64,000 nucleotides of DNA from Candidatus Bathyarchaeia archaeon (lineage in GTDB: Bacteria; Patescibacteriota; Microgenomatia; PFEM01; JAFGMK01). Position 1 is the first letter of the stretch; every line of letters begins with the position of its first letter. Of this stretch, positions 1 to 64,000 are shown one piece after another. The notes below the pieces were generated by a model, which had not been told where the DNA came from, ran no database searches, and saw only the letters and a list, made by a program, of their open reading frames with translations. The position numbers were made by a program, and so were the translations under genes. The stretch spans positions 601 through 64,600 of the forward strand of contig DATKWK010000023.1 of the NCBI GenBank assembly GCA_035529595.1. The letters are read 5' to 3'.

Positions 1-10
1 CCGGAACCAA

Positions 11-1114
11 GTGTTGGCAATCGGTGATTTTTTAAGCGCCGTCGGCCGGGAATATTGGCCTCATTTTTTCACCCTGGCTGAGACGGCTTTAGCCGATAAC
101 CTGTCATCAGATCTCCGCTTATCTCCCCAAGCTCATTTAGAACTTTATCTTAATTTTGTTACCGGCATGACTTTAGACAGTATGAAGGCCAGTTTAGGCG
201 TCAGTGACGCGGCGATGACTGACGCCAAAAACCGGGTTGCCAGGCAAACTGCGGTTTTACTGGAAAGTTTACATGCCGGGCAGATCAAAGAGGAGGGAAG
301 GAAGGCTCAGGCGGTAATCTGGCAGGAATGGTGTGATGATCATCATGAGTTAGCAAGAGATGTGCAAGAAATAGATTCATTAGCTGATTCCCAGGATATG
401 ACTAATATTCACCCTGCCGACCGTCCGGTAGTGACTTTCTTACAGCAGATTCCCCGGCAAAATTGGCCATGGCTTTTGGTGGAAGTTGGGAAAAGGGAGG
501 CAAATTCCTGCCGGCTGTCTTCAAAATTGGCGCCGGCGGACACTTTTGCCATGGTTGAGGCAACGCTTCATCATTTGGTTCAGGATCAAGCAACGGTTAT
601 TGCCGGTGAAAGACGAAGCGGCCAACAGCTCCATTCTTGGCGCCGGCGGATTTTATCCCATCTTAAAGGAATTGCTCAGGATCAGGCGTTAGTTCAGACT
701 TTAAGCGGACAGGAAATGCTGGTGCCGGGCTTGGTTATTCCCGAATGGGATCCGATGGGGCAGGTTTTGACCTGGTTGGGCCGGCAAAGAATCGTTCTTT
801 CTGACGGCGCTGAGCCGTCGGCGCTGTTTTCCCTTTTAGCCGGTGTGGATAGATCAGTTGTCCAGCGCAGGATTCCTTTATCAAAAAACAGCCTAGCAGT
901 CCTAAGAAAAGTCTGCCAAGGAACTGCTCTTGCGCTTGAAGCAGGTGATTTAGCAAAATTGGGGGAATTGAGACGATCATTAGAAAGAGCTGGTTTAGAC
1001 GGCCTGCTTAAACACCAGGTAGTTGCCAGAAATAACCGACAGCTAGGAGTGTACTCGTTACGATTGTTATCAGATAGGCAGAGATTAAACTTAGAGATGG
1101 CTCGACAAGTTTAG
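11..1114 (+). CDS. hypothetical cytoplasmic protein. It may be 5'-partial, because the ORF opens at the window edge with GTG.
   Basis: 367-aa ORF. It is first of four co-directional genes. I recognise no motif in it. Confidence 0.45.
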   Translation: MLAIGDFLSAVGREYWPHFFTLAETALADNLSSDLRLSPQAHLELYLNFVTGMTLDSMKASLGVSDAAMTDAKNRVARQTAVLLESLHAGQIKEEGRKAQAVIWQEWCDDHHELARDVQEIDSLADSQDMTNIHPADRPVVTFLQQIPRQNWPWLLVEVGKREANSCRLSSKLAPADTFAMVEATLHHLVQDQATVIAGERRSGQQLHSWRRRILSHLKGIAQDQALVQTLSGQEMLVPGLVIPEWDPMGQVLTWLGRQRIVLSDGAEPSALFSLLAGVDRSVVQRRIPLSKNSLAVLRKVCQGTALALEAGDLAKLGELRRSLERAGLDGLLKHQVVARNNRQLGVYSLRLLSDRQRLNLEMARQV

Positions 1115-1226
1115 ATGGAGGTTGTGAATAAAAGGAAAAGCAGAGAGAAAAGGGCCTCCTAAAGTTGGGTCGTAGGTTCAGGGCCGGACCCTGAGTTTGT
1201 TGAAATAATTAATTCGAGGGATACTT

Positions 1227-3689
1227 ATGGAAAATGATCAAGAGTCAAGAGTAGATGATCGAAAGCGCCAGGCCGGCACGCCACTAAAGGTGGAGTTTAA
1301 ACCAATCGGACCAAGAGATCTAGGTTTAAGTGGACAAGATTACGAAATAGTTGAAGCTTTGCCGCCTGAGTATCATCAAGTTGTTGCTCAAACTAGAGAA
1401 CAATTGCAAAGATTAGTTATCGAGGGAGACAGTAATCAGCGAGGAGACCGACAGAGATCAGTTAGGGATTGGATTTTCGCCAGTCCAGCCCATTATATGG
1501 CTATGCAAGGCGAAATTGATTATTGTTTTCAACATGGAACTTTAAACAGGGAACAGGAAAAATTAGTTAGCCTGTTAGTCAATCCCAATGATAAAGTTCT
1601 TACTAATACGAGTCTGCGTTTCTCTGAAGCTTCCCGAAAGTTACCGCAACCTTGGGAATTTCAAGTTTTAATGATGGGAATCGGAAGGCAGGATAAAGGG
1701 GCACTGGCGGTTTGGGATGGGATTTTTAATCTTCCAGAAAAGACGCTTCGAATCGGTGAAGCAAAGATTAAGCACAAAGTCAAAGATGGAGAGCCGGAAG
1801 AAACCTTAGAAGCAGCAAGAAGAGAAGTCGTAGTTCGTGCCTGTCAAGAAGGTCTAGAAATTACTTATAATGCGATTATGGGTCTCTTGCCCTGGGCTGA
1901 GGCATCACCGGTTTTTTACGCCGGTGTTGAAAAACTCCGGAATATTCCCGAGGATACAAGGGGCAAACTTATTCCTCAAGCAACGATATTGATTGCTGGT
2001 CGCCTGAGGGAAATTGACAGTCAGCAGTTGTCGCAAGTTGAACAAGCGATGGATTTCGTTGACCATCTTCATCTGGCAAATAGGCGCCAATTGGGCCAAT
2101 CTTATCCAGCTCTTTTAGAGCAGCAGGTTAGAACCGTTTTTGATCAGCATCCTTTAGTCGCAAGGCAGTTTCGGGCGCAAAGCCCGATTTCATTGCCCCA
2201 GGATCGGCGTTTCCCAAGAGATACGGAAATAAGTCTTTGGGGGATGGATTTTATTTCTACGATAATTGAGGCAATTGAAGCAAACAGACCATTACCGGTA
2301 GCGGTAGCCCGAACGCCCGTTGCCCGCGGACAGCTATTGGAAAAATTATATCAGGCTAGAGTCGCTCTTTGGATTGAGCTTTTAGACACTGAGGCTTATC
2401 AACTAAGAAGAGCCGGATATACTTCAGAACTAGCGTACCAGGCTTTCAGTTTGCCTGATGGTACCTTCGGTTTAGCCGCTGGTTTTGAGCCGGCACCGAG
2501 TCAGGATTTGGCTGCCAGGTTAAGACAACGGATTAGAGATGAATTTACCGGAATACTTAAAAATCAGCCGTCAAAGCCACTTACGGTTACCGATGTTCAG
2601 GGAATTGTTCAGGCTTTAGGGCCGGTCGGGCTTAGAAGAGTTGAGTATAGCGGTCAGACCCAGGACCGTATTGAAGCGCTTCGGCGGACAGTTCAGGAAA
2701 GCGGTAAATCGCTGCCGGAAAAAGGAGCTCGTGTTACTTTCAGAGGTGGTTTGCAGGCGGCTTGTTTAAAAAATATTGAATTTACACCGATCGGAAAGGG
2801 CGAGATTGGGGTTCGTTTTAATTTTGTTGGTGGCAGCCATTTTTATACTCATCTAACCCGTGATTTTTCGGTACCAGGACTTGAAGAGTTAGATAATACC
2901 GGCTTATTTTTGCATTTAGCGGCTTTAACTAACCTGGCGCCGTTTTTGGAAACCAAAATCCGGCCCGAAACGGGGTTAAGAAGAGCAATTCGGAATGAAC
3001 AGGGTGAAATAACAACTTTAATAAATCCAGAAAGAACGGCTGAATTATTAGAGACGACCGCTTTCCATTTACGGACTTTAGTGATTACCCACGAACCGCA
3101 TCCAACAAAAAGGGCTTGTTTACTGGTAGAGAAATCTTTCGGCTATGAACTTGCCGATTTGGATGCGGCCTTTGTCGCGGCTCAGTTATCGTTTAATTTT
3201 TTGGAGCAGCTGATGAGAGCAGATGAGACTTTAGCCAGACGGGTGATTAGCCGGCTTCGGGTAGTCTTTGGAAAGCGCCGGGACGAAGAGGCTGGTTACT
3301 TGCTTTTTGAAAGACCGGATGGCCAAATTGATGGCCGATTATGTCTTCTGAAACCAACACCGGATGAGCAGGAGAACCGACCGCCAGGGCGAATACTGGG
3401 GCCGATGGCGGAACAAGATTTGGTTAAAGTTTTTGGACCGCAGGCGGCTGATTGGTTAACCGACTTAGACTGGAGTCAGGCAGTCCCGGCTCATCTGGAA
3501 CGTGAGTTGAATTTTCAGCCCGGTTATCAAAATGATTATTGGACAGCGTGGGTTGATCATGTTCAGAAAATGGGTGGTCATCAGTTGATCTATCGGATTA
3601 GGCCAGTACTGAGTGAAGAGAAGCCAAAAGGAGGAGAGATGATCGAAGTAGTAGTCAGTGGCAGCCAGCCGGGTTTGGAAGTCGGTTAA
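1227..3689 (+). CDS. large hypothetical protein with no signal peptide
   Basis: 820-aa uninterrupted ORF. A GGA-rich RBS-like sequence (attcgagggatactt) precedes the ATG. It is co-operonic with its neighbours. Confidence 0.55.
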   Translation: MENDQESRVDDRKRQAGTPLKVEFKPIGPRDLGLSGQDYEIVEALPPEYHQVVAQTREQLQRLVIEGDSNQRGDRQRSVRDWIFASPAHYMAMQGEIDYCFQHGTLNREQEKLVSLLVNPNDKVLTNTSLRFSEASRKLPQPWEFQVLMMGIGRQDKGALAVWDGIFNLPEKTLRIGEAKIKHKVKDGEPEETLEAARREVVVRACQEGLEITYNAIMGLLPWAEASPVFYAGVEKLRNIPEDTRGKLIPQATILIAGRLREIDSQQLSQVEQAMDFVDHLHLANRRQLGQSYPALLEQQVRTVFDQHPLVARQFRAQSPISLPQDRRFPRDTEISLWGMDFISTIIEAIEANRPLPVAVARTPVARGQLLEKLYQARVALWIELLDTEAYQLRRAGYTSELAYQAFSLPDGTFGLAAGFEPAPSQDLAARLRQRIRDEFTGILKNQPSKPLTVTDVQGIVQALGPVGLRRVEYSGQTQDRIEALRRTVQESGKSLPEKGARVTFRGGLQAACLKNIEFTPIGKGEIGVRFNFVGGSHFYTHLTRDFSVPGLEELDNTGLFLHLAALTNLAPFLETKIRPETGLRRAIRNEQGEITTLINPERTAELLETTAFHLRTLVITHEPHPTKRACLLVEKSFGYELADLDAAFVAAQLSFNFLEQLMRADETLARRVISRLRVVFGKRRDEEAGYLLFERPDGQIDGRLCLLKPTPDEQENRPPGRILGPMAEQDLVKVFGPQAADWLTDLDWSQAVPAHLERELNFQPGYQNDYWTAWVDHVQKMGGHQLIYRIRPVLSEEKPKGGEMIEVVVSGSQPGLEVG

Positions 3690-3822
3690 AGATTAAATCA
3701 GTCTTCAATTCTTGAATTTTTTCCCAGAATATATTATTATAGGGTACTTGTTATATTAATGATCGATTTACAAGGCGAGTTATTCAGATTTTGCATAAAA
3801 ATTAATCAAACCTCATAGAAGT

Positions 3823-4101
3823 ATGTCAAAAGAAGCGATTGCTGTTTCAGGCGAGCTTTTAACTTGGTGTGCGCCGGTTTACACCGCCGCCAGAGACTTT
3901 CTTGGTCCAGCCGAAACAGAAGCTTTGGCTTATTGGTCAGAAAATGCCGGTTCGCCTTTAACCTGGGAAGAATATCGGCGGGCAAGCGGCGGCCATAGCG
4001 GCCGGGAAAAAGAGATGGTCTTGTCGTTAATGTCTTTGGCCGGCTATTGCCAAACTAGCGCCACAGCCGGAAAGCTTCCTTCCCTGGGAAGATGCAATTA
4101 G
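3823..4101 (+). CDS. small hypothetical protein
   Basis: 92-aa ORF in the same orientation within the cluster. Confidence 0.3.
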   Translation: MSKEAIAVSGELLTWCAPVYTAARDFLGPAETEALAYWSENAGSPLTWEEYRRASGGHSGREKEMVLSLMSLAGYCQTSATAGKLPSLGRCN

Positions 4102-4288
4102 AAAAGAAAGCAGTTCTAGAAGGAGGGATAATGCTGGGGCTCTAGCGACCTTTGTCCGTTATTTACCTTTTGATTATTGGCCGCTGCTGCTGGCTGCCTG
4201 GGAGATAGAATTTTATCAAAACGAAGAATTTACAAAATATCTAAGTTACTTTCCGATTACCAACATTCCGGAAGCACCGCTTAATTGG

Positions 4289-4834
4289 ATGATCCGCTAC
4301 TTAAACGGTGAGCTGCTGCCCGAGCTATCGCTGAGAGCTGGGAATGATCAAAAAGCAGTCAATTTTTGGATCGGACAGGCAATTTTAGCTTTTTGGAGGG
4401 TTGCCAAAGTAGGCTATTTTGACCGTCTGCTTGAGGGTCGAGGAGATGACGTAGGCGAGCACATGGTAAACGTGTCTGCGGTTATCGGTAGGGATAACGG
4501 ACAATCGTTACTAGAAGTCGACTTTCAGGATCCGTATCTTGCCGATCTATCTTGCCGGATCCCTCTTGCTGGTTTGCCGGCTAATAGTTCTCGTCTTTTG
4601 TCCCGACTGATGACTGGTGAAGAGATTAGTCTTACTGATACGGCAATCGGAAGATTGGGGGATAGCGATAGTTCGTACCAGACGCTTAAAAGATGGTTGG
4701 CCAGATCTCGTTTGGAATGGCTGATTACTCAGGATGACGGTAAATTGAGGCTAGCGGAAACAGTACCTTATTGGCGATTGAATAGTTTAGTAAGCGCGCA
4801 GGAAATTGTTCACCCCGGGGGTGCCCACAACTAG
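4289..4834 (+). CDS. hypothetical protein
   Basis: 181-aa ORF. The last codons overlap REP copy 1. Confidence 0.45.
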   Translation: MIRYLNGELLPELSLRAGNDQKAVNFWIGQAILAFWRVAKVGYFDRLLEGRGDDVGEHMVNVSAVIGRDNGQSLLEVDFQDPYLADLSCRIPLAGLPANSSRLLSRLMTGEEISLTDTAIGRLGDSDSSYQTLKRWLARSRLEWLITQDDGKLRLAETVPYWRLNSLVSAQEIVHPGGAHN

Positions 4835-4848
4835 ACACCTTGGTACAA
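4808..4848. repeat. REP-like element copy 1 (GTTCACCCCGGGGGTG hairpin plus TAGACACCTTGGTACA box)
   Basis: It has the same composite motif as copies at 17395, 54571, 55287 and 60818. It sits between convergent genes. Confidence 0.6.
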
Positions 4849-4850
4849 AC

Positions 4851-6152
4851 TCAGCGACAGTAATTACCGAAAAGAATCATAGCGTCATTTTTGCCGACAC
4901 TGCCCTGACCGTCTAAATTAGTTTCGGGTTGGTTTGTTGCCCAAAATTTCAGTAAATAACCGAGATCAAGCCCATTGGTTTTTCCGGAACCGTCAATGTC
5001 GGTTTCTGGTTTCTGATTTGAGGAAAGCCAAGAAGGAGCAGGCTGACTGAAAGGACCATTTTTTAAAGCATCAATTAGGGGCTGGTCGTTGACACTGCCA
5101 GCACCCAGCTGGAAAATACCAAAACCCCGAACCCCCTGCTGGTGGCCGTATTCGATTTTTCTGACAATACCGGGAGCGTCAAGCTTTCGATCCGGGTCAT
5201 TATCATTAGGCGGCATCCAGCCCAAGCCCATAATAACGGGATTAATATTTTTACCTTGAAATTCAAGAAAGGATTTCCAGCTGTCAACATCGTCATTCCA
5301 TTCTTGGTCGCTAGTCGAATACATCATCGGGACAATAGCGTCCAGATTGTCTGTTTTAAACCAAAGCGGGGGATCTTGCTGACCTTTAAAAAAATTTGGT
5401 ATGTATGGGTGGTTAGAATCGCTGCTCTGGCTAACGTAGATATTACCCGGATTAAGACTGCTCCAGTTCAGAAACCATTGGGGGATATACCTGTCTTGGC
5501 TGTAATTAGTCCACATCGGGCCGCTGTGAAAGACGGCGGCGGTAAGAAATTTGTTGGGAAAATTCGCCTTGATGGCTTGATTGGCCAGTTTAATCGTGGC
5601 GGTGACCGCCTCCATTTTGGTTTTGTTGGTATCGTGTGTCCACCCATAGCGGATATAGTCAAAATGAACGCCATCCAGTTCCGGATACTGGTTATATTGC
5701 CGCAGCCAGTCAAGGGCCCATTCAATTTGCGCTTCCTGCTCTGCCAGATCGGTAAAATCAGCCTGGCCGGCACCGCTGTTATAGCCGGTGCGATACATAT
5801 TACAGAGCCAAACATGAACACTGATACCCTTTTCCCTCAGCATCGACAGCATGGCTTTAAAATCAGTTTCGTTGGACCAACCGTGATTCCAACCGTATTC
5901 GTTAGTCAGCGGATAGGCAGCTAAAAAGACGGTATTCAGATTAGCCGCCAGGATTTTTTCCAAAGTAGCCTGTCTTCTTTCCGGCGAATTAAAAGCCGTT
6001 GGGTTAAGCCAGGCGCCCCGGACTTCAGCTTCGGTTTGGGCATAAACTAATGGAATGCTAGACAGTTTGGAAGAAGACATAAAAAGACGACTCGGAAAAA
6101 GAAGAATAATGAATAATAGAATAGTTTGCCGAAAAAATTTCCTTGTAGCCAT
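4851..6152 (-). CDS. secreted glycoside-hydrolase-like protein (GHL10/YngK-type TIM-barrel motif DGVHFDYIRY) with a C-terminal dockerin-like module
   Basis: The N-terminus is a hydrophobic signal. The C-terminus reads DIDGSGKTNGLDLGYLL...NLDGQGSVGKNDAMILFGNY, which is a duplicated Ca-binding dockerin repeat. Confidence 0.55.
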   Translation of the reverse strand: MATRKFFRQTILLFIILLFPSRLFMSSSKLSSIPLVYAQTEAEVRGAWLNPTAFNSPERRQATLEKILAANLNTVFLAAYPLTNEYGWNHGWSNETDFKAMLSMLREKGISVHVWLCNMYRTGYNSGAGQADFTDLAEQEAQIEWALDWLRQYNQYPELDGVHFDYIRYGWTHDTNKTKMEAVTATIKLANQAIKANFPNKFLTAAVFHSGPMWTNYSQDRYIPQWFLNWSSLNPGNIYVSQSSDSNHPYIPNFFKGQQDPPLWFKTDNLDAIVPMMYSTSDQEWNDDVDSWKSFLEFQGKNINPVIMGLGWMPPNDNDPDRKLDAPGIVRKIEYGHQQGVRGFGIFQLGAGSVNDQPLIDALKNGPFSQPAPSWLSSNQKPETDIDGSGKTNGLDLGYLLKFWATNQPETNLDGQGSVGKNDAMILFGNYCR

Positions 6153-6160
6153 AGTCTAGG

Positions 6161-7345
6161 TTAATGTTGAGCGAGACAGGTTTTTCCCCAATTCAAATAG
6201 AGATAACCAAGGTCAAAACCATTAATTAAGTTGTTCTGATAATTAACGGTTGTTGTTCGGAAATCGTCCTGATCAATTTTATTGTTGTTACCAGGACAGG
6301 GAATTATTGTCGGTGTGGCGGTTGGTGGAATGAGCGTCGGAGTAGCGGTGGAACAAATATTTCCTGCCAAGTCAAATTGGTATTGGGTGTTAACAAAACC
6401 GATGATCGATTCCGCCAGTGCTCGAGCATAAAGGTTGACTTTTTCGCTGCTGCTGATAAATGAATACTGGGTTTCGATTTGGAGGCCGTTAATCGTCCCG
6501 CCGCCTCTGGAACCGAAATGAGCGGTATTATAACCACCAGTGAAATAAGGATTGCCTTCCGGATCCGGATTTAGGGGACTGGGAAGAGACGAGTAACCCT
6601 GATTTTGAAGGTAGCCGCTGAGACTGGTTTCGCCTCGGATGACTTCAGGGAAGTATAAATCATTCCGGTAAATCAGGTTTTTAATGCTTGATTTATCAAT
6701 ATAAGTAGCGGAGTTAAGCTGTTCGTCAGAGTGGGAGAGGTCGCTACTACCTAAAAGATAACCCAGTTCAATCCATTTCATTTCGTGGCCGCTGGTATGA
6801 AAATCAAAATATTGACCTTGAACGCATTGCTGGTGGACCATACTTTTGGCATAATCAATGAATTCGTGGTACTCGTACCAGGCTTGTTCCGCCCATTGGT
6901 GGTCGCAAGCGGCCATATCCAGATAGCGGTTGGCATCCAATTTTTTCCGGGCCAGATGATTGATAATAATATGCGGGTATTTGCCGGTCAGCTGTTTAAT
7001 GTCTTCCCAAACACCACGGGCATATTCTTGACTGTTGGTATCGCGACCAACAACAAAACTATCTGAGCCGGTGCAGCCAGCCTTTGTCCGATCAGGGATT
7101 TCTGAAGGGTATAAATAGCCACCGTGGGGCGCAGAAATAATTATTGGCAGATTACCTTTAATATATTCAATGTACTGGTTTCTACCGTAGCATGATTTTC
7201 CCAATTCACACTGACCGGGATTAGTGTAGTCAGCCAGAGCTTGGCCGGCTAGTAGTCCGGAAAAATTGAACAAAAATAATTCCGCCAGAAAAATGATCGG
7301 AATTAGAATTTTTTTTAAGTGTAAAAAGTTGTTAATCTTAGTCAT
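6161..7345 (-). CDS. secreted hydrolase with IISAPHGG and FDFHTSGHE motifs, possibly of the N-formylglutamate amidohydrolase superfamily. The C-terminus is a half dockerin-like segment.
   Basis: Signal peptide and metal-hydrolase-like His motifs. The C-terminus has a PT stretch followed by DLGYLYLNW. Confidence 0.4.
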   Translation of the reverse strand: MTKINNFLHLKKILIPIIFLAELFLFNFSGLLAGQALADYTNPGQCELGKSCYGRNQYIEYIKGNLPIIISAPHGGYLYPSEIPDRTKAGCTGSDSFVVGRDTNSQEYARGVWEDIKQLTGKYPHIIINHLARKKLDANRYLDMAACDHQWAEQAWYEYHEFIDYAKSMVHQQCVQGQYFDFHTSGHEMKWIELGYLLGSSDLSHSDEQLNSATYIDKSSIKNLIYRNDLYFPEVIRGETSLSGYLQNQGYSSLPSPLNPDPEGNPYFTGGYNTAHFGSRGGGTINGLQIETQYSFISSSEKVNLYARALAESIIGFVNTQYQFDLAGNICSTATPTLIPPTATPTIIPCPGNNNKIDQDDFRTTTVNYQNNLINGFDLGYLYLNWGKTCLAQH

Positions 7346-7727
7346 TCAGAATACACTGACAGACTGGACAGCCATTAGTGTCAAGATAAATCTGGCCTTG
7401 TTCCAGGCAGTTAAGATCGCAGGTTGAACATTGGTCGGGGAGCGGCTTTTTGGGATCGTAAAGACGACAGCGGCCAGGGTATAGGATTTGCGCCTGGTCG
7501 CATTCAGCCTCACAGGTATTAGGGTAGGTAAAATAATTGCTGCCGCAAACAGGTGTGTCTTCGTCCGAACAGCCGCAGAAAAAATCGAACCTGGCTTCTG
7601 CCGGTTGGTTCTCGGTTGGTCCGGTTCTTTGCTTGGAAATCAGTAAAACATTGATAAAAAACAAAAAAACAGCCAAAATAAATGTAAAAAGAGGAGTTTT
7701 TCGAAAAATATTAACTTTTTTGGCCAT
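7338..7727 (-). CDS. small secreted Cys-rich protein with a Kazal-like module (CGCSDEDTPVCGSNYFTYPNTCEAEC)
   Basis: Its Cys spacing matches the Kazal pattern. It is a paralog of 35423..36007. Confidence 0.5.
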   Translation of the reverse strand: MAKKVNIFRKTPLFTFILAVFLFFINVLLISKQRTGPTENQPAEARFDFFCGCSDEDTPVCGSNYFTYPNTCEAECDQAQILYPGRCRLYDPKKPLPDQCSTCDLNCLEQGQIYLDTNGCPVCQCILND

Positions 7728-7806
7728 TTATTTTAAAATAAGGAAACTTTTTGTGGTCAACATAACAACATTCGGCTGCGGGACTTTCCCGGTCCGTATT
7801 GGATCC

Positions 7807-7881
7807 TGGTCGGGGAGAGAGGACTCGCACCTCCGACCTCACGGTCCCGAACCGTGCGTTCTACTTCTGAACTACTCCCCG
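7807..7881 (-). tRNA. tRNA-Pro (anticodon CGG) with encoded CCA
   Basis: A cloverleaf folds by hand. The acceptor is CGGGGAG/CTCCCCG, the anticodon loop is TTCGGGA, and the T-loop is GGAGG-TGCGAGT-CCTCT. Confidence 0.7.
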
Positions 7882-7972
7882 AATCTTTATGGGTACTTAC
7901 CATCTGATTTTATCATTAATACCAAGCTTTGGGGAGTACCGGTAAAAGCTGTTCTTGGGGATTATTAGCGTT

Positions 7973-8626
7973 TTATGCTCTTAAGAAAAACACTCTGAAT
8001 AGAAGAACTAGTGCCAAAATAGCCGCAATAACCAGCAGCGCAGTTCCGGTCGCCGGTAAAGAAGTAATCCCTTCGCCTTCGGGAATTCTTGTTGGAGTAG
8101 CAGTCGGCGCCGGTCCTCCGCCTACTTGAGGTTGAGGAGTTGGTGTTGCGGTATTGGTTGGTGTGGGCGTTGGGGTGTTGGTCGGCTGACCAGGTATCTG
8201 AGTTGGTGTTGCTGTCGGCGTATTCGTTGGTCTTGGTGTTGAAGTGGGTAGCGGATTTGGCGTTGCCGTCAAGACTGGCGTCGGTGTTTGGCTGGGAATC
8301 GGTGTTGAGGAGGGATTAATAGTTGGCGTGCCGGTTGGCGGTGGCGTATTGGTAGGTTGAATAATTGAAGTTGGCGTAGGTGAAAAGCTAATGGTTGGTG
8401 TTACTGTTGGCGTTACGGTCGGTGTCAAGGAAGGTTGGGAAAAGCAAAGAGTCAAAGTGCAATCGGAAGGGATTGGTGTTCCGGTGGCTGCCGGAGCGGC
8501 TTCTTTTCTGATTTCCTGCCGTTGTTTCGTCCGGGAGCTAATCAGGATAATCGAAAGGAAAAGCAATAAGTTTCCTATCAGGAAAAAAATTAAAGTGACT
8601 TTTCGTTTATCAATTTTTAATGGCAT
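7973..8626 (-). CDS. Pro/Thr-rich surface protein with a C-terminal LPATG sorting signal
   Basis: N-terminal TM helix and a long PT linker. The C-terminus is LPATG, then a hydrophobic stretch, then an RVFFLRA basic tail. Confidence 0.5.
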   Translation of the reverse strand: MPLKIDKRKVTLIFFLIGNLLLFLSIILISSRTKQRQEIRKEAAPAATGTPIPSDCTLTLCFSQPSLTPTVTPTVTPTISFSPTPTSIIQPTNTPPPTGTPTINPSSTPIPSQTPTPVLTATPNPLPTSTPRPTNTPTATPTQIPGQPTNTPTPTPTNTATPTPQPQVGGGPAPTATPTRIPEGEGITSLPATGTALLVIAAILALVLLFRVFFLRA

Positions 8627-9309
8627 GTTTGATTAATACAAACCCGGGAATGAATATTGAAACAAACCGGGTAGATAAAAGCATGGCACCAGCGGTAATA
8701 GTAATATTCGCCCTCTTGTCTGTTGAACTCGCCCGGTTGCCAATCAATTCTATCAATAACCTGAAAATCAACTCCGGTAATTCCATCCGGACAGTCAGTC
8801 CAAGCCTCGGCTTCAAAGCAGATCCTCTGTAGGTCGAGGTTTTCTAAACTGGGAAGCGGATTCCAGTTAGCGTCATAGGCAGTCAGACCGGTACAGAAAA
8901 AATCGCAGGTTGGTGTGATAGTTATTGTTGGCGGAGGAGGTGGAGTTGGAGTCGGGGTGCCGGTTAATGGTGGCGGTGTCGGTGTCGGACTTGGAGTACT
9001 GGTTAATGGTGGTAGGGTCGGGGTGGGGGTTTTGGTTGCCGGCGGTGGAGTTGGAGTCGGGGTCTTGGTTGACGTCGGAGTAACGGTCGGGGTCGGAACG
9101 TAGAAAAGAATAGAACAATTTAGTTGGCGATATTCAACAGCTTCAGTGCGCTTAGGTACAAATTGCGAGGGCGCCTGAGTCGGGCCCGGAAGTCGGGAGA
9201 TAATAAAAACGCTTGCTAAAACTGAGGAGCCTAAAGCGACTACAATCAGAACAGCCATCAGTTTTAGTAACCGTCTGATTTTATCCGGGTTTAAGCTTTC
9301 GAAAAACAT
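8617..9309 (-). CDS. membrane-anchored PT-linker protein with a Cys-rich C-terminal domain
   Basis: N-terminal TM helix, then a TPTPTP linker, then a Cys-rich domain. Confidence 0.45.
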   Translation of the reverse strand: MFFESLNPDKIRRLLKLMAVLIVVALGSSVLASVFIISRLPGPTQAPSQFVPKRTEAVEYRQLNCSILFYVPTPTVTPTSTKTPTPTPPPATKTPTPTLPPLTSTPSPTPTPPPLTGTPTPTPPPPPTITITPTCDFFCTGLTAYDANWNPLPSLENLDLQRICFEAEAWTDCPDGITGVDFQVIDRIDWQPGEFNRQEGEYYYYRWCHAFIYPVCFNIHSRVCINQTCH

Positions 9310-9316
9310 ATACCTA

Positions 9317-10690
9317 TCATTCGTAAATTATAAACTCTTCCCAAGCGCTACAGTTGGAATCATTGTCGGTGGAGCAACTCTGACATTGAGTGATGAAAAT
9401 ACCATAATCGGAAATACGAAATACGGCATTGGCCGATCGTTGACCGGATGGGACATCGACTCTGGAAAAAAGCGACGGAGTACTCCAGGAATCGCTGCTT
9501 GAAAAACGGTAAAAATATCGGAAATTAAAATGATCAATCGGGGCTTTGTTATCGGTTGCTTGGCAAGTAAAAATAACCTCATCGTTAATACTTAATATGG
9601 GTTCAGGTGAAATATCCATAAAATCAGCATGAATCAAGTAGCACATCGGAAGAGGCGGCATCGGCGTCGGTGTTAGAGTCGGAGTTGGGCTTGGAGTTGG
9701 AGTAGGTGTCGGGGTTGGGGTTAGTGTCGGTGTTGGTGTAATAAGAGGAATTGTATAAGTGGTATTGCACTCCGGACTGCTTGACCAAGCATCGCCAGCG
9801 ACATGTGGATTTTTGACAGAAGCGGCAATTTGGATTGTTTGGCCGTTGGCCGGAATATCGTTAAATGTATGATAAACAGTGCAGACATATCTTTTACCTC
9901 GCGGATCGTTGTCTGTTCCGCCGTTGGCGCCTAAGATCGGCCAAATAGGATCTCCCTCAGTATTACAGCTTGAAGAATCAATTTCGCCGGAGGTTGCCGT
10001 TACTCCTCTGGAAAGATCTAACTTGAATTTTAAAGCGCTTTGAGCAGTAACGACATGGGCACAGCCCTCGCCGTGGGGATCACTGACAATGCAGCTAATC
10101 TTCTCAGTTACCGGGTAGTCGTTATAACCGCGGACAGAAATATTCAGACTGTTTTGGGAATAAGAAACATTAATTATCTGGGTACATTGATCACAGAGTG
10201 AAACATTGATTGTTTGGCCTTTATCAACATTCGGCCAGTTGGTTGAAGCTCCGGTTTCCTCATAGTATTGATTTTTGTTTAACGAAGAGCAACCGACGGA
10301 ATAAAGATTATGAACGTAAGTTGCATCATGGCCAATGATACAGGAATTTACCGGTCCGTAATTGGGTCCGCCTAAAGGCGATTTGTTTGTTCCGTCGCTT
10401 CTTCTGGTTATTGAATATAAATTGGATGAGCTTCTGCCACATTTCGCTCCCTGAGTAAAATTACCGTTACACCAATAACACCAGTCCCAATAGGCGTTTA
10501 AAGCCGGATCATAAGCATGAACAGCCGGAGGCTTTTCTTGGTTCTTAAGAAAAACAGCGCTCCAGGACAGACAAAAAAGAGCTAAAGCAAGAAATAACAA
10601 AGAACGGCCCCGATTTCTGGATTTGAGGTTGTTCATTTGGAAAATAAATGATATTGATTTAAACATAGATGACTTTTTGATGACTGTCAA
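9317..10690 (-). CDS. secreted Cys-rich protein with an internal PT linker
   Basis: 457-aa ORF with a signal peptide and a PTPTLTPTPTPTPTP linker. Confidence 0.5.
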   Translation of the reverse strand: MTVIKKSSMFKSISFIFQMNNLKSRNRGRSLLFLALALFCLSWSAVFLKNQEKPPAVHAYDPALNAYWDWCYWCNGNFTQGAKCGRSSSNLYSITRRSDGTNKSPLGGPNYGPVNSCIIGHDATYVHNLYSVGCSSLNKNQYYEETGASTNWPNVDKGQTINVSLCDQCTQIINVSYSQNSLNISVRGYNDYPVTEKISCIVSDPHGEGCAHVVTAQSALKFKLDLSRGVTATSGEIDSSSCNTEGDPIWPILGANGGTDNDPRGKRYVCTVYHTFNDIPANGQTIQIAASVKNPHVAGDAWSSSPECNTTYTIPLITPTPTLTPTPTPTPTPSPTPTLTPTPMPPLPMCYLIHADFMDISPEPILSINDEVIFTCQATDNKAPIDHFNFRYFYRFSSSDSWSTPSLFSRVDVPSGQRSANAVFRISDYGIFITQCQSCSTDNDSNCSAWEEFIIYE

Positions 10691-10782
10691 GGATGATTGA
10701 GAGTTTTAATTCTTGTCTGGAGAAGATTAGTTGATTAAACTGGCAAACTAGCGTTGATTTATGATAAAATTTTTATGATCAA

Positions 10783-10854
10783 GCCCCCATAGCTCAACGG
10801 ACAGAGCAGCCGCCTCCTAAGCGGCAGATCCCAGTTCAATTCCGGGTGGGGGCA
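10783..10854 (+). tRNA. tRNA-Arg (anticodon CCT); CCA is not encoded
   Basis: The acceptor is GCCCCCA/TGGGGGC, the D-arm is AGCTCAACGG, the anticodon loop is CTCCTAA, and the T-arm is TTCAATTCC. Confidence 0.7.
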
Positions 10855-11958
10855 CTAATGATTGCCAATTATTCTGGCGACGCCGAAGTTAAGTGAGTGG
10901 TCTGTTCCTTGAAGGCTGCCGGTTCCGGCAATTGCTCCTTGCCAGAATTCACCTCTCGGGGAGGAAAAAAGCTGATTCTCGACAGTCGGTTGGAGAATGA
11001 TCTTCAAATCAGGTTCAGCAACAGTTAGCTTGTAAGCAACCGTAACTCTTTTTCCGCTTGGCGCGGTCCATTGTGCCAAGGGTTCAAGATTAAATTCTGC
11101 AGTCTCAAATTGATTTCCGGTTTCGTCTACGAAACTAAAATATTTATCGGCAACAGAGCCGTCCTGATTGAAGGTTTGCCCAAAAACCGCTTCCGTATGA
11201 TTATCAAACTGCAACCAGAACCACTCATTTGGAGAAGACACAAAGTTGAAATTAGCCAGTTCTTGGTCGGATAAATTCAGCCACTGGTGGTCGAGCCAGG
11301 AAGTTCCGGTAACAGTATGAATGAGATGGGATTGACCTCCGATACTTAAACTACCGCTGGCCTCCTGTCGGGAAAAGGCGTAATAGTGGGCATTGATAGC
11401 CATCTCTTTGATAAATAATGGGACAAATTTATTCCTATTTACAGTTAAAGGGGGTTTTTGGTTATTAAGCATTAATTCAAAAGTCGCTAGCGGTGAATTG
11501 CAGGCAAGTTGGTAAGTGAGTGGCCCCAGCCAGTTACCGGTTAATTTAATTTGATCTTGGCTGTCTTTTCCTCTGAACTCCAGCTGGAAGTTTTCCGGAT
11601 CGTAGGTTATTTCCCCTTCAGCGAATTTTTGGACATTTGCGCCTGAGTCAATATCGGTGAGGGATAATAAAAGCAGGCCATTGGCTTGTTTGCCCAGCTT
11701 GAATAAAGTCAAGAAACCTGAATACCAAGAGATGTCTGTTTTTAGCTTAAAATTAGCCGACCAAGATTCGAGATTGCTTTCTTGGTGGAGGCCTTCGTCT
11801 TCGGGAAAGTTTATTTCTCCGTTCGTGAAGGGGTAAGCTTGCCAAGATTTAGCCCGTGGAGCGGAATACTGGCGCCGTGGTAACCAGAGGTAAACCAGGG
11901 ATAAGGTGAATGCGGCCGAAGCGAGAAAGGTGATGATCGCAAAAAGTGTTTTCTTCAT
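10855..11958 (-). CDS. secreted AttH/CrtC-like lipocalin-domain protein
   Basis: Signal peptide. The motif FPEDEGLHQESNLESW resembles the AttH FPxDHGxH...EWWY region. Confidence 0.45.
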   Translation of the reverse strand: MKKTLFAIITFLASAAFTLSLVYLWLPRRQYSAPRAKSWQAYPFTNGEINFPEDEGLHQESNLESWSANFKLKTDISWYSGFLTLFKLGKQANGLLLLSLTDIDSGANVQKFAEGEITYDPENFQLEFRGKDSQDQIKLTGNWLGPLTYQLACNSPLATFELMLNNQKPPLTVNRNKFVPLFIKEMAINAHYYAFSRQEASGSLSIGGQSHLIHTVTGTSWLDHQWLNLSDQELANFNFVSSPNEWFWLQFDNHTEAVFGQTFNQDGSVADKYFSFVDETGNQFETAEFNLEPLAQWTAPSGKRVTVAYKLTVAEPDLKIILQPTVENQLFSSPRGEFWQGAIAGTGSLQGTDHSLNFGVARIIGNH

Positions 11959-12091
11959 TTGGTCTCTCTAAAACATTATAGCAGAAGCCGGTCAAAGTCA
12001 AAAGAGTCACCGGGATATTTTTTATATGTTTGCATCGTGCTTGATAATTTAGGGACTTTAACCTGAATCGTAAATTGGGTATAATTATCTC

Positions 12092-14380
12092 TTGGTAATT
12101 CCCAAAACTTTTCGTTTAACTATGCCTATGCCGGAAATAGATTTACGACCACCGATCGGAGCTTTTGCCACGAGAGTAACTCAATTTTTCGACCAAAAAA
12201 GAGAGGAGTTAAGGGAACGACAAGAACGAAAAGAGTTGCGAAAATACCTGGATACCGGAATCGAAGTAATCCGGCAGTCTGCCTATTCGCAGGAAATACC
12301 GATTGTTGATCCGGTTACCCAAGAAATGATTATCGATAAGGAAGAGCAGGAGAGAAGCGATCAGGCTAAGCAAAATTTGGAGAAGGTTATCGCAGAAATC
12401 AGATGGCGGCCGCCGAAAGAGGCTAGCCAAACTTTCCGGCGAAAAGAATTGAGACTCGAAGATGCTTGGGAAAGGGCTTGGGTTTGGCAAATGCCGGAAC
12501 CGGTTACCGGGGCGGAAACAGGACTTCCTGAAAGGGAGAAAGCGTATTTTTTAGCCTTTGACGTTTCCGTCAGACAAACTTATTCGGCAGAAAATTTCAA
12601 GAAAGCCGGTTATTCAGCTGAGCAAGCCAAAAAGCTAGCCGCCGCAGTTGCCTTTTTTTTCGCCGCCCAAGCCGGAGTTAAGGATGTTCCTCTGACGGCA
12701 GTTGTCAGACTCGACCGACAGGCCATCGCCGAGATTGATCCGAGAATGATCGGGAATTTTGGTGATAAGCTGAGCCCGAGTTTTGATCGTTCCCGGGAAG
12801 AAGATCTGGCTCAGATTTTACGGGCCGGTTATCAGGTTTTTGCTGAAGCCTACCAGGTATTTGAGAGTGATCATGGTTGGTCAGCCGATCGCTGGGCAAT
12901 GATGGCTGAACCGGAGAAAATCAGGTTGATTTTTGAGGCAATGGGTCAAGGGACGGTAGCGATTTTCCCTTCGTCGATGGGGATTGAGGAGGGAACCGAA
13001 GACTGGCGAATCGATGAACGTAACTGTATTACTCCGCGTGATTATGCTCTTAGTTGGATGATGGTTAAAGACATCCTTGGTCTCTATTTTGATTTTCACT
13101 TGACTGAGGCTCATTCTGCCGGTGGACAAATGGTTTTTCCCGCCAGACAGGCTCTTAATCAACGTCTGTCAAAAAATGATGAGCAATTAGTTAATCTCTG
13201 TAAAAAGAAAGCGGGAAGAGCCGGGAAAGGTAATTGGAAAGTCCACTACGCCCGTTTAAGCGAAGAGGAAAAGTGGGTGCCCTCATTTGCTTGGATTATC
13301 TGTAACCCGGCTTTGCATTATTCCAATTATTGGCTTTTTCATACCGCCGCCAGCCGGGTGCTGACGGCCGCTTTAATGCTCAAAGGGAAAATTGACCTAG
13401 AAGCGATTCCGGTTCCACTTAATTTGCCTGAAAGAGAAGCCCGGGTTTACGAAGCGATTGTGGCTAATCTAGTGCCTAAGGTTGCCATCGAAGCACTCCA
13501 AGAACCGGTTACCGATCGGCTTTTAAAATATTATCTTCAATTTTCCCCGCCTCAAGTTTTATCAATTCATAAGGAAAATATTAATCGGCGGCTTAAAGTA
13601 GTTATCGCTCAGGCAAACGGTTTAGCTTACGGGGTTGACCCGAATAATTTAAGAAATAATAAGCTGTTTGTCAGACAGACCTTAAAAATGCTGACCGATT
13701 TTTCCGCCTATCAGTATGGAATTATTACCACTGCCGAGAAGGATCGTCTGGTAGATCTGAAGGCGCTTTTGGAAATTCTCTCCGGAGCCGAAGAAATGAT
13801 TACCGAAGCAGAGGAAGAATTGATTCTAATGACGTCACGGACATTGGGGATAAACGCTAGAGAGTCAATGGTTCGAACACCTATAGTTGGCTATTTTGGT
13901 GATCATGGTGATCACGACCATTACATTCCACTTGATCCTGAATACTGGAAGAACCTGCCGGCCGCCTTTTATCAACCAGTGAAGGAAATGGCCGATTTCC
14001 GAAGAAAAGTCCATCACCGGATCCCGGTTTATTGCCGTAATTGGTGGCGGTTTGATCCTTGGGTGCTGTTAACGATTGCTCTTTCTTCCGCCTCGCCGGG
14101 GAAAGAGCTGCTTGTTCCTGAGAAACGGCAGGAGTTTTGGGATCAAAATCCAGACTTTGGGGATACTGTTCTGGCTGGTTTCATGAAAAACTGGGAACTA
14201 AATCGGAAGCAGTTTGATCAATTTATAAGAGGGGAATTGCCTGAGCCTTATCCGACAGAGCTTCTTGAAGCTTACGATCAACTTTCTCGGACAATTCCGG
14301 TACCGCTTATTAATCTGGGAATAGTTCTAACCGAAAAGGCTTTATGTTTAAGAAAAAGAACCAATCAAGATGTAAGGTAA
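12092..14380 (+). CDS. large hypothetical cytoplasmic protein
   Basis: 762-aa ORF. The only notable stretch is HGDHDH. Confidence 0.5.
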   Translation: MVIPKTFRLTMPMPEIDLRPPIGAFATRVTQFFDQKREELRERQERKELRKYLDTGIEVIRQSAYSQEIPIVDPVTQEMIIDKEEQERSDQAKQNLEKVIAEIRWRPPKEASQTFRRKELRLEDAWERAWVWQMPEPVTGAETGLPEREKAYFLAFDVSVRQTYSAENFKKAGYSAEQAKKLAAAVAFFFAAQAGVKDVPLTAVVRLDRQAIAEIDPRMIGNFGDKLSPSFDRSREEDLAQILRAGYQVFAEAYQVFESDHGWSADRWAMMAEPEKIRLIFEAMGQGTVAIFPSSMGIEEGTEDWRIDERNCITPRDYALSWMMVKDILGLYFDFHLTEAHSAGGQMVFPARQALNQRLSKNDEQLVNLCKKKAGRAGKGNWKVHYARLSEEEKWVPSFAWIICNPALHYSNYWLFHTAASRVLTAALMLKGKIDLEAIPVPLNLPEREARVYEAIVANLVPKVAIEALQEPVTDRLLKYYLQFSPPQVLSIHKENINRRLKVVIAQANGLAYGVDPNNLRNNKLFVRQTLKMLTDFSAYQYGIITTAEKDRLVDLKALLEILSGAEEMITEAEEELILMTSRTLGINARESMVRTPIVGYFGDHGDHDHYIPLDPEYWKNLPAAFYQPVKEMADFRRKVHHRIPVYCRNWWRFDPWVLLTIALSSASPGKELLVPEKRQEFWDQNPDFGDTVLAGFMKNWELNRKQFDQFIRGELPEPYPTELLEAYDQLSRTIPVPLINLGIVLTEKALCLRKRTNQDVR

Positions 14381-14453
14381 GGTCTAAAAAGCAAGAAATA
14401 CTTCTTGCAGAATGCTTAAAGTTAATTTATTATAATTTTAAGTATAAATAATA

Positions 14454-16235
14454 ATGAACTTATCAGATTTAGCTAAACAAGAATCGATTGCCAATAAAAG
14501 CAATCCGGTTATCGGGACAGTACCAACTTCTTCGGATAGCCCGGTTGAGCTTGCGCCTGATTCCAGAATCGGTCCCTTTCTTTTCGGCATCGGCATAATT
14601 TTAACTATCGTGGCAATGTTTGCCGGCTCCTATTACGTTAATATATCGAAACATAATGAAACCCCTCTTAATATACCGGAAATGCCGTTGGTAACCGCTA
14701 GCCCGTCGCCGCTTGAAGAAAAGTTAACGCTAAAAGAATTTTCCCAAAGAGTCGCCTATGTCCGGGGAGGGGATATTTATCTATTTGATACTACCAAGGC
14801 GACCGAGGAAAGATTAACTGAGACTGGTTTAAACACCGATCCTAAATGGTCGCCGGATGGAAAATTTTTAGCCTGGATTGAACGAACTGAACTGAGTGAT
14901 CCGAAAAAAATACCCTTATATGAAGACGGTAAAAATATTGTTGTTTATAAATTAGAAGATAAGACTTTCAAGAAAATTCTTCCGGAACTGCCTGAACTAG
15001 AGATTCCCGGTATTCCCCCGTGGGCAGTTGATGCTAAGCGCGAATTACGCTCATTTGATTGGGCGCCTGATAGTCAGTCAATCTGTTATGCTCGAGACGG
15101 GGTCGGAGTCATTAATGTTGATGGAAGCAAGCAAAAACATTTTCTAACTAATACTCTTAGTAAACCGTTTAATGAGGACAATCCGTTTGATGTTTGTTAT
15201 GAGTATGCCGTTTACTCGCCGGATAATAAACGGATTCTGTTGAGCTGGCTTTGGGGCGAAGCAGACCGATTCGAACTAATCGATACTAACGGTCGAAATA
15301 AAAAAGAGCTACTACCCGGCAGGGCTATTTACTTCACATCTTGGTATGGTAATGATCAGATTCTAGGGGTTGGTTTGCCTCTTCATCTCGAGCCCGGTCT
15401 TTATTTGCTTAATATCAAAAATAATAAACTTACCAGTTTAAATAATAAATATATTATAGAAGTTGCTGTTGATCCGAAAAACTTACAAATAGCCATGATC
15501 CAATATTTCTTTAAAGATCAAACTAAATCAGATTCAGATCGCTATGATCTTTTTTTAAAGAGCCCTTCGAGTTCGGATTTAAAACAATTAACTGCTGATC
15601 AATTAGTCGAAGATCAACTGGCCTGGTCCGATGATGGCAGAGTTTTAGCCTATGTCACTATTGATGAACCATGGGGACAATTAGTACTTCCCGGTGATCT
15701 TTGGCTTCTTGATACGGAAACCGGCCAAAAAGTTAAAATCGCCGACGAGGCCTCTCAACCGGTTCTGAAATCACTCCCGAGAGAGTTATCAGAGGATGAC
15801 TGGCAGACTTTTGAAAAATTTGGCTTACGTTTTAATTATCCTTCTCTTTGGTCAAGTCCGAAGGCTTCTCAATCAGAAGATGAGACTACTGTTAGTTTGT
15901 ATGATGACCGTTTCAAGGTTTCCTACGGAGTCTACTATGATCAAAAGTACGGACGGAAACTGACCTTGGCCGAATATCTGAAGGAACGCGTTCCCAGCGG
16001 CTACCAGTCAGAAGAAGATTTTATTCTGCTTGGCTTTCAGGGTAAAAAGTTCAGCTATGACCAGGGAAAACAAGGTAAAAAAATCTTGATCGTTTTGCCG
16101 ATGCTTGAACCGAATAAAGAAATTCTAACGATTTCCTACACTATTTCCGGAAGCGATAACAGTGAACAGGATCTGATTGACCAGCTTCTGTCAACGCTTG
16201 AGTATATCAAAGCCCAAATCACTCCTTCGCCTTAG
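14454..16235 (+). CDS. membrane-anchored TolB-like beta-propeller protein
   Basis: N-terminal TM helix. Repeated DPKWSPDGK / YSPDNK / WSDDGR blades are typical of PD40/TolB propellers. Confidence 0.55.
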   Translation: MNLSDLAKQESIANKSNPVIGTVPTSSDSPVELAPDSRIGPFLFGIGIILTIVAMFAGSYYVNISKHNETPLNIPEMPLVTASPSPLEEKLTLKEFSQRVAYVRGGDIYLFDTTKATEERLTETGLNTDPKWSPDGKFLAWIERTELSDPKKIPLYEDGKNIVVYKLEDKTFKKILPELPELEIPGIPPWAVDAKRELRSFDWAPDSQSICYARDGVGVINVDGSKQKHFLTNTLSKPFNEDNPFDVCYEYAVYSPDNKRILLSWLWGEADRFELIDTNGRNKKELLPGRAIYFTSWYGNDQILGVGLPLHLEPGLYLLNIKNNKLTSLNNKYIIEVAVDPKNLQIAMIQYFFKDQTKSDSDRYDLFLKSPSSSDLKQLTADQLVEDQLAWSDDGRVLAYVTIDEPWGQLVLPGDLWLLDTETGQKVKIADEASQPVLKSLPRELSEDDWQTFEKFGLRFNYPSLWSSPKASQSEDETTVSLYDDRFKVSYGVYYDQKYGRKLTLAEYLKERVPSGYQSEEDFILLGFQGKKFSYDQGKQGKKILIVLPMLEPNKEILTISYTISGSDNSEQDLIDQLLSTLEYIKAQITPSP

Positions 16236-16274
16236 GGCTAATTGTCCGGAAACAAGCCGGAGAAAGTTTATTAA

Positions 16275-16640
16275 ATGAGTAGAAAAAAGCATCAGCTTTC
16301 CGCAGGGAAGATTGGCTTATTTGATCCGTATTTTATCGGTGTGATCCTGTTTGCCTTCTTTCTTACGCTTGGGCATATGTATTTTACGGTGCTCAGGCCC
16401 AGGAATGAAGCCAAAAGCAGTTCGATATTTACGCCGACGCCAACATTGACTCAGACAGCTAAAAAGCGAGTTTGCCCGGAGGCCTGGTATATCGATAAAA
16501 TGCCCGGTCCGGCTGAGGAGACGCCTCCCGTATCCCGTGAATATTTGGTAATTGACGGCCAGCGTGTAGAAGCTCGCGACTACGATCTTGCCTGGATTAG
16601 GGCTAATTGCTCCGTTAAACAGCCGGCGGTAGTGTGGTAG
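16275..16640 (+). CDS. small membrane protein
   Basis: 121-aa ORF with one TM helix. Confidence 0.4.
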   Translation: MSRKKHQLSAGKIGLFDPYFIGVILFAFFLTLGHMYFTVLRPRNEAKSSSIFTPTPTLTQTAKKRVCPEAWYIDKMPGPAEETPPVSREYLVIDGQRVEARDYDLAWIRANCSVKQPAVVW

Positions 16641-16700
16641 GGGAGATCACTTCGGCAAATGGACTTGACAATGTTTCCGAATTTCTGATATTCTGTATAT

Positions 16701-16958
16701 ATGAACGGCGAGACAGTGATTATTCGTGATCGGTACCAAATAACCATTCCTTATTCTTTGAGAAAAATGTTAACTTGGTTGGTTCCTAAAAAGGTAGTTC
16801 GGGTTAAGATTATCAATAAAGAAAAAGTCCTAATTGAACCCTATAGAGAGATTAAAGTGGATTGGCAGGAAATTTTCAGGCAGTTGACTATAATCAGAGA
16901 TTGGGGAGCAAAAACCTCTTTAAGTCAATTTATTGCCAAAGATAGGGAGTTCCACTGA
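16701..16958 (+). CDS. vapB: AbrB/SpoVT-type (VapB-like) antitoxin
   Basis: Swapped-hairpin N-terminus (ETVIIRDRYQITIPYSLRKML). Its stop overlaps the PIN gene start (ATGA). Confidence 0.55.
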   Translation: MNGETVIIRDRYQITIPYSLRKMLTWLVPKKVVRVKIINKEKVLIEPYREIKVDWQEIFRQLTIIRDWGAKTSLSQFIAKDREFH

Positions 16959-17371
16959 TGATAAAAATAGTTTTAGATACTTCTGTTATTGTGAAATGGT
17001 TTAGTCAGGAAAAAGAAGCAGACAAGGCGGAAGAATTACTTTGCGACTTGAGAGAAGAGAAAGTTCAGATTCTTTTGCCTGAATTGGTTAAATACGAATT
17101 GGCTAATGCCTTATTGAAGGGAAAGAAACTTAATTCATCTCAGGCTCAAAAAGCTTTAGCGATTTTTTACCGTTTGCCAGTCCTTTATATATCCGAATCA
17201 GAATCTTTGGCCTTTTCTTCTTACAAGATGGCTCAGGATTTAAATATAACTTACTACGATGCTTGCTTTCTCGCCTTAGCCAGAGCCGAAAAAGCAGTTT
17301 TAGTGACTGCTAATCCGAAACATCAGGCAGGAGTCAAAGGGATTAAGATTACCAAACTTCAGGATTATTGA
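16958..17371 (+). CDS. vapC: PIN-domain toxin (VapC-like)
   Basis: IVLDTSVIVKWF N-terminus and conserved acidic positions; the size (137 aa) is typical. Confidence 0.7.
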   Translation: MIKIVLDTSVIVKWFSQEKEADKAEELLCDLREEKVQILLPELVKYELANALLKGKKLNSSQAQKALAIFYRLPVLYISESESLAFSSYKMAQDLNITYYDACFLALARAEKAVLVTANPKHQAGVKGIKITKLQDY

Positions 17372-17394
17372 TATTTTCTTTCCATTATCTTTCC

Positions 17395-17437
17395 CCAAGG
17401 TGTCAATATATGTTCACCCCCGGGTGCACAGTCTACT
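17395..17437. repeat. REP-like element copy 2 (CCAAGGTGTCAATA, then a TTCACCCCCGGGTGCAC hairpin)
   Basis: Same motif family; it lies directly 3' of vapC. Confidence 0.5.
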
Positions 17438-17613
17438 TATTAAATAGCCAAAAAAAACGGACCGGCAAATGCTCTCTCCTTGTGGGTAAGGAAAATAACA
17501 AGCGGCAGGACGTTTGGACTGGACTGATCTCTGAAAAAGGGAAAGCGCTACCGGTGATAAGGTGATTTTTCATTCTTGACAACTATTATTAAAACATTTT
17601 AATTACAATAAAT

Positions 17614-17949
17614 ATGGATAAAACGGTTTTACAAATACCAGTCTCAAAAGATCTTCGGCTTAAAGCTCAGCAAGCTGCTTTTGATCTTGGTTTTTCCTCT
17701 CTTCAAGAAAGTATTCGGCTTTTTTTAAAGAAACTAGCTGACGAAACAGTAACAGTTAGTTTTCATGAAAGAGGAACGATTCAATTGTCGCCAAAAGCTG
17801 CCGTCCGTTATCGTAAAATACTTCAGGATATTAAAGAAAACAAGCATCTTTATTATGCTAAAAACATCAATGATCTTTTTAGTCAATTAGATGGAGATAC
17901 TTTACCACGCCCGGTTTCTAAAAAAATATCGAAAGAGAATTCTTCCTGA
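17614..17949 (+). CDS. RelB/DinJ-like antitoxin
   Basis: 111 aa, lying upstream of and overlapping a RelE/YafQ-like ORF. The N-terminal region is RHH-like. Confidence 0.4.
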   Translation: MDKTVLQIPVSKDLRLKAQQAAFDLGFSSLQESIRLFLKKLADETVTVSFHERGTIQLSPKAAVRYRKILQDIKENKHLYYAKNINDLFSQLDGDTLPRPVSKKISKENSS

Positions 17950-18094
17950 TAAGCGCCTCAAAAGACAGGCTAAACTCAAGTTTGATTTGTTTTCAAAAGA
18001 TCCATTTCATGAATCGTTATCTAGCCATTGCCTAAGAGGCAAAAAGATTGGTTTAAGAGCTTTTTCTGTTACTGGAGATTATCGGGTAATCTAG
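17891..18094 (+). pseudogene. RelE/YafQ-family mRNA interferase toxin, C-terminally truncated
   Basis: HESLSSHCLRGKKIGLRAFSVTGDYRVI matches the RelE/YafQ core (H.L.G....R...V..DYRII). The ORF stops immediately before MITE copy A. Confidence 0.45.
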
Positions 18095-18099
18095 AATTC

Positions 18100-18219
18100 A
18101 TTTCAAAACCTACTTTCTGTGTCATCCTGAGGGGTCGAAATTTCGGCCCCGAAGGATCTAGCGAAGCGCTTACGCTAGATTCCTCGCTCTTGCTCGGAAT
18201 GACAATGGGGTTTTGAAAT
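18100..18219. mobile_element. MITE-like palindromic element, copy A (GTCATCC...GGAATGAC, flanked by ATTTCAAAACC / GGTTTTGAAAT)
   Basis: Terminal inverted repeats with two internal hairpins. It is related to the copies at 24935 and 39801. Confidence 0.55.
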
Positions 18220-18398
18220 AGCTTCTATAAGATGCTTGATAAATCAAAAGTAATTTTTCTTGATATCGGTACTCATAATCAGGTTTATTGATTGGTTTTT
18301 TCAAAAATCTTTCCCGAATCGGCGAAGATACTTCCTCTCCAACTCAGGAAAGATCATGAAGTTTTTTCAGCTTGGGGTAGGAAAAGTCTATAAATCCA

Positions 18399-18447
18399 AA
18401 AAAAAAGCCGGACACGTCTTCCTGTGGGGGGAAGGGTGTCCGGCATC
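18399..18447 (-). terminator. Rho-independent terminator (GCCGGACACCC...GGGTGTCCGGC plus a T9 run on the minus strand)
   Basis: GC-rich stem with a T-run. It is nearly identical to the terminator at 21889..21937. Confidence 0.7.
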
Positions 18448-18469
18448 GGACTGCGGTTTCAAGAAAAGG

Positions 18470-20728
18470 CTACGGCCGTGGTTGTGGGAGGGGTCCAGTG
18501 CGTGCGACGGTGGGTAGATACAGCCACGCCGTAGGCGTGAAGGGAGGTGTGTTGCGCACGACCAGGTCGGCTGTGACCTCCTTGACTATCTGGCCGTTGT
18601 CCCCCTGGAGATGGAAAGTGACCGTTCCCTCTGGGGCTTCTGAGGCGATGCGGACGCCCTCAAGCGGCATAAGGAGACCACAGGTATTGTTGACGTGGGT
18701 CCACCTCGTGGGTCCCTGAACGAAATCCAGAAGATTTGCCGGTTCGGTCTCGGTCCACAGAGAGACTGTTATAGGCGGAGACGGGCAAAACCGCTCCGAG
18801 CCTGCATTTCTCTGGATCCAGTCACCGCCGGGAACGGTAGAACTGGCGTAGAGGTAGAGCTCCAATCGGAACTGGAACTGGTCGGGGTAGAACTGTAGCC
18901 ACTCCATGTCCGTATCCTGGGAACAGGTGTTGTACACATCGGCGTGCCATGCGTACCTGTTCCACTCCGTAGTGATGGGGTACTCGAATGAGTATACTGT
19001 CCAACCGGGTTGTCCTTCGATACAGAAAGCCATTTCGCAGGCGCCCGGCTTGCAGCGCGAAGAACTGTTACAGATCCGAACGGACTGGAGCAGGTCGGGT
19101 GGCCAATTTCCGTTGACTTTCAGGATTGGCCGCTCTCCGAACGGGACCTTCCAGATGCCTCCTTCGAGAAACGCGCGGGAGAGGAAGTCGAGCCTATTCT
19201 CGAGCTGGAGGCCGCTGATGCAGGCCTCGTCGAAGAAGACCCATTCGTAGTCGGCATCCGACCAGGTCTCTCCAGAATCGGTAACCCCCGACACTGACAC
19301 GCGATTGACTTGGTGGCTGTGAGCTGTCCCATTGAGTTGTACCTGGAACTGACACTCGTAGGTATTGCCTGCCTCGACAATTTGGGGAACGGAACAGGTG
19401 CTATCGTCGATCTTGGTAACGTCCCCAAATGCCGAGTCTACGATGGACTGTAGGTGTAGATTCTGGTCTCCGGTTGCCCCTACTACGATCGTAAAGGAGA
19501 CCAAGCCGCCGGGCTGGGCCAGATGGTCTGGGTTGGCAGTCTTGTAGACCTGGACCAGCTCCGGGAGGTCACGGACATCCATTGTAACAACGGCCGTGTC
19601 TTCACCATATCCATTGGTGATGGTATAGGTGAAGGTGTCTATGCCGACCCAGTGTGGTGCCGTTTCTCCTCCGGGAGGAGAGTAGACGAGGTGACCCTCG
19701 TCGTGAATATAGACCTCACCATGTTCTGGTTGCCCGGCCGAGACGAGAGTGAGATTGCTTCCGAACCCCGGGAGGTCGTTTTCCCAAGGCCAGAGCAACA
19801 TTGTCCCGTTGTTTCTGACGATATACAGGTCGTCGATCGCAATGGGCCGGATCAGGTCGGCTGCAACTGTAGGTGGCGTATCGTAGTAGCGGTTGCCGTA
19901 GATATCACGCAGGTCGTTGCATTCCTGGTTAGTGTCAACGTACCAAAGGTCAGCACCCGCAGCCGTCATGGTGGCGACTAGCGAACTGACTGACCTAGTC
20001 GAGCAGCCGTCTCCCAATGCTCCGATCGAACACCTGTATCCTGGATTTGACACGCAGATTCCCCAGGCATGGAGGAGCCACTGGTCGAGATAGGTCCATC
20101 CGCTTGTTGATGCGCCTTGGGCATTGGTGATGGCTATACTGGCGCTCAGTGGTGTTGTAACGGTGACGATCTCTCTGAACGTTGGGTCACCGTTGTAGAA
20201 CCAGGCACCTGCCCGGTCCTCTGTGTGCAGATGAGCTGCGGTCTCCGAGCCGAGCCGGAGCAGACGGTTAAGATTCTCCCGCTCGACAGAACCTGACCCA
20301 TCGAACCCGAACAGGACCAACGTCGGGGTCGATTGCTGCATAGCCGCGAGAACTGTCAGCGCTGGCCGCGAGGGGACCTCGATCACGAACTCGTAGACCT
20401 CGTAGGGCAGCCCCGCTAGCGTCTGTTCGACACGCGTCTCGCAGTTGCCGGCAACCTCCGGATTGAGCGCCTTTACTGCGGCACAGATTTGTTCAACCTT
20501 CTGTGCCAGGCTTGTGCCGGAGGCTAAGTTGATCGTACGTGTGACCGTTTCCCCGGGGGTGGGGACGGTCACTTCGGTCTCGAACCCAAGGGTGGGCTCG
20601 GGATCCTGGCTACGGGGGGCAGCCAGGGCGGATAACGGGTGGATCCCAAGGATCCACACCAGGCCTAACGTAAGAGCGAGGCCTAGGGAAATGACGATTA
20701 CCAGGCGCAGAAGCGCCTTGGTGTTCAT
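18470..20728 (-). CDS. secreted vWA-domain giant protein (MIDAS motif FGFDGSGS) with a large beta-rich C-terminal region
   Basis: I assign the start at ATG 20728, which lies 8 nt after a perfect AGGAGG; the track ORF extends to 20884. There is a signal/TM segment at the N-terminus. The gene is GC-rich, about 55-58% in hand-counted samples. Confidence 0.6.
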   Translation of the reverse strand: MNTKALLRLVIVISLGLALTLGLVWILGIHPLSALAAPRSQDPEPTLGFETEVTVPTPGETVTRTINLASGTSLAQKVEQICAAVKALNPEVAGNCETRVEQTLAGLPYEVYEFVIEVPSRPALTVLAAMQQSTPTLVLFGFDGSGSVERENLNRLLRLGSETAAHLHTEDRAGAWFYNGDPTFREIVTVTTPLSASIAITNAQGASTSGWTYLDQWLLHAWGICVSNPGYRCSIGALGDGCSTRSVSSLVATMTAAGADLWYVDTNQECNDLRDIYGNRYYDTPPTVAADLIRPIAIDDLYIVRNNGTMLLWPWENDLPGFGSNLTLVSAGQPEHGEVYIHDEGHLVYSPPGGETAPHWVGIDTFTYTITNGYGEDTAVVTMDVRDLPELVQVYKTANPDHLAQPGGLVSFTIVVGATGDQNLHLQSIVDSAFGDVTKIDDSTCSVPQIVEAGNTYECQFQVQLNGTAHSHQVNRVSVSGVTDSGETWSDADYEWVFFDEACISGLQLENRLDFLSRAFLEGGIWKVPFGERPILKVNGNWPPDLLQSVRICNSSSRCKPGACEMAFCIEGQPGWTVYSFEYPITTEWNRYAWHADVYNTCSQDTDMEWLQFYPDQFQFRLELYLYASSTVPGGDWIQRNAGSERFCPSPPITVSLWTETEPANLLDFVQGPTRWTHVNNTCGLLMPLEGVRIASEAPEGTVTFHLQGDNGQIVKEVTADLVVRNTPPFTPTAWLYLPTVARTGPLPQPRP

Positions 20729-20730
20729 AT

Positions 20731-21175
20731 GTTCCTCCTTAGTATCTGGTTCCGGTAGCCTCCGATGTTTTGGAGTCCCACCTACCGGAAAAAAGTTGAT
20801 CTTGTGAAACCAGCAGTCCGATGAAAAGCAAAATCGTATTTTGCCATCCCACGCTCCAAGGAGTCCACGCCTTCGGCGGGACACCTTGCAGGAGGGATTA
20901 GCGCTTTTTGCTCTTTACCGGACTGCCGGTTGGGATCAGACTTTTTTCATTTCACCTCGGAGGAGCAAGATCGTTGTCTTGCACCATCCGAGGAGAAAAT
21001 CACTCGGAGGAATTCGCCTCACAACCCTTATGTCCTAATCCCTAAACCCTATATTTTGTAGCCTTTCAAGAAACCAGCTGTTTTGCTGTTTTTTCGACTG
21101 GCTCTTCGCATTACGAAGAACAGTCAAGCAAAACAACAAAGGTAACTTGAAATTGTTATTTCAAGTTGTCAAGGT
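20731..21175 (-). promoter_or_regulatory. promoter/operator plus ~450-nt conserved 5' leader of the vWA gene (copy A)
   Basis: Blocks 20731..20820 and 20913..21175 are near-identical to 24808..24898 and 25108..25330. The promoter region has TTGACA next to the 22-bp perfect palindrome ACTTGAAATAACAATTTCAAGT. Confidence 0.5.
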
Positions 21176-21373
21176 GCAATAGCAGCAATATTTACTGCTT
21201 TTTTGCGAGCCAAGTATTTTAGGCCGGCCGCTTTATGGCCGGTTTTGAATGGTCTTGACCGCAAAGAGGTAGGGGAGAGAGATTTTTCAATTAATTGTTT
21301 TTATCTCTATTTCTTTCCCATCTCTTTAGGGTCAAGGTTTGTTGATTGACTTTTAATTTTTAAAAGATCTGAA

Positions 21374-21658
21374 ATGATTTCAGTGTTAACCAAAACCGAT
21401 TTAAACCAGATTGAAAAATTGATTGACCGGAAACTAGAGGAGAAGTTGAAGAAATTTCTTACTAAAAAAGAATTTGAGGAAAAGATGAATCAGCTCCTCA
21501 CTAAGGATGAGTTTTACGATGCCTTCGATAAGTTGATGAAGGAGCTTCGTAACCACTGTGACGAGAGAGCGGCGGTGATGTTTCGCTTCACCGATCATGA
21601 AGATAGGATCACCACCCTCGGGAAGATCCACGCTTCCGATCTGCCTTCTTCCGGTTGA
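21374..21658 (+). CDS. small K/E-rich hypothetical protein
   Basis: 94-aa low-GC ORF between the two GC-rich cassettes. Confidence 0.35.
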   Translation: MISVLTKTDLNQIEKLIDRKLEEKLKKFLTKKEFEEKMNQLLTKDEFYDAFDKLMKELRNHCDERAAVMFRFTDHEDRITTLGKIHASDLPSSG

Positions 21659-21888
21659 CTAGGTTTTTAAAGTGCGAGCAAAATAACCCCTAGCTTTTTA
21701 CTAAAAAACTCTTTTTTACCAAAAACGGCCTCTTTTGGAGACCAATTTCTTGATCTCTAAAAGCAAGCCGATTATAGCATAAAATTAATGAATAAGCAAT
21801 ATTATAGGATAAGGCAGGTTTTTTCGAAGGTAAGGAATATTGTAAACTGGTTTTACTTTACTGATTGGCTTGAAAAAAGCCGTTAAAT

Positions 21889-21937
21889 CCAAAAAAAAAG
21901 CCGGACATGTCTCCTGTGGGGGGAGGGGTGTCCGGCT
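21889..21937 (-). terminator. Rho-independent terminator, a duplicate of 18399..18447
   Basis: Same hairpin and T-run; it follows the 21963 stop. Confidence 0.7.
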
Positions 21938-21962
21938 CGGACTGCGGTTTCAGGAAAGGCTA

Positions 21963-24802
21963 CTAGCGTGTCACTTGGACGGTGGCGGTCGCGGTATAGA
22001 CCCGACCGCTACTGTTGGACGTCACCGTCCAGATCGCTGTAAACGGCCCGACGTGGTCCGGCGAGCCGGTCCAGGCGTCCCAGTAATTGGTCGAACCGTA
22101 CCAGGCTCCCATCGGGAGCTGACCGGCCGGCCAGCACTGCCAGCCGTCGGACAAGGGGGGAGTCACACAGAGTTGCATGGCCACGACCAGGTCGTGACCG
22201 GAGATGTTGGAAACTCCCCACTGCCAACGGGCCTTAGAGCCTGGTGGAGTGACTACGTTTGGGTTGGGGCTGTTGGTACCCTTGACCCAAACCCTGAGTT
22301 CGGCCGGGGGCGGGCCGGGCGGAGGCCCGAAGATAATGGGTAGCCAGATTCGCGCAACACAGCCTGTGCAAGGTTGGACTGGTAGTCGCGATGGCCATTC
22401 GTAGGCGCCGAGGTCGATGCCACTGCCGTACGGCCTGCTTGCTCCGTAAGCGTCGTGATCGACGATTATGGGTGCCTTTGGATGGTCGCGGCAACGACTG
22501 TCCTTGCCGAGGCTGTAGTCGCCGTTGGCGGGATCGACGAAGAACGGATCTCCGTCGTATAGATCGCCCGAGTCCCAGGTCATTGGCCAGATGGGTCCCT
22601 CCCAACCAACACCTGGCCCAGGTTCAGGCCGCCAGCTGATGTAGTATAGTTCAGTGTAGCTGTGCCCGTCAGCTCGTGCTGCCAGTGTGTTGTTGTCGAG
22701 AATGGTGTTGTACACTTTGACGGTGGGCGCTCCACTGGAGTATTCGATCGCTTTGAAGCCGATCGGGTTATCCACCAAGGTGAGGTGAGCAACCGTTAGT
22801 ACCGATCCGCTATGAACCAGGCGCAGTTGTAGTCCGGCGTCGTTTGCCTTAGCAACGACATCGTTCACGATCTCGAGGTTGCCTGGGATCACAGCATAGA
22901 TGCTGGAGCCCCAGCTCGAATCTGCAAAGTCGCCGATCGAGACGATACCGTCGAGGCTTCCGTTCTGCCGGATACTTCCAACACAGGCTCCGAAGCTATC
23001 GGCATAGTTGTCCTGGCAGCGGATGCGGAAGACGCGGATGTTGCCTGGTCCAACCATGAGGCCTCCGCCTGAGGCGCCGCTTGACCGGTTGTTCTCGAAA
23101 GCACAGTCTTGGACTATGCCTTCGGTGATGTCTAGCCCGCCGCCGGTGAAGCTGGCGATGTTGCCAACGAAGTGGACGTTACGGATCTCGGCTCGGATGC
23201 CGCTAGCGACGTAGATTCCACCACCGGATTCCAAGTTGCCCATTGCCGAGGCATCACCGTTCATGATAGTGAGACCATCGATGGTGATGTCGGGTGTTTG
23301 CATAGCGGCCGCGTAGGCGAGGGAGTCGAACGGCGTGCCGTCGGCGTTGAGCACTTCGTGGGAAATGACTCCCCAGTGCTCGCCATCGCCAGCGAGAGTG
23401 CCGACTTCGGTCTCGGTAGCTGCACCGCAGGAGAGGCTGCTTCAGGAGCAACGTAGATCACTCGGCCGCGGCCTTGGGCATCAAGTGTTGTAGTGTAGGT
23501 GCCCGGTTTCCGGACCGAGAAGTCAGCCGAGTAGCCGCCCAGCAGACTCAAGTGCTGATCTACGAAGACCACTTGCGAGATGGTTTGCGTAGTAGCTTGG
23601 AGCTGCACTGCAGCTAGAAGGGTCTCGACCTCGTGTTGGCGCTTGGTATCGACCAACAGCCGCCAGTCGTCGCCAAGGGCAGCGAGTATGGACGCGTCGG
23701 TTGCGGCTGACTCAGTTCGCGACTGGACGTCGGTGTAGACGCCGCCGGCGATTCGGATCTCAGCGTCCGACTCGGCTCGGTTAACTGCCTGCTGTACTGT
23801 CCGACACGGATTCGTTGCGTCACTGCAGTCGTTGCTATCGTCGCTACCAGCAGTGCTCACGTAGCAGATTTGACAGGTTGGCAGTGGGATTGTCTCAACC
23901 GTCGTAGTCACCACGACCTCATCCCACGATCCCTTTGACCCATCGGTGCGGACTGTAGCTGTGATTGTGCCGATGAAGCTAGGGTTCACCGTGACGACCA
24001 CCGTGGTTTGCCACGTCATGGTCGGCGGCAGATCCGTAACCGTCCATGTGTGGCTGCCACTCGGGCTGACTTGCGACGGCAAGGTCAGAGTGAGGTGGAA
24101 GGTGTCGGTGATCCCGCCGACGTTGGCCAGTTGAACTGTGTAGGTCAGACTTCCGCCGGACGTGACCGGATCGGGTTGGGCCAGGAGGTCAACGTCGACA
24201 TTCGGTTGGTGATTCCGAAGGTCGTCGATAACCTTACCCTCGTCGGGTGGTGGTTGATAGTAATACTCATCCACGCACCCGAGGAGGTCGGTTCCCCCCT
24301 CCTGGTCTTGGATGTAGGCCGCCATAGTATAGCCCTGTGCCCGAAGCTCGTTCAATCGGACGCAGGCTTGGGCCGCGTCGGTACACCAGCCATCGCCGAC
24401 GAAGATGAATCCTCGAGTGCCAGCCCAGGGCAGCCCATCGAACATGGCAACACCGGCCTCAATTGCCGGCAGGCAGTAGGTGTCACCAGTGGGCGTGACT
24501 GTACCGGCTACGCGCAGGAACGCGTCTGAAGCGGTCTGGGGATCGGTCAGCAGCGTGACCGTGTAAAAACGATCCCCGTAGTAACCGCCCCCGGCGACTT
24601 CGGCCTCGTCGGCGTTCAATTCCAAGGCCAACCGGCTGGCGAACCCCAGCCCCTCTTGAGTGTCAGTGAAGGTCCGGCTCCCGGAGGAGTCAACCGCCAC
24701 AAACACACCCATCTTGGGTGAGGCGGCCAGCACGGCCATAACGCCCAGAGCCATCAGGAGCCCCAGGGTGAGAGCGAGAACTAAACGCATCTTTACATTC
24801 AT
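21963..24802 (-). pseudogene. second secreted vWA-domain (FVAVDSSGS) plus parallel beta-helix giant protein, split by a frameshift near 23440 into ORFs 23261..24802 and 21963..23354
   Basis: The upstream ORF ends in a low-complexity out-of-frame tail. The downstream frame is open from a TGA at ~23447 and reads like a beta-helix (GGGIYVASG...NVHFVGN). Same RBS and leader as copy A. Confidence 0.5.
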
Positions 24803-24807
24803 TCTGT

Positions 24808-25330
24808 GTTCCTCCTAAGTATCTGGTTCCGATAGCCTCCGATGTTTTGGAGTCCCACCTACCGGAAAAAAAGTTGATCTTGTGAAACCAGCAGCCCGGG
24901 AAAAAACAGAAGCAAAATTAAATTATGTGATTAAGTCATTCCGAGGGTCGACTATTCGACCCGAGGAATCTAGCGAAGCGTGAATTATTATTCTTATTAT
25001 CGATTTTTACGCTAATGCTGGATTCTTCTCCCACAAAATGCGGGATCAGAATGACCGGTTCTTGTTGCTAATCACTAAAAACTGATCACTGATGGACTGC
25101 TTCTATTCTTTACCGGACTGCCGGTTGGGATCAGACTTTTTTCATTTCACCTCGGAGGAATTCGCCTCACAAACCCTAGACTCTAGTGTCTAATCCCTAA
25201 ACCCTATATTTTGTAGCCTTTCAAGAAACCAGCTGTTTTGCTGTTTTTTCGACTGGCTCTTCGCCTAACGAAGAACAGTCAAGCAAAACAACAAAGGTAA
25301 CTTGAAATTGTTATTTCAAGTTGTCAAAGA
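24808..25330 (-). promoter_or_regulatory. promoter/operator plus leader of the vWA gene, copy B (interrupted by MITE copy B)
   Basis: Sequence identity to copy A. It lacks a 46-nt internal duplication present in copy A. Confidence 0.5.
24935..25055. mobile_element. MITE-like palindromic element, copy B (GTCATTCCGAGGGTCGA...CAGAATGAC)
   Basis: Terminal inverted repeats. It shares the internal TCTAGCGAAGCG motif with copy A and is inserted in the leader. Confidence 0.5.
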
Positions 25331-25656
25331 GCATTGTTGAGAGCAATGGTTAAGAGCAAAGTTCTCTAGCCTTGCGCCCAACCAGCCGATCTCAAGTTGA
25401 TAAAAAGATACTTGCATAACGCTTTCTGAGATAGTCGAATAAATAGACGACCGAGTCGTCCTGAAAGCGATTTTTCAGCATCCACCAATTCATAGTCCTA
25501 TAGTATTCTTAATCTCCTTTGGAAGCTTGATTGGAAAGTCGAAAAAACTAGCAAAAGAGGCCTATTTTTGACAAAAAGATTGACATTTGTTAAACATTAT
25601 GGGATAATCTTACATATAAAAATAAGAGCGGATTTATTTTAAGTTTATATAGGTTA

Positions 25657-26934
25657 ATGGGGGAAATACCAAAATATTTCTATCAATATTATAAGCCTGA
25701 ATTAATCAGGGTTAGTCGCCTGGTTAAAAATGGCCAGGCGGTCATTTTTGTGGGCATTAACGGCATCGGGAAAAACCTCCTGGCCGGTCAAATTTTATCC
25801 AACCGCTTTAGAAAAGAATTTTTAGGCCAGATTAAAACTCATCTGGTTTTTTTGGATTTCAAAGATAAAGCCGCGCCATCCCGGGAACAATTGTTGCAGT
25901 ATTGGCTGTCGCAAACCGCTCAGGCTTTAAAAATAAAGGCGGAAAAACTTAAGCCCCTCAATGAATTCACTTTTTATTCCCAGATGGAGAGGTTGATAAG
26001 GACGGTGGCAGCGGAAGAAAAAATTTGTTTCTTGGTTCTAGACGCGCAACAAATCTTATCTCAAAGTGAACAGTTTTTTGATTGTTTGATTAACCTCAAA
26101 TATTACTCTTACGGTAAAATCTCTTACGTCTTCTTGGCCGAACCCCGGATTTTGGCTCATCCGAATGCCGGATTGCAGCGGTTCATCCAGCGGCTGACGA
26201 ACAATAAATTTTCGTTTTTGAGAACCTTTGATCAAAAAACTTCTCTGGCCGATATTCGACGCGAGGAGAAATTATTTCAAACCAGCTTTGGGGGTCAGGA
26301 GAGAATGATTTTGGAACACTCTCACGGTTTGCACGGCCTGATCAGGGCCTTTAGCGTCTTTTTAAGAAAAAATCCTCAAGTAAAAGATATCAGGCAGCTT
26401 AAAAAAATTCTCTTTGCCAGCCAACTGTATTGCTTTTGGATAAGGGAAATTTTGGAGAGTTTGCCGGCTGAATCATTGCGGATTTTAAAAGCGGTTAGCC
26501 AGAACCGCTCGGAAATCAAACGCTTTAAAAAAAGCCTTTATCTTCAGTGGCTGTTTGATTTAGGGCTTTTAAAAAAGGACGGCCAGCTTAAGCAGCCTTT
26601 GTTTTTACCGGTGTTGGAAAAAATGACGGTGAGTACAAAAAGCCATCAACCGTTAATTAAGTTGGCAGTCGATCAATTTAGCTTTTCCGGAGAAAAAGTA
26701 AAGTTAACTCAAAAAGAGTTTTTAGTCTTACGGACTCTTTATAAGAACAGAGGCAAAGTGGTCAGTTTTGAAAGAATCGGCAATGTCTTGTGGTCAAACA
26801 AACCGGATAATTTTTCCCTGTGGGCGATTAGCCAAGTCATCCGCCGTTTGCGGAAAAAACTCAATTATTATTTTATTAATCCCAAGACCATCTCTTCTTT
26901 AAGAGGAGAGGGTTATTCTTTGGAGGTGAAATGA
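25657..26934 (+). CDS. P-loop ATPase (Walker A GINGIGKN) fused to a C-terminal OmpR/PhoB-type winged-helix DNA-binding domain
   Basis: The C-terminus LTQKEFLVLRTLYKNRGKVVSFERI...VIRRLRKKL...SLRGEGYSL matches trans_reg_C. The N-terminus has Walker A and hhhhD Walker B. Confidence 0.6.
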   Translation: MGEIPKYFYQYYKPELIRVSRLVKNGQAVIFVGINGIGKNLLAGQILSNRFRKEFLGQIKTHLVFLDFKDKAAPSREQLLQYWLSQTAQALKIKAEKLKPLNEFTFYSQMERLIRTVAAEEKICFLVLDAQQILSQSEQFFDCLINLKYYSYGKISYVFLAEPRILAHPNAGLQRFIQRLTNNKFSFLRTFDQKTSLADIRREEKLFQTSFGGQERMILEHSHGLHGLIRAFSVFLRKNPQVKDIRQLKKILFASQLYCFWIREILESLPAESLRILKAVSQNRSEIKRFKKSLYLQWLFDLGLLKKDGQLKQPLFLPVLEKMTVSTKSHQPLIKLAVDQFSFSGEKVKLTQKEFLVLRTLYKNRGKVVSFERIGNVLWSNKPDNFSLWAISQVIRRLRKKLNYYFINPKTISSLRGEGYSLEVK

Positions 26935-29132
26935 GATCACCGGAAGCTACTGCTGAGATAAAAAGCCGAATGATACCTCTTTTTATGAGAGATGCCTATA
27001 GGCAGACCGACGGTTGGTCAAAAGAAGCGCTTGATCAATTACCGCATCTCCTTACTGACGGAGATTTTTTCGATTTATTAAGAAGAGGTTTAGATGGTCT
27101 CAATAAAGAAGTTTGGCCAGTTTACCAAGCTTTCAGCGATGAAGCCAGAGTGGTTATTGCTGATCCTGACTATTTTGTTCAGCCTCGGCAGAGGAGTGAA
27201 GTCTTGAGACATTATGTCAGGAGACTCGGTCGTTCCTGGTGGTTAAAGGATGAAACCCGGGAGAATTATGAAAAGGTTTTCGAGAAAGACCAATACGGTT
27301 ATAGCTGGGCCGCGGGAAATCTTTGGGAAGGTTTAGGTTACCAGGTTTTAATCGATGCCCAGGATGAAGAAAAAGGCATTGTTTTAAGAGCCGATGAAGT
27401 CAGTATCAGCCGGGATTACTTAATTGGTTATTTGAATAATTATTTTAGCCGTTTCCGGTGTTTGAATATTCCCGAAAGAGTTCAGGCTTGTTTTGAGGCG
27501 ATTAACCGAAACCTTTGGCCGCTTGGCCGCCAGCCTCGCGACCGGCTGTTTTTTGATACGCCGGCGGTCTTTTTCTGGCTGGCCAGCGCCGGGTTTTTGT
27601 GTGAAGAAGGCCGGGTGACCGATTCAATGGCCTTTGAAAGCGGCTTTCTCAATCTTGAAGAGAGACTGGCGGCGACTAAAAAGAGACTGGCTGAATTAGA
27701 TCTTTTTAGCCAGCCTGATTTTCAAGAAAAGTATTTCCAGTTATTTGCCTTTATCAGTGATTATCTTTCTGATCACGGCCGGTTGGAGGAATTTGAGAAT
27801 TATCTTTCCTGGGTCGGCGACAGGACCGATCCTGATTTTGTTGCCCGGCTCTTTGGGGATGTTTATGTCAGCAATATCTATCCCCGAGGCGACCTTCCTG
27901 GGCTTTTGGGCAAAACTTACTTACTATCCAGGAAATTAAAAGCCGCCCTGCCTAATGATTCAGAGCAGAGAGTTGGTTTATCGGAGATTGAGGCTGATTT
28001 ATGGCGGCGTTGTCCGGGTGATATTTATCCCTTAAGACCGGAGCTGGTCAGTCCCGAACTGATTGCCCGCTTTCAGGAAAATCCGGCGGAATTTTGGCCG
28101 GAAATGTTTAGGCAGTTGGTGGCCTTGGAGATGGAAAGATTATTTAAAGGCCAGCCTCGGGTGAAAGGAATTTACGAAACCGCTGCCAATAGCGAGCGGA
28201 AACTGCTGCCTGACCTGATTGTTATTTTTGGCCATATTTTTGGTTTGGAGCCAAGCGAAGTTATCCGTTTGGCGGCGATCGGTTGCTTTGACTGGGCCGC
28301 GATTATTGAAAGAGATGACACTATTGATGATGGTGGTCTGAGGAAAGGCAGAAGACCGATGGCTGCTCAGGAAGGTGTCAGTCGGACGATTCGAATGACG
28401 ACGATTGCTCAAGCAGCAGCGACGCGGAACCTTTTGCCGCTTTGGGGCAAGGCGGCGACTGACGATTATTGCCAGATGGTCCAGCAGATGTATGATGCGG
28501 ATATGGAACTGGAAGAGACCGGTTTGGCGGCACCGGATGACCAAATCTGGCAGGCAATGGATAGACTGAATAGCGCCTTTAGCTGGTTTATTAACTGTAT
28601 GGCTGGTGTCAGAGCCAGGGATTTAGAGTCCGAAGCCGGGCAGCGCTTTATTGAAGCTGGTCAATCTTTCAGCGAGTTTATGTCCAGGATCAATATGATC
28701 GCCCAGCTGAAGAACGATTTCGAAGATTGGAATCAACCGCCTGGCAAGAAAAAACCGGGGGAAGATTTTGGTCATAAATTTAGCTTGCCACTACGGGAAT
28801 TACTAAAGCTGGTTAGTCCTAAAGAAAGGGCAACTATTCTTGAGGCCTATGCGAATCCAAAAGATGAGGAAATTAAAAGGCAAGCCCTAGAAATTGCCAA
28901 ACTATACCAGCCGCAAGTAATTGCCGCCTTAAAGCCAAGGGTCGAAGAAATTTACGAAAAAGCCAGATTGGCACTGGAAAAAGGATTTGAAGCGATTGCT
29001 GGTTTCCGACCGATGAATGGCGGCCCAGATCGGGTTAATCAGACCTACCAACAGCTTTTAGGGGATTATCTTGATAGCTTGCGAGATAGTTTATGTCAGT
29101 TAGGTAAGAGTCCTCAGGGTCAGCCGGTGTAA
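26931..29132 (+). CDS. 733-aa protein with a C-terminal trans-polyprenyl diphosphate synthase-like domain and a ~400-aa unknown N-terminal region
   Basis: First Asp-rich motif is DDTIDDGGLRKGRRP. A degenerate second motif NDFED is followed by PGKKKPGEDFGHKFSLP (the GKP.G.D...GK.TLP pattern). The start overlaps the upstream regulator (ATGA). Confidence 0.55.
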   Translation: MRSPEATAEIKSRMIPLFMRDAYRQTDGWSKEALDQLPHLLTDGDFFDLLRRGLDGLNKEVWPVYQAFSDEARVVIADPDYFVQPRQRSEVLRHYVRRLGRSWWLKDETRENYEKVFEKDQYGYSWAAGNLWEGLGYQVLIDAQDEEKGIVLRADEVSISRDYLIGYLNNYFSRFRCLNIPERVQACFEAINRNLWPLGRQPRDRLFFDTPAVFFWLASAGFLCEEGRVTDSMAFESGFLNLEERLAATKKRLAELDLFSQPDFQEKYFQLFAFISDYLSDHGRLEEFENYLSWVGDRTDPDFVARLFGDVYVSNIYPRGDLPGLLGKTYLLSRKLKAALPNDSEQRVGLSEIEADLWRRCPGDIYPLRPELVSPELIARFQENPAEFWPEMFRQLVALEMERLFKGQPRVKGIYETAANSERKLLPDLIVIFGHIFGLEPSEVIRLAAIGCFDWAAIIERDDTIDDGGLRKGRRPMAAQEGVSRTIRMTTIAQAAATRNLLPLWGKAATDDYCQMVQQMYDADMELEETGLAAPDDQIWQAMDRLNSAFSWFINCMAGVRARDLESEAGQRFIEAGQSFSEFMSRINMIAQLKNDFEDWNQPPGKKKPGEDFGHKFSLPLRELLKLVSPKERATILEAYANPKDEEIKRQALEIAKLYQPQVIAALKPRVEEIYEKARLALEKGFEAIAGFRPMNGGPDRVNQTYQQLLGDYLDSLRDSLCQLGKSPQGQPV

Positions 29133-29373
29133 GTTCTTCATTGGTCGGTCATGGAGTTTTTATTCATAATTGAGTGTCGATATGCCGGTGATTTCATATT
29201 GGGCTTGAACTTTCTTGACAAAACATTATTAACCACTAATCTTCTTACCTTGGGCAGATATGGACTACTGGTATAAGCCATTTTAAACATCCTTTCCGGC
29301 AAGTTATAGAACCAATATTTGATTCTACCAGTGTTTCCAAGGTATTGAGTAATTACATTAAGAGCCTATAGTA

Positions 29374-29402
29374 TTGACTTAATAACCTATTTTGGTTATA
29401 AT
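29374..29402 (+). promoter_or_regulatory. near-consensus sigma70-type promoter (TTGACT, 17-nt spacer, TATAAT)
   Basis: Read directly from the sequence. It lies ~440 nt upstream of the kinase-like gene. Confidence 0.45.
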
Positions 29403-29848
29403 TAGATTAGCTTTAGAGATCTTGGATTTCGTGAAGTTTTGGGGTCTCTAAAGAAGAGACCTATTTTAATAGGCGAAAGCTCTTTGACAATTGAAGATGG
29501 TTGTAGGGAGCTACCCCGGCACACTTCCGGTTATCCAATCAAGTTTCTGATCATCCATCTAGCTTGGATATAAAGGATTTTTTTGGTAATCGGAAAAGTG
29601 CGTCGGGATCGTCTCCCTACAACAAAGACCTTCTTTCTGCTGCTTGAGATTGGTTGGTGGCTTTTTGCAGCACAAGGGGACTTGTGTTCAGGAAGCCATC
29701 GGCCAATTGAAAAGCGGAAAAAGAAAGGAGGATTTGAAACCGCACCTTGAATGGGTCAAGGAAGTAAATTGGTAAATTAAAAGAAATGGACCCCAGTGAT
29801 GGCGAGGGTTGGAGTTTAAAACAGATCAAGTGCAAGTGAAGGAGTGAA

Positions 29849-30757
29849 ATGTCTAAGCAACAGTTGTGTGTTTCCGAAGTTCTGCCCGGTGCGTTCGTGG
29901 GCGTATCCTCCCAAACTATTCCGTGGGAGGAATTACCCGATCCTTTTGCACTTCCAATCCTCTCGGGAGCAACAGGAGTGGAGAAGGTGAATCTGGGGAA
30001 AAAGGCTCGGATGTGGCGAGCTGATTTGCCTTGCGGTCAACCGGTCCGTGTCAAGCAGGAGTCCCGTCTCGACCCTTGGTGGCACGAGGTTTGGTGTCTC
30101 AAACTCTTGCGCGATTACGACGCCGGTTTTCCGAGGTTGCTGGAAGTTCGAGAGGACGCACGGGTGATGGTTGTCACCGAACTCCCCGGTCAGAATACTG
30201 ACCATTATAGGGGGCCAGGTGTGGATCCCAGAACCCGTGTATCGATCCTGGAGCAGCTCGCTTTGCGGATGGAAGAAATGGCCGACATTGGTGTTGCCCA
30301 CGCCGATGTTTGGTGGGACAACGAGCTTTGGGATCCAGCGTCGGAAAGGCTCAGTATGGTGGACTTCGGCTCCAGTGCCCTCGTAGGTGATAAGCCTTTG
30401 GTGGCTATCCAGGGCCATCGTAAGAACCGAAATTCCAGGACGTGTCCTGGAATTCCTCACCATCCACCGGAGACGGTGTGGGAGTGGGAGCTCCCTCTTG
30501 TCGACGTCAACCGCTTCTACTACGCGGTGGAAGTGTTGGCTTTCGTCTGGGGAGAGGCTGTTGTCAGGCAAATTGCCTACACAAGCGAACTCCGTGTCAT
30601 GGTACCCTGGTTTGTGAGGCAAATGATCTCCCCCAAGACACCGGCCGAGGCAGGCTTACTAGAGGCTCTTTGTACGGCTTTAGACCCGCGCCCGGACCAT
30701 CGTGAAGCCAGCATCCCTGAGATGCTCGACCTCGCAAAGGAGGTGCTGATGCAGTAA
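29849..30757 (+). CDS. protein-kinase-like fold phosphotransferase; GC-rich
   Basis: VAHADVWWDNELWD resembles a catalytic loop and SMVDFGSS resembles a DFG motif. The gene is about 60% GC in one hand-counted sample. Confidence 0.45.
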   Translation: MSKQQLCVSEVLPGAFVGVSSQTIPWEELPDPFALPILSGATGVEKVNLGKKARMWRADLPCGQPVRVKQESRLDPWWHEVWCLKLLRDYDAGFPRLLEVREDARVMVVTELPGQNTDHYRGPGVDPRTRVSILEQLALRMEEMADIGVAHADVWWDNELWDPASERLSMVDFGSSALVGDKPLVAIQGHRKNRNSRTCPGIPHHPPETVWEWELPLVDVNRFYYAVEVLAFVWGEAVVRQIAYTSELRVMVPWFVRQMISPKTPAEAGLLEALCTALDPRPDHREASIPEMLDLAKEVLMQ

Positions 30758-31031
30758 TAACATAGGGAGACGAGGCCGGTAGGCTGATTTGAGCTGCGCT
30801 CTGCGCACAACAACTCAGACTCTACCGGCCCTCTCTTTTGGGCCTAAACGATTTAGATCCAAAAGAGAGGGATGACAGGAGGTTCAGTTTCAAGACAATA
30901 TTTTGCTTGCAGTTGCGGGATTTTATATAGTATACTCAGATTGTCTGCCTTAGGGGTGGAATTGAAAAGACGATTTGGGGGTATGATTTGCAGCATTTTG
31001 ATTAATTTTATGTAAATTATGTTGAGATAAA

Positions 31032-31883
31032 ATGGGCAAAGAAAAAGAACGGTCGGTTGTCTTTGCCGGTCAGAACAAATACTGGGGTACGGTTGAGGAA
31101 GCAACTCAATTTTGGACAGATATCGGTCTCAGTCATTTAATGATTAAAAGGGCAACTGATACCCGGCTGCTTGACGACCACGGCCGGCTGATCGAGACGG
31201 ATTTTGAAAAGCTGTCAAAACTTCAGGAAAAATACCAAGTAGACTATCATCTTCATCTTTATAATCTTATATTTGACGGTGTTTTTATGTCTCCGGCGCT
31301 TGAGAGAGCCCAACCGGTTTTCAGGGAGATTTTGGAAAATGTCGATCGGGCCATCGGCCGGTACCGACTGTATCCTTTAATTACCATCCATTTACCCAAA
31401 TACGCTGATCCCGAATACAATTTCGGCTTGAGTGAGGAAGCGGCTTTTCAGGCCAGCCGGAATTTTTTCCAAACACTTGATTTGGAATCGGAAGTAGCCT
31501 TGGAAACGATGCATGATCCCTTCAGGAACCCGGGACACGCTTTATTCGGCTACCAGGCTGACCATTTTAAAACATATATTCAGAGCAAAAATTTTGGTCT
31601 TTGTATTGATATCGGCCATTTGGTCATGGCCCAAGAGCCAATTCACCGATTTCTTGAGTTGCCTTATCCTCTATTGTGCGTTCATTTAAACGGAAACGAC
31701 GGGTCAAGCGACCAGCATCTTTTGCCGACAGAGGATAATGTCGGGGATTGTAGCAGTGTTGTCCAGGTTTTGAGAAACTGTCGCGGACCGATTGTTTTTG
31801 AAGTTAGAAAATATGCCTACTCCAAAGAGCAGGTACAGGATTGTCTCCGATTTTGGTCTGAAGCGGTCAAAAAGTCTTCTTAG
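31032..31883 (+). CDS. xylose-isomerase-like TIM-barrel protein (sugar phosphate isomerase/epimerase family)
   Basis: LCVHLNGNDG...HLLPTEDN and a C-terminal VFEVR, with the typical size. Confidence 0.45.
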   Translation: MGKEKERSVVFAGQNKYWGTVEEATQFWTDIGLSHLMIKRATDTRLLDDHGRLIETDFEKLSKLQEKYQVDYHLHLYNLIFDGVFMSPALERAQPVFREILENVDRAIGRYRLYPLITIHLPKYADPEYNFGLSEEAAFQASRNFFQTLDLESEVALETMHDPFRNPGHALFGYQADHFKTYIQSKNFGLCIDIGHLVMAQEPIHRFLELPYPLLCVHLNGNDGSSDQHLLPTEDNVGDCSSVVQVLRNCRGPIVFEVRKYAYSKEQVQDCLRFWSEAVKKSS

Positions 31884-32005
31884 GGTACCCGGATCTTATC
31901 GGTTTTCAAGTTCGGGAGAATTGCTTTTATCTGCCGGCAAGTATAGCTGCCACTTTAATTCCGAGATAATTACACTGTTTGTGTCTGGGGCAGATTTGGA
32001 AAATT

Positions 32006-33253
32006 TCATCTCAAGCTCACGGCATAGAGATTCGGCGGCTGGTTTTCGCCCAGTGAAGCCAAAATCAGGATCCGGTCACCGGAGGGGAAGGGGAAGGCAA
32101 AGCCATTAACAAACGGGCCGGTATAAACATCTGTCCAGTTGGTATTGTCGTACTCAAAGATCGTCACCTTGTTTTCCCGAACAAAAAAGAGATGCTGGGA
32201 GGTAGGGAACCAACTTAACGCTTTGGATGCAGAATTTGGAATTTGGAGTTTGGTATTTAGAATATCTTTTTCGTCGATCAGATAAAAATTCTTATCCTCA
32301 ATTAAATCGTAGATATAAATTTTGCCCGGTTCTATCCGTCGGTTTTCCGGTTGGCTATTGCTGGCCGGCAAAGATGCTAGCAGTTTTTCGGGAATCGTTG
32401 CCGAAGCCGTGGCGGTATAAAGAATCTTTTTTTCATTCGGGGCAAATTCGATGTCCACCGTGGTTTCTTTGATTACCTCTAGCAGTTTCTTTGGTAGTTT
32501 GCTAATTTGCTCATTTTTGCGCAAGATTCTTTCCTTATCCCATTGGTCTAAAATCGTGTCTAAATTAGGTGTAACATCAATTAAATCCGTAGTTTCGTTT
32601 AAGCGGTCGCTTTCGATGATGAAGTTTTCTGTTGCAGTGGTGCCTTGAGTTTTTCCCGGCCGGTTTTTGAGAGTAATCATAAGCTGTTTGGAATCGGGCG
32701 ACCAGCGGTAGCTGCTTTGAGAAAAGTCCCGGCCCCGGGGGGCGCTTTCCAGAATTTGCCTGGGTTCTCGTGAAAGACCAAGCGGTCGATCGGCCAGCTC
32801 CAGCATCCAGAGACCGGGTTTGCTAGCCGAAGCCGTGGCTACCGAGAAAGCAATTTTCTGGCTGTCGGGTGAAATAACCGGGTTGGCGGCGCCGGTATAA
32901 GTTAATGATTTTAAGGAGGGGAAAGTAGAAAAAAGGTAGGCATCGGTTTTGATAACCAGTTCTTTTTCAATGCTGAGTTTTTTCTTCCAGGGATGAAAGC
33001 CGTCTTTTTTAATCTCGACGTCGTAATCTCCGGGTGTAAGATTGACGGTGTCATCGGTGGCAGTTTTTAACTTGCCGTCAAGATAAACCGGGGCACCGTC
33101 GGGAATCGAGGAAGCAACCAGTAAGCCGGTAGGGGTAAGAGTCTTTGTTTCCGGGTTGATTCTTTCGCCGCGCGCAAAGCGGATGGCAATATAAGTCACG
33201 ATCGGGATCAGAATCAAAACCGCTAAAAAAATAAAGACGCGCTTAAAAGCCAT
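32006..33253 (-). CDS. membrane-anchored PEGA-domain plus TolB-like beta-propeller protein
   Basis: N-terminal TM helix. PEGA signature SSIPDGAPVYLDGK...TPGDYDVEIKKDGF, followed by SPDSQKIAF and WSPDSKQL propeller blades. Confidence 0.55.
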   Translation of the reverse strand: MAFKRVFIFLAVLILIPIVTYIAIRFARGERINPETKTLTPTGLLVASSIPDGAPVYLDGKLKTATDDTVNLTPGDYDVEIKKDGFHPWKKKLSIEKELVIKTDAYLFSTFPSLKSLTYTGAANPVISPDSQKIAFSVATASASKPGLWMLELADRPLGLSREPRQILESAPRGRDFSQSSYRWSPDSKQLMITLKNRPGKTQGTTATENFIIESDRLNETTDLIDVTPNLDTILDQWDKERILRKNEQISKLPKKLLEVIKETTVDIEFAPNEKKILYTATASATIPEKLLASLPASNSQPENRRIEPGKIYIYDLIEDKNFYLIDEKDILNTKLQIPNSASKALSWFPTSQHLFFVRENKVTIFEYDNTNWTDVYTGPFVNGFAFPFPSGDRILILASLGENQPPNLYAVSLR

Positions 33254-33319
33254 ACTAAATTAGATATTTTACCATCGTTTGGATATTGAAAACAGTAGAT
33301 CTTTTCCGGCTCTATTTTT

Positions 33320-34183
33320 TTAGGCAGCCAGCGGTAACATATTCGGTTTTACTGGGGAAATTATTCTGATGTTTTGATTCCAGTCCTCCAGGTTGAGATT
33401 ACCGTCAGTCAGGCACAAGCCGGTCTGAGATGAAAATCGAATCTGCGTGCCAAGAAGCCTCAGACCATGTTTAAGCCAAAGAGGCTCATCAGCATTTTTA
33501 ACAAAAGTAATTCCAGCAAATTTAGCCATGATTTCGCTGTCTTGTCCTCCCAAGAAACCCAAGCCGATAATTATGAAATATAGTGGATTATTTGTTTTTA
33601 CTAACTTAGGAAGTAATTGGTTAAATCGGGTTATCGCCTCCTCAATTCCGGCTTTTAGGCCGCTGGTAATAAGCATTAAGTCTGTTTGATGGAGAGGTGA
33701 TTTTAAAGATTGTAGCAGGCCGGTCCAACTGGTAGCTTCATCGGCTGTCAGTGAACCGTTTTGAAGCTTTCTGGCCAGTTGTTCTGCCAGTGGGTTAGTA
33801 TCAGAGGTAAAGTGAGTTTCTGCCCGGACGCCGACGAATCCGACTTCGTGGTGGTAGGTTCCGATTACCAAATCATCAAGGCAGGGGCCGGTAGAAAATT
33901 TTTCAGCTGCCGATTCTGATTTCGGAACAACCAGGGTTTTTCCCGGTTGCCAGTATTGGTAACCGCCGGCCTCGACCATGGCCTGCTGGTCAAGCTGTTC
34001 CAACTGATAAAGACAGTCAACTTTTTTTCGGGCAGTTAATCTTAATGAAGATCCGATACGGGAAGGATCGGGAGGATAATGTAAACAGTTATAAATACTG
34101 GCATCAAGATCGCCAAGTGTCTCCTGATACATCCGACGCAGTGCTTGTCGATTGTTGGTTACTGGCGTTTCTTCGGTGCTCAT
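33320..34183 (-). CDS. hypothetical protein
   Basis: 287-aa ORF with no motif I recognise. Confidence 0.45.
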   Translation of the reverse strand: MSTEETPVTNNRQALRRMYQETLGDLDASIYNCLHYPPDPSRIGSSLRLTARKKVDCLYQLEQLDQQAMVEAGGYQYWQPGKTLVVPKSESAAEKFSTGPCLDDLVIGTYHHEVGFVGVRAETHFTSDTNPLAEQLARKLQNGSLTADEATSWTGLLQSLKSPLHQTDLMLITSGLKAGIEEAITRFNQLLPKLVKTNNPLYFIIIGLGFLGGQDSEIMAKFAGITFVKNADEPLWLKHGLRLLGTQIRFSSQTGLCLTDGNLNLEDWNQNIRIISPVKPNMLPLAA

Positions 34184-34412
34184 AGTATTTCTAGATTTTA
34201 GGTCTTAATTTTATCATATTTCCGGTCACTGGCCAAAAACATAAGTTGTTAATAAATTACTGTTCTTAACTAATCGTTGATTTTGTGGTATAAATTGCTT
34301 GACTGTCTTTTTTGATATGGTAAAGAAGTCTTTTCAGGCACGAAAATATTCAATATAACAATCTATATCAGAGCGTAATAAAATTATAATTTAGCAGCTG
34401 ATTCTTGATAAA

Positions 34413-35426
34413 ATGAATCTGATGCTTTTTAAACAGTTAGGTATTGATTTGGGAACCGCCAACTCGGTCGTCTATTTAGCCGGCAAGGGGATTGTTTTAA
34501 ACGAGCCGACGGTGGTAGCTGTTTCCTTAGACGATAACCGGGTGGTAGCGGTGGGCAAAGAAGCCAAAGAAATGCTTGGCCGGACGCCCGGCAATATCCG
34601 CGCTTCACGGCCGATGCGTGACGGAGTGATTGCCGATTATGTGATCACCGAGGCGATGCTTCGTTATTTCGTTCAAAAGGTTTGCGGCCGGAATATTTTT
34701 TTTAAACCTGAGGTGATGATTTGTGTTCCCGCCGGCTGTACCCAAGTTGAGCGGCGGGCGGTTTTGGACGCGACTTTGCAAGCCGGCGCCCGGGTAGCTT
34801 ATTTGATTGATGAACCGCTAGCGGCGGCAATTGGCGCCAAAATTCCGATTGCCAATCCTTCCGGCAATATGATTGTGGACATCGGCGGCGGGGCGGCTGA
34901 GGCGGCCGTCATTTCTCTTGGCGGAGTTGTGGTTCATAAATCGGTCCGGGTAGCCGGCAATAAGCTTGATGAGGCGATTGCCGCCTATGTCCGTAAAAAA
35001 CACAATCTGATTATCGGCGACCAGACCGCTGAGCAGGTGAAAATCCAAATCGGTTCGGCTTTACCTCTATCGAAAGAAGAAAAAATGGAAGTTAAAGGCC
35101 GGGACAGCATTATGGGCCTGCCTAAATTGATTACTTTGACGTCAACTGAAGTAGCCGAAGCGATTAGAGGCTCACTCAACCAGATAATCGGAACGATCAA
35201 AGCAGTTTTTGAAGAGACCCCGCCGGAACTGACCAGTGATATAATTGATAAAGGGATTGTCATGAGCGGCGGTACTTCGCTCTTGCGAAACTTCGATAAA
35301 CTGATCACCGCCGAAATCGGAGTTCCGGCCCATGTGGCTGAAGACCCGCTGCTTTGCGTCGTAAAGGGCACCGGCGTAGCTCTCGAGAATATTGCTCTTT
35401 ATAAACGCTCGATTACTAAAAAATGA
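34413..35426 (+). CDS. mreB: rod-shape-determining actin homolog MreB
   Basis: GIDLGTANSVVY phosphate-1 motif, IVDIGGG, VMSGGTSLLRNFDKLI. Confidence 0.9.
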   Translation: MNLMLFKQLGIDLGTANSVVYLAGKGIVLNEPTVVAVSLDDNRVVAVGKEAKEMLGRTPGNIRASRPMRDGVIADYVITEAMLRYFVQKVCGRNIFFKPEVMICVPAGCTQVERRAVLDATLQAGARVAYLIDEPLAAAIGAKIPIANPSGNMIVDIGGGAAEAAVISLGGVVVHKSVRVAGNKLDEAIAAYVRKKHNLIIGDQTAEQVKIQIGSALPLSKEEKMEVKGRDSIMGLPKLITLTSTEVAEAIRGSLNQIIGTIKAVFEETPPELTSDIIDKGIVMSGGTSLLRNFDKLITAEIGVPAHVAEDPLLCVVKGTGVALENIALYKRSITKK

Positions 35427-36007
35427 AACAGATTGTAAAAGATATGAAGTTGAAAAATCACCCTAAGAAAATCTATTTGTATGGGGCGGTTACTATTTTT
35501 TCTTTTACGGCTCTTTTTCTTTTATCGCGGCACGTTAAACGGCAGTTTCTCTGGAACCACTCCGCCGCACAAAAACAGGCGGAAGAGGATCTACCCAGTT
35601 GCCCTCCCGGGACTGTTTTATCAAGAGTATCCAAATTTAAGGGCAGTTTCGAGAATATTGAGCAATTGGATATCAAGGATGAAGCAAATTACCAGGCTGA
35701 ATGGCGGTGTGATCCCAGTCAACCAGCTACTGAAGAGGCGAAGACTTTTTCCGACTTGTTTTGCGGTTGTTCCGATGATTATCAACCGGTTTGCGGTGGA
35801 GATTATTACACTCACCAAAATACCTGCGTGGCCAAATGTATCGGTACCACAGTAGCCTATCAGGGTGAATGCCGGATTTATAAAAAAGAAACGCCTTCGG
35901 CAGGTTGCCTGGCTTGTACCGATAAATGTCCGGACAACCAGGTCTTCTATGAAGACGAAAAAGGCTGTCCGGTGTGCGAATGCCGATTGGGTGAGGGACA
36001 GTGGTAG
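35423..36007 (+). CDS. secreted Kazal-like Cys-rich protein, a paralog of 7338..7727
   Basis: CGCSDDYQPVCGGDYYTHQNTCVAKC and a terminal CPVCEC, as in the paralog. Confidence 0.5.
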   Translation: MKQIVKDMKLKNHPKKIYLYGAVTIFSFTALFLLSRHVKRQFLWNHSAAQKQAEEDLPSCPPGTVLSRVSKFKGSFENIEQLDIKDEANYQAEWRCDPSQPATEEAKTFSDLFCGCSDDYQPVCGGDYYTHQNTCVAKCIGTTVAYQGECRIYKKETPSAGCLACTDKCPDNQVFYEDEKGCPVCECRLGEGQW

Positions 36008-36013
36008 TTACTT

Positions 36014-37489
36014 ATGAAGAGGTGTCTGGTAAAGGCGATCCTGGTCTTGGGCAGCAGTCTGTTTTTCTTTGTCCGCCCGGTTTTCGGATACAAAGCAGAC
36101 ATTTTACAATATTTGGGTGAAGGGCATGGTAGCGGCGGCGGTTACCATGAAAAATTAGCTCTTGATGAGTTAAGCGGTGAGGGAATCACTTATGAGACAG
36201 TCGCCTCGGATGGTGCTTCCGGATACGGTTACGCTTCTTTGTTTATTACCGACGGTAAATTAAGATATCCTGACGGACAACCGCGCTACGGGGTGGTTTT
36301 AGTCGGCGGCGGTGCTTCTTGGGAGTATACGACCGGTACGCCCGAAAGTGATTGTCTTTATAATAATCATCTCTATTGCGGTCCTGGGCTTCAGCGGCAT
36401 GATTCTTCATATACCAGCCTTTCCGGACGGACTCAATTAATTAACTATACCAATAATGGTGGTAACTATGTCGGAATTTGTGCCGGTGCTTATTATGCCA
36501 GCAGCCGTTATCGTTGTAACTGGGATAAAACATCGGATTGCGGTTTTTTAGGAATTTATCTGGGAATTTGGCCGGGGATTACCAATGCCCACGGTTGTAC
36601 TCTCGGGACTACTTTGAGACTGGATACTAGTCAGCCGATTAACGAAGGTTTCGGTTCCTCAATTCCCTGGGTAGGTTTGTATTCCGGTTGCGATTTTGCT
36701 GACTTCGGCAGTCCGGTACCGGATACCAGTTACGTGGCTTTTTTTGATGCTTACCAGAGCGGTGATTGTTATTGGGACAATTTCCAAGATAAACCGGCGG
36801 TGATGGTTTATGACAATGACGGCTTGAAAGGCCGGATTGTTGCCTCCGGTGTTCATCCGGAATATGGCGACAGTGACAGTACCCGGCCTTATTTTAAACG
36901 GCTGCTTAAATATGCATTAGCCAAAAAGCCAGCGATAAACTCCCTGGAATTAATCGGCGGTCAGGAGTATCAACCGGAAGATCCGGTCGGTGACGGCCAG
37001 TATCATTACTATTATCTGGATATTCCGGCAACGGAAGCTTATCAATTAACGGTAGAATTAAAAGACGGTTCCGGTTCAAGAGCCGGTCAAGATAATGATC
37101 TTTACCTTCGGAAAGGGGACTATCCGACTAAAGGAAATCATGATTATCACTCCGACAGCGCTGGTCCTCAGGAGACGATTAATGCCTTGCCGGCAACAAG
37201 TGGCCGTTGGTATGTGGGCGTTTACGGAGCTCATGATGACTGGCAGGGAGGCGGTTACCGGATATTGGCAAATTTGGTCCAAATTACCACTACCCCGACG
37301 CCGACGCCCGTCGTCTGCCAGCCCGCGGGCGATATTGACTGTTCCGGTAAGGTTAATAACCTGGATTTTGGCTCTTTAGCGGTTGATTGGCAGACGGCCG
37401 GGTCAGTTGCCAACCTTGACGGCTTGGGAGTGGTTGATGCGGCTGATGCGATCATTCTTCTGGGAAATTACCTGAGGAAAAGTTTGTGA
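36014..37489 (+). CDS. secreted protein with a PPC (pre-peptidase C-terminal) domain and a C-terminal dockerin
   Basis: The PPC signature is YYYLDIPATEAYQLT...DNDLYLRKGDYPT...SGRWYVGVYGAH. The dockerin reads DIDCSGKVNNLD...NLDGLGVVDAADAIILLGNY. Confidence 0.55.
   Translation: MKRCLVKAILVLGSSLFFFVRPVFGYKADILQYLGEGHGSGGGYHEKLALDELSGEGITYETVASDGASGYGYASLFITDGKLRYPDGQPRYGVVLVGGGASWEYTTGTPESDCLYNNHLYCGPGLQRHDSSYTSLSGRTQLINYTNNGGNYVGICAGAYYASSRYRCNWDKTSDCGFLGIYLGIWPGITNAHGCTLGTTLRLDTSQPINEGFGSSIPWVGLYSGCDFADFGSPVPDTSYVAFFDAYQSGDCYWDNFQDKPAVMVYDNDGLKGRIVASGVHPEYGDSDSTRPYFKRLLKYALAKKPAINSLELIGGQEYQPEDPVGDGQYHYYYLDIPATEAYQLTVELKDGSGSRAGQDNDLYLRKGDYPTKGNHDYHSDSAGPQETINALPATSGRWYVGVYGAHDDWQGGGYRILANLVQITTTPTPTPVVCQPAGDIDCSGKVNNLDFGSLAVDWQTAGSVANLDGLGVVDAADAIILLGNYLRKSL
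37301..37465 (+). repeat. ~165-bp dockerin-encoding module, near-identical to 38398..38562
   Basis: Nucleotide-level identity with only a handful of mismatches between the 3' ends of adjacent genes. Confidence 0.8.
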
Positions 37490-38586
37490 CTATTATGAGG
37501 TTAAAGATGTACAAATTAGTATTGAAGACAGTTATACTAATAACGATTTTTCTTTTATTAACAAAAGATATCGGAGCCGTTTTACCTTCCAGTATCATTC
37601 AACTTTCTCAAGACGTCGAGGAGTTGCGTTTGCAAACTGCCCCTCAGGCGTCGGTCGCTTTTTGGGCTGAATCAGTCAAAGACGGTTTTGTGGCTGAGAA
37701 TGAGTCAGAAAATTGGCCGACGGCGAGTACGATTAAATATTTTATCTTGACAGCTTTTTACCGGCAGTTTATGGACCAATGGAATAACCAGGCGCCGCTT
37801 GGCCAGTATGAGAAGGGAACAGGCGAGTCGGTAAGTGAAACTCTTAACGGTTTTACCTACCGTGATTTAGCCAGAGGAATGATGGGCTATGGCTATAGCG
37901 AGATCGGAAATTGGGCTTACAATCAGTGTGCCAATATCTGCATATATTTTTTAGGTGGACCTTCTGAATGTACGGTAAAAATTCATAGTTTAAATTCCGG
38001 ACTTGATTCGGTATCAATTGGTCGTTATATGCTGGAGGATCGACAGCCAGAAGATAATCTGAATCCCGTAGAGGATTTTGCCCTTTTATTACGCCTGCTT
38101 TTTAAGAACCAAATTCCCAATTTAACTGAAAGTGACCATGATAATATCCGTGAATGTCTTATACAGAATTATTTCCAGGAGAGATATCTAAGTTATATTA
38201 AAACCGGATCTTTAAGTTCTATACCTCCGGTCAGGAGTGAAGCCGGTTATTATCTCAAAGATGATAATGCCTTGATTTGGGCGGTAAATGTAGTTGACTT
38301 TACCGGAGACGGAGCCGGAATTGGCACCTTAGAAAACCAAATCAGTAGCTTGATTAAGCTACGTTTACTTGATGCGCCCGGCGATTCTATCTTGACGCCG
38401 ACGCCCGTCGTCTGCCAGCCCGCGGGCGATATTGACTGTTCCGGTAAGGTTAATAGCTTGGATTTTGGCTCTTTAGCGGTTGATTGGCAGACGGTCGGGT
38501 CAGTTGCCAACCTTGACGGCCTGGGAGTGGTTGATGCGGCTGATGCTATAATTCTATTTGCCAATTATAACAAGGAAGCAGACTAA
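37486..38586 (+). CDS. secreted serine-hydrolase / class-A beta-lactamase-like protein (STIK and KTG motifs) with a C-terminal dockerin
   Basis: ASTIKYF (S-x-x-K), IKTGSL (KTG), and the same dockerin as the upstream gene. Confidence 0.5.
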   Translation: MTIMRLKMYKLVLKTVILITIFLLLTKDIGAVLPSSIIQLSQDVEELRLQTAPQASVAFWAESVKDGFVAENESENWPTASTIKYFILTAFYRQFMDQWNNQAPLGQYEKGTGESVSETLNGFTYRDLARGMMGYGYSEIGNWAYNQCANICIYFLGGPSECTVKIHSLNSGLDSVSIGRYMLEDRQPEDNLNPVEDFALLLRLLFKNQIPNLTESDHDNIRECLIQNYFQERYLSYIKTGSLSSIPPVRSEAGYYLKDDNALIWAVNVVDFTGDGAGIGTLENQISSLIKLRLLDAPGDSILTPTPVVCQPAGDIDCSGKVNSLDFGSLAVDWQTVGSVANLDGLGVVDAADAIILFANYNKEAD

Positions 38587-38601
38587 TAAGTTTTTTCAAA
38601 T

Positions 38602-39759
38602 ATGGACAACGAGTTAAATTTGGGTTTAACCGAAAATTTATCTGAAGCCGGGCTGGCAAAAAAAATCGCCAAAGCGGCGGACGTCACGGCTTCCAATCGG
38701 GAACAATGGCGGAGAATAGGCGGAGACGAGATTCTTGACGAAGAAAGAAAACGCCGATTTGTTAGTTTACAGGCAGCGGCCGGTCAGGATAAACAGGCAG
38801 CGGAAAAACTGACTGCCCTTGACCGTTTAGGTAAATTCCAATCCGGATTAGGACGATTATCCGGGCGATTGACAGGGATGAGAAGCAGCCTGGTTTCTCA
38901 AGAGGCAGGTTATCCCTTAGAGCAGAAGATAGGTTATATCGAGCGATCGGCAAGAATTATTCATCAACGATTACTGCAAATCGGGGAAGTGGCGGCCAAA
39001 GTCCCGAGCTTTGCCTCTCTGGCTCACTCAGTAATTAGTTTATTAAGTTATGCTCAGAATTTATCAATGTACTCTGATCGGTTAGTAAATCAGCCTGAGA
39101 AGGTTGCCATTCTGGAAACAGCGCCAACTAGGATAACCGCCGCCGGTTTATGGATTACCCGGCTTCGCGATGAAATGCTCGGCGTCGGTATCGACCGCCT
39201 GTACTCATCATGGGAAGTTGCCAAGACTATTAAAGCTGGGCATTCGGCTATTCATTTTATCGAAGATGAATCCGTTTTCCCCTGGCTGATCGGTGACCCT
39301 CAACTTTTGCCTCTATTGGCTGGGGAATTGGAAAATAACAGCTTGAAAGCCCGGCCAAGAGATTTGAGAACTGAAATCCGGCTGGATTTTGACCCCGATG
39401 CCGAAAGCTTGATTTTCGTTTATCAGGATAATGCCGGCGGTTTGGTTGGTGATAATTTGAGGGCAGTGGCCGGACAAGGACAAAAGTTGGGATTGATTTC
39501 AGCCGAGGAATTGCAGCAAGTCGAAAGCGATGATCCGCTTAATCCCGAATTGGAAGCCAAAGTAATTAATCTGATTTTTACTCCGGGCATCAGCGGTTTT
39601 AGCCAAACCGGCCGGACCGGTACCGGTTTTGGTCTGGCTGATTTCAGACAAAGAATTCATGAGCAGGGAGGAGAAATCCGGGCAACTAATCTCCGGCAAG
39701 GTGAGAAAGTTATCGGCCTTCGTTTTGATGCTTGTTTTCCAGCTCGTTACCGAAAATAA
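38602..39759 (+). CDS. histidine-kinase-like ATPase (HATPase_c) protein without an obvious HisKA or TM region
   Basis: N box ELENNSLKA, G1 DNAGG, G2 GTGFGLA. Confidence 0.45.
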   Translation: MDNELNLGLTENLSEAGLAKKIAKAADVTASNREQWRRIGGDEILDEERKRRFVSLQAAAGQDKQAAEKLTALDRLGKFQSGLGRLSGRLTGMRSSLVSQEAGYPLEQKIGYIERSARIIHQRLLQIGEVAAKVPSFASLAHSVISLLSYAQNLSMYSDRLVNQPEKVAILETAPTRITAAGLWITRLRDEMLGVGIDRLYSSWEVAKTIKAGHSAIHFIEDESVFPWLIGDPQLLPLLAGELENNSLKARPRDLRTEIRLDFDPDAESLIFVYQDNAGGLVGDNLRAVAGQGQKLGLISAEELQQVESDDPLNPELEAKVINLIFTPGISGFSQTGRTGTGFGLADFRQRIHEQGGEIRATNLRQGEKVIGLRFDACFPARYRK

Positions 39760-39800
39760 GTTCTATTATCCGTAAGAGTCCAGATTTACTGACACACTTG

Positions 39801-39856
39801 GTCATTCTGAACTTGATTCAGGATCTATATAGATTCCGTGTCAAGCACGGAATGAC
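39801..39856. mobile_element. MITE-like palindromic element, copy C (GTCATTCTGAAC...CACGGAATGAC)
   Basis: Same termini as copies A and B, with a central GGATCTATATAGATTCC palindrome. Confidence 0.45.
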
Positions 39857-40731
39857 GGGGTTGCATCAAAGAATCTGAGTAGTTACTAACGTCCCATAGT
39901 GTTGACTTTAGCTGCCGGCACGGATTGAAGACTACCTCTTTGAGGCGGTCTGGAGGGATAACGGGGATGGCCCCCGAATGCCCGGGATCCGTGTAACCAA
40001 GGATGGAAACAAAATCCTTGAAGAGTACACTCTCGCCCGGGACGACCAGAACGATTTTCCCGACGTCTCGGGAGTTGTCTAGACTTGGAGGGGGGAGGTT
40101 ACGTAGAGTTCGTTTTCAGGTCAAGGGAGGGCGTTTTATACTACGATATCTATTAGCGCACTCGAGGCCAGAATCCGCCGTTTCTTGTCTCGCCACTAGG
40201 CGGACGGCGGATTCTGGCCCACTTTGGGAAAGGGAGAAACGGTTTTTTTTCTTGCCTCAAGCGGCAGGAAACCAAAAAACCGAAAAATCCCATTTTCCCA
40301 AGCCATCCTGAACCCTTTGTCACCACTTTTTCTTTTGTTAGACTTAGTATCTCCGTTTTTTTTAATTTATTTTTCACTTCAATAAAGACGGGGAGCTTCG
40401 AAATAGCCTATAACATTGTTTTTCTGTCGATTTTCTGCTCTACTAGATGTAGGCTTTAGAGATCCAAGAATTGGGTCTTTTGCGACCCATTTTTCTTACT
40501 CAAAGCCCCTGTCCCGCCAAAGGCGGGAGCACCTTAACAAGACAGCACGTTGTAATAAAAAAAGGCTATTAGCGCAGAAAGCTAGCACTTTGGATGATAG
40601 CCAAGGAAAAAGGTTACTGTCTAAAATGCTGGTTTTCTGCGCAAGATCGATGCAGAAAGGGGTTAGGCCAATATCCCAAAGCCAGGCTCGTAAGGTCACT
40701 GAACTGATTTCAATCTCAAGGGAGGACTGAA

Positions 40732-41343
40732 ATGAGTCGCAAATTAGTAGGATTCAGTTTATTAGTTCTGCTGGCCACGCAATTTGCGTGTTCTTTAGGT
40801 CAGCCTACCAAGACGCCGGTCTCCGTCACCCCTGAGTATGCAACTCAGACGCCGGCGCCAACGTCGACACCCCAGCCGAGGATTGAGGTTGTGGTATCTA
40901 CGCCTCCGAAGGTTCCGTTCGGACCGGCCAGCTACAGCGACCGGTATTCGGCCCTTTACCTGGAGGACAAGACTGTTCCTGACAGGACGGTAATGGTGCC
41001 AGGCCAGGTCTTTGTAAAGACCTGGAGGGTCAAAAATGTCGGTTCCGCCCCCTGGGAGGGAGACGTTTACTTAGTAAACGTCTCGGTGCAGTGTCGAGAC
41101 TACCCGGCACTGTGTGCTGGTGAGCTAACGCTCATTCCCGAGGACGCAATCTTGGTACCTATGACCGAAACGTCTTCCCTTCAGGTTACTACGACCGCCT
41201 CGGATGGGACCATTGAAATCTCGGTCGAGCTAGAGGCTCCCTTGGAGCCAGGTTTGTATTGCTCTCTCTGGACCTTTTGGGGTCCGGCTGGGAGATTTAT
41301 GGATGAGCTGTTCGTGCTCATCCAGGTCGTGGCGCCCCAATAG
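40732..41343 (+). CDS. secreted protein with an NBR1-like Ig domain (PGQVFVKTWRVKNVGSAPW); GC-rich
   Basis: N-terminal signal ending in FAC. The gene is about 58% GC in one hand-counted sample. Confidence 0.45.
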   Translation: MSRKLVGFSLLVLLATQFACSLGQPTKTPVSVTPEYATQTPAPTSTPQPRIEVVVSTPPKVPFGPASYSDRYSALYLEDKTVPDRTVMVPGQVFVKTWRVKNVGSAPWEGDVYLVNVSVQCRDYPALCAGELTLIPEDAILVPMTETSSLQVTTTASDGTIEISVELEAPLEPGLYCSLWTFWGPAGRFMDELFVLIQVVAPQ

Positions 41344-41549
41344 CCTTGTGATACCCCGCTGCTGCAAGCAGTATCCGCAGTGGCGGGGGTATCCGAAAGG
41401 AAAAAGACGAGGAGCTAGAAAAAAGCAAGATCAGCTCATTTCGAGCTGAACCCTTGATTTTCTCTTTCTTCCTCGATCTTCTGCAACGTGCTGTCTTTTT
41501 CCATTTCTTAAAGCCGATTTTCCAACTTGGAAGTGTTAAAATACATATT

Positions 41550-42686
41550 ATGGTTATTGGTATTGATGCCTCGCGGGCTTTTATAAAACAACGGACTGGC
41601 ACGGAAAATTATTCCTACCAGCTGATTAAGGCTTTAACCAAGATCGACCGCCAAAACCGCTATTTTTTGTACACCAAACCGGATTCGAAAGTTGATTTTC
41701 CGTTACCTCCGAATTTTCAGCTTAAATCGATCTCTTTTCCCCGTCTCTGGACGCAACTGGGTTTGGCTAGCCGGACATTTTTGGATCCGCTTGAGGTTTT
41801 ATTTATTCCCGCCCATACCTTGCCGCTAGTCAGGAAACCCGGTTTAAAAACAGTGGTGACGATTCACGGTTTGGAATACGAATATCTGCCGGAGTATTAC
41901 CGCTTTCCCCAGCGTTTGCTTTTGAACCGCTCGACCGAATATGCGGTCAGGCACGCCGACCGTTTGATCGCCGTTTCCCAGTGGACCAAAAAAGAGCTGG
42001 TAACTCGCTTAGCCGCCGATCCGAAAAAGATCACCGTTATCTACGAAGGAGTCGACCAAGATAAATTTCAAATATCTCGGCCAGAGGCCGATCGTCCTCC
42101 AGACGAAAAAATTAAAAACATTAAAGAAAAATATCGCATAAAAGGGGATTATGTTCTGTTTGTAGGTACCATCCAGCCCAGGAAGAATCTCGAGCGGTTG
42201 ATTGAAGCCTTTTCTTTGCTGGCGCCATCATATCCTGCTCTGGATTTGGTTCTGGCCGGTAAATTAGGTTGGTTGTATGATAAAATCCTTAAAGCGCCCC
42301 AAAAATTCAAGGTCAGGAAGAGGGTTCAATTTCTGGGCCATGTGTCGGATGGGGATTTGGCAGTTCTTTACCAAAAAGCGACAGTTTTTTGTCTTCCCAG
42401 CTTAACCGAAGGCTTTGGTCTGCCGGTGCTTGAAGCGATGGCCGCCGGTACGCCGGTCGTAGCGGCCAAGACCGGTGCCTTGCCGGAAATTGTCGGTAAA
42501 GCCGGACTCTTGATTGATCCTTTAAAGGTTAGAGAAATCGCTGGCGCAATCGGATTGATTCTGGAAAATAAAACTTTAGCTGAGGGGTTACGGGGACAGG
42601 GTTTTACCCGGGTCAAGCAGTTTTTCTGGGGAAAAACCGGCCGCCAAACCTTAAAAATTATTGCTTCCTGGAATATATTATTATAA
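41550..42686 (+). CDS. GT4-family glycosyltransferase
   Basis: EGFGLPVLEAMAAGTPVVA motif. The start is chosen at MVIGIDASRAF; the track ORF begins at 41454. Confidence 0.75.
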   Translation: MVIGIDASRAFIKQRTGTENYSYQLIKALTKIDRQNRYFLYTKPDSKVDFPLPPNFQLKSISFPRLWTQLGLASRTFLDPLEVLFIPAHTLPLVRKPGLKTVVTIHGLEYEYLPEYYRFPQRLLLNRSTEYAVRHADRLIAVSQWTKKELVTRLAADPKKITVIYEGVDQDKFQISRPEADRPPDEKIKNIKEKYRIKGDYVLFVGTIQPRKNLERLIEAFSLLAPSYPALDLVLAGKLGWLYDKILKAPQKFKVRKRVQFLGHVSDGDLAVLYQKATVFCLPSLTEGFGLPVLEAMAAGTPVVAAKTGALPEIVGKAGLLIDPLKVREIAGAIGLILENKTLAEGLRGQGFTRVKQFFWGKTGRQTLKIIASWNILL

Positions 42687-43045
42687 GTTATATTTTAATA
42701 AAAGTTGGGGGAATACAATCAGGGAAATAGTGATCTTATAGTAAGTAACGAATAAAATAAGAAAATAAGGTCTTTGAAGGGACTTTTTAACTAAATTTAG
42801 GTTTAATTAACCAGAGTAAGTATTGTTTGCAATAGAAGCGAAAAAGAAAGGTCACATTATTTAACTTGTTACCTTATAATATGTAAGCTAACCTTGATGA
42901 CTACTTTAAATGAGGTTTTATCATCATAATAACACTTTTGTTACTATAAGATGTTCATGTTTTTGAAACATAGGCGAAAAAATAAGCGTCAATTGATCGT
43001 ATTAGTCAATTTTATGAGTTTCATAGTCGGGAAAAGCTGGTATTT

Positions 43046-43861
43046 ATGGACAAAAAACATCTGAGCTTCGATAAAATTTTGGGTTTTGAGATTGTTAGCA
43101 GCTTACAGGAGAGATTGCTAGACTTTGTGCGTAGTCAAGTGAGGGAAGGCCAGCACCTGTTTATCGTTACCCTCAATCCGGAGTTTGTTATAGCCTCGAA
43201 AAATGATGCTGATTTCTTAAAAACCATCCACAAGGCCGACTTGGTTATTCCTGACGGTGTTGGCTTGGTTTGGGCCGGTGAAGTCTTAAAAGAGAGAGGT
43301 GTTTTGAGGAAAATTTTAAAGGGTTTTAGGGTTGGTATGGCTGTCTTGTCGGGAAATCATAAAAGGCAGGTGATTGCCGGGGTCGAGTTAATGGAAAGCC
43401 TTTGCCGATTGGCCGCTAAAAATGGTTGGTCGGTTTATCTTTTGGGCGCCGGGCCGGGTATTGCCCAAAAGACACTGGCGGTTTTAAAAGTTCGTTATCC
43501 CGGTCTTCGGGGCTGGGCGGCTCATGGACCAAAACTCAAAAGGCAAAACTCAAAATTTAAAACTCAAAACTGTTGGATTAAGGATATTAACCAGAAAAAA
43601 CCAAATTTTCTTTTCGTCGCTTTGGGGATGAAAAAGCAAGAGCAGTTTATCAGGCAGAATTGGTCGGTTTTGAAAGTTAACTTGGCGATAGGTGTCGGCG
43701 GTGCTTTTGACCAAATCGCGACGCCGTCACTAAAACCTCCAGGAGGCCTGCAACGGATCGGACTTGGCTGGTTATATCGTTTACTTCGTCAGCCGCGGCG
43801 TTGGCGACGACAACTTACACTTCTGAAATTTATCTGGCTGGTATTAAGAGAAGACGAGTAG
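43046..43861 (+). CDS. WecB/TagA/CpsF-family glycosyltransferase
   Basis: LFIVTLNPEFV...DLVIPDGVGLVWA, with the typical size. Confidence 0.7.
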   Translation: MDKKHLSFDKILGFEIVSSLQERLLDFVRSQVREGQHLFIVTLNPEFVIASKNDADFLKTIHKADLVIPDGVGLVWAGEVLKERGVLRKILKGFRVGMAVLSGNHKRQVIAGVELMESLCRLAAKNGWSVYLLGAGPGIAQKTLAVLKVRYPGLRGWAAHGPKLKRQNSKFKTQNCWIKDINQKKPNFLFVALGMKKQEQFIRQNWSVLKVNLAIGVGGAFDQIATPSLKPPGGLQRIGLGWLYRLLRQPRRWRRQLTLLKFIWLVLREDE

Positions 43862-44113
43862 ATATCGATCTCTAAATTATTCTAAAAGTTAATGTTTACA
43901 AGTGTAGCATATTAATATACTTTGTTCTTAAGATAACAATATATGTTAGTTAGTAGTATTATAATACTACGATATGTTAAGAAACATTTTGTTTAATAAA
44001 TATTACTTTTCGGGGTTAAGGAAAAAACAAATAAGTCTATTTTTTGGAAACACCAATTAAATTTATTGCTATATTGTTGGATTGTTTTATTAGCATATTA
44101 ACAATTAATTGGT

Positions 44114-44491
44114 TTATAACCAATCCGAGAAATATTTCTCTTTTTTCCTGAAAACTACGATTCCTAAAAGGAAGGTCAAGATGATAAATCCCGCTTGGGC
44201 AAGTAGAACCGAAGCCGGAATACCACTCTGAATTATTGGTTTTTGCAGAAGGGAAAAAATGCCGGACAGGGGATTAAGGTAAAAAACAGTTCTAAATCGT
44301 GAGGGAATTACTTTCAATGGGTAAACTACCGGGGTGGCGTAAAACCAAAGGAAAAACAAAGCCCATCACTAGCATTTGGATTAAAGGATTAAGGAAAATC
44401 CACAAAACCCCAAGATCGCATGTTTGTAGCGCGCCTTAATTTCTTTTTCGGTTAGAGCAAAGAGAAGATTGAGAAAATGGTTATTCATCAT
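44114..44491 (-). pseudogene. decayed ABC-2 (TagG/Wzm-like) exporter permease
   Basis: The N-terminus MMNNHFLNLLFALTEKEIKARYKHAILGF then frameshifts and stops. The C-terminal ORF (LWFYATPVVYPL...) matches the permease tail, and ~150 aa are missing between them. Confidence 0.5.
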
Positions 44492-44744
44492 GTGGGAATA
44501 TTATAACTTTATTTATTATTAACTAAAGTAGTTAATAATCCTAATTTAGATTTGCGGTTGATTACCAGCGGGGAAAGAGATTCGCTATTTCTGTTTCAAG
44601 TAGCCAGCGGTCAAGTTCTTTATGCTCGAAGCGAAAAAGAAAGAGTTGCTTTTGAAAAGAAAGCGATGTTTTTTTATTATGATACCCAGTATTTGAGAAA
44701 CATTTTCCAGCATCATTTGAGCCAGAGGATAAGGGAAGGCAATT

Positions 44745-45002
44745 ATGGTCGATAAAGATATGATTTATCGTTACCTCGGGAACTTAGAGGAATCGCTTAA
44801 GAGAATTGAAAATATGGATGTTACTTTCGAGATGATTTTGGGCAATGAAGACATTCAGGATCTTTTAGACAGAAGAATGCAAAAAGCAATCGAAGCTTGT
44901 TTAGATATTGCCGCTCATCTTGTAGCTTCGGAAAAATTAGGTCAGGCAAAATCAGCTAAGCTTTTAATTGCTGATTATTTTTTCTTCTCACTTCTTATTT
45001 GA
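44745..45002 (+). CDS. small helical protein, possibly a HEPN/DUF86-like fragment
   Basis: 85-aa ORF with weak similarity to HepT-type N-terminal helices. The upstream 67-aa ORF 44552..44755 is doubtful. Confidence 0.25.
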   Translation: MVDKDMIYRYLGNLEESLKRIENMDVTFEMILGNEDIQDLLDRRMQKAIEACLDIAAHLVASEKLGQAKSAKLLIADYFFFSLLI

Positions 45003-45253
45003 ATCAAAAAATTATAAAACTCCCGGATAGTATATTTATAACGGTTCTTGATTTTTTTAAAGTTAAGGCTGTCAGTAAGTTGAGTAAGGTGAGTGAATTT
45101 GTCAAAGCGAGTGAGTAATTACGACTGTCTATAGCTCGGCAACCTGGTTGGTTATAAATTAACGGTAGCACAAGAGAGGTGTTTTAGTGGTTATACGGCG
45201 GGCTCTTCAGAGCTGGCAGAACTTGGTTCTGCAGGGAATATCGACTTTTGGTT

Positions 45254-45859
45254 TTAAAGCAGCAGAAAAGAATTAAGGATTTGGTTAAATGTATTTTTGG
45301 CTTTTTCAGGTTCGATTTGAGTGGCATCATATCGGTAATAAATGATGTAAATTATTTCACCTTGCTGGTAATAAAATTGCTCAGTTGAATTTTTGCTTCT
45401 CAGACAGGAAACATAATAACCGAGATATTTTTGGCTAGTTTCTGCTTCGAAGATCAGACAGCCTTCTTGAGGATTGTCCTCAGCCAATTCCTTAGCCGAT
45501 ATTAAGTTGGAAGTTCCCGGATAATAATGTTTTCCAGTAGTGACTGAAAACCCCGAATCAGGGCCTAAATTAAAAGTGGTACGGTCGGCGATATTCTCAC
45601 TGCTTACTTCGCCCCATTCTTTCGGGTAACTGATACTGAAGTTGAATTGTTCATTTCGGTAGAAAGTTTGATCGCTTAAATCTTGTTCATCGGCGTTATT
45701 ATGTTTTGCAGATAGATTTAAAGACGGGTAAGGTTTTTGAATAGAAACTTTTTTGAAACTAGAATAAAGATACAAGATAGTAAATATCAAAATCAGACAC
45801 AGACAAGAAAAAAAAGCCAGAGCAAAATTTATTCGATTTTCTTTATTCTTACCAAGCAT
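45254..45859 (-). CDS. membrane-anchored secreted protein, a paralog of 52564..53274
   Basis: Shared blocks YP.EWG.V.SE....TTF.LGP.S.F..T.G..Y.P and a C-terminal FNSFLLL. Confidence 0.5.
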   Translation of the reverse strand: MLGKNKENRINFALAFFSCLCLILIFTILYLYSSFKKVSIQKPYPSLNLSAKHNNADEQDLSDQTFYRNEQFNFSISYPKEWGEVSSENIADRTTFNLGPDSGFSVTTGKHYYPGTSNLISAKELAEDNPQEGCLIFEAETSQKYLGYYVSCLRSKNSTEQFYYQQGEIIYIIYYRYDATQIEPEKAKNTFNQILNSFLLL

Positions 45860-45969
45860 TCTAATTAAACTTAAACTAAGTTAGCAATATTTGTCAAGCA
45901 GCACTGGCTCGAAGATACAGTCCTGAGATATCAGGTTGAAAAAAGCAAAACCACGGTCCACAAAAAATA

Positions 45970-47502
45970 TTATCTCATGATAATAGGCAGATGTAGGCGC
46001 TCTCTGAAGTAATTCGACGCATCACCGGGTTTGCTTGTGATACTGTGATTAAAATCATCCGGATGGATGCTTCCGTCGGCAAATTGCATTTCCAATTCCA
46101 CAAAAGTAGGCCTTCCGTTATGCAAATAGGCAAATGTCAAGTCTCCGAGATCGCCCCAACGCCATACTTTTTGGCCGTTTTTTTCGATTATCATAAACCA
46201 GGTTGCTTCAGGACCGGGAATCAAACCGGCCGGGGTCAAATCAGCTCCTGAAAACGGATTGCCGAACGGGACATATCCATCTTTGATTATGGCGCTGGAA
46301 ACCAAAACTAGTGTTTTTTTCAAAAAGCCGCCTGTCGTCCGGAAGACGGTTAAGGTTCCGCCGTCAAATTCATGATCAGGAAAAGTCAAAGCGTTAAAAC
46401 TGGCAACCGCGTCTTGACAGGGGAAATTTATCATTTCCCGTTCGGCTCTTCTGATATCGTGCAGCCAGCCTCCGCTAACCCGGCGCGCCAAGATCTCTGC
46501 CATATAGGGGCCGAGAGTATGGGGTGGAAACTGGCATTGGGCCATGATGCCCGAGCCACGTTCATCATTACGGCGGCCGACAAAGTAAGCGCGCCATTCT
46601 TCCGGGATGTCTTCCAGACATCTCGGTAGGTCGGCCGGAGCCGAAACGGAACCGGCGCGAAAATTACGAACGGCTTGTTGGAGACGGCGGCCATCCAAAT
46701 CCCACGGCTGCCTTCCGGTGACAGCGTATTCGTAAATGATTTGTTTTATCGTTTCGCTTGAACAGGTTGTGCCGGTGACCGGCGAGCAGAAATCAACGTC
46801 AAGCCTATATTCGTCAGGAAGAAGAGCGATCCAATGGAGAAATTCATGAATCCAACCCCAACTTTTACCGGTCGCCGGATCAAAATAATAATCTAATAGC
46901 GGATTATATGGCCTTGGCAGCAGCCATTGGCCGAAGCTGTTGCTGGAATCATAAAAATGGTCAACGGCAATATAAACGTTGTCGTCGATGCGTACAAGGC
47001 ACCTTAATTCCAGACCGGCAAGCAGCGGATGGGCTGATGTCAGCATCGCGTTTATTTCGGCAGCCTGGGCATTGATGAAAGCTTGGCAGCTACCATATTC
47101 GGTTACTGCCGGAATTAGATCATAGTCTGTTTTAGGAATGACAAGAGTAGCGTATAACTTATTCAGTGCTCGCGGTCGCGCTTCGGCGGTACCGTTTCGA
47201 TAATCTATTAAATCATAGATATTTTGCTGATTGAACGGCGGTTCTGGAAGACAGCCGTAACTTAGAAGTTCGTCAATTTTTTGGCTGGGAAAATTACCTT
47301 CTATCTGACCAGTTATTTCTGCGAGGAATCGGCCGTGCATAAGAGCTCCTCGACTTAATCCTGGTTGAGGTTTAGCATAATATCCAGGTATGTCCTGGCT
47401 CGGAGCGAAATCAGGCGGTTGGTCTTTAGCTGCCAGAAATGCAGCAAAACGAGTACAAAAATCCCGGCGATTCCAAATATTACTTTCCGGATTTCTGCCC
47501 AT
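45970..47502 (-). CDS. hypothetical protein with a HExxH (IHEFLHWIAL) zinc-metallopeptidase-like motif
   Basis: The 510-aa ORF has a single HEFLH motif. This is the only evidence. Confidence 0.4.
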   Translation of the reverse strand: MGRNPESNIWNRRDFCTRFAAFLAAKDQPPDFAPSQDIPGYYAKPQPGLSRGALMHGRFLAEITGQIEGNFPSQKIDELLSYGCLPEPPFNQQNIYDLIDYRNGTAEARPRALNKLYATLVIPKTDYDLIPAVTEYGSCQAFINAQAAEINAMLTSAHPLLAGLELRCLVRIDDNVYIAVDHFYDSSNSFGQWLLPRPYNPLLDYYFDPATGKSWGWIHEFLHWIALLPDEYRLDVDFCSPVTGTTCSSETIKQIIYEYAVTGRQPWDLDGRRLQQAVRNFRAGSVSAPADLPRCLEDIPEEWRAYFVGRRNDERGSGIMAQCQFPPHTLGPYMAEILARRVSGGWLHDIRRAEREMINFPCQDAVASFNALTFPDHEFDGGTLTVFRTTGGFLKKTLVLVSSAIIKDGYVPFGNPFSGADLTPAGLIPGPEATWFMIIEKNGQKVWRWGDLGDLTFAYLHNGRPTFVELEMQFADGSIHPDDFNHSITSKPGDASNYFRERLHLPIIMR

Positions 47503-47845
47503 ATATATAAATAGTATATAGCAGACTTTTTATTTTCACAAGTATTTGTCCTGAGGGCATTCTATTGACAAATGAGACATTAATGTTTAATTTGATTAAT
47601 AGGGTATTCACTAAAGTTATACTTAGAACCTTAATAATTTGCTGATAACTAGAAAGCAATAAGAAGAGGTAATTGTGTTGTGGTTACTACTAAATAATAA
47701 AAGTATAAACTTGGCAAAACACCTCTGTAATTCATTCAATCAATAAAATTAATTAGTGTAACTTTATTTAGGTATTGGCTTATTTTAATTTTTTTACCCT
47801 GCAAGATTTGACAAATAAGGAAAAAAAAGTTTCAATTAAAGATAG

Positions 47846-50800
47846 ATGAAAAAACACTTAGCTGCGACTTTTAAAAAATTAGTTTTCCTCACTTTTCTTT
47901 TCTTTTTTCTCGGGAAATTATCTTGTAAACAGAGCATAGCCTCAGGCGGTTCAATTATTTTGGAAGCCGGTGCTAATATGTCGATAAGAATGACAAAGAA
48001 ATCAAAGTGTGATCCGGCAAGAAATTATATTTTTCAAACGCAACCTGTTAATAGGCAGCTTTTTGATATGAATAGCGATCCACTTAATAGTACGTTTAAT
48101 TTAGGGTCTTACTCTGCGGGGACAGCATTAGTGTTTTTTTATGATACTAAACAAAGTGATTATTGTAAAGATTCGTATACAAATGTGAATTATACAACAT
48201 ATGGGTGGGCTATTAGTGACACGGGAGTGGATAGTTGGACATTAAATCTTGAGGATTGTGCCGCTTGTGGAGGGCCTTTTTTCCAAGACGCAAGTTTTAC
48301 TCTATACGGTGTATTATTGCCGACACCAACACCTATACCTACACCAACGCCAGTTTGTAGTTGTACTGCCTGGAGTAATCAAGGTTGCGATACTTGGTGT
48401 CAGGGAGCCAATTGTTCAGCCAATTTGCTTTGCCAGACTAGGACTTGTAGTCCCCCGCTAGGCTGTTTAACGGAGCAACGGTGTGTTTCAAGCGCCAGTT
48501 GTCCCGTTCCAACACCGACACCGATTCCGACAAACACCCCGAAGCCGCCAACCAATACTCCCATTCCACCGACAAACACCCCGAAGCCGCCGACAGCAAC
48601 CCCAACTCAAGTTCCTTACTGTCGCTGGTGCGGCGATACCTGGCCGTGTTCCAGCGGCCGGAATTGCGACAGTTCTCCCGGAATCTGTATCGTCCCTTTA
48701 AATCGTAATCAGGGAGACTGCGACTGTGATGCCAATTGCAGCGGTAGTCTGGTTTGTGTTGAGGCTGGAACAACCGATCGTTGCTGTTATTACGGTGAAT
48801 CTTACAGCGACGGTTGTTACTATCCCTGCCCCGGGGGGGATGCCGGCGACTCTTTCGGCAGTCCTACCTCAGTCAGCACCCCTTATAATGCTTGTGAATA
48901 TATCTGCCCGCCGGGCGATGAAGATTGGTATAGTTTTACGGTTACGAGCGGCCAGCTAATTAATCTTGACCTAACGAGTCTGCCGGCATCTACTGATTAC
49001 GAGCTTTATCTTTATCGGCCTAATCAAACTGTAGCTGCCAGTTCAACCAGAGGCGCAGGTCTTAGTGAAGCAATCGATTTTACCGCCGATGCCACTGGTA
49101 ACTGGCGCGCTCGGATTTACGGCTATAATAATGCTTGGAATTCATCGGATTCTTTTTGTCTAGCGATTGAAGTAACTACGCCATCCTGTGCCGGATGTTG
49201 GCAGGGAACCACTTGTCTTGCTGGCACCACTAATACTGCTTGTGGAATGAATGGAGTAATCTGTGTCGATTGCACTGCAAGTGGCCAGATTTGCCTTAAT
49301 CGGCAGTGTGTTTCGCTTTCACCAACTCCCACCACTACAATTACCCCGACACCGGTCACTCCCTTCTGTCGTTGGACTTGCGATACTTGGCCTTGTTCGT
49401 CCTCGCTGACTTGCGACTGCGGCCCTAATGCCGATTGTAGCGGAGGCAGCTGTATTATTCTTGACCGGAATCAGGGAGACTGCGATGGCGACTGTAACTG
49501 CCGGGGCAGCTTAGTCTGCTACCAGCGCGACGGTACCGACTATTGTTGTAATGTTGGAGAAATCTGGGATGGTTCTTGTACTACCCCAATTACCCCGATC
49601 CCGACACCGACGCCAACCGTTAACCCTGCTTGCCCGGCCGGTGATGTCGGCGATAGTTTTGACGCTGCCGCCGTTGTCTCTGCTCCTGCCAGTTACAACG
49701 AATATATTTGTGCCATCGGCGATGAAGACTGGTACCGTTTTTCGGTTATCGGCACCGATATTAATGTTAGCCTTACCAGCCTTCCGGCTGACTATGATCT
49801 TTATCTTTACCGGCCCGATGGTAGTCTGGCTGACCAATCGGAAAATAGCGGTACTGCCGATGAATCGATTAGCTTCACGGCCGATATGAGCGGTGATTGG
49901 CGAGTGATGATTCTTGGCTATAACGGCGCTTGGGATCCCTCCGATAGTTATTCCCTTTTAATAACTTTAATTAACGAACCGACTGCCACTGCTACGCCGG
50001 TTGAGACTTGCCAGTGGACTCAAGGTGAAACGTGGGATACTCATATTATGCTGGGTGATGATCCCCAGGTTCATAGCTTTTCACCGCCGTCAGGAACCGT
50101 TGGTGATACCGAGGAAGTGGAGATCCGAACTTACTGGCAATGGTCCGGCTCTTATAACCAGAACCAACATAATGAAGATCATCGTGTAACAACGCCTTTT
50201 GGTATTTCCCAATGCCGGGATTTGGGTGATGAAGAGCTGGAAGGCCAATCGTTGGTCTGTTCGCCGGGACCCGGTACTTTATCAGGAAATTGGACGCAAG
50301 CAGATGGCGATTTGGAAGTGACGGTGGCATTTGCCGGAGATGACAGCTCTCCCGGTTCCCATTACTCACGCGTTTCCATTTGGTGGTGTGTAACGCCGCC
50401 GCCGCCGACGGCTGTGCCAACGCCGACGCCGGTGATTTGCGAGGCGCCGGTTATTAGTAGTAACTACATCTGTCCTGATGAGACTGAAACTGGTTTTCGG
50501 TTTACCAATGTCACTATTCCTTCCGGAGCCCAAATTAACCAAGCCAACTTACGTTTATATACCCGTGACTTCCATGGTGACGTTAGCCTGTTGGTTTCGG
50601 CAGAAGATGTTGATAATGCCGAGAATTTTCTAACCGATCCGGTAAGTAATCGTCTCGGGACGACTGCTCAAGTCAACTGGTCGTTAACCCCGGCCGTCGG
50701 TTGGAATCAATCACCCAATTTGGCTTCACTAATTCAGGAGATAATCGATCGTGATAACTGGCAGGCCGGTTACAGCCTTAATCTTTTGCTTCACAATACG

Positions 50801-52339
50801 GGCAGTAACGGCGCTTGGGCAGTGAATGCTTATGATAATTTGCCCTCGGAAGCCGCGACCTTGATTGTTACTTATACCTTGCCGCCGGATCCAATCATAT
50901 ATTCCTTTGATGGCCAAATCGCTGCCAGTGCTGATGATTCCTGCTCCGGAGCCGGAGAAATTCATCCTAGTTGGTCTGCCGGTTGGCCTTTAGTGCCGTT
51001 GGGCGGTCCTTCGGTAACTATTAACTGGCTTTGGGATGAGATAGAAGATCCTTTCGGTGGAACAATGCAGTACCAGTTCCAGTTGGCCCGGGATGCTGAT
51101 TTTAACGAAATCATCTTCGATAGCGGCTGGCAGGTTGAACTTCTGGAGGTAACTACTCCTGGTCTGGAAGACGAAAGAGTCTATTATGCCCGAGTCCGCT
51201 CGGACGGTGAATGTTTACCTTCTTCTTGGACAAATACGTCAAGGATACCTAATTGTACAGATGAAGATCCTTTCTGTGCGGAGCCGCCGCCCCCCAGAGA
51301 TCCGCCTGATGCCTGGTGTCAGGGCGGCAGCGTTTGTATCCGCTGGGGTTGGTTGCCGGTTGAAGGAGCAAATGAGTATCGGGTCAAAATTTTTGACGAA
51401 AATCTTTGGGAAATCTTGGATACCGACTGGAACGGGGCGGCAACCTTTCCTCGGGTTGACAGTTATCTTACTTACACGACCTGCGGTCTCGACAGCGACG
51501 AAATTTACTCTAGTCAAATCGGGGCACGCGGATTTTGCAGCTTTGAGCGCTGGTCCGGTTTGACTCCTTACTCGCACCATTGCGAACCCGGTCTTTCTTC
51601 TTCTTGGTTCCAAACCCAGGGAGGCGATGTCCACTCGCAGGGAAGCGTCGACTCTAATATACCCGGGGCTACGGCCGAGCCTTATTTTTCCGTTGACGGT
51701 TCTGCCGGCTATCCCGGTTTAGTTTCTTATCACGGCGATGAGGCTAGTTTTGGCAGCGGCGATGTTTCCACTACCGGCTGGCTGGCCCAAGACAGTTTTG
51801 CTATTCTTTATAATTTTGATTACTTTTATCGTCGTTTTGATTCACCGGAGGATAACCTTAATGAACTATCAGTCTCCCTTGATGATCTGATTAATGCCCA
51901 AGTTGGCGAGGATTTAATCGTCGTTTATCCTGGTGCGAGTCAGGATTTAACGATTACCGGAGGGGAAGTCACTGGTGGCCAACAGCTGGTTATTCTAGTC
52001 GACGGCCAGTTAACTATTACTGGTGACATGACAGCCACTAGCGCCGATAAAAGCTTCCTAGGTATTTTTACGTCAGGTGATATTCTTGTTGAAGGTCAAG
52101 TAACCAATCTCGAAGGCCTTTATTTTAGTGATAGCCGGATTGATTCATGTTCTTATGCTCCCTGCAACCAGCAATTGGAAGTAAACGGAGCCATGGTCGC
52201 CGACGAGTTTATCCTGTCGAGAAACCTGGCCGATAATACCGAACCGGCCGAAGTTTTCCGCTACCGGCCTGATCTTGTTTTAAACGCTCCGCTTCTTATG
52301 TGGCGCAGTCCTCAGAGTTGGCAGGAACTGGCTCCGTAA
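47846..52339 (+). CDS. giant secreted Cys-rich protein with PT linkers and two PPC domains
   Basis: 1497-aa ORF with a signal peptide. It has two YIC..GDEDWY.F...DYDLYLYRP...W...I.GYN PPC modules and repeated CDTWPCSS-type Cys modules. Confidence 0.6.
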   Translation: MKKHLAATFKKLVFLTFLFFFLGKLSCKQSIASGGSIILEAGANMSIRMTKKSKCDPARNYIFQTQPVNRQLFDMNSDPLNSTFNLGSYSAGTALVFFYDTKQSDYCKDSYTNVNYTTYGWAISDTGVDSWTLNLEDCAACGGPFFQDASFTLYGVLLPTPTPIPTPTPVCSCTAWSNQGCDTWCQGANCSANLLCQTRTCSPPLGCLTEQRCVSSASCPVPTPTPIPTNTPKPPTNTPIPPTNTPKPPTATPTQVPYCRWCGDTWPCSSGRNCDSSPGICIVPLNRNQGDCDCDANCSGSLVCVEAGTTDRCCYYGESYSDGCYYPCPGGDAGDSFGSPTSVSTPYNACEYICPPGDEDWYSFTVTSGQLINLDLTSLPASTDYELYLYRPNQTVAASSTRGAGLSEAIDFTADATGNWRARIYGYNNAWNSSDSFCLAIEVTTPSCAGCWQGTTCLAGTTNTACGMNGVICVDCTASGQICLNRQCVSLSPTPTTTITPTPVTPFCRWTCDTWPCSSSLTCDCGPNADCSGGSCIILDRNQGDCDGDCNCRGSLVCYQRDGTDYCCNVGEIWDGSCTTPITPIPTPTPTVNPACPAGDVGDSFDAAAVVSAPASYNEYICAIGDEDWYRFSVIGTDINVSLTSLPADYDLYLYRPDGSLADQSENSGTADESISFTADMSGDWRVMILGYNGAWDPSDSYSLLITLINEPTATATPVETCQWTQGETWDTHIMLGDDPQVHSFSPPSGTVGDTEEVEIRTYWQWSGSYNQNQHNEDHRVTTPFGISQCRDLGDEELEGQSLVCSPGPGTLSGNWTQADGDLEVTVAFAGDDSSPGSHYSRVSIWWCVTPPPPTAVPTPTPVICEAPVISSNYICPDETETGFRFTNVTIPSGAQINQANLRLYTRDFHGDVSLLVSAEDVDNAENFLTDPVSNRLGTTAQVNWSLTPAVGWNQSPNLASLIQEIIDRDNWQAGYSLNLLLHNTGSNGAWAVNAYDNLPSEAATLIVTYTLPPDPIIYSFDGQIAASADDSCSGAGEIHPSWSAGWPLVPLGGPSVTINWLWDEIEDPFGGTMQYQFQLARDADFNEIIFDSGWQVELLEVTTPGLEDERVYYARVRSDGECLPSSWTNTSRIPNCTDEDPFCAEPPPPRDPPDAWCQGGSVCIRWGWLPVEGANEYRVKIFDENLWEILDTDWNGAATFPRVDSYLTYTTCGLDSDEIYSSQIGARGFCSFERWSGLTPYSHHCEPGLSSSWFQTQGGDVHSQGSVDSNIPGATAEPYFSVDGSAGYPGLVSYHGDEASFGSGDVSTTGWLAQDSFAILYNFDYFYRRFDSPEDNLNELSVSLDDLINAQVGEDLIVVYPGASQDLTITGGEVTGGQQLVILVDGQLTITGDMTATSADKSFLGIFTSGDILVEGQVTNLEGLYFSDSRIDSCSYAPCNQQLEVNGAMVADEFILSRNLADNTEPAEVFRYRPDLVLNAPLLMWRSPQSWQELAP

Positions 52340-52563
52340 GAAGAAAACAAAGACTTTTTTATTATTCTTGTTGAGCTCTCTACTTAATATATTGCCTCTA
52401 TTTGTTATCTTAATATTGCCAGTTTCAGTTGAAGAGAGTAAATAAAGGCAGATTGGTTTTAAAAGATGATGATTTGATAAATCACGAATGAAGGAACCTG
52501 TCGGAGTAGAAAATGCGGTAGTCAGCGAAAGTCAAACCCAAAGTATTAGGAACCTTACAGCTG

Positions 52564-53274
52564 TTATAATAACCTAAAGGAGTTAAAGATTAAGTCAAAA
52601 GTATCGGCGGCTTCGCTAGAGGCGGTTTTGACCGGGTCATATTCATAGCTAAAAGCATAAATGCTCGGTCCGTCTTGAATGAATCCTTGTTCCGATGGAT
52701 TTTCTGCCTTGTCACAGGCAACCCGGTAACCTTGCCGGTAAGAACCGATATCGACTTCTTTTTTATCACAGCCTTTTTGGGCGAGTTCTTCGGTCATCTT
52801 TTTTGCAGACGGAGTATTAGCGTCTTCGCTTGCCGGGTAGTAGCCGGCGGTTAAGGTAAATTTAGACTCCGGTCCTAACTTAAAAGTAGTTCCATTGTCG
52901 TTTTTTTCGGAAAGTACTTTGCCCCACTGAACCGGATAATCAACACTAAATTCATACGCTTCGCTTTTATAATTAGTAAGCTGAACTGATCCTGAAATTT
53001 GAGAATCTTGATTTGGGTTTTCATTAGGCAAATCCTGTGTTTCCAAGCCTTGTTTTTTAGGGTAGGGAGGGATTTTGGAAGGCGTTTTGCGTAAATTCAG
53101 AAAGAGGTAGATTATTACGCCCAAAGTAATTAGAAACAGCACTGAGAAGATAATCAAAGTAAGATTGGTTTTCTGGTCCTCAGAGGCTGATCTTGGAATC
53201 GCCTTGATTTCCGAGTTGGTTTTCTTATTGACCATTCTATCTTTAAGTAAAGCAATACTTGACTCTTTTGTCAA
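52564..53274 (-). CDS. membrane-anchored secreted protein, a paralog of 45254..45859
   Basis: See the paralog; the C-terminus is FNSFRLL. Confidence 0.5.
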   Translation of the reverse strand: MTKESSIALLKDRMVNKKTNSEIKAIPRSASEDQKTNLTLIIFSVLFLITLGVIIYLFLNLRKTPSKIPPYPKKQGLETQDLPNENPNQDSQISGSVQLTNYKSEAYEFSVDYPVQWGKVLSEKNDNGTTFKLGPESKFTLTAGYYPASEDANTPSAKKMTEELAQKGCDKKEVDIGSYRQGYRVACDKAENPSEQGFIQDGPSIYAFSYEYDPVKTASSEAADTFDLIFNSFRLL

Positions 53275-53319
53275 GCGATAAATTCTGCTGTCTCTACCGT
53301 ATATTTGTATAAAAGAGAC

Positions 53320-53562
53320 TTATTCCGTTTTACTTTGCATTCCCAGGAGCCAGAGAACCGCTTCTTTACGATAGCGCCGGTCGCCCCGGCTGTTAATGCG
53401 GATTGCCGGCAACTTGCCTCTTTTACCCCAGCGCTTGATTGTCAGGGGAGAAACCCGCAGAAGATTGGCTACTTCGCGAACAGTTAGTAAATCAGGCAGG
53501 TCATCAAGCCTGGGCGATTTCTTGGGCTTTTTTTGTTCGTCTGTCATGATTGACCTTTTCAA
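53320..53562 (-). CDS. excisionase/MerR-type helix-turn-helix DNA-binding protein
   Basis: LLTVREVANLLRVSPLTIKRWGKRGKLPAIRI is typical of the excisionase-family HTH. Confidence 0.55.
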   Translation of the reverse strand: MKRSIMTDEQKKPKKSPRLDDLPDLLTVREVANLLRVSPLTIKRWGKRGKLPAIRINSRGDRRYRKEAVLWLLGMQSKTE

Positions 53563-53668
53563 AAATAATTAATAAATTCTTCGCTTGTCTGTCTGAATAA
53601 TGTGCTTTCTTAGTCTTAATGTATCAAAATATGGCAGTAACTGTCAAGAGGGTAAGATTAATGAAAAC

Positions 53669-54250
53669 TTAAGTCTTTATTCTGCGGCCGAAACGCAACA
53701 GGAAATGAAGAACTTCAGTAACTGTCGGAAAGAAATCATTAATTTCATCTTGTGAGAGAACTAAACTGGTTTCGGAAAGATATCTGCTAATTAAGCCAAC
53801 GATTTGCCGGCCGCTTAGGCCCTGAGCTGTTTTTTCCAGCAAAAATCTTTCAAGAGTTAACAGTTCGGTCATGGCTAAATCTTGAGCAAAACAGGCAGTA
53901 ATTTCCTGTTTTAGGTTAACTTGCGTGCCTATTTTCCTTCGAACAAAGAGATAAGCCCGACCGATTTTTTGGCCGATTTGCTCTTCCGGGCAAGACTGTC
54001 CGACGACAATTTGAGAAAAGGAGAATTCGGGGTCAGTCGTCGGATCCATAAAGCCGGCCTTAACAGCAAAAAGCCGTTGTGTTTCTTCAGGTTTGATTCC
54101 GGCCAGTAAACCTTCGATAATTAGAGCATCAGTCAAATAACCCATCCCGGCTGGGGCTAAGCCAAATTCTTTAGCCAGTTTACCTGCCCACTCGGTTGGA
54201 TTCTGACTTGATTTTTGAGCGATTGCCTGGAAAAAAGGTCGGTTGGCCAT
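53669..54250 (-). CDS. hypothetical protein
   Basis: 193-aa ORF. Confidence 0.4.
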   Translation of the reverse strand: MANRPFFQAIAQKSSQNPTEWAGKLAKEFGLAPAGMGYLTDALIIEGLLAGIKPEETQRLFAVKAGFMDPTTDPEFSFSQIVVGQSCPEEQIGQKIGRAYLFVRRKIGTQVNLKQEITACFAQDLAMTELLTLERFLLEKTAQGLSGRQIVGLISRYLSETSLVLSQDEINDFFPTVTEVLHFLLRFGRRIKT

Positions 54251-54570
54251 TCTTTTTGTAGATATCCTGGAGAAGTTGCCTGATTCGGCGGCTAGTATAA
54301 TTCGCTGACATGGTCTTTATCTACCGGTAAAGCCTCAATATCCTCAATATCGCTAAGGAGGACAATTTCCGGTTGTCTTTCTTCGGCCCTATGACCACGT
54401 TCAGTTAGAATTGTCTTCAACAAAGCGGATTCTGGATCTAATGGCGGTTAAGGAGAAGGTGTTAATCTTTCTATGCTTGGTCCGGCCATATTTTAAATTC
54501 AATAATAAAAAACGAATGTATTATAGGACTTGATTTTCAGAAAATCAATCCCTGATTACCTAACTCCGCC

Positions 54571-54616
54571 TGACACCCCGGGGGTGCACTGCTATTGACA
54601 CCTTGGTACAGAGGTG
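54571..54616. repeat. REP-like element copy 3 (GACACCCCGGGGGTGCAC hairpin plus TATTGACACCTTGGTACA)
   Basis: It lies immediately upstream of the Y1 transposase start. Confidence 0.6.
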
Positions 54617-54632
54617 TTATTTTATCCTCAGA

Positions 54633-55286
54633 ATGGCCCGACGAAAAGTCATCCTTGCCGAAGGACAAATCTATCATATCTTTAACCGGGGCGTAGAAAA
54701 AAGAGAAACATTTCTTGATAAAAGAGATTACCTTCGTTTTTTTAAAACCTCTGAGTATTACCAAATGGCTAATCCTGAAGTTCGTTTTTCCTTTCGTAAG
54801 CGCCCAAAAGTCGGAAAACAAACGATTCCTAAAAAAACACAGAAATCAGTCGATATTTATGCCTATTGTCTGATGCCTAATCATTTCCATTTTTTATTAA
54901 AACAAAATATTCAAAACGGGATATCAACTTTTATAAGTAGGCTTACCAATAGCTACACTAGATATTTCAATATTCGATATAAAAGGATTGGGCACCTTTT
55001 TCAGGGCAGTTTTAAGGCGGTCAGAATTATCGGTAATGAGCAATTACTACATGTAGCCCGTTATATCCACCTTAATCCTTTGATTGATTATTTAGTTAAA
55101 GATTTAAAAGAATTCAATTTTTCTTCCTATCCCGAATATGTCGGTCTGAAAAAGGGAATTAGTTCGCCTGACGAGATTTTGGGACAGTTTCAGTCAATTT
55201 CCGACTACGAAAAATTCGTTTTAGACCAGGAAGATTATGCCAGGGAACTGAAAAGTATCCAGCGTTTACTTCTTGAAGACCATTAA
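54633..55286 (+). CDS. IS200-like Y1 (HUH) transposase, REP-associated (RAYT-like)
   Basis: HUH motif MPNHFHFLL. The catalytic Tyr region is SYTRYFNIRY and the N-terminus is IYHIFNRG. It is flanked on both sides by REP hairpins. The start is at MARRKV; the track ORF begins at 54603. Confidence 0.75.
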   Translation: MARRKVILAEGQIYHIFNRGVEKRETFLDKRDYLRFFKTSEYYQMANPEVRFSFRKRPKVGKQTIPKKTQKSVDIYAYCLMPNHFHFLLKQNIQNGISTFISRLTNSYTRYFNIRYKRIGHLFQGSFKAVRIIGNEQLLHVARYIHLNPLIDYLVKDLKEFNFSSYPEYVGLKKGISSPDEILGQFQSISDYEKFVLDQEDYARELKSIQRLLLEDH

Positions 55287-55343
55287 CCAAGGTGTCTACT
55301 TATGTACACCCCGGGGGTGAACGCATATAGACACCTTGGTAGA
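55287..55343. repeat. REP-like element copy 4 (CCAAGGTGTCTA, then a TACACCCCGGGGGTGAAC hairpin, then TAGACACCTTGGTAGA)
   Basis: It lies between the transposase stop and the rplL stop. Confidence 0.6.
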
Positions 55344-55350
55344 GGAAGGT

Positions 55351-55788
55351 TTATTTCAGTTCAACGGTAGCGCCGACGCCTTCGAGTTTTTTCTTGGCTT
55401 CCTCGGCGGTTTTTTTATTAACACCGGTCAAAATTTCTTTTGGTGCGGCATCGACTAAATCTTTGGCTTCTTTAAGACCGAGATTCTGGTTGATTTCTCT
55501 GACAGTTTTGATTACCTGGATTTTGTTAGCACCGGCGTTTGCCAGGACGACATTAAAGGTTGTCTGTTCCGGAGCGGCTTTTTCACTAGCAGCTTCTCCG
55601 GTAGTAGCGGGAGCGGCCACGGCAGTGGGCATGGCGCTGACGCCAAACTTGTCTTCCAAGGCTTTAACCAAGTCATTGAGCTCTAAAACGGAAAGTTTTT
55701 CGATTTCTCCAATTATCTGGCCAAGCTTTGGCGAAACTTTAACTTCTTTTTTTTCTTCTTGTTTTGGTTCGTCTACCATAAATTTCAC
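55351..55788 (-). CDS. rplL: 50S ribosomal protein L7/L12
   Basis: The C-terminal domain [31 protein letters not shown]...GATVELK. Confidence 0.9.
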
Positions 55789-55801
55789 CTCCTTTAATAA
55801 T

Positions 55802-56335
55802 TTACGATACCTGTTGTTTATCGGCTAAATTGTTAATAATTAGTACTAATTTCCGCCGGTTCCAATTTAAGCTGTTGACCAAGCCGTAGATCGGGGAAGC
55901 CACCAGTCCGACCAATTTGGCCTCAAGTTGGTTTCGGGCGGGGATTTGAGCCAGCTGATTGACTCTATCGGCAGATAATAATTCGTCAGCCAAAAAACCG
56001 GCTTTGATCTTTGGCAGCTCGTTTTCCTTCGCGAATTGAGTCAAGGTTTTAAGAGGGGCAAGTTCGTCTTCATTAGCCCAGAGGATGGCAGTCGGCCCGG
56101 TCAGCAAAGAACTGGTTTCGTCGTTTAATAAATTTTTATTAACTGCTTGGAACGCCAGCTTTAAAAGCCGGTTTTTGGTGACCTCCAGCTCGCCACCGGC
56201 TTCTTTGATCGCCTGACGTAAAGCGGTCATCTTTACTACATTTAAGCCGCGATAATCGGTTAAAAAGATGGCCTTGGCCTCTTTGATTTTTTGAGTCAGA
56301 TTCTGAACTGTAAAAATTTTACTTTGGACAACCAT
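55802..56335 (-). CDS. rplJ: 50S ribosomal protein L10
   Basis: N-terminal [20 protein letters not shown]. It lies upstream of rplL. Confidence 0.85.
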
Positions 56336-56371
56336 ATTTGTTCCTTTCTGCCTGCCTGTCGGTATAAAAAA

Positions 56372-56400
56372 ACCTCGGTCTGGCCGAGGTGAAATTCTAA
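56372..56400 (-). terminator. hairpin plus T-run (CACCTCGGCCAGACCGAGGTTTTTTT on the minus strand) 35 nt upstream of rplJ; terminator or attenuator
   Basis: Stem CCTCGG/CCGAGG with a T7 run. Confidence 0.4.
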
Positions 56401-56552
56401 ATTATCTTTACCTCGGCGGGCTCGGTTATAGTTTTACCGAATTATTCCGATCAATAATCGGAACCGGCTGTCTTTGGCTTATGATGTTTTTATATTTTAT
56501 AGCATATTCAATTTAAAATCAAGACTTCCGTTTCTTTCTAAGTGAAACCGGT

Positions 56553-56834
56553 TTATGCCTTAGCCTTAGCCTTAGCCTTAGCCTTAGCCTTAGCCTTAGC
56601 CTTAGCTTCTCGTATTCTTATTTTTTGTTCATCCGAAGCAATTAATTCTCCAAGCATCCTTTGATCTTGAGCCACTTGATCAGCTAGGCTTGGGTGGCGA
56701 CTCGTCCGTGGTCTGTTAAGTTGCATCTCTTTCCAGCCAGGTTTGGCTTTCTCTGAGATAATTTGAGAAGGAGTTTTCCTTTCAGTATTTGTCGCTGGGG
56801 TTTGATTATCAGACGTTGGTTGTTGTTCGTCCAT
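56553..56834 (-). CDS. small protein ending in an (AK)n tail
   Basis: 93-aa ORF. The C-terminal AKAKAK... tail is encoded by a hexamer microsatellite. Confidence 0.4.
   Translation of the reverse strand: MDEQQPTSDNQTPATNTERKTPSQIISEKAKPGWKEMQLNRPRTSRHPSLADQVAQDQRMLGELIASDEQKIRIREAKAKAKAKAKAKAKAKA
56557..56607. repeat. (GCCTTA)x8 tandem hexamer
   Basis: A perfect tandem repeat read directly from the sequence. Confidence 0.9.
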
Positions 56835-56962
56835 AGTCTCCTTTCTGTCCAGAGTATTATACCGCGGCTTTTAAATTAAAAACAAGTATATTCAGTCGTT
56901 CTGCAATTATAAATTAAACCAGCGCTATTTGGACTAGAACAAACAGTTGCTGTCAACCGCTT

Positions 56963-57487
56963 TTAGGTTTGTTGAAAGATCATTAGGGCATGCAGCAAGA
57001 TTCTGGCCATCAGCTGCGTTAAAGCGTCCCTTTCGGGTTGAGAAAGCTGTTCTCTAGACCGTTTAACTATTTTTGCAAATTCTCGGTCATTGATTCCCCA
57101 ATAAGGTTCGGCCGAATCAAGCGCTGCTTGAAAAGCAGTATGCAGTTTCCGGCCTGTTGACGAAAGGCTTTCCTTAAGTAGAAAAAGTTCGTTAAGCTGG
57201 TCATGGACGCCGTCAGTCGAAAAGCTGACTATAACTAGAGTTTTAATTGAAGGATGGGCCATCGGATTTTTTTTGGGAAACCTTATTCTTTGAGCCATTT
57301 TTTCGACGTCTCCGCTGCGGATATTCATTTGTTCAACAAATGCCTTGGCAAACCTTTCCCAAAAGGGTTGTCCTGAAGCGCTTTCAGTCGGCTGGTACAA
57401 AAATTTGCCGTCGGTGACGGTTAAGCCCGTAACCGGTGGTGGCGGTTGAGGAGTTTCTTGTTTAGTAGTAGCTTCTTCGTCAGGCAC
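56963..57487 (-). CDS. hypothetical protein inserted between rplA and rplJ
   Basis: 174-aa ORF. Confidence 0.4.
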   Translation of the reverse strand: MPDEEATTKQETPQPPPPVTGLTVTDGKFLYQPTESASGQPFWERFAKAFVEQMNIRSGDVEKMAQRIRFPKKNPMAHPSIKTLVIVSFSTDGVHDQLNELFLLKESLSSTGRKLHTAFQAALDSAEPYWGINDREFAKIVKRSREQLSQPERDALTQLMARILLHALMIFQQT

Positions 57488-57514
57488 GTTCGGGGGCCCT
57501 TTTAAAAATTGAAA

Positions 57515-58348
57515 TTATAGAGATCCCAGATCGATTTTAATTCCTACGCCCATCGTGGCGGAAAGAACTGCTTTTTTGATGTTTCCCGGAGCGATGGTAT
57601 TGACAGCCGCTTTGGCATTTTCCAGCAGGTTCTGTTCAGAGTGATCGGTCCTGCCGATTGTCAAATGAATTAAGGGTGCTTTTTTCTCGGTCCGGTATTG
57701 AGTTTTTCCGGCCAGTTTTTTGGCCGCTGTCTCCGGATTTTCGGATATGGTGCCGTTTTTCGGATTGGGCATCAAGCCTTTCGGGCCTAAAGTTTTGGCC
57801 AGAGGCGCCAGCTTGGCCATCATTGACGGCGGTGCAATCAAAACATCAAAGTCAAGCTTGCCTTTTTTAATCTGTTCAATGAGCTTGTCGTCAGCGATGG
57901 CAATTCTCTGTTCCTTACCGGTTGGATGGGGAAAACTTATTTGGCCGCTTAAACCAATCTCTTTGGCAACCAAGTGCAGGTCTATGCTTCCGGGAAAGCG
58001 GCTGATTGAGGTTTCTTTGGCCAATTTAACCGCTTCCTGAAGCAGGTAGAGCTTATGAAGATCAACTTTGGCACGGGCATTAAGATAACTCTGACCCTTT
58101 TTTTTTGCTTTAGTAGGTAACTTTTTAGTTTCTTTGGTGACTCTTTCAGCCAGTTCTTTAGTCTCGTTTTCGATTTCTTTCTCTTTTTCGGCAATTCTTT
58201 TGGCTTCCTCGAGGGCGATTTGGCCCATATCAGTGATCCGGCCGCGTTCCTTGCCGGTTTTAACCGCCCTTTTTTCCTCCGTACCGGCAGGGCGACCTTT
58301 TTTCGATTCTTTTTCGTTGTTGATAAGTTTAATTCGTTTTTTGCCCAT
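57515..58348 (-). CDS. rplA: 50S ribosomal protein L1 with a K/E-rich N-terminal extension
   Basis: Core motifs FDVLIAPPSMMAKL...LGPKGLMPNPKNGT. About 40-80 extra N-terminal residues, depending on which Met is used. Confidence 0.85.
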   Translation of the reverse strand: MGKKRIKLINNEKESKKGRPAGTEEKRAVKTGKERGRITDMGQIALEEAKRIAEKEKEIENETKELAERVTKETKKLPTKAKKKGQSYLNARAKVDLHKLYLLQEAVKLAKETSISRFPGSIDLHLVAKEIGLSGQISFPHPTGKEQRIAIADDKLIEQIKKGKLDFDVLIAPPSMMAKLAPLAKTLGPKGLMPNPKNGTISENPETAAKKLAGKTQYRTEKKAPLIHLTIGRTDHSEQNLLENAKAAVNTIAPGNIKKAVLSATMGVGIKIDLGSL

Positions 58349-58366
58349 ATTTCTTTCGTTAACCCT

Positions 58367-58798
58367 TCAGTCAGATTTTACTTTTACCCCCATCGACTTG
58401 GCCGTTCCGGCGACGGTTCTTTTAGCTTGTTCTAAATCCTTGGTATTTAAATCCGGTAATTTTGCCTGGGCGATTTTCCCGATCTGGGCTTGAGTCAGTG
58501 TGCCAACTTCATCCCGGCCGGTGGTCGATGAGCCTTTTTCTATTTTTAGTTCCTTTTTAATCATTGCAGATACCGGTGGCAGTTTGGTGATAAAGGAAAA
58601 AGTCCGGTCCTCGTAGACCGTAATTACCACCGGGATAATTTCTCCCTTTTGGTCGGTTGTCCGGGCGTTGTAATCTTTGATAAATTCCATAATATTTAAA
58701 CCGTGTTGTCCCAGCGCCGGTCCGACCGGAGGCGCCGGCGTGGCTTCGGCTGCCGGAAGATTAAGTTTAATCATCGTCTTAACTTTTTTGGTTGCCAT
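58367..58798 (-). CDS. rplK: 50S ribosomal protein L11
   Basis: [22 protein letters not shown]. Confidence 0.9.
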
Positions 58799-58867
58799 TT
58801 TTTCTGAGTCCTTTTGAAAATCTAGAGCTTATCCTACAGTTTTTGACACAAAATTTCAATCTTCGAT

Positions 58868-59500
58868 TTACAACTTGCTGACTTGTAAAAAGTCAAGTTC
58901 AACCGGTGTTTCCCGGCCGAAAATAGAGACTAATACTTTTACTTTTCCTTTTTCTTCATCAATATTATCTACGGTTCCCAGGAGTTCATTAAAAGGCCCA
59001 TCGATAATTTTGACTGCCTCGCCTTCAGTAAATTTGGCTTTAAACTTGGGAGCCTCGGTTTTAATAAATTTCAGGATCGCCTCAACTTCTTTATCAGGCA
59101 AAGAGGTTGGGTCGGTGCCAATGCCGACAAAACCGGTAATCCCTTGGGTGGTCCGCACGGCCAGCCAAGATTCATCCGTTAAAATCATTTTCACTAGAAG
59201 ATAACCAGGAAAGATTTTTTCTCTTACTGTTCTCTTTTCCCTTTGTCTGATTTCGATTTTCTCCTGGGTTGGGATAAGGATCTCCAGGACTTTATCGGTC
59301 AGACCCATGGAAATGATTCTCTGCCGTAACTGCTCGGAAACTTTGACTTCGTGTCCGGAATACGTGTGGGCAACATACCATTTTGCCTTACTGTTCTCGA
59401 CCTTATTAATGATGATGTGGCCCGGCGTCAGCAGTTTCTTAGCTCTTTTCTTGCTTTTGGTGTTTGCTCTTGCTTTCTGCGCTTTGCTTTTTTTGATCAC
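58868..59500 (-). CDS. nusG: transcription termination/antitermination factor NusG
   Basis: [17 protein letters not shown] domain and a KOW-like C-terminus, with a K-rich N-terminal extension. Confidence 0.85.
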
Positions 59501-59529
59501 GTTGACTCCTTGAGTTGTATTAATGTATT

Positions 59530-59733
59530 TTATTTTTTAATGATTAGCTCAATTAATTTGGTAAAGCTGAAATCGGCTATTCCGATAAAGAGAGCTACTG
59601 CCAGAGACATAACAATTACAATAACTGTCAGCCTGAGAGTTTCTTCCCTTGAAGGCCAACTGGCTTTCTTAAGCTCGTTTTGGGTTTCTTTTAAAAAAAC
59701 TAAGGGCTTGAGGCCCCCTTTCCTAATGGCCAT
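59530..59733 (-). CDS. secE: preprotein translocase subunit SecE
   Basis: 67 aa with a single C-terminal TM helix, located upstream of nusG. Confidence 0.7.
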
Positions 59734-59851
59734 TTTCTCCTACTTGAAAAAAATTTTACCATATATGTTAGAATAGATCAATGAGGGCAGCTATTCTGCC
59801 TGTCTTTTTTACGGTATAAATCCCAAGACGGAGAAGAAAGATTCTTAAAAT

Positions 59852-60754
59852 ATGAAGTCAGATAAAGTTAAGCCTGTCCGGAAAGCAATTATTGCGGTTG
59901 CTGGATACGGAACGCGGTTTTTGCCGGCGACGAAATCGATTCCCAAGCAGATGATGCCGATTATTGACAAGCCAATTGTTCAATATGTAGTCGAGGAAGC
60001 GGTTGCCTCTGGCATCAAAGACATAATCTTGGTCACCCAGAAAGGCCAGTACGCCATGGAGGACCATTTTGATTCGGCCTTTGAACTTGAGGAACAGTTA
60101 AGAAACAGTCATAAAACCGAGATGCTACGGCAGTTAAAGGAAATACCTCAAATGGCTAATTTTGTTTATTTGCGTCAAACCAAAGACTATCCCTATGGCA
60201 ATGCGACTCCTCTCTTAGTAGCTAAGAACCTGATCGATAAAGATGAACCTTTCGCCTATTATTTTGGAGACGATTTGGTTAAAAGTAAAGTTCCTTGCAC
60301 GAAGCAATTAATGAAAGTTTTTTACAAGCAACAACCGGCTGCTATTTTGGCCGTGCAAAAAACACCGCCGGAGGAGCTTTATCGTTATGCGACTGTCAGG
60401 TACAAAAAAGGGACAAAGATTAACCAAATTGTGGAGATTTTAGAAAAAATGCCTCCGGGGAAGGCGCCCTCTGATATGGCTCAATTCGGTCGTTTTATCT
60501 TCTCCTATAAGGTGATTAAGCAGGCGGAAAAGAGAGTTGCCGAGGGCCGTTATGGGACAGGCAACGAGCTTTGGATAGCTGATATATTAAACGATCTGGC
60601 TAAAAGTGAAAAAATCATTGCCCAGCCGATTAAAGGTTACTGGATGACGACCGGTGATCCTCTTCGGTATTTGCAGACGATGGTGACCTACGCGCTGGAT
60701 AGGGAAGACATTGGCCCTGAATTTAAAAAGTATCTTCGAGCTCTCAAGGTGTAG
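59852..60754 (+). CDS. galU: UTP--glucose-1-phosphate uridylyltransferase
   Basis: AVAGYGTRFLPATKSIPKQMMPIIDKP. Confidence 0.8.
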   Translation: MKSDKVKPVRKAIIAVAGYGTRFLPATKSIPKQMMPIIDKPIVQYVVEEAVASGIKDIILVTQKGQYAMEDHFDSAFELEEQLRNSHKTEMLRQLKEIPQMANFVYLRQTKDYPYGNATPLLVAKNLIDKDEPFAYYFGDDLVKSKVPCTKQLMKVFYKQQPAAILAVQKTPPEELYRYATVRYKKGTKINQIVEILEKMPPGKAPSDMAQFGRFIFSYKVIKQAEKRVAEGRYGTGNELWIADILNDLAKSEKIIAQPIKGYWMTTGDPLRYLQTMVTYALDREDIGPEFKKYLRALKV

Positions 60755-60817
60755 ATTATTCTTCTGGTTTTGCCTTTTTTTGTATTCAATTTGGTTGCGT
60801 TAAGAAGTGTTTACCGG

Positions 60818-60868
60818 GGTGTCAATACCCGTGCACCCCGGGGTGAACACCGATAGACACCTTGGTGA
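60818..60868. repeat. REP-like element copy 5 (GGTGTCAATA, then a GTGCACCCCGGGGTGAAC hairpin, then ATAGACACCTTGGTGA)
   Basis: It lies between the convergent galU and GT2 genes. Confidence 0.6.
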
Positions 60869-60869
60869 T

Positions 60870-61673
60870 TTAGCCGGTAATTCTTTTTAGGTAGGGAATG
60901 ATCGAATTTTTAATCAGATCAGAAACTTCTTTATCCTTGATTTCGGCCACTTTTTTCCGAAACGCTTTGATTGATTTTATTTCTTTAGGATTAAGGATTT
61001 TCATCAATTGCCGGTGCTGGTTTATCTGCATTTCTAATTTCGTTTTGGAAATCTCCAAAATTTCCTGAAGATAGGCCGGCAGCACTTCGCTAGTCGGCAT
61101 TTTACGGTATTTAACCAGATGGACTAAATCATTCAGGTAAACAATCTTTCCCCAGCGCGGTTTGTAGATTTCATTCAGATAAGTCTCAACCCCGAGACGG
61201 GTTTTTTTGAGGTGCTTTAAGTAAGGTAAAATTAGAGCTTTTAAATATGCCCGTTGCCCGGTCAGATCGGCAAAAAGATCACTTTTAACTAGTTGCATTT
61301 TAAAATAGGCCAGAACATAGTTAGCCTCCTGTTTCTGAATAGGCTGCACCAGTTTTTTCAAGTGTTTATCCCTGAGTTTTTCCAGATGGGCATCCAAAAA
61401 AACGACTATTGTGCCTTGGGCAGCCTTAATCCCTTGGCAAAGAGCATAACCCTTGCCGCGGTTTTTCCTGTAACTGACCAGTTTAATTTTTTTGCCGAAG
61501 TTCTTTAATAAAGTTTCGGTTTTGTCAGTTGACCCGTCATTAACCACCACAATTTCTTCCGCTGTCGGACATTTAATAAGGTCTGTCAGTGTCTGGCCGA
61601 GATGCTCCTGCTCGTTATAAGCGCAGACTATTACCGATACTTGAATTCGTTTATTTCGCCTTGCCATGTGCAA
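60870..61673 (-). CDS. GT2-family glycosyltransferase (dolichol-P-mannose synthase-like)
   Basis: VSVIVCAYNEQEHL...VVVNDGSTDKT...VFLDAHL. Confidence 0.75.
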   Translation of the reverse strand: MHMARRNKRIQVSVIVCAYNEQEHLGQTLTDLIKCPTAEEIVVVNDGSTDKTETLLKNFGKKIKLVSYRKNRGKGYALCQGIKAAQGTIVVFLDAHLEKLRDKHLKKLVQPIQKQEANYVLAYFKMQLVKSDLFADLTGQRAYLKALILPYLKHLKKTRLGVETYLNEIYKPRWGKIVYLNDLVHLVKYRKMPTSEVLPAYLQEILEISKTKLEMQINQHRQLMKILNPKEIKSIKAFRKKVAEIKDKEVSDLIKNSIIPYLKRITG

Positions 61674-61728
61674 AAACTATGTTATCACACAAAATAACTC
61701 AAAGAAATAAAAAAAAGGCGGTTAACTT

Positions 61729-62223
61729 TTAGGCGGGAGAAGACTGGAGCTTACGGATTTTCTTGACCGATTCGGCAATTCTTTGGTTATCCGCCCGGCC
61801 AGACAGGTTTTTAATGCAAATTCCGATTAAGGCGCCGGGGTTGGTAACTTTCGGATTTTCGATTATGATTTTGCCGACTTCCTTTTCCAGCTCCTCATCC
61901 GAAAGCTGTCGCGGCAAGTAGCTGTTCAAGACTTTAATTTCGGCGCCTGTCTGGGTCACCAAGTCCGGCCTTTTTCCTTTTTCAAAAAGAACCAGGCTTT
62001 CCTTTAATTTTTTGATTTGAGTACTGATAAGCTTGAAAATTTCTTCCTCAGTTAATTGCCGGCGGCCTTTTTCAATTTCTTTATTTTTAATATCTGCTTG
62101 AAGAAGCCGAAGAATCGAAAGATCAGGTTCCTGACGATTCTTCAAGGCTTTTCGAGTATCTTCCTGAATGCGGATTAATAAACTCATTGATAAGCATTGT
62201 AGCAGAACTGGCCATAAAAGCAA
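61729..62223 (-). CDS. GatB/YqeY domain protein
   Basis: ALKNRQEPDLSILRLL...GALIGICIKNLSGRAD. Confidence 0.65.
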   Translation of the reverse strand: MLLWPVLLQCLSMSLLIRIQEDTRKALKNRQEPDLSILRLLQADIKNKEIEKGRRQLTEEEIFKLISTQIKKLKESLVLFEKGKRPDLVTQTGAEIKVLNSYLPRQLSDEELEKEVGKIIIENPKVTNPGALIGICIKNLSGRADNQRIAESVKKIRKLQSSPA

Positions 62224-62297
62224 ACTTTTTGCTTATGTTATAATGCTTTTGAGCAAAAGCTGACGCGCTTGGTTTTTCTATTTATTATTTCGTAGAT

Positions 62298-63125
62298 ATG
62301 GTCAAAAAAGCCGTTATCGCGGCGGCCGGTAACGGGACCCGTTTCCTGCCGGTAACGAAAGCCTATCCTAAAGAACTCTTACCGGTTATGGGTGAGCCGG
62401 TAATTCATCATCTGGTCGAAGAGGTTATTAATGCCGGTATTAAAAAAGTCGCGATTGTTCACCGGACAGGTAATAATTTAATCAAAAAATATTTTTCCGC
62501 TGATGGTAATCTCGATCGATATCTCAAACGGGTCGGTAAATATCATCTTCTTGAAGGACTGCGGAAAATTAGCCGGCGGCTTGTTTTCATTTCTCAACCC
62601 GAGCGTTTATCCTATGGTACCGGTGCACCGGTTTTAGCAGCTAAGGATTTCATCGGTAGTGATCCCTTTGTATATCTGTATGGCGACGATCTGATTCTCG
62701 AGAAAAAAACCGGTCGTTTCATCTCCAAGCTGATTGAGACTTTTGAAAAATATCAAGCTGCGGCGGTCTTTGGGGCACAGAGAGTTCCTTGGGCTGATGT
62801 TGACCGTTACGGTTCAGTCAGGTTTAAAAAAGACAGCCCGGTTTCTTATCAAATTGAAACCGTAGAAGAGGGCTTGTCGGCAGACGAAGCACCCTCAAAC
62901 TTAGTTCAGTTTGGCAGATTTGTAGTTTCGTCCCGAGCAGTCAAGGTTTTGGAACATCAGGAATTAAGTTCGCGTAAAGAACTTTTCTTTACGGATACGA
63001 TGAAAATTCTTGCCAAAACCGGCGTGGTAATCGCTCAGCCGATATCCGCTGGAGAGTGGTTAACGACCGGAGACCCCGAACGTTGGCTGGCAACCAACAT
63101 AAAATTTAAGAAATTCTTTGCTTAG
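62298..63125 (+). CDS. second GalU-like sugar-1-phosphate nucleotidyltransferase
   Basis: AVIAAAGNGTRFLPVTKAYPKELLPV. Confidence 0.75.
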   Translation: MVKKAVIAAAGNGTRFLPVTKAYPKELLPVMGEPVIHHLVEEVINAGIKKVAIVHRTGNNLIKKYFSADGNLDRYLKRVGKYHLLEGLRKISRRLVFISQPERLSYGTGAPVLAAKDFIGSDPFVYLYGDDLILEKKTGRFISKLIETFEKYQAAAVFGAQRVPWADVDRYGSVRFKKDSPVSYQIETVEEGLSADEAPSNLVQFGRFVVSSRAVKVLEHQELSSRKELFFTDTMKILAKTGVVIAQPISAGEWLTTGDPERWLATNIKFKKFFA

Positions 63126-63988
63126 TTTTCCTTCTTTCGTTTTAAGGCACAAAGGGCAAAAATTAACCCTGAGGCGGTGAAAAGAACTACTATCGTTCCG
63201 GCCAAGATTATCTGGCCGGGCAGAAGGGTAATTTTTTGTCTTGGTTCTTCCGGAGTTAGTGTTGGTTCCGGTATGGGAGATGGCTCTGGGGAAGGAGTTG
63301 GTGAAAGTTCCTCCGGTGTGGGGGTAATGGTTGCCTCAATCTCTACCACGGTAACAGGATAAATTGTTGCCGGAAGTGAAGGAGTAACCGTTAAATTATA
63401 GTCAAGAACCAGTTCGGCCGGATTAGCGGCTGATTGCCGTGATTTAAAGGAAAAAGCAAAACCGCCGGTTGATAAGCCATACAAATAACCGCTGGGATAG
63501 ATAAAAATACTGGTCGGTTTGACTTTATTTTCTAACCACTGATTGAAAATTTCGGTAATATCGACTTCTTTCCAACCGGTACTTAAAGTGATTTCAAAAC
63601 TTCGGGTGTCTTCCTGGTAGACTTGAGGCCGGTTTTCCCAGGTAATGCCGGATTCTTCCCAATTATCTTTCACCGGACCGATATCAATTTTGGCCACTTC
63701 GCTGTAATTTTGCTCATAGACATAAAATCTTAGAAGCACTCGGTTGACTGATTGGACCTGTTCCGGTAAATCCGCCGGTTGAAATTCAAGATAACCGAAG
63801 CGGTTGATTGGTTCGTTGCTGATGGTTAAAAACTGTTGACTGCCGGAATCCCGGGTCGGATAGGCTTCGTTGGCAAAAGCATCTTTTTCTACTTGAAGAG
63901 TTTTTGTCTCCGCTGTGGCTGGTGAGGCGGTAATTAAAAAAAGAGCCAAAAAAGACAGAAGACGGAAGATAAGTTTTGCCTGCCTCAT
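63122..63988 (-). CDS. secreted protein with a PT/E-rich linker and a C-terminal TM anchor
   Basis: Signal peptide. A TPTPEELSPTPSPEPSPIPEPTLTPEEP linker is followed by a hydrophobic helix and a KRKKEN tail. Confidence 0.5.
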   Translation of the reverse strand: MRQAKLIFRLLSFLALFLITASPATAETKTLQVEKDAFANEAYPTRDSGSQQFLTISNEPINRFGYLEFQPADLPEQVQSVNRVLLRFYVYEQNYSEVAKIDIGPVKDNWEESGITWENRPQVYQEDTRSFEITLSTGWKEVDITEIFNQWLENKVKPTSIFIYPSGYLYGLSTGGFAFSFKSRQSAANPAELVLDYNLTVTPSLPATIYPVTVVEIEATITPTPEELSPTPSPEPSPIPEPTLTPEEPRQKITLLPGQIILAGTIVVLFTASGLIFALCALKRKKEN

Positions 63989-64000
63989 ATATGAATATTA

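What the first reader, a model, noticed from the sequence alone, without database searches (positions are those of the whole stretch)
18100..25330. GC-rich, MITE-bounded island with two duplicated promoter-leader-gene-terminator cassettes for secreted vWA giant proteins
In hand-counted 60-nt samples, genes 18470..20728 and 21963..24802 run at about 55-58% GC, against about 37-47% in flanking genes. Each gene is preceded by the same ~90-nt RBS-proximal block and the same ~260-nt distal block. The distal block contains TTGACA next to a 22-bp perfect palindrome. Each gene ends in the same hairpin-T9 terminator (18399..18447 and 21889..21937). The proteins share only an N-terminal signal plus vWA MIDAS motif (DGSGS / DSSGS) and then diverge into large beta-rich domains, so the regulatory shell is duplicated but the payloads differ. 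The island is bracketed by palindromic GTCATTC...GAATGAC elements, copy A at 18100 and copy B at 24935. This suggests a horizontally acquired, possibly mobilisable cassette system for variable secreted adhesin-like proteins.
Basis: partly seen in the sequence, partly recalled or inferred. Interest (0 to 1): 0.75.

Follow-up and report, generated by a model that had tools for sequence, protein, structure and literature searches.

The report
Conserved RNA-like shell around foreign adhesin genes
Two neighbouring genes for secreted, adhesin-like vWA proteins with foreign (high-GC) composition each sit inside the same structured non-coding shell, and that shell recurs around a related high-GC gene in a second low-GC bacterium, so it looks like a conserved, undescribed expression cassette and not a MITE-bounded island.

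Summary
Two minus-strand genes (18470-20728 and 21963-24802) have GC 0.58-0.60 and GC3 0.68-0.70, against about 0.44 and 0.45 in the host. Both carry near-identical 5' blocks and the same hairpin-T9 terminator. Their shared N-terminal domain is a divergent MIDAS vWA domain.

Corrections:
- Gene 2 is split by a frameshift.
- The proteins are not giant (752 and about 945 aa).
- "MITE" copy B lies inside cassette 2's leader, so the island is not MITE-bracketed.
- The source is bacterial, despite its NCBI label of Bathyarchaeia.

New finding: a metagenome locus (L011) from another low-GC bacterium has a 56%-identical payload. That payload is also GC-rich (GC3 0.64 against about 0.34 in its neighbours) and sits in the same shell, with compensatory base changes in the hairpins. 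The shell has two 5' hairpins, a 20-nt motif whose inverted copy overlaps the stop codon, a 25-29-bp stem-loop, a hairpin before a perfect Shine-Dalgarno site, and a two-tier terminator with a conserved loop.

Best reading: a conserved, structured mRNA leader and trailer, not in Rfam, that brackets Chloroflexota-type adhesin ORFs. The RNA-level mechanism is inferred. DNA-level recombination is not excluded. The persistently high GC3 is unexplained.

The parts
21144..21172 (-). Cassette 1, start of the shell: TTGACA (21167-21172) overlapping hairpin H1, AACTTGAAAT-AACA-ATTTCAAGTT
   Evidence: Exact second copy at 25299-25322. Conserved in L011 with one compensatory pair. Similarity between c1, c2 and L011 begins here.
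21077..21137 (-). Cassette 1, hairpin H2: a long imperfect hairpin with lower stem GTTGTTTTGC/GCAAAACAGC
   Evidence: The distal block folds with z = -4.8 on the gene strand. The lower stem is conserved and the upper stem has a different sequence in L011 but still pairs.
21058..21077 (-). Cassette 1, motif c: CTGGTTTCTTGAAAGGCTAC, the 5' partner of the 3' motif
   Evidence: Invariant apart from a 2-nt insert in L011. Predicted duplex with the 3' motif is -25.8 kcal/mol, and 0 of 300 shuffles reach it.
20808..20931 (-). Cassette 1, hairpin H3: motif d (ACCGGCAGTCCGGT, 20917-20930) pairs with motif e (GGACTGCTGGTTTC, 20806-20819) in a 25-bp stem around a variable loop
   Evidence: MFE -71 kcal/mol, z = -8.1. 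The d x e duplex is -27 kcal/mol in all three cassettes.
20734..20788 (-). Cassette 1, leader hairpin (20752-20788) and perfect Shine-Dalgarno AGGAGG (20734-20739)
   Evidence: About 97% identical to 24811-24865. A hairpin sits at the same place in L011 with 2 compensatory pairs. A 6/6 SD is found only on cassette genes.
18470..20728 (-). Gene 1 (752 aa): signal-peptide-like N-terminus, roughly 90 aa of extra sequence between it and the vWA domain, divergent vWA (about residues 132-294), Big_9/DUF7507 Ig-like domains, orphan C-terminal region ending ...WLYLPTVARTGPLPQPRP
   Evidence: GC 0.581, GC3 0.679. Pfam Big_9 at 1.6e-9. vWA by profile search. Only 5 distant partial homologues. NCBI names it an Ig-like domain-containing protein.
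18444..18473 (-). Cassette 1, 3' motif: GTAGCCTTTTCTTGAAACCGCAGTCCGATG. The stop codon TAG lies inside GTAGCC. It is an inverted copy of motifs c and e.
   Evidence: 18 of 19 nt complementary to motif e, local-alignment score 31 against a shuffle maximum of 24. Duplexes of -25.8 (with c) and -30.5 (with e) kcal/mol.
18398..18444 (-). Cassette 1, two-tier terminator hairpin (18407-18444) with loop CCCCACA, followed by U9 (18398-18406)
   Evidence: z = -3.6. Seven of 14 stem pairs differ from L011 by compensatory changes while the loop is kept.
25213..25327 (-). Cassette 2: TTGACA with H1 (25299-25327), H2 (25232-25292) and motif c (25213-25232)
   Evidence: 97-100% identical to cassette 1. z = -4.8. 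The c x 3' duplex is -28.7 kcal/mol.
24886..25126 (-). Cassette 2, hairpin H3: a 29-bp stem (motif d at 25112-25125, motif e at 24884-24897) whose apical loop holds the palindromic element 'MITE B' (24935-25057)
   Evidence: MFE -99 kcal/mol, z = -9.3. The inner half of the stem differs from cassette 1 but stays complementary.
24811..24865 (-). Cassette 2, leader hairpin (24829-24865) and SD AGGAGG (24811-24816)
21963..24802 (-). Gene 2: signal peptide, vWA, DUF11/CARDB-like Ig domain, right-handed beta-helix, LPIIFG motif and a C-terminal domain. It is interrupted by a frameshift: the N-terminal ORF is 23261-24802 and the C-terminal reading frame is open over 21963-23441.
   Evidence: GC3 0.68-0.70. 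Frames shown. The same split appears in Logan contig L012. Homologues carry PF13229 and are named Ardenticatenia and Anaerolineae. The N-terminal part is 56% identical to the L011 ORF.
21891..21963 (-). Cassette 2: 3' motif (21935-21963, TAGTAGCC gives two in-frame stops), terminator hairpin (21900-21936) and U9 (21891-21899)
18121..18203 (.). Palindromic element 'MITE A' (GTCATCC...GAATGAC, with outer inverted repeat 18092-18227), about 195 nt downstream of cassette 1's terminator
   Evidence: (I3, I5). Its inner hairpin GGTCGAAATTTCGGCC belongs to a motif found only at MITE A, at MITE B and 65 nt upstream of the L011 shell.
21374..21658 (+). Context: a host-like (Lys-rich, GC 0.425) 94-aa ORF on the opposite strand between the two cassettes
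   Evidence: It is a singleton with no family.

Best explanation
SHOWN
- The region holds two tandem copies of a conserved, self-contained expression cassette. Each is one ORF for a secreted-looking, MIDAS-vWA, adhesin-like surface protein, enclosed from the ribosome-binding site to the stop codon by a structured non-coding shell.
- The ORFs have high-GC-type composition and codon usage. Their relatives are in Chloroflexota-like high-GC genomes.
- The shell is AT-rich like the host.
- The same shell surrounds a homologous, equally GC-rich ORF in a second low-GC bacterium, with compensatory substitutions in its stems.

INFERRED
- The shell acts at the RNA level as a long 5' leader plus 3' trailer of a single mRNA.
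- Reading 5' to 3', the leader would contain hairpins H1 and H2, a single-stranded 20-nt motif c, a 25-29-bp stem H3 with a loop that tolerates insertions, a small hairpin, and a perfect Shine-Dalgarno site.
- Directly at the stop codon lies the reverse complement of motif c, followed by a two-tier intrinsic terminator with a conserved loop.
- Pairing of c with the 3' motif would close the mRNA around the ORF, like a processing stalk or panhandle. The long stems look like RNase III-type substrates.
- I therefore propose that the shell controls maturation, stability or translation of a foreign-type, SD-dependent mRNA in a host whose own genes mostly lack SD sequences.
- The two window shells are kept 97-100% identical by gene conversion that stops where the divergent ORFs begin.
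- The payload genes came by horizontal transfer from a high-GC lineage.
For: - Composition and codon usage.
- vWA: MIDAS residues are conserved. A two-sequence profile hits canonical multi-VWA proteins at E 2e-19 to 1e-6. VWA is the only Pfam hit for either domain, though sub-threshold. The weak AF2 model has a beta-alpha order, and its best PDB matches are vWA domains.
- Donor-type relatives: Ardenticatenia and Anaerolineae beta-helix/DUF11 proteins. P0024 (33% identical, same architecture, same C-terminal YLPVVMR-type motif) sits in a 0.58-GC contig with no shell.
- Shell conservation: L011 and L010 carry all the modules.
- Structure: the distal block has z = -4.8. H3 has z = -8.1, -9.3 and -10.1. 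The terminator has z = -3.6 to -5.0.
- Compensatory pairs between cassette 1 and L011: terminator 7 of 14, leader hairpin 2 of 7, H1 1 of 10, H2 lower stem 1 of 10. The inner half of H3 differs between c1, c2 and L011 yet stays paired.
- Long-range complementarity: c x 3' is -24 to -29 kcal/mol and d x e is -27 kcal/mol in all three cassettes, with 0 of 300 shuffles reaching those values.
- In L011 the H3 loop is only about 30 nt, which is too short for a DNA inversion. In c2 a 123-nt element sits in the H3 loop without disturbing the stem.
- A 6/6 SD occurs only on the three cassette genes, and host genes score 2-4.
- The L011 shell has the GC content of its host's intergenic DNA (0.34). The window shells are somewhat above theirs (0.41-0.46 against 0.32-0.37).
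- Precedent for 5'-3' UTR pairing in a bacterial mRNA: icaR (PMC3868564, found).
Against: - No transcript data exist. The promoter is not identified, and no conserved good sigma-70 match lies upstream of H1/H2. If transcription starts inside the H3 loop, where weak -35/-10-like matches exist in c1 and c2 and where I read a similar GTTACA-16-TATTTT match by eye in L011 (sequence, not reported by the scan), then motifs c and d would not be transcribed.
- There are only three cassettes from two organisms, so covariation statistics are weak. Motifs c, d and e are conserved in sequence with no covariation, which fits protein or DNA recognition equally well.
- Pairing across 2.3-2.9 kb of translated mRNA is unusual in bacteria.
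- HGT does not easily explain why gene 2 and its L011 homologue (56% aa identity, so synonymous sites should be saturated) both still have GC3 of 0.64-0.70.
- No Rfam family matches, so there is no external support.
Confidence: 0.5

Rival explanations
1. DNA-level recombination system. Motifs c, d, e and the 3' motif would be sites for a site-specific recombinase or HUH/Y1 enzyme. The inverted repeat c/3' that brackets leader plus ORF would be an invertible (ON/OFF) or excisable gene cassette. The shell would act as a capture-and-expression platform or as the ends of a non-autonomous mobile element, and the small palindromic elements nearby would be part of that machinery.
For: - Sequence-invariant inverted repeats of 18-23 nt flank each ORF in both organisms (I6/I8/I18, 48, 107).
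- The 3' repeat ends exactly at the stop codon.
- The cassettes sit in unrelated neighbourhoods in the two organisms.
- A GGTCGrAA..TTyCGrCC hairpin element occurs only next to cassettes: window 18133, window 24946 and L011 3369.
- A Y1_Tnp (IS200/RAYT-type) gene lies in the window at 54603-55286.
- Payload composition would fit repeated capture of foreign ORFs.
Against: - No recombinase or integrase was found among the ORFs scanned near either locus.
- The Y1 gene has its own, unrelated REP units.
- No target-site duplications, and conservation extends outside the c/3' repeats (H1, H2, terminator).
- No attC-like paired core sites.
- All four independent contigs show the same orientation (L001, L012, L010, L011).
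- The d/e repeat encloses only about 30 nt in L011, which is too short to invert.
- The shell is absent from plasmid, phage and viral collections.
Confidence: 0.2
2. An ordinary horizontally acquired island followed by a recent tandem duplication. One foreign fragment carrying its own promoter, UTR and terminator was acquired, duplicated, and one copy was later replaced or recombined. The shell would have no function beyond generic expression signals, and the inverted repeats would be relics.
For: - The two shells are 97-100% identical.
- The composition is foreign.
- SD use is atypical for the host.
- The island sits next to two toxin-antitoxin-like modules, a common feature of variable regions.
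Against: - A recent duplication cannot yield ORFs that share only 28% identity over 170 aa while the flanks stay 97-100% identical.
- The shell is conserved at about 72% in another organism, with compensatory stem changes and retained long-range complementarity.
- The L011 shell has the GC content of its host's intergenic DNA, and not that of its payload. The window shells lie between the two.
- The high-GC homologue locus (L005) has no shell.
Confidence: 0.1
3. The payloads are long-term residents, and their high GC is maintained in situ by selection on the mRNA or by GC-biased gene conversion among many such cassettes elsewhere in the genome. On this view it does not reflect recent transfer.
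For: - Gene 2 and the L011 ORF are diverged homologues (56% aa), yet both keep GC3 of 0.64-0.70 inside the same shell.
- GC3 is uniform along each ORF and bounded by start and stop.
- The L011 payload is slightly lower in GC3 in the lower-GC host.
Against: - Amino-acid composition (Lys 1.2-1.4%; rich in Ala, Gly, Thr, Val and Pro) and GC1/GC2 are also of the high-GC type.
- The homologues with known context lie in high-GC DNA (L003 at 0.62, L005 at 0.58), and the named ones are Chloroflexota.
- Ribosomal protein L1 and MreB in the window are not GC-rich.
- Only two cassettes are seen in 64 kb, so a large converting family is not demonstrated.
Confidence: 0.15

Closest known systems
5'-3' UTR base-pairing in bacterial mRNAs (icaR of Staphylococcus aureus, PMC3868564) and the leader/trailer processing stalks of rRNA operons cut by RNase III (the latter from my own knowledge)
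   Same: A 3' sequence just after the ORF is complementary to a 5' leader sequence of the same transcription unit. Long double-stranded stems are present that could be RNase III substrates.
   Different: Here the 3' element overlaps the stop codon and pairs with a leader motif far upstream of the SD, not with the SD itself. The architecture brackets a 2.3-2.9 kb protein-coding ORF. No experimental data exist.
Conserved 5' regions shared by variable surface-protein genes (Borrelia erp 'upstream homology box'; Mycoplasma vsp/vlp/vsa loci; from my own knowledge, not tested here)
   Same: Nearly identical non-coding upstream regions, with similar signal peptides, precede strongly divergent surface-protein coding regions in small-genome, host-dependent bacteria.
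   Different: Those systems have many paralogues of host-like composition, and several use site-specific inversion or slipped-strand switches. Here there is a conserved 3' element as well, the payloads are compositionally foreign, and no switch is shown.
Integron gene cassettes and attC arrays
   Same: Repeated structured non-coding elements flank unrelated ORFs of atypical composition.
   Different: No integrase was found, and there are no attC-like R''/R' core pairs. Each cassette carries its own leader, SD and terminator, and the cassettes are separated by host DNA.
Invertons (phase-variable invertible promoters, e.g. fimS, Bacteroides capsule promoters, C. difficile cwpV)
   Same: Inverted repeats lie upstream of surface-protein genes.
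   Different: The d/e repeat encloses as little as about 30 nt. The c/3' repeat encloses the whole gene and not a promoter. There is no recombinase nearby, and only one orientation is seen in four contigs.
Bacterial vWA (MIDAS) adhesin and pilus-tip proteins
   Same: Signal peptide, a vWA domain with a complete DxSxS...T...D motif, then Ig-like or beta-helix domains.
   Different: The vWA domain is too divergent for Pfam thresholds. The family is tiny: four members among 1.84 billion representatives.

Membership tests
von Willebrand factor A domain (Pfam PF00092 clan) | MIDAS residues DxSxS ... T ... D in the right order and spacing | tested here: met
   D11, S13, S15, T81 and D110 are invariant in the alignment of the two window domains. 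The corresponding residues are also aligned in P0024, and the D-G motif in P0026.
von Willebrand factor A domain (Pfam PF00092 clan) | Score above Pfam's gathering threshold | tested here: not met
   11.9 and 14.4 bits against a cutoff of 23.8. VWA is nevertheless the only family hit for both domains. There was no hit when the full-length proteins were scanned.
von Willebrand factor A domain (Pfam PF00092 clan) | Profile-level homology to bona fide vWA domains | tested here: met
   A profile built from the two domains hits proteins at E 2e-19, 2.5e-17 and 3.3e-8, among others. Pfam scores those proteins as multi-VWA at 1e-153 to 1e-87.
von Willebrand factor A domain (Pfam PF00092 clan) | alpha/beta Rossmann-like vWA fold | tested here: inconclusive
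   The AF2 model has pLDDT 60 and pTM 0.55, with a beta-alpha-beta-beta-alpha-alpha-beta-alpha-beta order. Its top Foldseek PDB hits are TRAP, NorD and CMG2 vWA domains, but only at E 0.013-0.17 and TM about 0.48.
MITE | Terminal inverted repeats, target-site duplication and many dispersed copies | tested here: inconclusive
   There is a 7-nt terminal inverted repeat, GTCATyC/GAATGAC, and internal hairpins. Only 2 copies occur in 64 kb. No target-site duplication was seen. A related inner hairpin lies next to the L011 cassette.
Horizontally acquired genomic island | Deviant base composition and codon usage relative to the host | tested here: met
   GC3 is 0.68-0.70 against about 0.45 in the host. 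Codon-usage distance to the host is 1.98-2.09, against 0.90 between the two window payloads and 1.05-1.12 to genes of a high-GC contig.
Horizontally acquired genomic island | Integration hallmarks: tRNA junction, integrase, direct repeats | tested here: not met
   The tRNAs lie at 7.8 and 10.8 kb, not at the island. No integrase was found in the scanned ORFs. No flanking direct repeats apart from the shells themselves.
Integron cassette | attC with paired R''(RYYYAAC)/R'(GTTRRRY) cores, and an IntI integrase | tested here: not met
   No paired core sites in any of the three 3' regions. No integrase hit. A dedicated attC model such as HattCI was not run.
Inverton / invertible gene segment | Inverted repeats, both orientations present in the population, and a cognate recombinase | tested here: inconclusive
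   Inverted repeats are present and significant. Only one orientation is seen in L001, L012, L010 and L011. No recombinase was found. Raw reads could not be examined.
Intrinsic (Rho-independent) terminator | GC-rich hairpin immediately followed by a U-run | tested here: met
   A 9+5 bp two-tier stem followed by U9 in both window cassettes, with z = -3.6. L011 has an equivalent stem with the U-run (U7) set 7 nt after it (UUCCUCC spacer).
Any described RNA family (Rfam 15) | Covariance-model match | tested here: not met
   Only two tRNAs reach gathering score in the window. Nothing meaningful at E<=5 in 18000-25700.
5'-3' UTR pairing element (icaR-like) | Complementary 5' and 3' segments within one transcript that affect translation or stability | not testable with these tools
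   Complementarity is shown and conserved. Co-transcription and any effect need RNA data.

The most novel reading that the evidence does not exclude
A lineage of small-genome, low-GC bacteria keeps a dedicated, conserved RNA/DNA shell that holds compositionally foreign ORFs exactly from ribosome-binding site to stop codon. Under this reading the shell is one of two things. It could be a capture-and-expression platform for surface-protein genes taken repeatedly from high-GC (Chloroflexota-like, possibly host) organisms, which would be an integron-like function without an integrase. Or it could be an mRNA 'processing stalk' that makes SD-dependent foreign mRNAs usable in a largely SD-less host. 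Either version would also account for the payloads staying GC-rich in two diverged hosts.
Probability: 0.2. Interest if true: 0.85.

Novelty: new variant of a known kind. Interest (0 to 1): 0.6.

Why it matters
If the shell is a functional leader/trailer, it is an undescribed cis-acting RNA architecture: it has no Rfam match and its 5'-3' pairing is anchored at the stop codon. It is tied to adhesin-like surface proteins in poorly known, probably symbiotic small-genome bacteria. It would give a concrete handle on two questions: how such organisms express genes taken from unrelated, high-GC neighbours, and why those genes do not drift to host composition. The conserved motifs can be turned directly into a covariance model to find more cassettes. 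If the shell is instead a set of recombination sites, it would be a new kind of gene-cassette system. Even the conservative reading is useful. It corrects the 'MITE-bounded island' picture and flags a MAG whose deposited taxonomy (Bathyarchaeia) conflicts with its bacterial gene content.

Tried and rejected
- Leader 21-mer (GGGACTCCAAAACATCGGAGG) scans: one chance hit inside a Papillibacter coding region in genome contigs, none in metagenome contigs, none in viral contigs. In hindsight this hairpin is window-specific.
- Conserved motifs c and d, and the MITE core, against viral contigs: nothing.
- The 458-nt 5' shell against plasmids and phages with blastn: nothing.
- Rfam at gathering and at E<=5: nothing relevant.
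- nhmmer with three shell modules against the window and all fetched loci: no further copies.
- Single-sequence AF2 of gene 1: pLDDT 39, unusable.
- PDB sequence searches: no hits.
- Word-indexed homologue search with the family alignment: self hits only.
- Mini-ORF MKKV* with an SD inside the distal block: not conserved in L011, dropped.
- 'Hybrid att site' reading of the 3' motif (left arm of e plus right arm of c): fits the window but not L011, dropped.
- TTGACA plus palindrome as promoter and operator: no acceptable -10 in either organism, left open.
- Link between the window's Y1_Tnp/REP system and the shell: the REP units (CACCCCGGGGGTG...GACACCTTGGTA) are unrelated in sequence.
- Chimeric assembly as the cause of the GC step: rejected. 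Independent Logan contigs cross from the GC-rich genes into AT-rich host flanks, and L010/L011 show the same pattern.

Full report
**1. The observation**

A 1-kb GC profile shows 0.565-0.601 across 19-21 kb and 22-25 kb, against 0.35-0.50 almost everywhere else in the window. At 100-nt resolution the GC step coincides with the ORF boundaries. The effect is not only a matter of amino-acid content. GC3 is 0.679 for 18470-20728 and 0.700 and 0.683 for the two pieces of 21963-24802. The 45 other ORFs range from 0.21 to 0.62 and are typically about 0.45.

Repeat finding and pairwise alignment confirm three shared blocks on the minus strand:
- an RBS-proximal block, 20730-20833 and 24807-24911, about 97% identical;
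- a distal block, 20912-21178 and 25107-25333, 97-100% identical with one 47-nt indel;
- a 3' block with a strong hairpin and U9, 18398-18473 and 21891-21963.

None of these blocks occurs elsewhere in the 64 kb.

Four corrections are needed:
- Gene 2 is split by a frameshift between 23441 and 23261. An independent Logan assembly shows the same split.
- The proteins are 752 aa and about 945 aa, so they are not giant.
- Only two GTCATyC...GAATGAC elements exist. Copy B (24935-25057) lies inside cassette 2's upstream region, so the island is not bracketed by them.
- There is no good -10 after the TTGACA, and no conserved sigma-70 match in the shared blocks.

**2. The host**

NCBI labels the source 'MAG TPA: Candidatus Bathyarchaeia archaeon' (HUW215xx, VMW41_026xx). 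The window nevertheless encodes clearly bacterial genes:
- MreB (5.6e-139);
- WecG/TagA;
- ribosomal protein L1;
- an OmpR-type winged-helix regulator;
- a VapC (PIN-domain) toxin with a weak antitoxin-like ORF directly upstream;
- a Y1 transposase.

It also has strong sigma-70-type promoters. I treat the host as a small-genome, low-GC bacterium. A CPR/Patescibacteria affiliation is my inference and was not tested.

Host genes mostly lack Shine-Dalgarno sequences, scoring 2-4 of 6 against AGGAGG. The cassette genes have a perfect AGGAGG.

**3. The payloads**

The two proteins share a signal-peptide-like N-terminus and about 170 aa at 28% identity, with DxSxS, T and D of a MIDAS motif conserved. 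Pfam gives only sub-threshold VWA hits. A profile of the two domains, searched against 1.84 billion representative proteins, finds canonical multi-VWA proteins at E 2e-19 and weaker. A low-confidence AF2 model (pLDDT 60) has vWA domains as its best PDB matches. The vWA assignment is therefore supported, as a divergent member.

Downstream of the vWA domain:
- Gene 1 has Big_9/DUF7507 Ig-like domains and an orphan C-terminus. It has only five partial homologues.
- Gene 2 has a DUF11-like Ig domain and a right-handed beta-helix. Its nearest named relatives are Ardenticatenia and Anaerolineae proteins.

An aromatic-LP-x-V/I-x-R/G motif lies near the C-terminus of gene 1. It lies in the C-terminal third of gene 2, about 135 aa before the end. 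The same motif is present in homologues P0018, P0024 and P0026.

P0024 is 33% identical with the same architecture. It sits in a 0.58-GC contig among LacI and ABC-transporter genes, with no trace of the shell.

Codon usage of the payloads clusters with those high-GC genes (distance 1.05-1.19) and with each other (0.90-0.99). It is far from host genes (1.74-2.29), while the two host gene sets resemble each other (0.70). A horizontal origin from a Chloroflexota-like lineage is the simplest reading.

**4. The second locus**

The profile search returned P0026, which is 56% identical to the N-terminal 200 aa of gene 2 that it covers. Fetching its locus gave L011 and L010. These are two sister-sample contigs that are identical across the cassette.

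The full ORF is L011 3868-5919. It has GC 0.563 and GC3 0.643, in a contig whose other genes have GC3 of 0.17-0.47. Those neighbours are GreA, a VanW-like protein, a Band-7 protein, a type IV pilin and PilO.

The same shell surrounds this ORF, with every module present:
- the palindrome;
- a long hairpin;
- CTGGTTTCTTGA(AT)AAGGCTACAAAAT;
- ACCGGCAGTCCGGTAAAGAATAGAA;
- GGACTGCTGGTTTC;
- a hairpin followed by AGGAGG;
- a stop codon inside GTAGCC followed by AAGAAACCAG;
- a two-tier terminator with loop CCCACA.

The neighbouring genes are unrelated to those in the window. The shell is therefore a conserved architecture found in at least two organisms, and the window's two copies are not simply a local duplication.

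**5. Anatomy and structure**

On the gene strand the distal block folds far better than shuffled sequence (z = -4.8).

Motifs d and e, with their flanks, form a 25-29-bp stem in all three cassettes, with z = -8.1, -9.3 and -10.1. The outer half of this stem is conserved in sequence. The inner half differs between c1, c2 and L011 but remains complementary. The loop is about 30 nt in L011, about 55 nt in c1 and about 170 nt in c2. In c2 the loop contains 'MITE B'.

The terminator keeps its two-tier shape and its loop sequence while 7 of 14 stem pairs differ by double substitutions. The leader hairpin has 2 of 7 such pairs.

Motif c is complementary to the 3' motif in all three cassettes, at -24 to -29 kcal/mol, with 0 of 300 shuffles reaching those values. 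In the window the 3' motif is also an 18/19 inverted copy of motif e.

In c1 and L011 the stop codon lies inside the 3' motif. In c2 it is TAG-TAG, with the second TAG inside the motif.

**6. Mechanism**

I favour an RNA-level role (confidence 0.5). Under this model a long structured leader and a trailer belong to one mRNA. The c:3' helix closes the transcript around the ORF. The long stems H2 and H3 act as processing or stability elements of the RNase III substrate type.

Arguments for an RNA-level role over a DNA-level role:
- stem complementarity is preserved through sequence change;
- an insertion is tolerated in the apical loop;
- the loop in L011 is too short for DNA inversion;
- the 3' element is integrated with an intrinsic terminator;
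- there is a perfect SD in an otherwise SD-poor genome.

A precedent for 5'-3' UTR pairing in bacteria is icaR (PMC3868564, found). rRNA processing stalks are an analogy from my own knowledge.

What is not shown:
- the promoter;
- the transcript ends;
- any processing.

The near-identity of the two window shells stops within a few nucleotides of the SD-ATG spacer and resumes at the stop codon. This is what gene conversion between functional flanks would produce once the ORFs are too divergent to recombine.

**7. Rivals**

- DNA-level recombination (0.2). The invariant inverted repeats, the different genomic neighbourhoods and the co-occurring small hairpin elements fit a recombinase-driven cassette or an invertible gene. 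Against it: no recombinase, no attC-like sites, no alternative orientation in four contigs, and conservation that extends outside the repeats.
- Plain acquired island plus recent duplication (0.1). This is contradicted by L011 and by flanks at 97-100% identity around ORFs that share only 28% identity.
- GC maintained in situ (0.15). This addresses the one real puzzle. Gene 2 and the L011 ORF are diverged enough for synonymous sites to be saturated, yet both keep GC3 of 0.64-0.70. By contrast, the L011 shell has the GC content of its host's intergenic DNA (0.34 against 0.34-0.385). The window shells lie somewhat above theirs (0.41-0.46 against 0.32-0.37). Either related donors supplied both genes independently into the same shell, or something keeps these ORFs GC-rich. 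I cannot decide between these.

**8. Comparison and verdict**

The payloads are ordinary in kind (vWA adhesin-like proteins) but belong to a very small family. The shell matches no Rfam family and no plasmid, phage or viral sequence. It resembles known ideas:
- conserved upstream boxes of variable surface-protein genes;
- 5'-3' UTR pairing;
- processing stalks;
- cassette systems.

It is not a member of any family I tested. I rate it a new variant of a known kind, with interest 0.6. The cassette idea survives and is strengthened. The MITE-bounded, mobilisable-island idea does not.

Noticed in passing
window 54603-55286 (+), with 54574-54608, 55285-55341, 4811-4845 and ~60856: A 227-aa ORF with a Pfam Y1_Tnp (IS200/RAYT-type) domain (4.7e-12). 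It is flanked by palindromic REP-like units (CACCCCGGGGGTG ... GACACCTTGGTA) that recur at two other places in the window. This looks like a RAYT/REP system and is unrelated in sequence to the cassette shell.
   Followed up: partly
whole window (e.g. 34413-35426, 43046-43861, 57515-58348): The deposited taxonomy is 'Candidatus Bathyarchaeia archaeon', but the gene content is bacterial: MreB at 5.6e-139, WecG/TagA, ribosomal protein L1, an OmpR-type regulator and sigma-70 promoters. The MAG is probably misclassified, and may be CPR-like.
   Followed up: partly
window 29849-30757 (+) and 40732-41343 (+): Two further ORFs have raised GC3 (0.61 and 0.62) and near-perfect SD sequences, unlike typical host genes. 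29849 has a leader of about 450 nt. 40732 has an N_BRCA1_IG domain. They may be other foreign-type genes, with different flanks.
   Followed up: no
window 29333-29378 and L011 3183-3228: A 46-nt promoter-upstream element (GTTTCCAAGGTATTGAGTAATT...ATAGTrTTGAC) is 83% identical between the two organisms. In each it is followed by a near-consensus sigma-70 promoter. In L011 the promoter lies 210 nt upstream of the shell and is followed by a short hairpin-T8 terminator.
   Followed up: no
window, many ORF starts (e.g. 10855-11958, 14454, 8617-9309): Most host genes have no SD, and several have a TATAAT-like box 10-20 nt before the start codon. This suggests leaderless or very short-leader mRNAs are common in this organism.
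   Followed up: partly
window 16701-17371 and 17614-18094: A VapC (PIN-domain) toxin gene (16958-17371) preceded by a small ORF with weak PrlF/MazE antitoxin-like hits, and a second pair whose last ORF has a weak YafQ/RelE-like toxin hit, lie immediately downstream of cassette 1.
   Followed up: partly
window 18133-18148 and 24946-24962; L011 3369-3398: A GGTCGrAA...TTyCGrCC hairpin occurs only three times in 74 kb, and each time it is next to a cassette: inside MITE A, inside MITE B, and 65 nt upstream of the L011 shell. The meaning of this association is unknown.
   Followed up: partly
window ~20965-21011: Cassette 1 has a 47-nt insertion in the distal block relative to cassette 2. The insertion is flanked by the direct repeat CCTCCGAG.
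   Followed up: no
L011 7144-7261 and 7376-7440, compared with L010: The two sister-sample contigs are identical for 6.5 kb. They then differ by 25 substitutions within 120 nt and by a roughly 65-nt indel inside or next to the VanW-like gene. This is a local recombination tract or a hypervariable patch.
   Followed up: no
window 25657-26934 (+): A 425-aa protein with a C-terminal OmpR/PhoB-type winged helix and an unknown N-terminal 340 aa is transcribed divergently from cassette 2, from a near-consensus promoter (25580-25608). It is a candidate regulator of the cassettes.
   Followed up: no

What the first reader, a model, noticed from the sequence alone, without database searches (positions are those of the whole stretch)
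18100..18219. Family of GTCATTC...GAATGAC palindromic MITE-like elements; copy A truncates a RelE/YafQ toxin
Three copies lie at 18100..18219, 24935..25055 and 39801..39856. They share terminal inverted repeats GTCATTC(C/T)GA...TC(G/A)GAATGAC and internal palindromes of the form GGATCTA...TAGATTCC, but differ in length (~56-120 nt). Copy A begins ~10 nt after the premature stop of a RelE/YafQ-like ORF that lacks its usual C-terminal ~20 residues. This is consistent with an insertion that inactivated the toxin of a RelBE pair. All three copies sit at the edges of GC-rich patches.
Basis: seen in the sequence. Interest (0 to 1): 0.55.

Follow-up and report, generated by a model that had tools for sequence, protein, structure and literature searches.

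The report
Nuclease-target hairpin repeats; one splits toxin gene
The three palindromic elements are real, but they are inverted pairs of an already described hairpin repeat (the CGTC-tagged REP / "Ssn-related motif" that small GIY-YIG single-strand DNA nucleases recognise), and one pair sits inside a 132-bp miniature transposon that jumped into a toxin gene and split it in two.

Summary
GTCATYCYGA occurs 6 times in the window against 0.36 expected, as the outer ends of three elements: 18121-18203, 24935-25055 and 39801-39856.

The interpretation needs correcting. GTCATTC...GAATGAC is not a transposon terminal inverted repeat. Covariation over about 146 related elements shows that each element is two independent local hairpins in inverted orientation. 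Each unit reads GTC + ATYCY stem + GA/GA + inner hairpin + RGRAT + C-TAG. This is the known NTS/SRM motif (Neisseria dRS3, "CGTC-tagged REPs"), the single-stranded-DNA target of Ssn GIY-YIG nucleases. In related loci, 361-403-bp versions carry a 90-98-aa GIY-YIG gene between the two hairpins. The window copies have no such ORF.

Copy A alone is a true MITE. It spans 18094-18225 and has 17-bp terminal repeats (GAATTCATTTCAAAACC / GGTTTTGAAATAGCTTC) and a TA target duplication. A profile of 47 metagenomic copies matches it end to end (E=2.7e-19).

Copy A splits the YafQ/RelE toxin gene rather than truncating it. The last 21-22 codons lie just downstream, and the rejoined protein is full length.

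The mobilising enzyme was not identified. An IS5-family transposase is a lead. No Ssn gene lies in the window. This is a new member of a known kind, of moderate interest.

The parts
18094..18225 (+). Copy A: complete 132-bp miniature transposon (TIR - spacer - hairpin dimer - spacer - TIR) inserted in the toxin gene.
   Evidence: An nhmmer profile built from 47 metagenomic copies aligns 18092-18227 end to end, E=2.7e-19. The family consensus was derived.
18092..18093 (.). Left copy of the TA target-site duplication. Together with G18094 it creates the premature TAG stop of the toxin ORF.
   Evidence: TA flanks 43/55 left ends and 41/55 right ends of family members.
18226..18227 (.). Right copy of the TA target-site duplication.
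18094..18110 (+). Left terminal inverted repeat, GAATTCATTTCAAAACC.
18209..18225 (-). Right terminal inverted repeat, GGTTTTGAAATAGCTTC on the + strand (GAAGCTATTTCAAAACC on the - strand).
18121..18158 (+). Copy A, left SRM/CGTC-REP hairpin unit: GTC-ATCCT-GA-[GGGGTCGA AATT TCGGCCCC]-GA-AGGAT-C, followed by the tail TAG.
   Evidence: Strict unit search. Single-stranded DNA fold -9.9 kcal/mol with GTC and the tail unpaired.
18178..18203 (-). Copy A, right SRM unit on the opposite strand: GTC-ATTCC-GA-GC AAGA GC-GA-GGAAT-C, tail TAG.
18156..18180 (.). Central palindrome ATCTAGCG-AAGCGCTTA-CGCTAGAT between the two units of A. In full-length relatives the GIY-YIG gene sits between CTAGCG... and ...CGCTAG.
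17891..18091 (+). 5' part (67 codons) of the disrupted YafQ/RelE-family toxin gene.
   Evidence: the rejoined protein hits YafQ_toxin over 2-88; aligns full length with 13 intact homologues.
18228..18291 (+). 3' part of the toxin gene (..KMLDKSKVIFLDIGTHNQVY + stop), displaced into another frame by the insertion. The Y codon is rebuilt from the TA plus T18228.
17614..17949 (+). Upstream partner ORF (111 aa), the presumed antitoxin of the pair. It has no Pfam hit.
24935..25055 (+). Copy B: hairpin dimer without MITE arms. Left unit 24935-24970 (+), right unit 25021-25055 (-), with a 50-nt AT-rich centre beginning CTAGCGAAGCG.
   Evidence: No hit to the MITE profile.
39801..39856 (+). Copy C: minimal hairpin dimer. 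Left unit 39801-39825 (+, one T.G pair), right unit 39832-39856 (-). It lies 41 nt downstream of the histidine-kinase-like ORF 38602-39759.
   Evidence: Only the core matches the MITE profile (E=0.03).
30856..30876 (-). Possible degenerate solitary unit, GTC-ATCC-CTCTCTTTT-GGAT-C-TAA, overlapping a 13-bp inverted repeat at the edge of a GC-rich patch. Low confidence.
   Evidence: The relaxed search that found it has a high background (13.5 hits expected).

Best explanation
**What the elements are.** Each of the three elements is an inverted pair ('dimer') of a known hairpin repeat. The same repeat has been called the CGTC-tagged REP, the dRS3/NTS repeat of Neisseria, and the 'Ssn-related motif' (SRM).

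**Anatomy of a unit.**
- An unpaired GTC tag.
- A 5-bp stem, ATYCY/RGRAT.
- A tandem GA/GA mismatch.
- A variable inner stem-loop.
- An unpaired C followed by TAG/CAG/TAT.

Because the two units face outwards, each DNA strand carries one unit in the recognisable orientation.

**How the units work (from the literature, not shown here).** Such units act as DNA, not RNA. When the DNA is single-stranded, they fold. A roughly 94-aa single-domain GIY-YIG nuclease (Ssn) binds them and cuts a few nucleotides 5' of the GTC. The GTC is needed for cutting and the C after the stem for binding.

**Full-length relatives (shown here).** Relatives of 361-403 bp carry a 90-98-aa GIY-YIG gene exactly between the two units. 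The window copies are the ORF-less form.

**Copy A (shown here).** In copy A the dimer is the cargo of a 132-bp miniature transposon. It has 17-bp terminal inverted repeats and a TA duplication, and it is a member of a family abundant in metagenomes. It inserted at ATC|TA|TAAG inside a yafQ/relE-type toxin gene, created a TAG stop, and pushed the last 21-22 codons out of frame.

**Inferred.** The insertion disarmed the toxin. The transposon is moved in trans by a DDE transposase that duplicates TA at C-TA-R sites; an IS5-family enzyme is the best lead.

**Copies B and C.** These are dimers without transposon arms. They sit in intergenic DNA, like ordinary REP/NIME-type repeats.
For: **Family reality**
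- GTCATYCYGA occurs 6 times against 0.36 expected.
- 70 viral-contig loci, at least 119 genome loci and at least 119 metagenome loci were found.

**Structure**
- Over 293 element readings (about 146 elements on both strands), segments 1-2 and 3-4 are 98% Watson-Crick paired.
- Segments 1-4 and 2-3 are about 75% paired, with clear compensatory sets such as ATCCT/AGGAT + ATTCT/AGAAT.
- Single-stranded DNA folds of all six window units leave the GTC and the tail unpaired.

**Identity with the known motif**
- Neisseria NTS is CGTCATTCCCGCGMAVGCGGGAATCYRG.
- The roles of the GTC and of the C, and the absence of activity on dsDNA or RNA, come from PMC11893778.
- CGTC-tagged REPs form mostly inverted dimers and include dRS3 (PMC3733652).

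**Link to GIY-YIG**
- ORFs in L072, L137, L150 and L169 lie between ...GRATCTAGCG and CGCTAGATYC....
- They hit Pfam GIY-YIG at E = 1e-16 to 1e-19.

**Copy A as an insertion**
- The rejoined toxin hits YafQ_toxin over its whole length.
- It aligns end to end with 13 intact homologues. The TA-duplication model gives the commonest length.
- The MITE profile matches 18092-18227 with E=2.7e-19.
- Across the family, TA is present at 43/55 left ends and 41/55 right ends. Position -9 is C in 37/55 and position +9 is R in 49/55.

**Transposase lead**
- IS5-family elements (DUF772 + DDE_Tnp_1) lie directly beside MITE copies in L248 and L273.
- They carry TA duplications and the TIR ACAGGCTGTTGAAAAAC, which is 10/17 identical to the MITE TIR.
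Against: - No GIY-YIG ORF lies in the 64-kb window. Whether the source genome has an ssn gene is unknown, so the hairpins may be orphans here.
- The published degenerate SRM search string gives 0 hits in the window. The window hairpins are longer and have an interrupted stem.
- Assignment of the GIY-YIG ORFs to the Ssn clade (cd10448) could not be tested. Pfam gives only the generic GIY-YIG domain, and NCBIfam and PDB gave nothing specific.
- No autonomous element with the MITE's own TIRs was found in about 585 kb of MITE-bearing contigs.
- The IS5 similarity (10/17) is modest.
- ssn-containing units lack the MITE arms, so Ssn is probably not what moves the MITE.
- Only one MITE copy lies in the window, so recent activity in this genome is not shown.
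Confidence: 0.8

Rival explanations
1. The GIY-YIG nuclease itself is the transposase. On this view SRM-ssn-SRM is a minimal autonomous transposon and the ORF-less dimers, copy A included, are its non-autonomous derivatives. They would be excised or inserted through Ssn cuts on single-stranded DNA.
For: - Compact 361-403-bp units consist only of hairpin - GIY-YIG ORF - hairpin.
- ORF-less copies look like precise internal deletions that keep CTAGCGAAGCG...CGCTAG.
- Dozens of near-identical copies occur in one Anaerolineae MAG.
- The authors of PMC11893778 raise an IS-like origin.
Against: - Copy A's insertion boundaries lie 27 nt and 22 nt outside the hairpins. Ssn is reported to cut a few nucleotides 5' of the GTC, not at those boundaries.
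- The boundaries coincide with 17-bp conserved TIRs and a TA duplication. These are hallmarks of DDE transposition.
- ssn-carrying units lack those TIRs.
- No ssn gene occurs in 585 kb of MITE-bearing contigs.
Confidence: 0.12
2. The elements are REP/REPIN-type repeats mobilised by the RAYT-like Y1 (IS200-like) transposase encoded in the same window at 54603-55286.
For: - The window encodes a Y1_Tnp protein (E=4.7e-12), with a weak hit to E. coli RayT.
- The architecture of inverted hairpin dimers with a conserved unpaired 5' tag parallels GTAG REPs and REPINs (PMC3733652).
Against: - That gene is flanked by a different palindrome, CACCCCGGGGGTG ... GACACCTTGG, which has its own extra copies in the window.
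- The tag here is GTC, not GTAG.
- No Y1 homologue was found in the 190 loci carrying the hairpins.
- Y1 genes seen near MITEs elsewhere have their own hairpins, or they interrupt the MITE.
- Y1 transposition does not produce TA duplications or TIRs.
Confidence: 0.03
3. The elements are structured RNAs acting after transcription: a cloverleaf or four-way-junction ncRNA, a terminator, or an mRNA-stabilising hairpin.
For: - Whole elements fold well as RNA (z = -4.3 to -7.2), and about 4-5 kcal/mol better on the + strand.
- C lies 41 nt after a gene end.
- REPs in general are often transcribed (PMC3733652 abstract).
Against: - The four-way-junction pairing (1-4, 2-3) is the one that covariation rejects.
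- The conserved features are two-fold symmetric: the same unit appears on both strands, as expected for DNA recognition.
- No Rfam family matches, even at E<=10.
- SsnA does not bind the RNA form.
- Copy A lies inside a disrupted gene and B lies between divergent genes.
- No T-tract follows the stems.
Confidence: 0.05

Closest known systems
NTS / Ssn-related motifs (SRM) and the Ssn GIY-YIG single-strand DNases (Chenal et al., Nat Commun 2025, PMC11893778)
   Same: - The unit has the same conserved letters as the Neisseria NTS: GTCATTCC ... GGAATC-YRG.
- The tag is unpaired and there is a C after the stem.
- The motif is oriented and hairpin-forming.
- Units flank small (90-98 aa) single-domain GIY-YIG genes on both sides in related loci.
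- Copies cluster around particular genes. Here A and B bracket a GC-rich block encoding large Ig-like surface proteins.
   Different: - The window hairpins are longer, with a GA/GA internal loop and a second stem. They escape the published search string.
- The host looks like a small-genome Patescibacteria-type bacterium, and copies also occur on phage-like contigs.
- No ssn gene lies in the window.
- One dimer rides inside a TA-duplicating MITE and sits inside a gene. In N. meningitidis only 2% of NTS are intragenic.
CGTC-tagged REPs (Di Nocera et al., BMC Genomics 2013, PMC3733652), which include Neisseria dRS3 and Rickettsia RPE-4/-6
   Same: - An unpaired (C/T)GTC tag.
- A stem starting with AT.
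- A short unpaired tail.
- A predominantly inverted-dimer organisation with variable spacers.
- Heterodimers: the two units of a pair differ.
- Halothiobacillus dimers are embedded in a palindrome, aaGCTT-GAAAaACC ... GGTaTTTCgAAGC, that resembles the arms of copy A.
   Different: - The described families have uninterrupted 8-9-bp stems and 4-5-nt loops. Only C-right fits that.
- The base before GTC is C or T in only 3 of the 6 window units.
- That paper did not recognise TIRs or a TA duplication, and it concluded that no dedicated transposase exists.
Classical bacterial TIR-MITEs with a TA duplication (for example Correia/CREE elements of Neisseria, or IS630- and IS5-derived MITEs)
   Same: Copy A is 132 bp and non-coding. 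It has 17-bp imperfect TIRs, a TA duplication, a C-TA-R target preference, many copies in metagenomes, and it disrupts a gene.
   Different: - The TIR sequence is unrelated to Correia.
- The whole interior is a nuclease-target hairpin dimer rather than a remnant of a transposase gene.
- No parent IS with the same ends was found.
REPINs / BIMEs mobilised by RAYT tyrosine transposases
   Same: Inverted doublets of short tagged palindromes, amplified within genomes. The associated gene is flanked by the repeats.
   Different: - The tag is GTC, not GTAG.
- The associated protein is a GIY-YIG nuclease, not a Y1 HUH transposase.
- The window's own Y1 gene uses other palindromes.

Membership tests
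SRM / NTS (Ssn-related motif) | An unpaired GTC immediately 5' of the palindrome (needed for cleavage). | tested here: met
   All 6 units of A, B and C have it. It is unpaired in the ssDNA folds.
SRM / NTS (Ssn-related motif) | A palindrome of the dRS3 type, ATTCC...GGAAT, followed directly by C and a YRG tail. | tested here: met
   - Stems are ATYCY/RGRAT: 5 perfect and 1 with a T.G pair.
- The C is present in 6/6.
- Tails are TAG x3, CAG x1 and TAT x2.
SRM / NTS (Ssn-related motif) | A match to the published degenerate search string HGTCWYN(0-2)YYVSBRHN(0-5)WNVSBRGN(0-2)RNCYNB. | tested here: not met
   0 hits on either strand of the window. The string allows only short, continuous GC-rich stems.
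SRM / NTS (Ssn-related motif) | Association with a small single-domain GIY-YIG (Ssn, cd10448) gene flanked by the motif. | tested here: inconclusive
   - Met in the related loci L072, L137, L150 and L169.
- No GIY-YIG ORF lies in the window.
- The rest of the source genome could not be searched.
- cd10448 membership is not testable without CDD.
SRM / NTS (Ssn-related motif) | Bound and cut by Ssn as single-stranded DNA only. | not testable with these tools
   This is a biochemical property (PMC11893778).
CGTC-tagged REP superfamily | A CGTC/TGTC tag, an 8-9-bp stem starting with AT, a 4-5-nt loop and a 3-nt tail. | tested here: inconclusive
   - The GTC tag and the AT start are present in 6/6.
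- The preceding base is C or T in 3/6.
- Only C-right has an 8-bp stem with a 5-nt loop. The others have interrupted, longer stems.
CGTC-tagged REP superfamily | Organisation mostly as inverted dimers with a spacer, often as heterodimers. | tested here: met
   All three window elements are inverted heterodimers.
TIR-MITE with target-site duplication | Terminal inverted repeats at the very ends, plus a direct duplication of the target. | tested here: met
   - Copy A: 17-bp TIRs (14/17 complementary) and TA on both sides.
- Family: TA at 43/55 left ends and 41/55 right ends.
- Not met for B and C, which give no or only core profile hits.
TIR-MITE with target-site duplication | An empty site: homologous sequence without the element. 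| tested here: met
   13 intact toxin homologues align across the junction. Removing 134 bp restores a full-length YafQ-family protein. No near-identical empty allele was available.
TIR-MITE with target-site duplication | An autonomous partner IS with matching TIRs. | tested here: not met
   None was found in 585 kb of MITE-bearing contigs or in viral contigs. The only candidate is an IS5-family element with 10/17 TIR identity and a TA duplication.
REP/REPIN-RAYT system | A GTAG tag, and a RAYT gene flanked by the same repeats. | tested here: not met
   The tag is GTC. The window's Y1_Tnp gene is flanked by CACCCCGGGGGTG palindromes instead.
Integron attC sites | RYYYAAC ... GTTRRRY core sites at the ends of an imperfect palindrome, arranged in arrays of cassettes. 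| tested here: not met
   The ends read GTCATYC/GAATGAC. The copies lie 6.7 and 14.7 kb apart.
Any Rfam RNA family (including hammerhead and tRNA-like) | A covariance-model match. | tested here: not met
   There were no hits apart from two tRNAs at gathering threshold. Only noise appeared at E<=10 around copy A.

The most novel reading that the evidence does not exclude
The 130-bp TA-duplicating MITE may be a vehicle that spreads Ssn recognition hairpins between distant lineages, including Patescibacteria, Chloroflexi, Firmicutes, Proteobacteria and phages. A DDE-type transposon derivative would then have been co-opted to seed nuclease target sites. In the stronger form, the GIY-YIG nuclease itself drives transposition, which would make SRM-ssn-SRM a new class of minimal transposon. 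Copy A would be the first documented case of such a unit landing inside a gene with a clean target duplication.
Probability: 0.15. Interest if true: 0.75.

Novelty: new member of a known kind. Interest (0 to 1): 0.4.

Why it matters
The hairpin unit is the target of a recently discovered family of sequence-specific single-strand DNA nucleases. The biological role of these nucleases outside Neisseria is unknown, and how their repeats spread has only been guessed at.

This window gives a clean natural example of a hairpin dimer that moved:
- It has defined ends.
- It has a TA duplication.
- It left a disrupted but reconstructable toxin gene.

The related loci show the same dimer in three states: alone, around a GIY-YIG gene, and as cargo of a widespread MITE. 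That points to concrete experiments on how these repeats multiply.

It also extends the system to small-genome uncultured bacteria and to phage-like contigs.

For the genome itself the consequence is ordinary: one toxin-antitoxin module has lost its toxin.

Tried and rejected
1. **Cloverleaf / four-way-junction RNA.** RNAfold's MFE for A and B suggested this. Covariation supports the two local hairpins instead.
2. **Hammerhead-like core (CUGA...GAA) or tRNA-like cloverleaf.** By eye the conserved residues do not fit, and Rfam gave nothing.
3. **Integron attC sites.** I considered these because of the TA modules and the GC mosaic. The core sites are absent.
4. **RAYT/Y1 mobilisation.** Rejected. 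The window's Y1 gene has other flanking palindromes. Y1 genes near MITEs elsewhere are independent insertions.
5. **Literature search by sequence strings.** Found nothing. The family was recognised only after the GIY-YIG neighbour was seen.
6. **The published SRM regular expression.** 0 hits in the window.
7. **Search for an autonomous element.**
   - Long TIR pairs in metagenome loci were nested insertions or chance matches.
   - The TIR-only scan of viral contigs returned only chance matches; none had a hairpin unit next to it.
8. **Relaxed search for extra solitary units in the window.** It is dominated by background, with 13.5 hits expected. Only 30856-30876 is a weak candidate.
9. **Assigning the GIY-YIG ORFs to a named subfamily through NCBIfam or PDB.** Uninformative.
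10. **Alternative contexts of the GC-rich block in Logan contigs.** This gave only assembly breaks. One break lies inside copy A.

Full report
**1. What is in the sequence**

| Copy | Coordinates | Length | Ends |
|---|---|---|---|
| A (core) | 18121-18203 | 83 nt | GTCATCCTGA...TCGGAATGAC |
| B | 24935-25055 | 121 nt | GTCATTCCGA...TCAGAATGAC |
| C | 39801-39856 | 56 nt | GTCATTCTGA...CACGGAATGAC |

- GTCATYCYGA occurs six times on the two strands against 0.36 expected. Five of these are element ends; C's right end reads GTCATTCCGT, and the sixth hit (4729-4738) is a solitary match inside an ORF.
- The gapped two-ended pattern occurs twice against 0.00 expected.
- No Rfam family matches, either at gathering threshold or at E<=10 around copy A.

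**2. The toxin gene is split, not just shortened**

- ORF 17891-18094 (67 aa) ends in GDYRVI*. The missing end, FYKMLDKSKVIFLDIGTHNQVY*, is encoded at 18223-18291 in another frame.
- The rejoined 88-89-aa protein hits Pfam YafQ_toxin over its whole length, and ParE_toxin more weakly.
- It aligns end to end with 13 intact homologues of 85-89 aa, mostly from Patescibacteria-type MAGs. FSVTGDYRVI and DIGTHNQVY are nearly invariant in that alignment.
- Removing 134 bp, meaning one TA is treated as duplicated, gives RVI-YKML..., the commonest length among the homologues.
- The premature TAG stop is made of the duplicated TA plus the first G of the insert.

**3. The 'terminal repeats' are the heads of two separate hairpins**

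- Whole-element RNA folds suggested a four-way junction.
- I collected about 146 related elements from public contigs and compared the four ATNCN/NGNAT segments.
  - Segments 1-2 and 3-4 are 98% Watson-Crick paired.
  - Segments 1-4 and 2-3 are only about 75% paired.
  - Compensatory sets are obvious, for example ATCCT/AGGAT with ATTCT/AGAAT, and ATGCT/AGCAT with ATTCC/GGAAT.
- The selected structure is therefore two local hairpins in inverted orientation.
  - On one strand a unit reads GTC-[ATYCY-GA-(stem-loop)-GA-RGRAT]-C-TAG.
  - Its partner is the same kind of unit on the other strand.
- All six window units fold this way as single-stranded DNA, with the GTC and the tail unpaired.
- A strict definition (GTC + complementary 5-bp stem + C) finds five of the six units and nothing else. 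C-left has one T.G pair.

**4. The family is very widespread, and full-length copies carry a GIY-YIG gene**

- The two-ended pattern found 70 loci in viral contigs. Many are obvious relatives, and some form tandem arrays (L030 has 5 copies, L048 has 4).
The hosts are listed below:
  - Microgenomates, Roizman-, Gottesman- and Shapirobacteria.
  - Saccharibacteria and other Patescibacteria.
  - Anaerolineae, with dozens of near-identical copies in one MAG.
  - Clostridia/Bacillota, Gammaproteobacteria and Bacteroidota.
- Clustering the ORFs of these loci revealed a recurrent 90-98-aa protein with Pfam GIY-YIG at E = 1e-16 to 1e-19.
- In L072, L137, L150 and L169 its gene lies exactly between the left unit (...GRATCTAGCG) and the right unit (CGCTAGATYC...). 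The resulting compact units are 361-403 bp.
- The window copies keep the junction sequences (CTAGCGAAGCG ... CGCTAG in A and B) but have no ORF. No GIY-YIG ORF exists anywhere in the window.

**5. The family is already described**

- The GIY-YIG link led to Chenal et al. 2025 (PMC11893778).
  - The Neisseria repeat NTS is CGTCATTCCCGCGMAVGCGGGAATCYRG. It contains the long-known dRS3.
  - SsnA, a 94-aa single-domain GIY-YIG protein, binds and cuts it.
  - SsnA acts only on single-stranded DNA and only in one orientation. It cuts a few nucleotides upstream.
  - The three bases before the palindrome govern cutting. The C after it governs binding.
  - ssn homologues across phyla are flanked by such 'Ssn-related motifs' (SRM): 71% on at least one side and 42% on both.
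- The window units share GTCATTCC...GGAATC-TAG with NTS.
- Earlier, Di Nocera et al. 2013 (PMC3733652) defined 'CGTC-tagged REPs'.
  - These include dRS3 and Rickettsia RPE-4/-6.
  - They occur mostly as inverted dimers, often heterodimers, and 'apparently lack a dedicated transposase'.
  - Halothiobacillus dimers are embedded in a palindrome, aaGCTT-GAAAaACC...GGTaTTTCgAAGC, that resembles the arms of copy A.
- Two membership caveats remain.
  - The published degenerate SRM string finds nothing in the window, because these hairpins are longer and interrupted.
  - I could not test whether the GIY-YIG ORFs belong to CDD family cd10448.

**6. Copy A is in addition a true MITE**

- The DNA inserted in the toxin gene extends 27 nt to the left and 22 nt to the right of the hairpin dimer. 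It ends in inverted repeats.
- 55 distinct complete copies give this consensus: TA|[G/C]AAGCY-ATTTCAAAACC-N9-10-[dimer]-N~20-GGTTTTGAAAT-RGCTT[C/G]|TA. The modal length is 130-132 bp.
- Flanking bases across the family:

| Position | Base | Count |
|---|---|---|
| Left flank | TA | 43/55 |
| Right flank | TA | 41/55 |
| Both flanks | TA | 32/55 |
| -9 | C | 37/55 |
| +9 | A or G | 49/55 |

- This is the pattern of a TA duplication at C-TA-R sites.
- An nhmmer profile of 47 of these copies aligns to window 18092-18227 from its first to its last position, E=2.7e-19.
- The element is therefore 18094-18225, with TA at 18092-93 and 18226-27. This is the same junction that restores the toxin reading frame.
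- One metagenomic copy (L236) is nearly identical to copy A at both ends and in the centre.
- Copy C matches only through its core (E=0.03) and copy B not at all. Both are plain dimers.

**7. What moves it**

- No longer element with the same ends, and no ssn gene, was found in 585 kb of MITE-bearing contigs.
- A TIR-only scan of viral contigs returned only chance matches.
- ssn-carrying units lack the MITE arms.
- The insertion boundaries are not where Ssn is reported to cut.
- A TIR-binding DDE transposase is therefore the more likely mobiliser.
- In L248 and L273, IS5-family elements lie directly next to MITE copies. They carry DUF772 + DDE_Tnp_1, TA duplications and the ends ACAGGCTGTTGAAAAAC, which are 10/17 identical to the MITE TIR. 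This is a lead, not proof.
- The window's own Y1 (IS200/RAYT-like) gene at 54603-55286 is flanked by a different palindrome and is not linked to this family.

**8. Context**

- A and B bracket the main GC-rich block of the window, 18.4-24.8 kb at 57-60% GC against 45.5% overall. The block encodes large Ig-like/DUF7507 proteins.
- This recalls the NTS-gene-NTS arrangement around surface-protein genes in Neisseria. I did not show that the block was acquired through the repeats.
- The GC contrast at C is weak.

**9. Verdict**

- The repeat unit belongs to a known family with a known protein partner.
- The new elements are the host range, the demonstration of a clean insertion with a target duplication inside a gene, and the recognition that a widespread 130-bp MITE carries the nuclease-target dimer as its only content.

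Noticed in passing
window 54573-55345 (gene 54603-55286, +); also 4811-4843, 60856 and 17395: A 227-aa IS200/RAYT-like Y1 transposase gene (Pfam Y1_Tnp, E=4.7e-12) is flanked by direct copies of a second, unrelated repeat: (G/T)ACACCCCGGGGGTG-N10-12-GACACCTTGGTA. Further copies or halves of that repeat lie at 4811/4834, 60856 and 17395. The last of these is between the vapC-like gene and the antitoxin.
   Followed up: partly
window 18400-24810: A GC-rich block (57-60% GC against 45.5% overall, interrupted by a 40% GC stretch at 20.9-21.95 kb) carries three large minus-strand ORFs. The 804-aa one has Big_9, DUF7507 and cadherin-like domains; the other two have no Pfam hit. The block is bracketed by copies A and B and looks horizontally acquired.
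   Followed up: partly
window 18470-20884 (-): The identical protein is recorded in NCBI as 'Ig-like domain-containing protein [Candidatus Bathyarchaeia archaeon]' on an 846,852-nt contig. Yet the window encodes bacterial L7/L12 with its dimerisation domain, L10, L1, MreB, OmpR-type and histidine-kinase-like proteins. The archaeal label therefore looks wrong, and the contig looks like a small-genome (Patescibacteria-like) bacterium.
   Followed up: partly
window 16701-17371: A second toxin-antitoxin pair lies immediately upstream of the disrupted pair: an AbrB/PrlF-like 85-aa ORF followed by a PIN-domain VapC, with overlapping stop and start. Both genes appear intact.
   Followed up: no
L001 10270-10565 (Logan SRR8554643 contig, same genome): An independent assembly of the same organism breaks exactly in the central palindrome of copy A (...CTAGCGAAGCGCTTACGCTAG). 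This shows the insertion is present in that sample too. It also shows that the element causes assembly breaks.
   Followed up: yes
L030 8546-8969; L048 9003-9429; L120, L167 and L119 (Microgenomates MAG WFRL01): Hairpin dimers occur as tandem arrays (4-5 copies with 11-14-nt or about 30-nt spacers) on phage-like contigs and in Microgenomates MAGs. This resembles the Neisseria intergenic mosaic elements. A set of related phage contigs sharing capsid-type genes carries them.
   Followed up: partly
L199 1844-2077; L275 11954-12218; L297 (minus strand 255 onward): Some MITE copies have been hit by secondary insertions. In L199 and L275 these are GC-rich palindromes (GGGGCGGGCCTCCGTGCCCGCCCC). In L297 it is a Y1 transposase unit with its own GTTCCCAAGCTCCAGCTTGGGAAC hairpins.
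   Followed up: partly
L150 (minus strand, ORF at 6784) and L170 (minus strand, ORF at 2605): A second subfamily of small GIY-YIG ORFs (WYVYIIECIDGLYYTG...) is flanked not by GTC-tagged hairpins but by a different repeat containing CCTCGAACAATAA. This suggests other nuclease/repeat pairings.
   Followed up: no
window 30796-30880: A 13-bp inverted repeat, CCCTCTCTTTTGG ... CCAAAAGAGAGGG, is followed by ATGAC at the right edge of a GC-rich ORF (30.0-30.75 kb). It may be a decayed single hairpin unit.
   Followed up: partly
L074-L190, Anaerolineae MAG JALWZT01: At least 45 copies share an identical 43-nt left unit and a variant right end, CTCAGCATGAC (stem ATGCT/AGCAT). They have conserved upstream flanks of at least three types. 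This indicates a recent large amplification in one genome.
   Followed up: partly

What the first reader, a model, noticed from the sequence alone, without database searches (positions are those of the whole stretch)
20731..21175. Conserved ~450-nt 5' leader with operator palindrome, mini-ORF and an RBS-proximal hairpin
A conserved block is retained in both cassettes although the coding sequences differ. On the transcribed (minus) strand it contains GAGGTG followed by ATGAAAAAAGTCTGA, a 4-codon mini-ORF with its own SD. It also contains a 7-bp stem CCGGTAG...CTACCGG about 20 nt upstream of the AGGAGG RBS. Copy A carries a 46-nt internal tandem duplication and copy B carries a MITE insertion, so the leader is modular. 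A leader this long and this conserved suggests cis-regulation, for example a riboswitch-like element, an attenuator or a leader peptide.
Basis: seen in the sequence. Interest (0 to 1): 0.55.

Follow-up and report, generated by a model that had tools for sequence, protein, structure and literature searches.

The report
Duplicated, highly folded mRNA leader module
Two neighbouring surface-protein genes in a tiny uncultured (CPR) bacterium carry the same 450-530-base upstream leader, which is predicted to fold very tightly and hide the ribosome-binding site; it matches no known RNA family, but with no relatives found its function stays an inference.

Summary
Two copies of a non-coding block lie on the minus strand (A 21172->20729, B 25327->24803). 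They are 97-100% identical in the shared parts, while the coding sequences downstream are unrelated or only about 28% identical. The "46-nt tandem duplication" is really a 47-nt insertion flanked by a 9-nt direct repeat.

Both leaders fold far better than shuffled controls (z -11.7 and -8.8) and 26-28 kcal/mol better than their complements. Shared plan: a 33-bp 5' hairpin, a CCUCC anti-SD that pairs with the AGGAGG SD 270-345 nt downstream (p~1.0), a long helix of about 40 bp with a freely variable tip, and a small hairpin next to the SD. The mini-ORF sits inside that long helix.

A sequence-unrelated leader of a third GC-rich gene (29408-29848), and one in the closest relative, show the same closed design.

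There is no Rfam hit, no internal terminator and no homologue in any collection searched, so covariation could not be tested.

Best reading: a 5'-UTR expression module, paired with a matching terminator module, that masks the ribosome-binding site and stabilises the mRNA. Gene conversion limited to the UTRs probably keeps the copies identical. Riboswitch, attenuator and leader-peptide readings are unsupported.

The parts
21167..21172 (-). TTGACA box (candidate -35), copy A. Homology between the two copies starts exactly here.
   Evidence: the 100 nt upstream show no similarity (z -0.5), and the block from TTGACA onward is 99% identical. The scan called no matching -10 hexamer.
21144..21167 (.). 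Perfect 10+4+10 palindrome AACTTGAAAT-TGTT-ATTTCAAGTT, copy A (candidate operator).
   Evidence: only two matches in the window, 0 expected. Its half-site also occurs near the homologous regulator gene in L006 and L035.
21066..21150 (-). 5' hairpin H1, copy A, about 33 bp. It would begin at or near +1 if TTGACA is the -35.
   Evidence: It is identical in B except for two substitutions in the apical loop.
21016..21049 (-). Mostly unpaired linker rich in G-tracts (GGGUUUAGGGAUUAGG...).
   Evidence: B has 7 extra nt here.
21006..21012 (-). Anti-SD UUCCUCC, copy A.
   Evidence: pairs with the SD G20738-G20734 with probability 1.0.
20956..21002 (-). 47-nt insertion found only in copy A, bounded by the direct repeat TCCTCCGAG. 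It forms its own hairpin.
20936..20958 (-). GAGGTG plus the mini-ORF ATG AAA AAA GTC TGA. It lies in the 5' strand of the long helix and directly follows a CCUCC.
20912..20948 (-). Long helix, 5' arm, copy A.
   Evidence: 14 + 25 predicted pairs with 20788-20833. G-U versus A-C mismatches are 3 to 1.
20834..20911 (-). Variable tip of the long helix, copy A. It is GC-rich and pairs with itself.
20788..20833 (-). Long helix, 3' arm, copy A.
   Evidence: the two substitutions relative to B both keep the pair (U-G to C-G, A-U to G-U).
20752..20788 (-). Hairpin next to the SD: CCGGUAG...CUACCGG, with an inner CUCC/GGAG stem (a masked decoy GGAGG).
   Evidence: In B a C to U change makes a G-U pair.
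20726..20739 (-). SD AGGAGG (20739-20734) and start codon ATG (20728-20726) of gene A.
18470..20728 (-). Gene A: 752 aa, signal peptide, Big_9 and DUF7507 Ig-like domains, GC3 0.68.
18391..18469 (-). 3' module of cassette A: the 3' UTR from just after the stop codon through the terminator hairpin GCCGGACAC...GUGUCCGGC, U9 and GGAUUUA.
   Evidence: 96% identical to 21884-21962. Similarity ends right after it.
24803..25327 (-). Leader copy B. Parts: TTGACA 25327-25322; palindrome 25299-25322; H1 25305-25221; anti-SD 25160-25154; GAGGTG + mini-ORF 25153-25131; long-helix arms 25142-25107 and 24911-24867; variable tip 25106-24912; SD-proximal hairpin 24866-24828; SD 24816-24811.
21963..24802 (-). 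Gene B: one gene of about 946 aa (signal peptide, vWA-like N-terminus, DUF11-like domain, right-handed beta-helix), broken by a frameshift near 23440. GC3 0.68-0.70.
21884..21962 (-). 3' module of cassette B.
29374..29848 (+). Analogous leader of a third GC-rich gene, unrelated in sequence. Parts: promoter TTGACT-17-TATAAT 29374-29402; anti-SD GCUCUUUGAC 29479-29488; two giant hairpins 29500-29623 and 29629-29731; SD AAGGAG 29839-29844.
   Evidence: z -13.0 for 29433-29732 +; z -8.8; SD-partner probability about 0.9.
25657..26934 (+). Divergently transcribed regulator gene: P-loop N-terminal domain plus an OmpR-type winged helix. It is a candidate binder of the palindrome.

Best explanation
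WHAT IT IS
The block is the promoter-proximal region and 5' untranslated leader of a two-copy expression module. Each module has a promoter and leader at the 5' end and a matching 3' UTR and terminator at the 3' end. The modules frame two old, diverged, GC-rich secreted-protein genes in a Microgenomates (CPR) bacterium.

HOW THE RNA FOLDS (prediction)
1. A 33-bp hairpin at or near the 5' end.
2. A mostly unpaired, G-rich linker.
3. A closed domain whose base is a helix between a CCUCC anti-SD and the gene's AGGAGG SD, 270-345 nt apart.
4. Inside that domain, an interrupted helix of about 40 bp whose tip is free to vary, and a small hairpin 12 nt before the SD that hides a second GGAGG.

INFERRED MECHANISM
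- The default state masks the ribosome-binding site, while the 5' hairpin protects the transcript.
- Expression would need the closing helix to open. The most likely route is double-strand-specific cleavage of the long helix (RNase III type). That would cut the anti-SD away from the SD and leave the SD-proximal hairpin as a new protective 5' end.
- An alternative route is a ribosome loading on the mini-ORF, because its initiation footprint would cover the anti-SD.
- The palindrome beside the TTGACA box is probably a protein operator, possibly for the adjacent P-loop/winged-helix regulator.
- The two copies are kept nearly identical by gene conversion restricted to the UTRs.

SHOWN
The sequence anatomy; the duplication with sharp borders; predicted stability and strand bias; insertions that leave the shared helices intact; the same design in unrelated leaders; the absence of any known family.

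INFERRED
That the block is transcribed with the gene; that the anti-SD acts in vivo; processing; mini-ORF translation; which regulator binds.
For: FOLDING
- Leader A: -181.8 kcal/mol against -121.1 +/- 5.2 for shuffles, z -11.7.
- Leader B: z -8.8.
- The complementary strands fold 26-28 kcal/mol worse. Helix mismatches are G-U on the minus strand 12 times against 4 (A and B share part of these helices, so the independent count is smaller).
- Other intergenic 300-nt windows in the window mostly score z between +1 and -3. The stronger exceptions lie next to the cassettes themselves (17950-18469, 21659-21958, 30758-31031), plus 39760-40002 at -3.5, 43862-44161 at -3.3 and 55287-55586 at -3.4. Coding regions are near 0.

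SD-ANTI-SD CLOSURE
- The same helices appear in the independent minimum-energy folds of A and B, despite a 47-nt insertion in A and a tip of 78 versus 195 nt.
- The SD pairs with CCUCC with probability 1.0 in both.
- Pairing of the SD region with a partner more than 150 nt upstream scores 0.76 (A), 0.74 (B) and 0.68 (C). Only 1 of the 46 other genes reaches 0.68.
- Freeing the ribosome-binding site costs about 15 kcal/mol in A and B, against 0-11 for five control genes with an SD.

SUBSTITUTIONS
All three substitutions in shared stems keep the pair, and the other substitutions that can be scored on a shared helix fall in unpaired positions or loops.

INDEPENDENT EXAMPLES
- Leader C is unrelated in sequence but has the same closed design.
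- So does the leader of the divergent gene beside the regulator in the closest relative, L006, where UUUUGCUUUCU pairs with AAGGAGGCAAAA around a long hairpin.

MODULE BORDERS
- Similarity begins at TTGACA and ends about 8 nt after the terminator U-run. The inner borders are the start and stop codons.
- 9 of 13 identical signal-peptide residues use different codons.

PUBLISHED PRECEDENT
Anti-SD-like sequences hundreds of nt from the ribosome-binding site pair with it in vivo, block initiation and are otherwise depleted from genes (PMC12697547).
Against: - No homologue of the leader was found anywhere, so there is no covariation test. All structure evidence is thermodynamic prediction on two near-identical paralogues plus two analogues.
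- G-rich SDs are often predicted to be paired: control genes score 0.5-0.8 total pairing. For leader C the cost of freeing the SD alone (3.8 kcal/mol) is within the control range.
- The TTGACA box has no acceptable -10 hexamer, so the transcription start is unknown. The leader might not be co-transcribed in full.
- Near-identity of unpaired positions shows homogenisation, not selection.
- Three pair-preserving transitions have p of about 0.125 by chance.
- Long imperfect inverted repeats are also what MITE-like insertions look like, and one such element did insert into copy B.
Confidence: 0.45

Rival explanations
1. No dedicated function. The region is an intergenic stretch that has collected hairpin-forming repeat insertions (MITE-like palindromic elements). 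It looks conserved only because gene conversion or a recent copying event homogenised the flanks of two neighbouring paralogues. The predicted SD pairing is incidental.
For: - A repeat family related to 18121-18186 sits in the tip of copy B.
- Copy A has a 47-nt insert with a 9-nt direct repeat that looks like a target duplication.
- Unpaired positions are as identical as paired ones.
- SDs are commonly predicted to be paired.
- The leader is absent from the regulator loci of relatives.
Against: - Strand asymmetry of 26-28 kcal/mol and the G-U bias favour an RNA-level structure on the transcribed strand.
- Insertions avoid the shared helices.
- Homology borders coincide exactly with the -35 box, start codon, stop codon and terminator.
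- The same closed anti-SD...SD design recurs in leader C and in L006, which are unrelated in sequence.
- Apart from the B-tip element, no part of the leader has other copies in the window.
Confidence: 0.25
2. A sensing leader. This could be a riboswitch-like ligand or temperature sensor, a transcription attenuator, or a leader-peptide (MKKV) translational attenuator that switches the SD between masked and open states.
For: - A closed multi-helix junction that masks the SD is the usual architecture of translational riboswitches.
- A mini-ORF with an SD-like GAGGUG lies right next to the anti-SD.
- A second GGAGG in the SD-proximal hairpin offers an alternative partner for the anti-SD.
Against: - No Rfam match at any threshold.
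- No terminator-like site in the shared leader blocks.
- The downstream genes are surface proteins with no metabolic link.
- The ORF has four codons, shorter than any stalling peptide I know of.
- The helix tip and the junction tolerate 47-195-nt insertions.
- No homologues are available to define a conserved pocket.
Confidence: 0.1
3. A recombination scaffold. The identical 5' and 3' modules would serve mainly as homology arms that let different surface-protein ORFs be exchanged or converted between cassettes or between cells (antigenic or adhesin variation), as with the conserved 5' regions of mycoplasma vsp/vpma genes. Any RNA structure would be secondary. This reading is not exclusive of the best explanation.
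For: - Sharp module borders at the start and stop codons, with saturated synonymous sites inside.
- Both products are secreted Ig-like, vWA or beta-helix proteins with almost no relatives in 5.8 billion proteins.
- One copy is a frameshifted pseudogene or phase-off variant.
- Precedent exists: vsp/vpma genes share a conserved 5' UTR and signal peptide (PMC3365025).
Against: - Only two cassettes are visible.
- None of the window ORFs scanned against Pfam showed a recombinase domain, and no inverted arrangement or silent partial copies were found.
- Homology arms do not need z of about -10 folding or an anti-SD.
Confidence: 0.12
4. The block, or part of it, is a separate non-coding RNA gene transcribed from the TTGACA box, and the protein genes have their own start sites near the SD.
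For: - Extreme structure for its length.
- In copy B a promoter-like site lies inside the inserted element (24951-24922).
Against: - No terminator lies between the block and the SD.
- The predicted structure needs the SD itself as a pairing partner.
- No Rfam family matches.
- Copy A has no internal promoter-like site.
Confidence: 0.05

Closest known systems
Long-range fold-back masking of the ribosome-binding site by an upstream or distant anti-SD (E. coli rpoS leader, from my own knowledge; long-range anti-SD effects in B. subtilis, PMC12697547)
   Same: A pyrimidine-rich CCUCC element far from the SD is predicted to pair with it. Intervening hairpins bring the two together. The expected outcome is low initiation and changed decay.
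   Different: - The distance is 270-345 nt, and the element sits upstream in the UTR.
- The closure encloses a long helix of about 40 bp with a variable tip.
- No trans-acting sRNA or Hfq site is known.
- Nothing has been tested experimentally.
- There is no sequence homology.
RNase III-processed UTR duplexes (S. aureus icaR 5'-3' UTR pairing, PMC3868564; phage T7 and lambda N leaders, from my own knowledge)
   Same: Predicted perfect or near-perfect duplexes of 22 bp or more lie next to an SD that is masked by an anti-SD. Cleavage would change translation and stability. The 3' UTRs of cassettes A and B even carry a stretch of about 17 nt complementary to the leader's 3' arm.
   Different: - The pairing is within the leader, not between 5' and 3' UTRs.
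- Here cleavage would be activating rather than repressing.
- RNase III was not looked for in this genome.
- The 5'-3' complementarity is only marginally significant (E 0.08).
5'-terminal stabiliser hairpins (E. coli ompA, B. subtilis aprE and ermC leaders; long S-layer gene leaders), from my own knowledge
   Same: A strong hairpin would sit at the very 5' end if transcription starts about 30 nt after TTGACA. The downstream genes encode abundant surface proteins.
   Different: The leader is several times longer, adds SD masking, and the transcription start is unproven.
Mycoplasma vsp/vpma variable surface lipoprotein loci (PMC3365025); S. aureus tandem lipoprotein paralogue units (PMC2568036)
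   Same: Clustered surface-protein paralogues in a small-genome bacterium keep near-identical non-coding 5' regions while the coding parts diverge. The unit of evolution does not coincide with the ORF.
   Different: - The conserved 5' region is about 450 nt here, against about 70 bp there.
- A conserved 3' module is also present.
- The signal peptides are not conserved at the DNA level.
- There is no lipobox, no adjacent recombinase and only two copies.
Correia-type MITEs in Neisseria, which carry promoters and form RNase III-cleaved hairpins in 5' UTRs (from my own knowledge)
   Same: Long imperfect inverted repeats inside a 5' UTR, with promoter-like hexamers at the edge. A genuine small repeat is nested in copy B.
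   Different: - The long helix has no target-site duplication.
- It has no dispersed copies in the window.
- Its mismatches are biased towards G-U on the mRNA strand.

Membership tests
Any curated Rfam cis-regulatory RNA or riboswitch | Covariance-model score at or above the family's gathering threshold | tested here: not met
   Only two tRNAs were found in the whole window. With E<=10 on both leaders, the best hits score 8.9-19.6 bits against thresholds of 40-90, and all are eukaryotic snoRNA or miRNA noise.
Any curated Rfam cis-regulatory RNA or riboswitch | Conserved core with covarying helices across species | not testable with these tools
   No homologue was found:
- exact-pattern scans of genome, metagenome and viral collections
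- blastn against phages and plasmids
- loci of relatives.
Transcription attenuator (terminator/antiterminator) | Intrinsic terminator (GC-rich stem followed directly by a U-run) inside the leader | tested here: not met
   No terminator-like site lies in the shared leader blocks. The nearest minus-strand hits are 25461-25445, upstream of copy B's TTGACA box and with no counterpart in copy A, and 24720-24706, inside B's coding sequence. The U6-7 run at the foot of the long helix is 14 nt away from the GC-rich stem.
Leader-peptide translational attenuation (erm/cat type) | Leader ORF with its own SD that overlaps a helix controlling the main SD | tested here: inconclusive
   The mini-ORF and GAGGUG exist and lie beside the anti-SD. 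However, GAGGUG is itself predicted to be paired in copy B, and its spacing to the AUG is only 2 nt.
Leader-peptide translational attenuation (erm/cat type) | Peptide long enough to reach the exit tunnel, with a stalling motif | tested here: not met
   The ORF has four sense codons, MKKV. The requirement itself comes from my own knowledge.
MITE | Terminal inverted repeats, a flanking target-site duplication, and many dispersed copies | tested here: not met
   For the long helix: an imperfect inverted repeat is present, but the flanks GAAATG and CCGGTA give no duplication, and no other copies exist in 64 kb. For the B-tip element only: a second copy lies at 18121-18186 and a related 28-mer in L008, so that element may qualify.
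Long-range anti-SD masking of the ribosome-binding site | Complementary anti-SD with a thermodynamically favoured pairing to the SD | tested here: met
   UUCCUCC pairs with GGAGGAA at probability 1.0 in A and B. The long-range score ranks at the top of 49 genes. The unfolding cost is about 15 kcal/mol.
Long-range anti-SD masking of the ribosome-binding site | Effect on translation or decay in vivo | not testable with these tools
   Needs reporter assays, toeprinting or structure probing.
RNase III-processed leader | About two turns (22 bp or more) of near-continuous duplex | tested here: met
   25 pairs (20931-20906 / 20833-20808) in A and 29 pairs in B are predicted. Prediction only.
RNase III-processed leader | The enzyme is present and cleavage is observed | not tested
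   No rnc gene was looked for.
vsp/vpma-like variable surface protein family | Conserved 5' UTR shared by clustered paralogues | tested here: met
vsp/vpma-like variable surface protein family | Conserved lipoprotein signal peptide and an adjacent site-specific recombinase | tested here: not met
   The signal peptides are only 13/30 identical and use different codons, and the N-termini shown have no Cys. None of the window ORFs scanned against Pfam showed a recombinase domain.

The most novel reading that the evidence does not exclude
Microgenomates bacteria may keep a dedicated platform beside a conserved P-loop/winged-helix regulator pair. On it, compositionally foreign, GC-rich secreted-protein genes (possibly derived from the host) are each framed by standard UTR modules and locked by a long-range anti-SD-SD closure around giant hairpins. 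This would be a new class of large cis-acting RNA lock combined with UTR-restricted concerted evolution. It would let an episymbiont with few regulators hold acquired adhesin genes silent until they are processed or induced.
Probability: 0.12. Interest if true: 0.75.

Novelty: new variant of a known kind. Interest (0 to 1): 0.45.

Why it matters
Almost nothing is known about post-transcriptional control in CPR bacteria, which cannot be cultured alone and carry few recognisable regulators.

If the model is right, it would give:
- a concrete, testable example of how such organisms control surface proteins that probably mediate attachment to their hosts;
- a case of masking of the ribosome-binding site over roughly 300 nt in a natural leader;
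- an unusually clean example of promoter-leader and terminator modules evolving in concert while the enclosed ORFs diverge to saturation.

A second lead is independent of the RNA model. GC-rich secreted-protein genes lie next to one conserved regulator pair in several Microgenomates genomes.

Tried and rejected
SEARCHES FOR HOMOLOGUES (all negative)
- The exact 21-mer GCTGGTTTCACAAGATCAACT gave 0 hits in genome contigs and metagenome contigs.
- The 18-mer CCTCCGAGGTGAAATGAA gave 18 metagenome hits. All were seed-only matches of 18-30 nt, which I take to be chance.
- Viral scans:
  - The palindrome gave 3 hits. The one read, L002, has an unrelated context, and all three match only across the palindrome.
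  - AACCGGCAGTCCGGTAAAG gave 0 hits.
  - GGGACTCCAAAACATCGGAG gave one hit, which is a phage terminator hairpin with no flanking homology.
- blastn against phages and plasmids gave nothing.

PROTEIN ROUTE TO ORTHOLOGOUS LEADERS
- Proteins A, B and C have no close relatives.
- Upstream regions of their distant homologues (L011-L013) show no leader similarity.
- Loci of the homologous regulator (L006-L010, L032-L039) lack the leader.

IDEAS REJECTED
- Integron cassette/attC: from reading the sequence, the 3' module is a plain terminator with no GTTRRRY-type core, and no integrase-like domain turned up among the ORFs scanned.
- Recent whole-cassette duplication: synonymous sites are saturated from codon 2 onward.
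- Capture of unrelated foreign ORFs into native UTR frames: made less likely by the weak homology of the signal peptides and the vWA-like N-terminal domains of A and B.
- Conserved small protein in the leader: no ORF of 20 aa or more is shared by both copies.

NOT DONE OR FAILED
- A covariance model was not built. Two near-identical sequences add nothing over blastn, and a full-length model would exceed the calibration limit.
- The first z-score survey timed out and was redone with 300-nt tiles.
Full report
WHAT IS THERE

On the minus strand, two blocks share long stretches of near-identical sequence. Copy A runs 21172->20729 and ends at the ATG of a 752-aa ORF (18470-20728). Copy B runs 25327->24803 and ends at the ATG of the ORF at 23261-24802.

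The shared pieces are:
- 21035-21178 vs 25190-25333, 97% identical;
- 20912-20964 vs 25107-25159, 100% identical;
- 20730-20794 vs 24807-24871, 97% identical;
- 20789-20833 vs 24867-24911, 87% identical.

No other copy exists in the 64-kb window.

- GAGGTG plus ATGAAAAAAGTCTGA at 20958-20936 and 25153-25131;
- CCGGTAG (20788-20782) and CTACCGG (20758-20752), whose 3' end is 12 nt before AGGAGG (20739-20734);
- a perfect 10+4+10 palindrome (21144-21167 and 25299-25322), directly after a TTGACA hexamer.

Two details are wrong. First, copy A has no tandem duplication. It has a 47-nt insertion (21002-20956) bounded by the 9-nt direct repeat TCCTCCGAG, and the insert does not resemble its neighbour. 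Second, copy B does not simply carry an insertion. The tip of one long helix differs in the two copies: 78 nt in A and 195 nt in B. B's version contains a segment of about 46 nt related to an element at 18121-18186.

THE MODULES HAVE SHARP EDGES

- Similarity starts exactly at TTGACA. The 100 nt upstream give z -0.5, while the block from TTGACA is 99% identical.
- Similarity stops at the start codon.
- A second module, 96% identical, runs from the stop codon through a classical terminator (GCCGGACAC...GUGUCCGGC, U9) to GGATTTA. This is 18391-18469 in A and 21884-21962 in B. Similarity ends right after it.

Inside these borders the proteins share only a 28%-identical stretch of 172 residues and loosely similar signal peptides. 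Of 13 identical signal-peptide residues, 9 use different codons.

Sequence identity therefore drops from 97% or more to synonymous saturation within a few bases. A recent duplication of whole cassettes cannot explain this. The UTR modules must have been homogenised separately from the ORFs, either by gene conversion limited to the UTRs or by replacement of the modules.

CONTEXT

The organism is a bacterium: the window encodes MreB, ribosomal protein L1 and VapC. It belongs to the Microgenomates group of the CPR. The neighbouring regulator (25657-26934) has 40-70% identical full-length homologues, and the named ones come from Candidatus Woesebacteria and Gottesmanbacteria assemblies. NCBI labels the MAG 'Bathyarchaeia archaeon', which does not fit the gene content.

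The genome background is 44-46% GC, with GC3 of about 0.33-0.53 for typical genes. Genes A, B and a third gene C (29849-30757) have GC3 of 0.61-0.70.

A and B are secreted proteins:
- A has Ig-like Big_9 and DUF7507 domains.
- B has a DUF11-like domain and a beta-helix.
- Both N-termini carry a DxSGS motif typical of vWA domains (read from the sequence; no domain hit).

B is a single gene of about 946 aa, split by a frameshift near 23440.

All three proteins are close to orphans. The best, very distant hits of A and B include Chloroflexota proteins.

Most native genes lack a strong SD, whereas A, B and C have AGGAGG or AAGGAG.

PREDICTED RNA STRUCTURE

- Leader A folds at -181.8 kcal/mol, against -121.1 +/- 5.2 for dinucleotide shuffles (z -11.7). 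Leader B has z -8.8.
- The reverse complements fold 26-28 kcal/mol worse.
- In the main helices, mismatches are G-U on the minus strand 12 times and A-C 4 times. The counts for A and B overlap in part.
- Among all intergenic 300-nt tiles in the window, most score z between +1 and -3. The leaders score -6 to -9, and coding regions are near 0.

The independent minimum-energy folds of A and B share one plan:
1. H1, a hairpin of about 33 bp (21150-21066).
2. A mostly unpaired linker rich in G-tracts.
3. A closing helix between UUCCUCC (21012-21006 in A; 25160-25154 in B) and GGAGGAA of the ribosome-binding site.
4. Inside that closure, a long interrupted helix of 14+25 pairs in A and 13+29 in B. 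Its 5' strand contains the mini-ORF, and its tip is the variable region.
5. The small CCGGUAG hairpin, which hides a second GGAGG.

The A-only insertion forms a hairpin of its own at the junction.

Every substitution in a shared stem keeps the pair: U-G to C-G, A-U to G-U, and C-G to U-G. The other substitutions that can be scored on a shared helix fall in unpaired positions or loops. This is consistent with the structure but weak, at p of about 0.125.

HOW STRONG IS THE SD MASKING?

- The SD bases pair with the CCUCC partner at probability 1.0 in A and B.
- A score for pairing of the -14..-6 region with a partner more than 150 nt upstream gives 0.76 (A), 0.74 (B) and 0.68 (C). Only one of the 46 other genes reaches 0.68.
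- Freeing the SD through +12 costs about 15 kcal/mol in A and B, against 0-11 kcal/mol for five control genes that have an SD.

The masking is therefore clear in the model, but it is not far outside what G-rich SDs show in any long context.

INDEPENDENT ANALOGUES

Gene C has a good promoter (TTGACT-17-TATAAT, 29374-29402) and a leader of about 445 nt that shares no sequence with A or B. Tile 29433-29732 has z -13.0 on the plus strand and -5.9 on the minus strand. The whole leader has z -8.8.

Leader C consists of two giant hairpins. These are enclosed by a helix between GCUCUUUGAC (29479-29488) and the SD GUGAAGGAGU, with probability of about 0.9.

In the closest relative of the regulator (L006, 70% identity), the divergent gene starts MRGKKAVLRL after AAGGAGG. 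That SD is predicted to pair with UUUUGCUUUCU about 90 nt upstream, around a long hairpin (z -3.9).

So the design 'anti-SD, long hairpin(s), SD' recurs in three sequence-independent leaders of secreted or GC-rich genes near this regulator.

LINK TO THE REGULATOR

- The regulator has a P-loop N-terminal domain and an OmpR-type winged helix. Its 630-770-aa partner gene is conserved with it across Microgenomates.
- In several relatives, GC-rich genes for secreted or membrane proteins lie directly beside it:
  - L007/L032: 193 aa, GC3 0.64.
  - L008/L034: a 246-aa lipoprotein, GC3 0.52.
  - L035: a 585-aa vWA/DUF11 protein, GC3 0.68, plus a 154-aa protein, GC3 0.69.
- In the window, every gene with GC3 above 0.6 lies within 7 kb of this regulator.
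- The palindrome half-site AACTTGAAA occurs exactly within 1 kb upstream of the regulator in L006 and L035. The background is 2 exact matches per 64 kb, counting both strands.

This is a weak hint that the palindrome is this regulator's operator.

WHAT IT IS NOT

- No Rfam family matches, either at the gathering threshold or at E<=10.
- No terminator-like site lies in the shared leader blocks.
- No ORF of 20 aa or more is shared by the two copies.
- No similarity turned up in phage or plasmid records, viral contigs, two scans each of genome and metagenome collections, or loci around distant homologues of the proteins.

The collection scans use exact patterns. They therefore exclude close relatives, not diverged ones.

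MOST LIKELY MECHANISM (inference)

1. Transcription starts about 30 nt after TTGACA, under control of a protein bound at the palindrome.
2. H1 then sits at the 5' end and protects the transcript.
3. The anti-SD closes on the SD once the intervening hairpins have folded, which keeps the ribosome-binding site masked.
4. Opening is achieved in one of two ways:
   - Double-strand-specific cleavage of the 25-29-bp duplex. This would detach the anti-SD and leave the SD-proximal hairpin as the new 5' end.
   - A ribosome initiating on the mini-ORF. Its footprint would cover the adjacent CCUCC.

Published work shows that anti-SD-like sequences hundreds of nt from the ribosome-binding site pair with it in vivo and repress expression (PMC12697547). 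It also shows that UTR duplexes involving an anti-SD are RNase III targets (PMC3868564).

The conserved-UTR, variable-ORF pattern resembles the vsp/vpma loci of mycoplasmas (PMC3365025). Here, however, there is no recombinase and no conserved signal peptide.

VERDICT

This is a real, strongly structured, duplicated leader module of a kind not catalogued.

The regulatory reading is plausible and is made more specific here: masking of the ribosome-binding site, stabilisation of the mRNA, and possibly activation by processing. It rests on thermodynamic prediction and on analogy, because no homologues were available for covariation.

The main rival is that the region is a pile of hairpin repeats kept identical by gene conversion.

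Interest is moderate, and higher if the link between the regulator and GC-rich genes proves to be general.

Noticed in passing
window 29374-31031 (+): A third GC-rich gene (29849-30757, 302 aa, no Pfam or NCBIfam hit, one 32%-identical relative among 1.8 billion representatives). It has a strong sigma-70-type promoter, a very structured leader of about 445 nt (tile z -13.0), predicted long-range SD masking, and a structured 3' region (30758-31031, z -5.8).
   Followed up: partly
window 25657-29132; loci L007, L008, L032-L035: A conserved Microgenomates gene pair: a regulator with a P-loop domain and an OmpR-type winged helix, plus a 630-770-aa partner that has a weak polyprenyl-synthetase-like hit. 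In several genomes it is flanked by GC-rich genes (GC3 0.52-0.70 against about 0.3-0.45) for secreted or membrane proteins. L007 carries two such pairs facing each other across one GC-rich gene.
   Followed up: partly
window 23300-23500 (-): The ORFs 23261-24802 and 21963-23354 are one gene interrupted by a frameshift near 23440. This could be a pseudogene, a phase-off variant or an assembly error.
   Followed up: partly
whole window: NCBI names the source MAG 'Candidatus Bathyarchaeia archaeon' (proteins HUW21546-HUW21581). The content (MreB, VapC, bacterial promoters, homologues in Woese-/Gottesmanbacteria) is that of a CPR bacterium, so the taxonomic label is probably wrong.
   Followed up: partly
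window 18121-18210; 24934-25056; L008 14332-14359: A small palindromic repeat family (GTCATTCCGAG...GAGGAATCTAGCG...CGCTAGAT..CGGAATGAC-like). One copy lies downstream of cassette A and one is nested in the tip of leader B. A related 28-mer occurs in another Microgenomates genome.
   Followed up: partly
window 18447-18463 and 21940-21955 vs 20806-20822 and 24884-24900: The 3' UTR just after each stop codon (GAAACCGCAGUCCGAUG) is complementary to the 3' arm of the leader's long helix, so it resembles the 5' arm. This could allow 5'-3' UTR pairing, or it could be a remnant of a repeat. The blastn E-value is only 0.08.
   Followed up: partly
window 20759-20778; L005 1329-1348: An exact 20-nt match (GGGACTCCAAAACATCGGAG) to a terminator hairpin in a 205-kb IMG/VR contig. 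There is no flanking homology, so it is probably chance.
   Followed up: yes
window 21033-21049 and 25190-25204 (-): The linker between H1 and the anti-SD reads TAGGGTTTAGGGATTAGG, which looks like a telomere repeat. Together with the GGG run and the GG just downstream this gives four G-tracts, so a two-tier RNA G-quadruplex is conceivable.
   Followed up: no
window 20500-20699 (-): The 5' part of coding sequence A, just after the signal peptide, folds unusually well for a coding region (z -6.4).
   Followed up: no
window 25537-25559 (+) vs 21078-21100 (-): The 3' strand of H1 (TCGAAAAAACAGCAAAACAG) is 91% identical over 23 nt to a sequence just upstream of the regulator's own promoter. In L006 that position holds the AACTTGAAA half-site. 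It may be a shared protein-binding site.
   Followed up: no
window 43862-45253: A 1.4-kb stretch at 35% GC with no ORF of 100 aa or more, no Rfam hit, and unremarkable folding apart from its first tile (43862-44161, z about -3).
   Followed up: no
window 21710-21744 and 25552-25579: An inverted copy of the regulator's promoter-upstream sequence (CAAAAGAGGCC..TTTTTG) lies between the two cassettes. There it forms a second terminator-like hairpin after cassette B.
   Followed up: no
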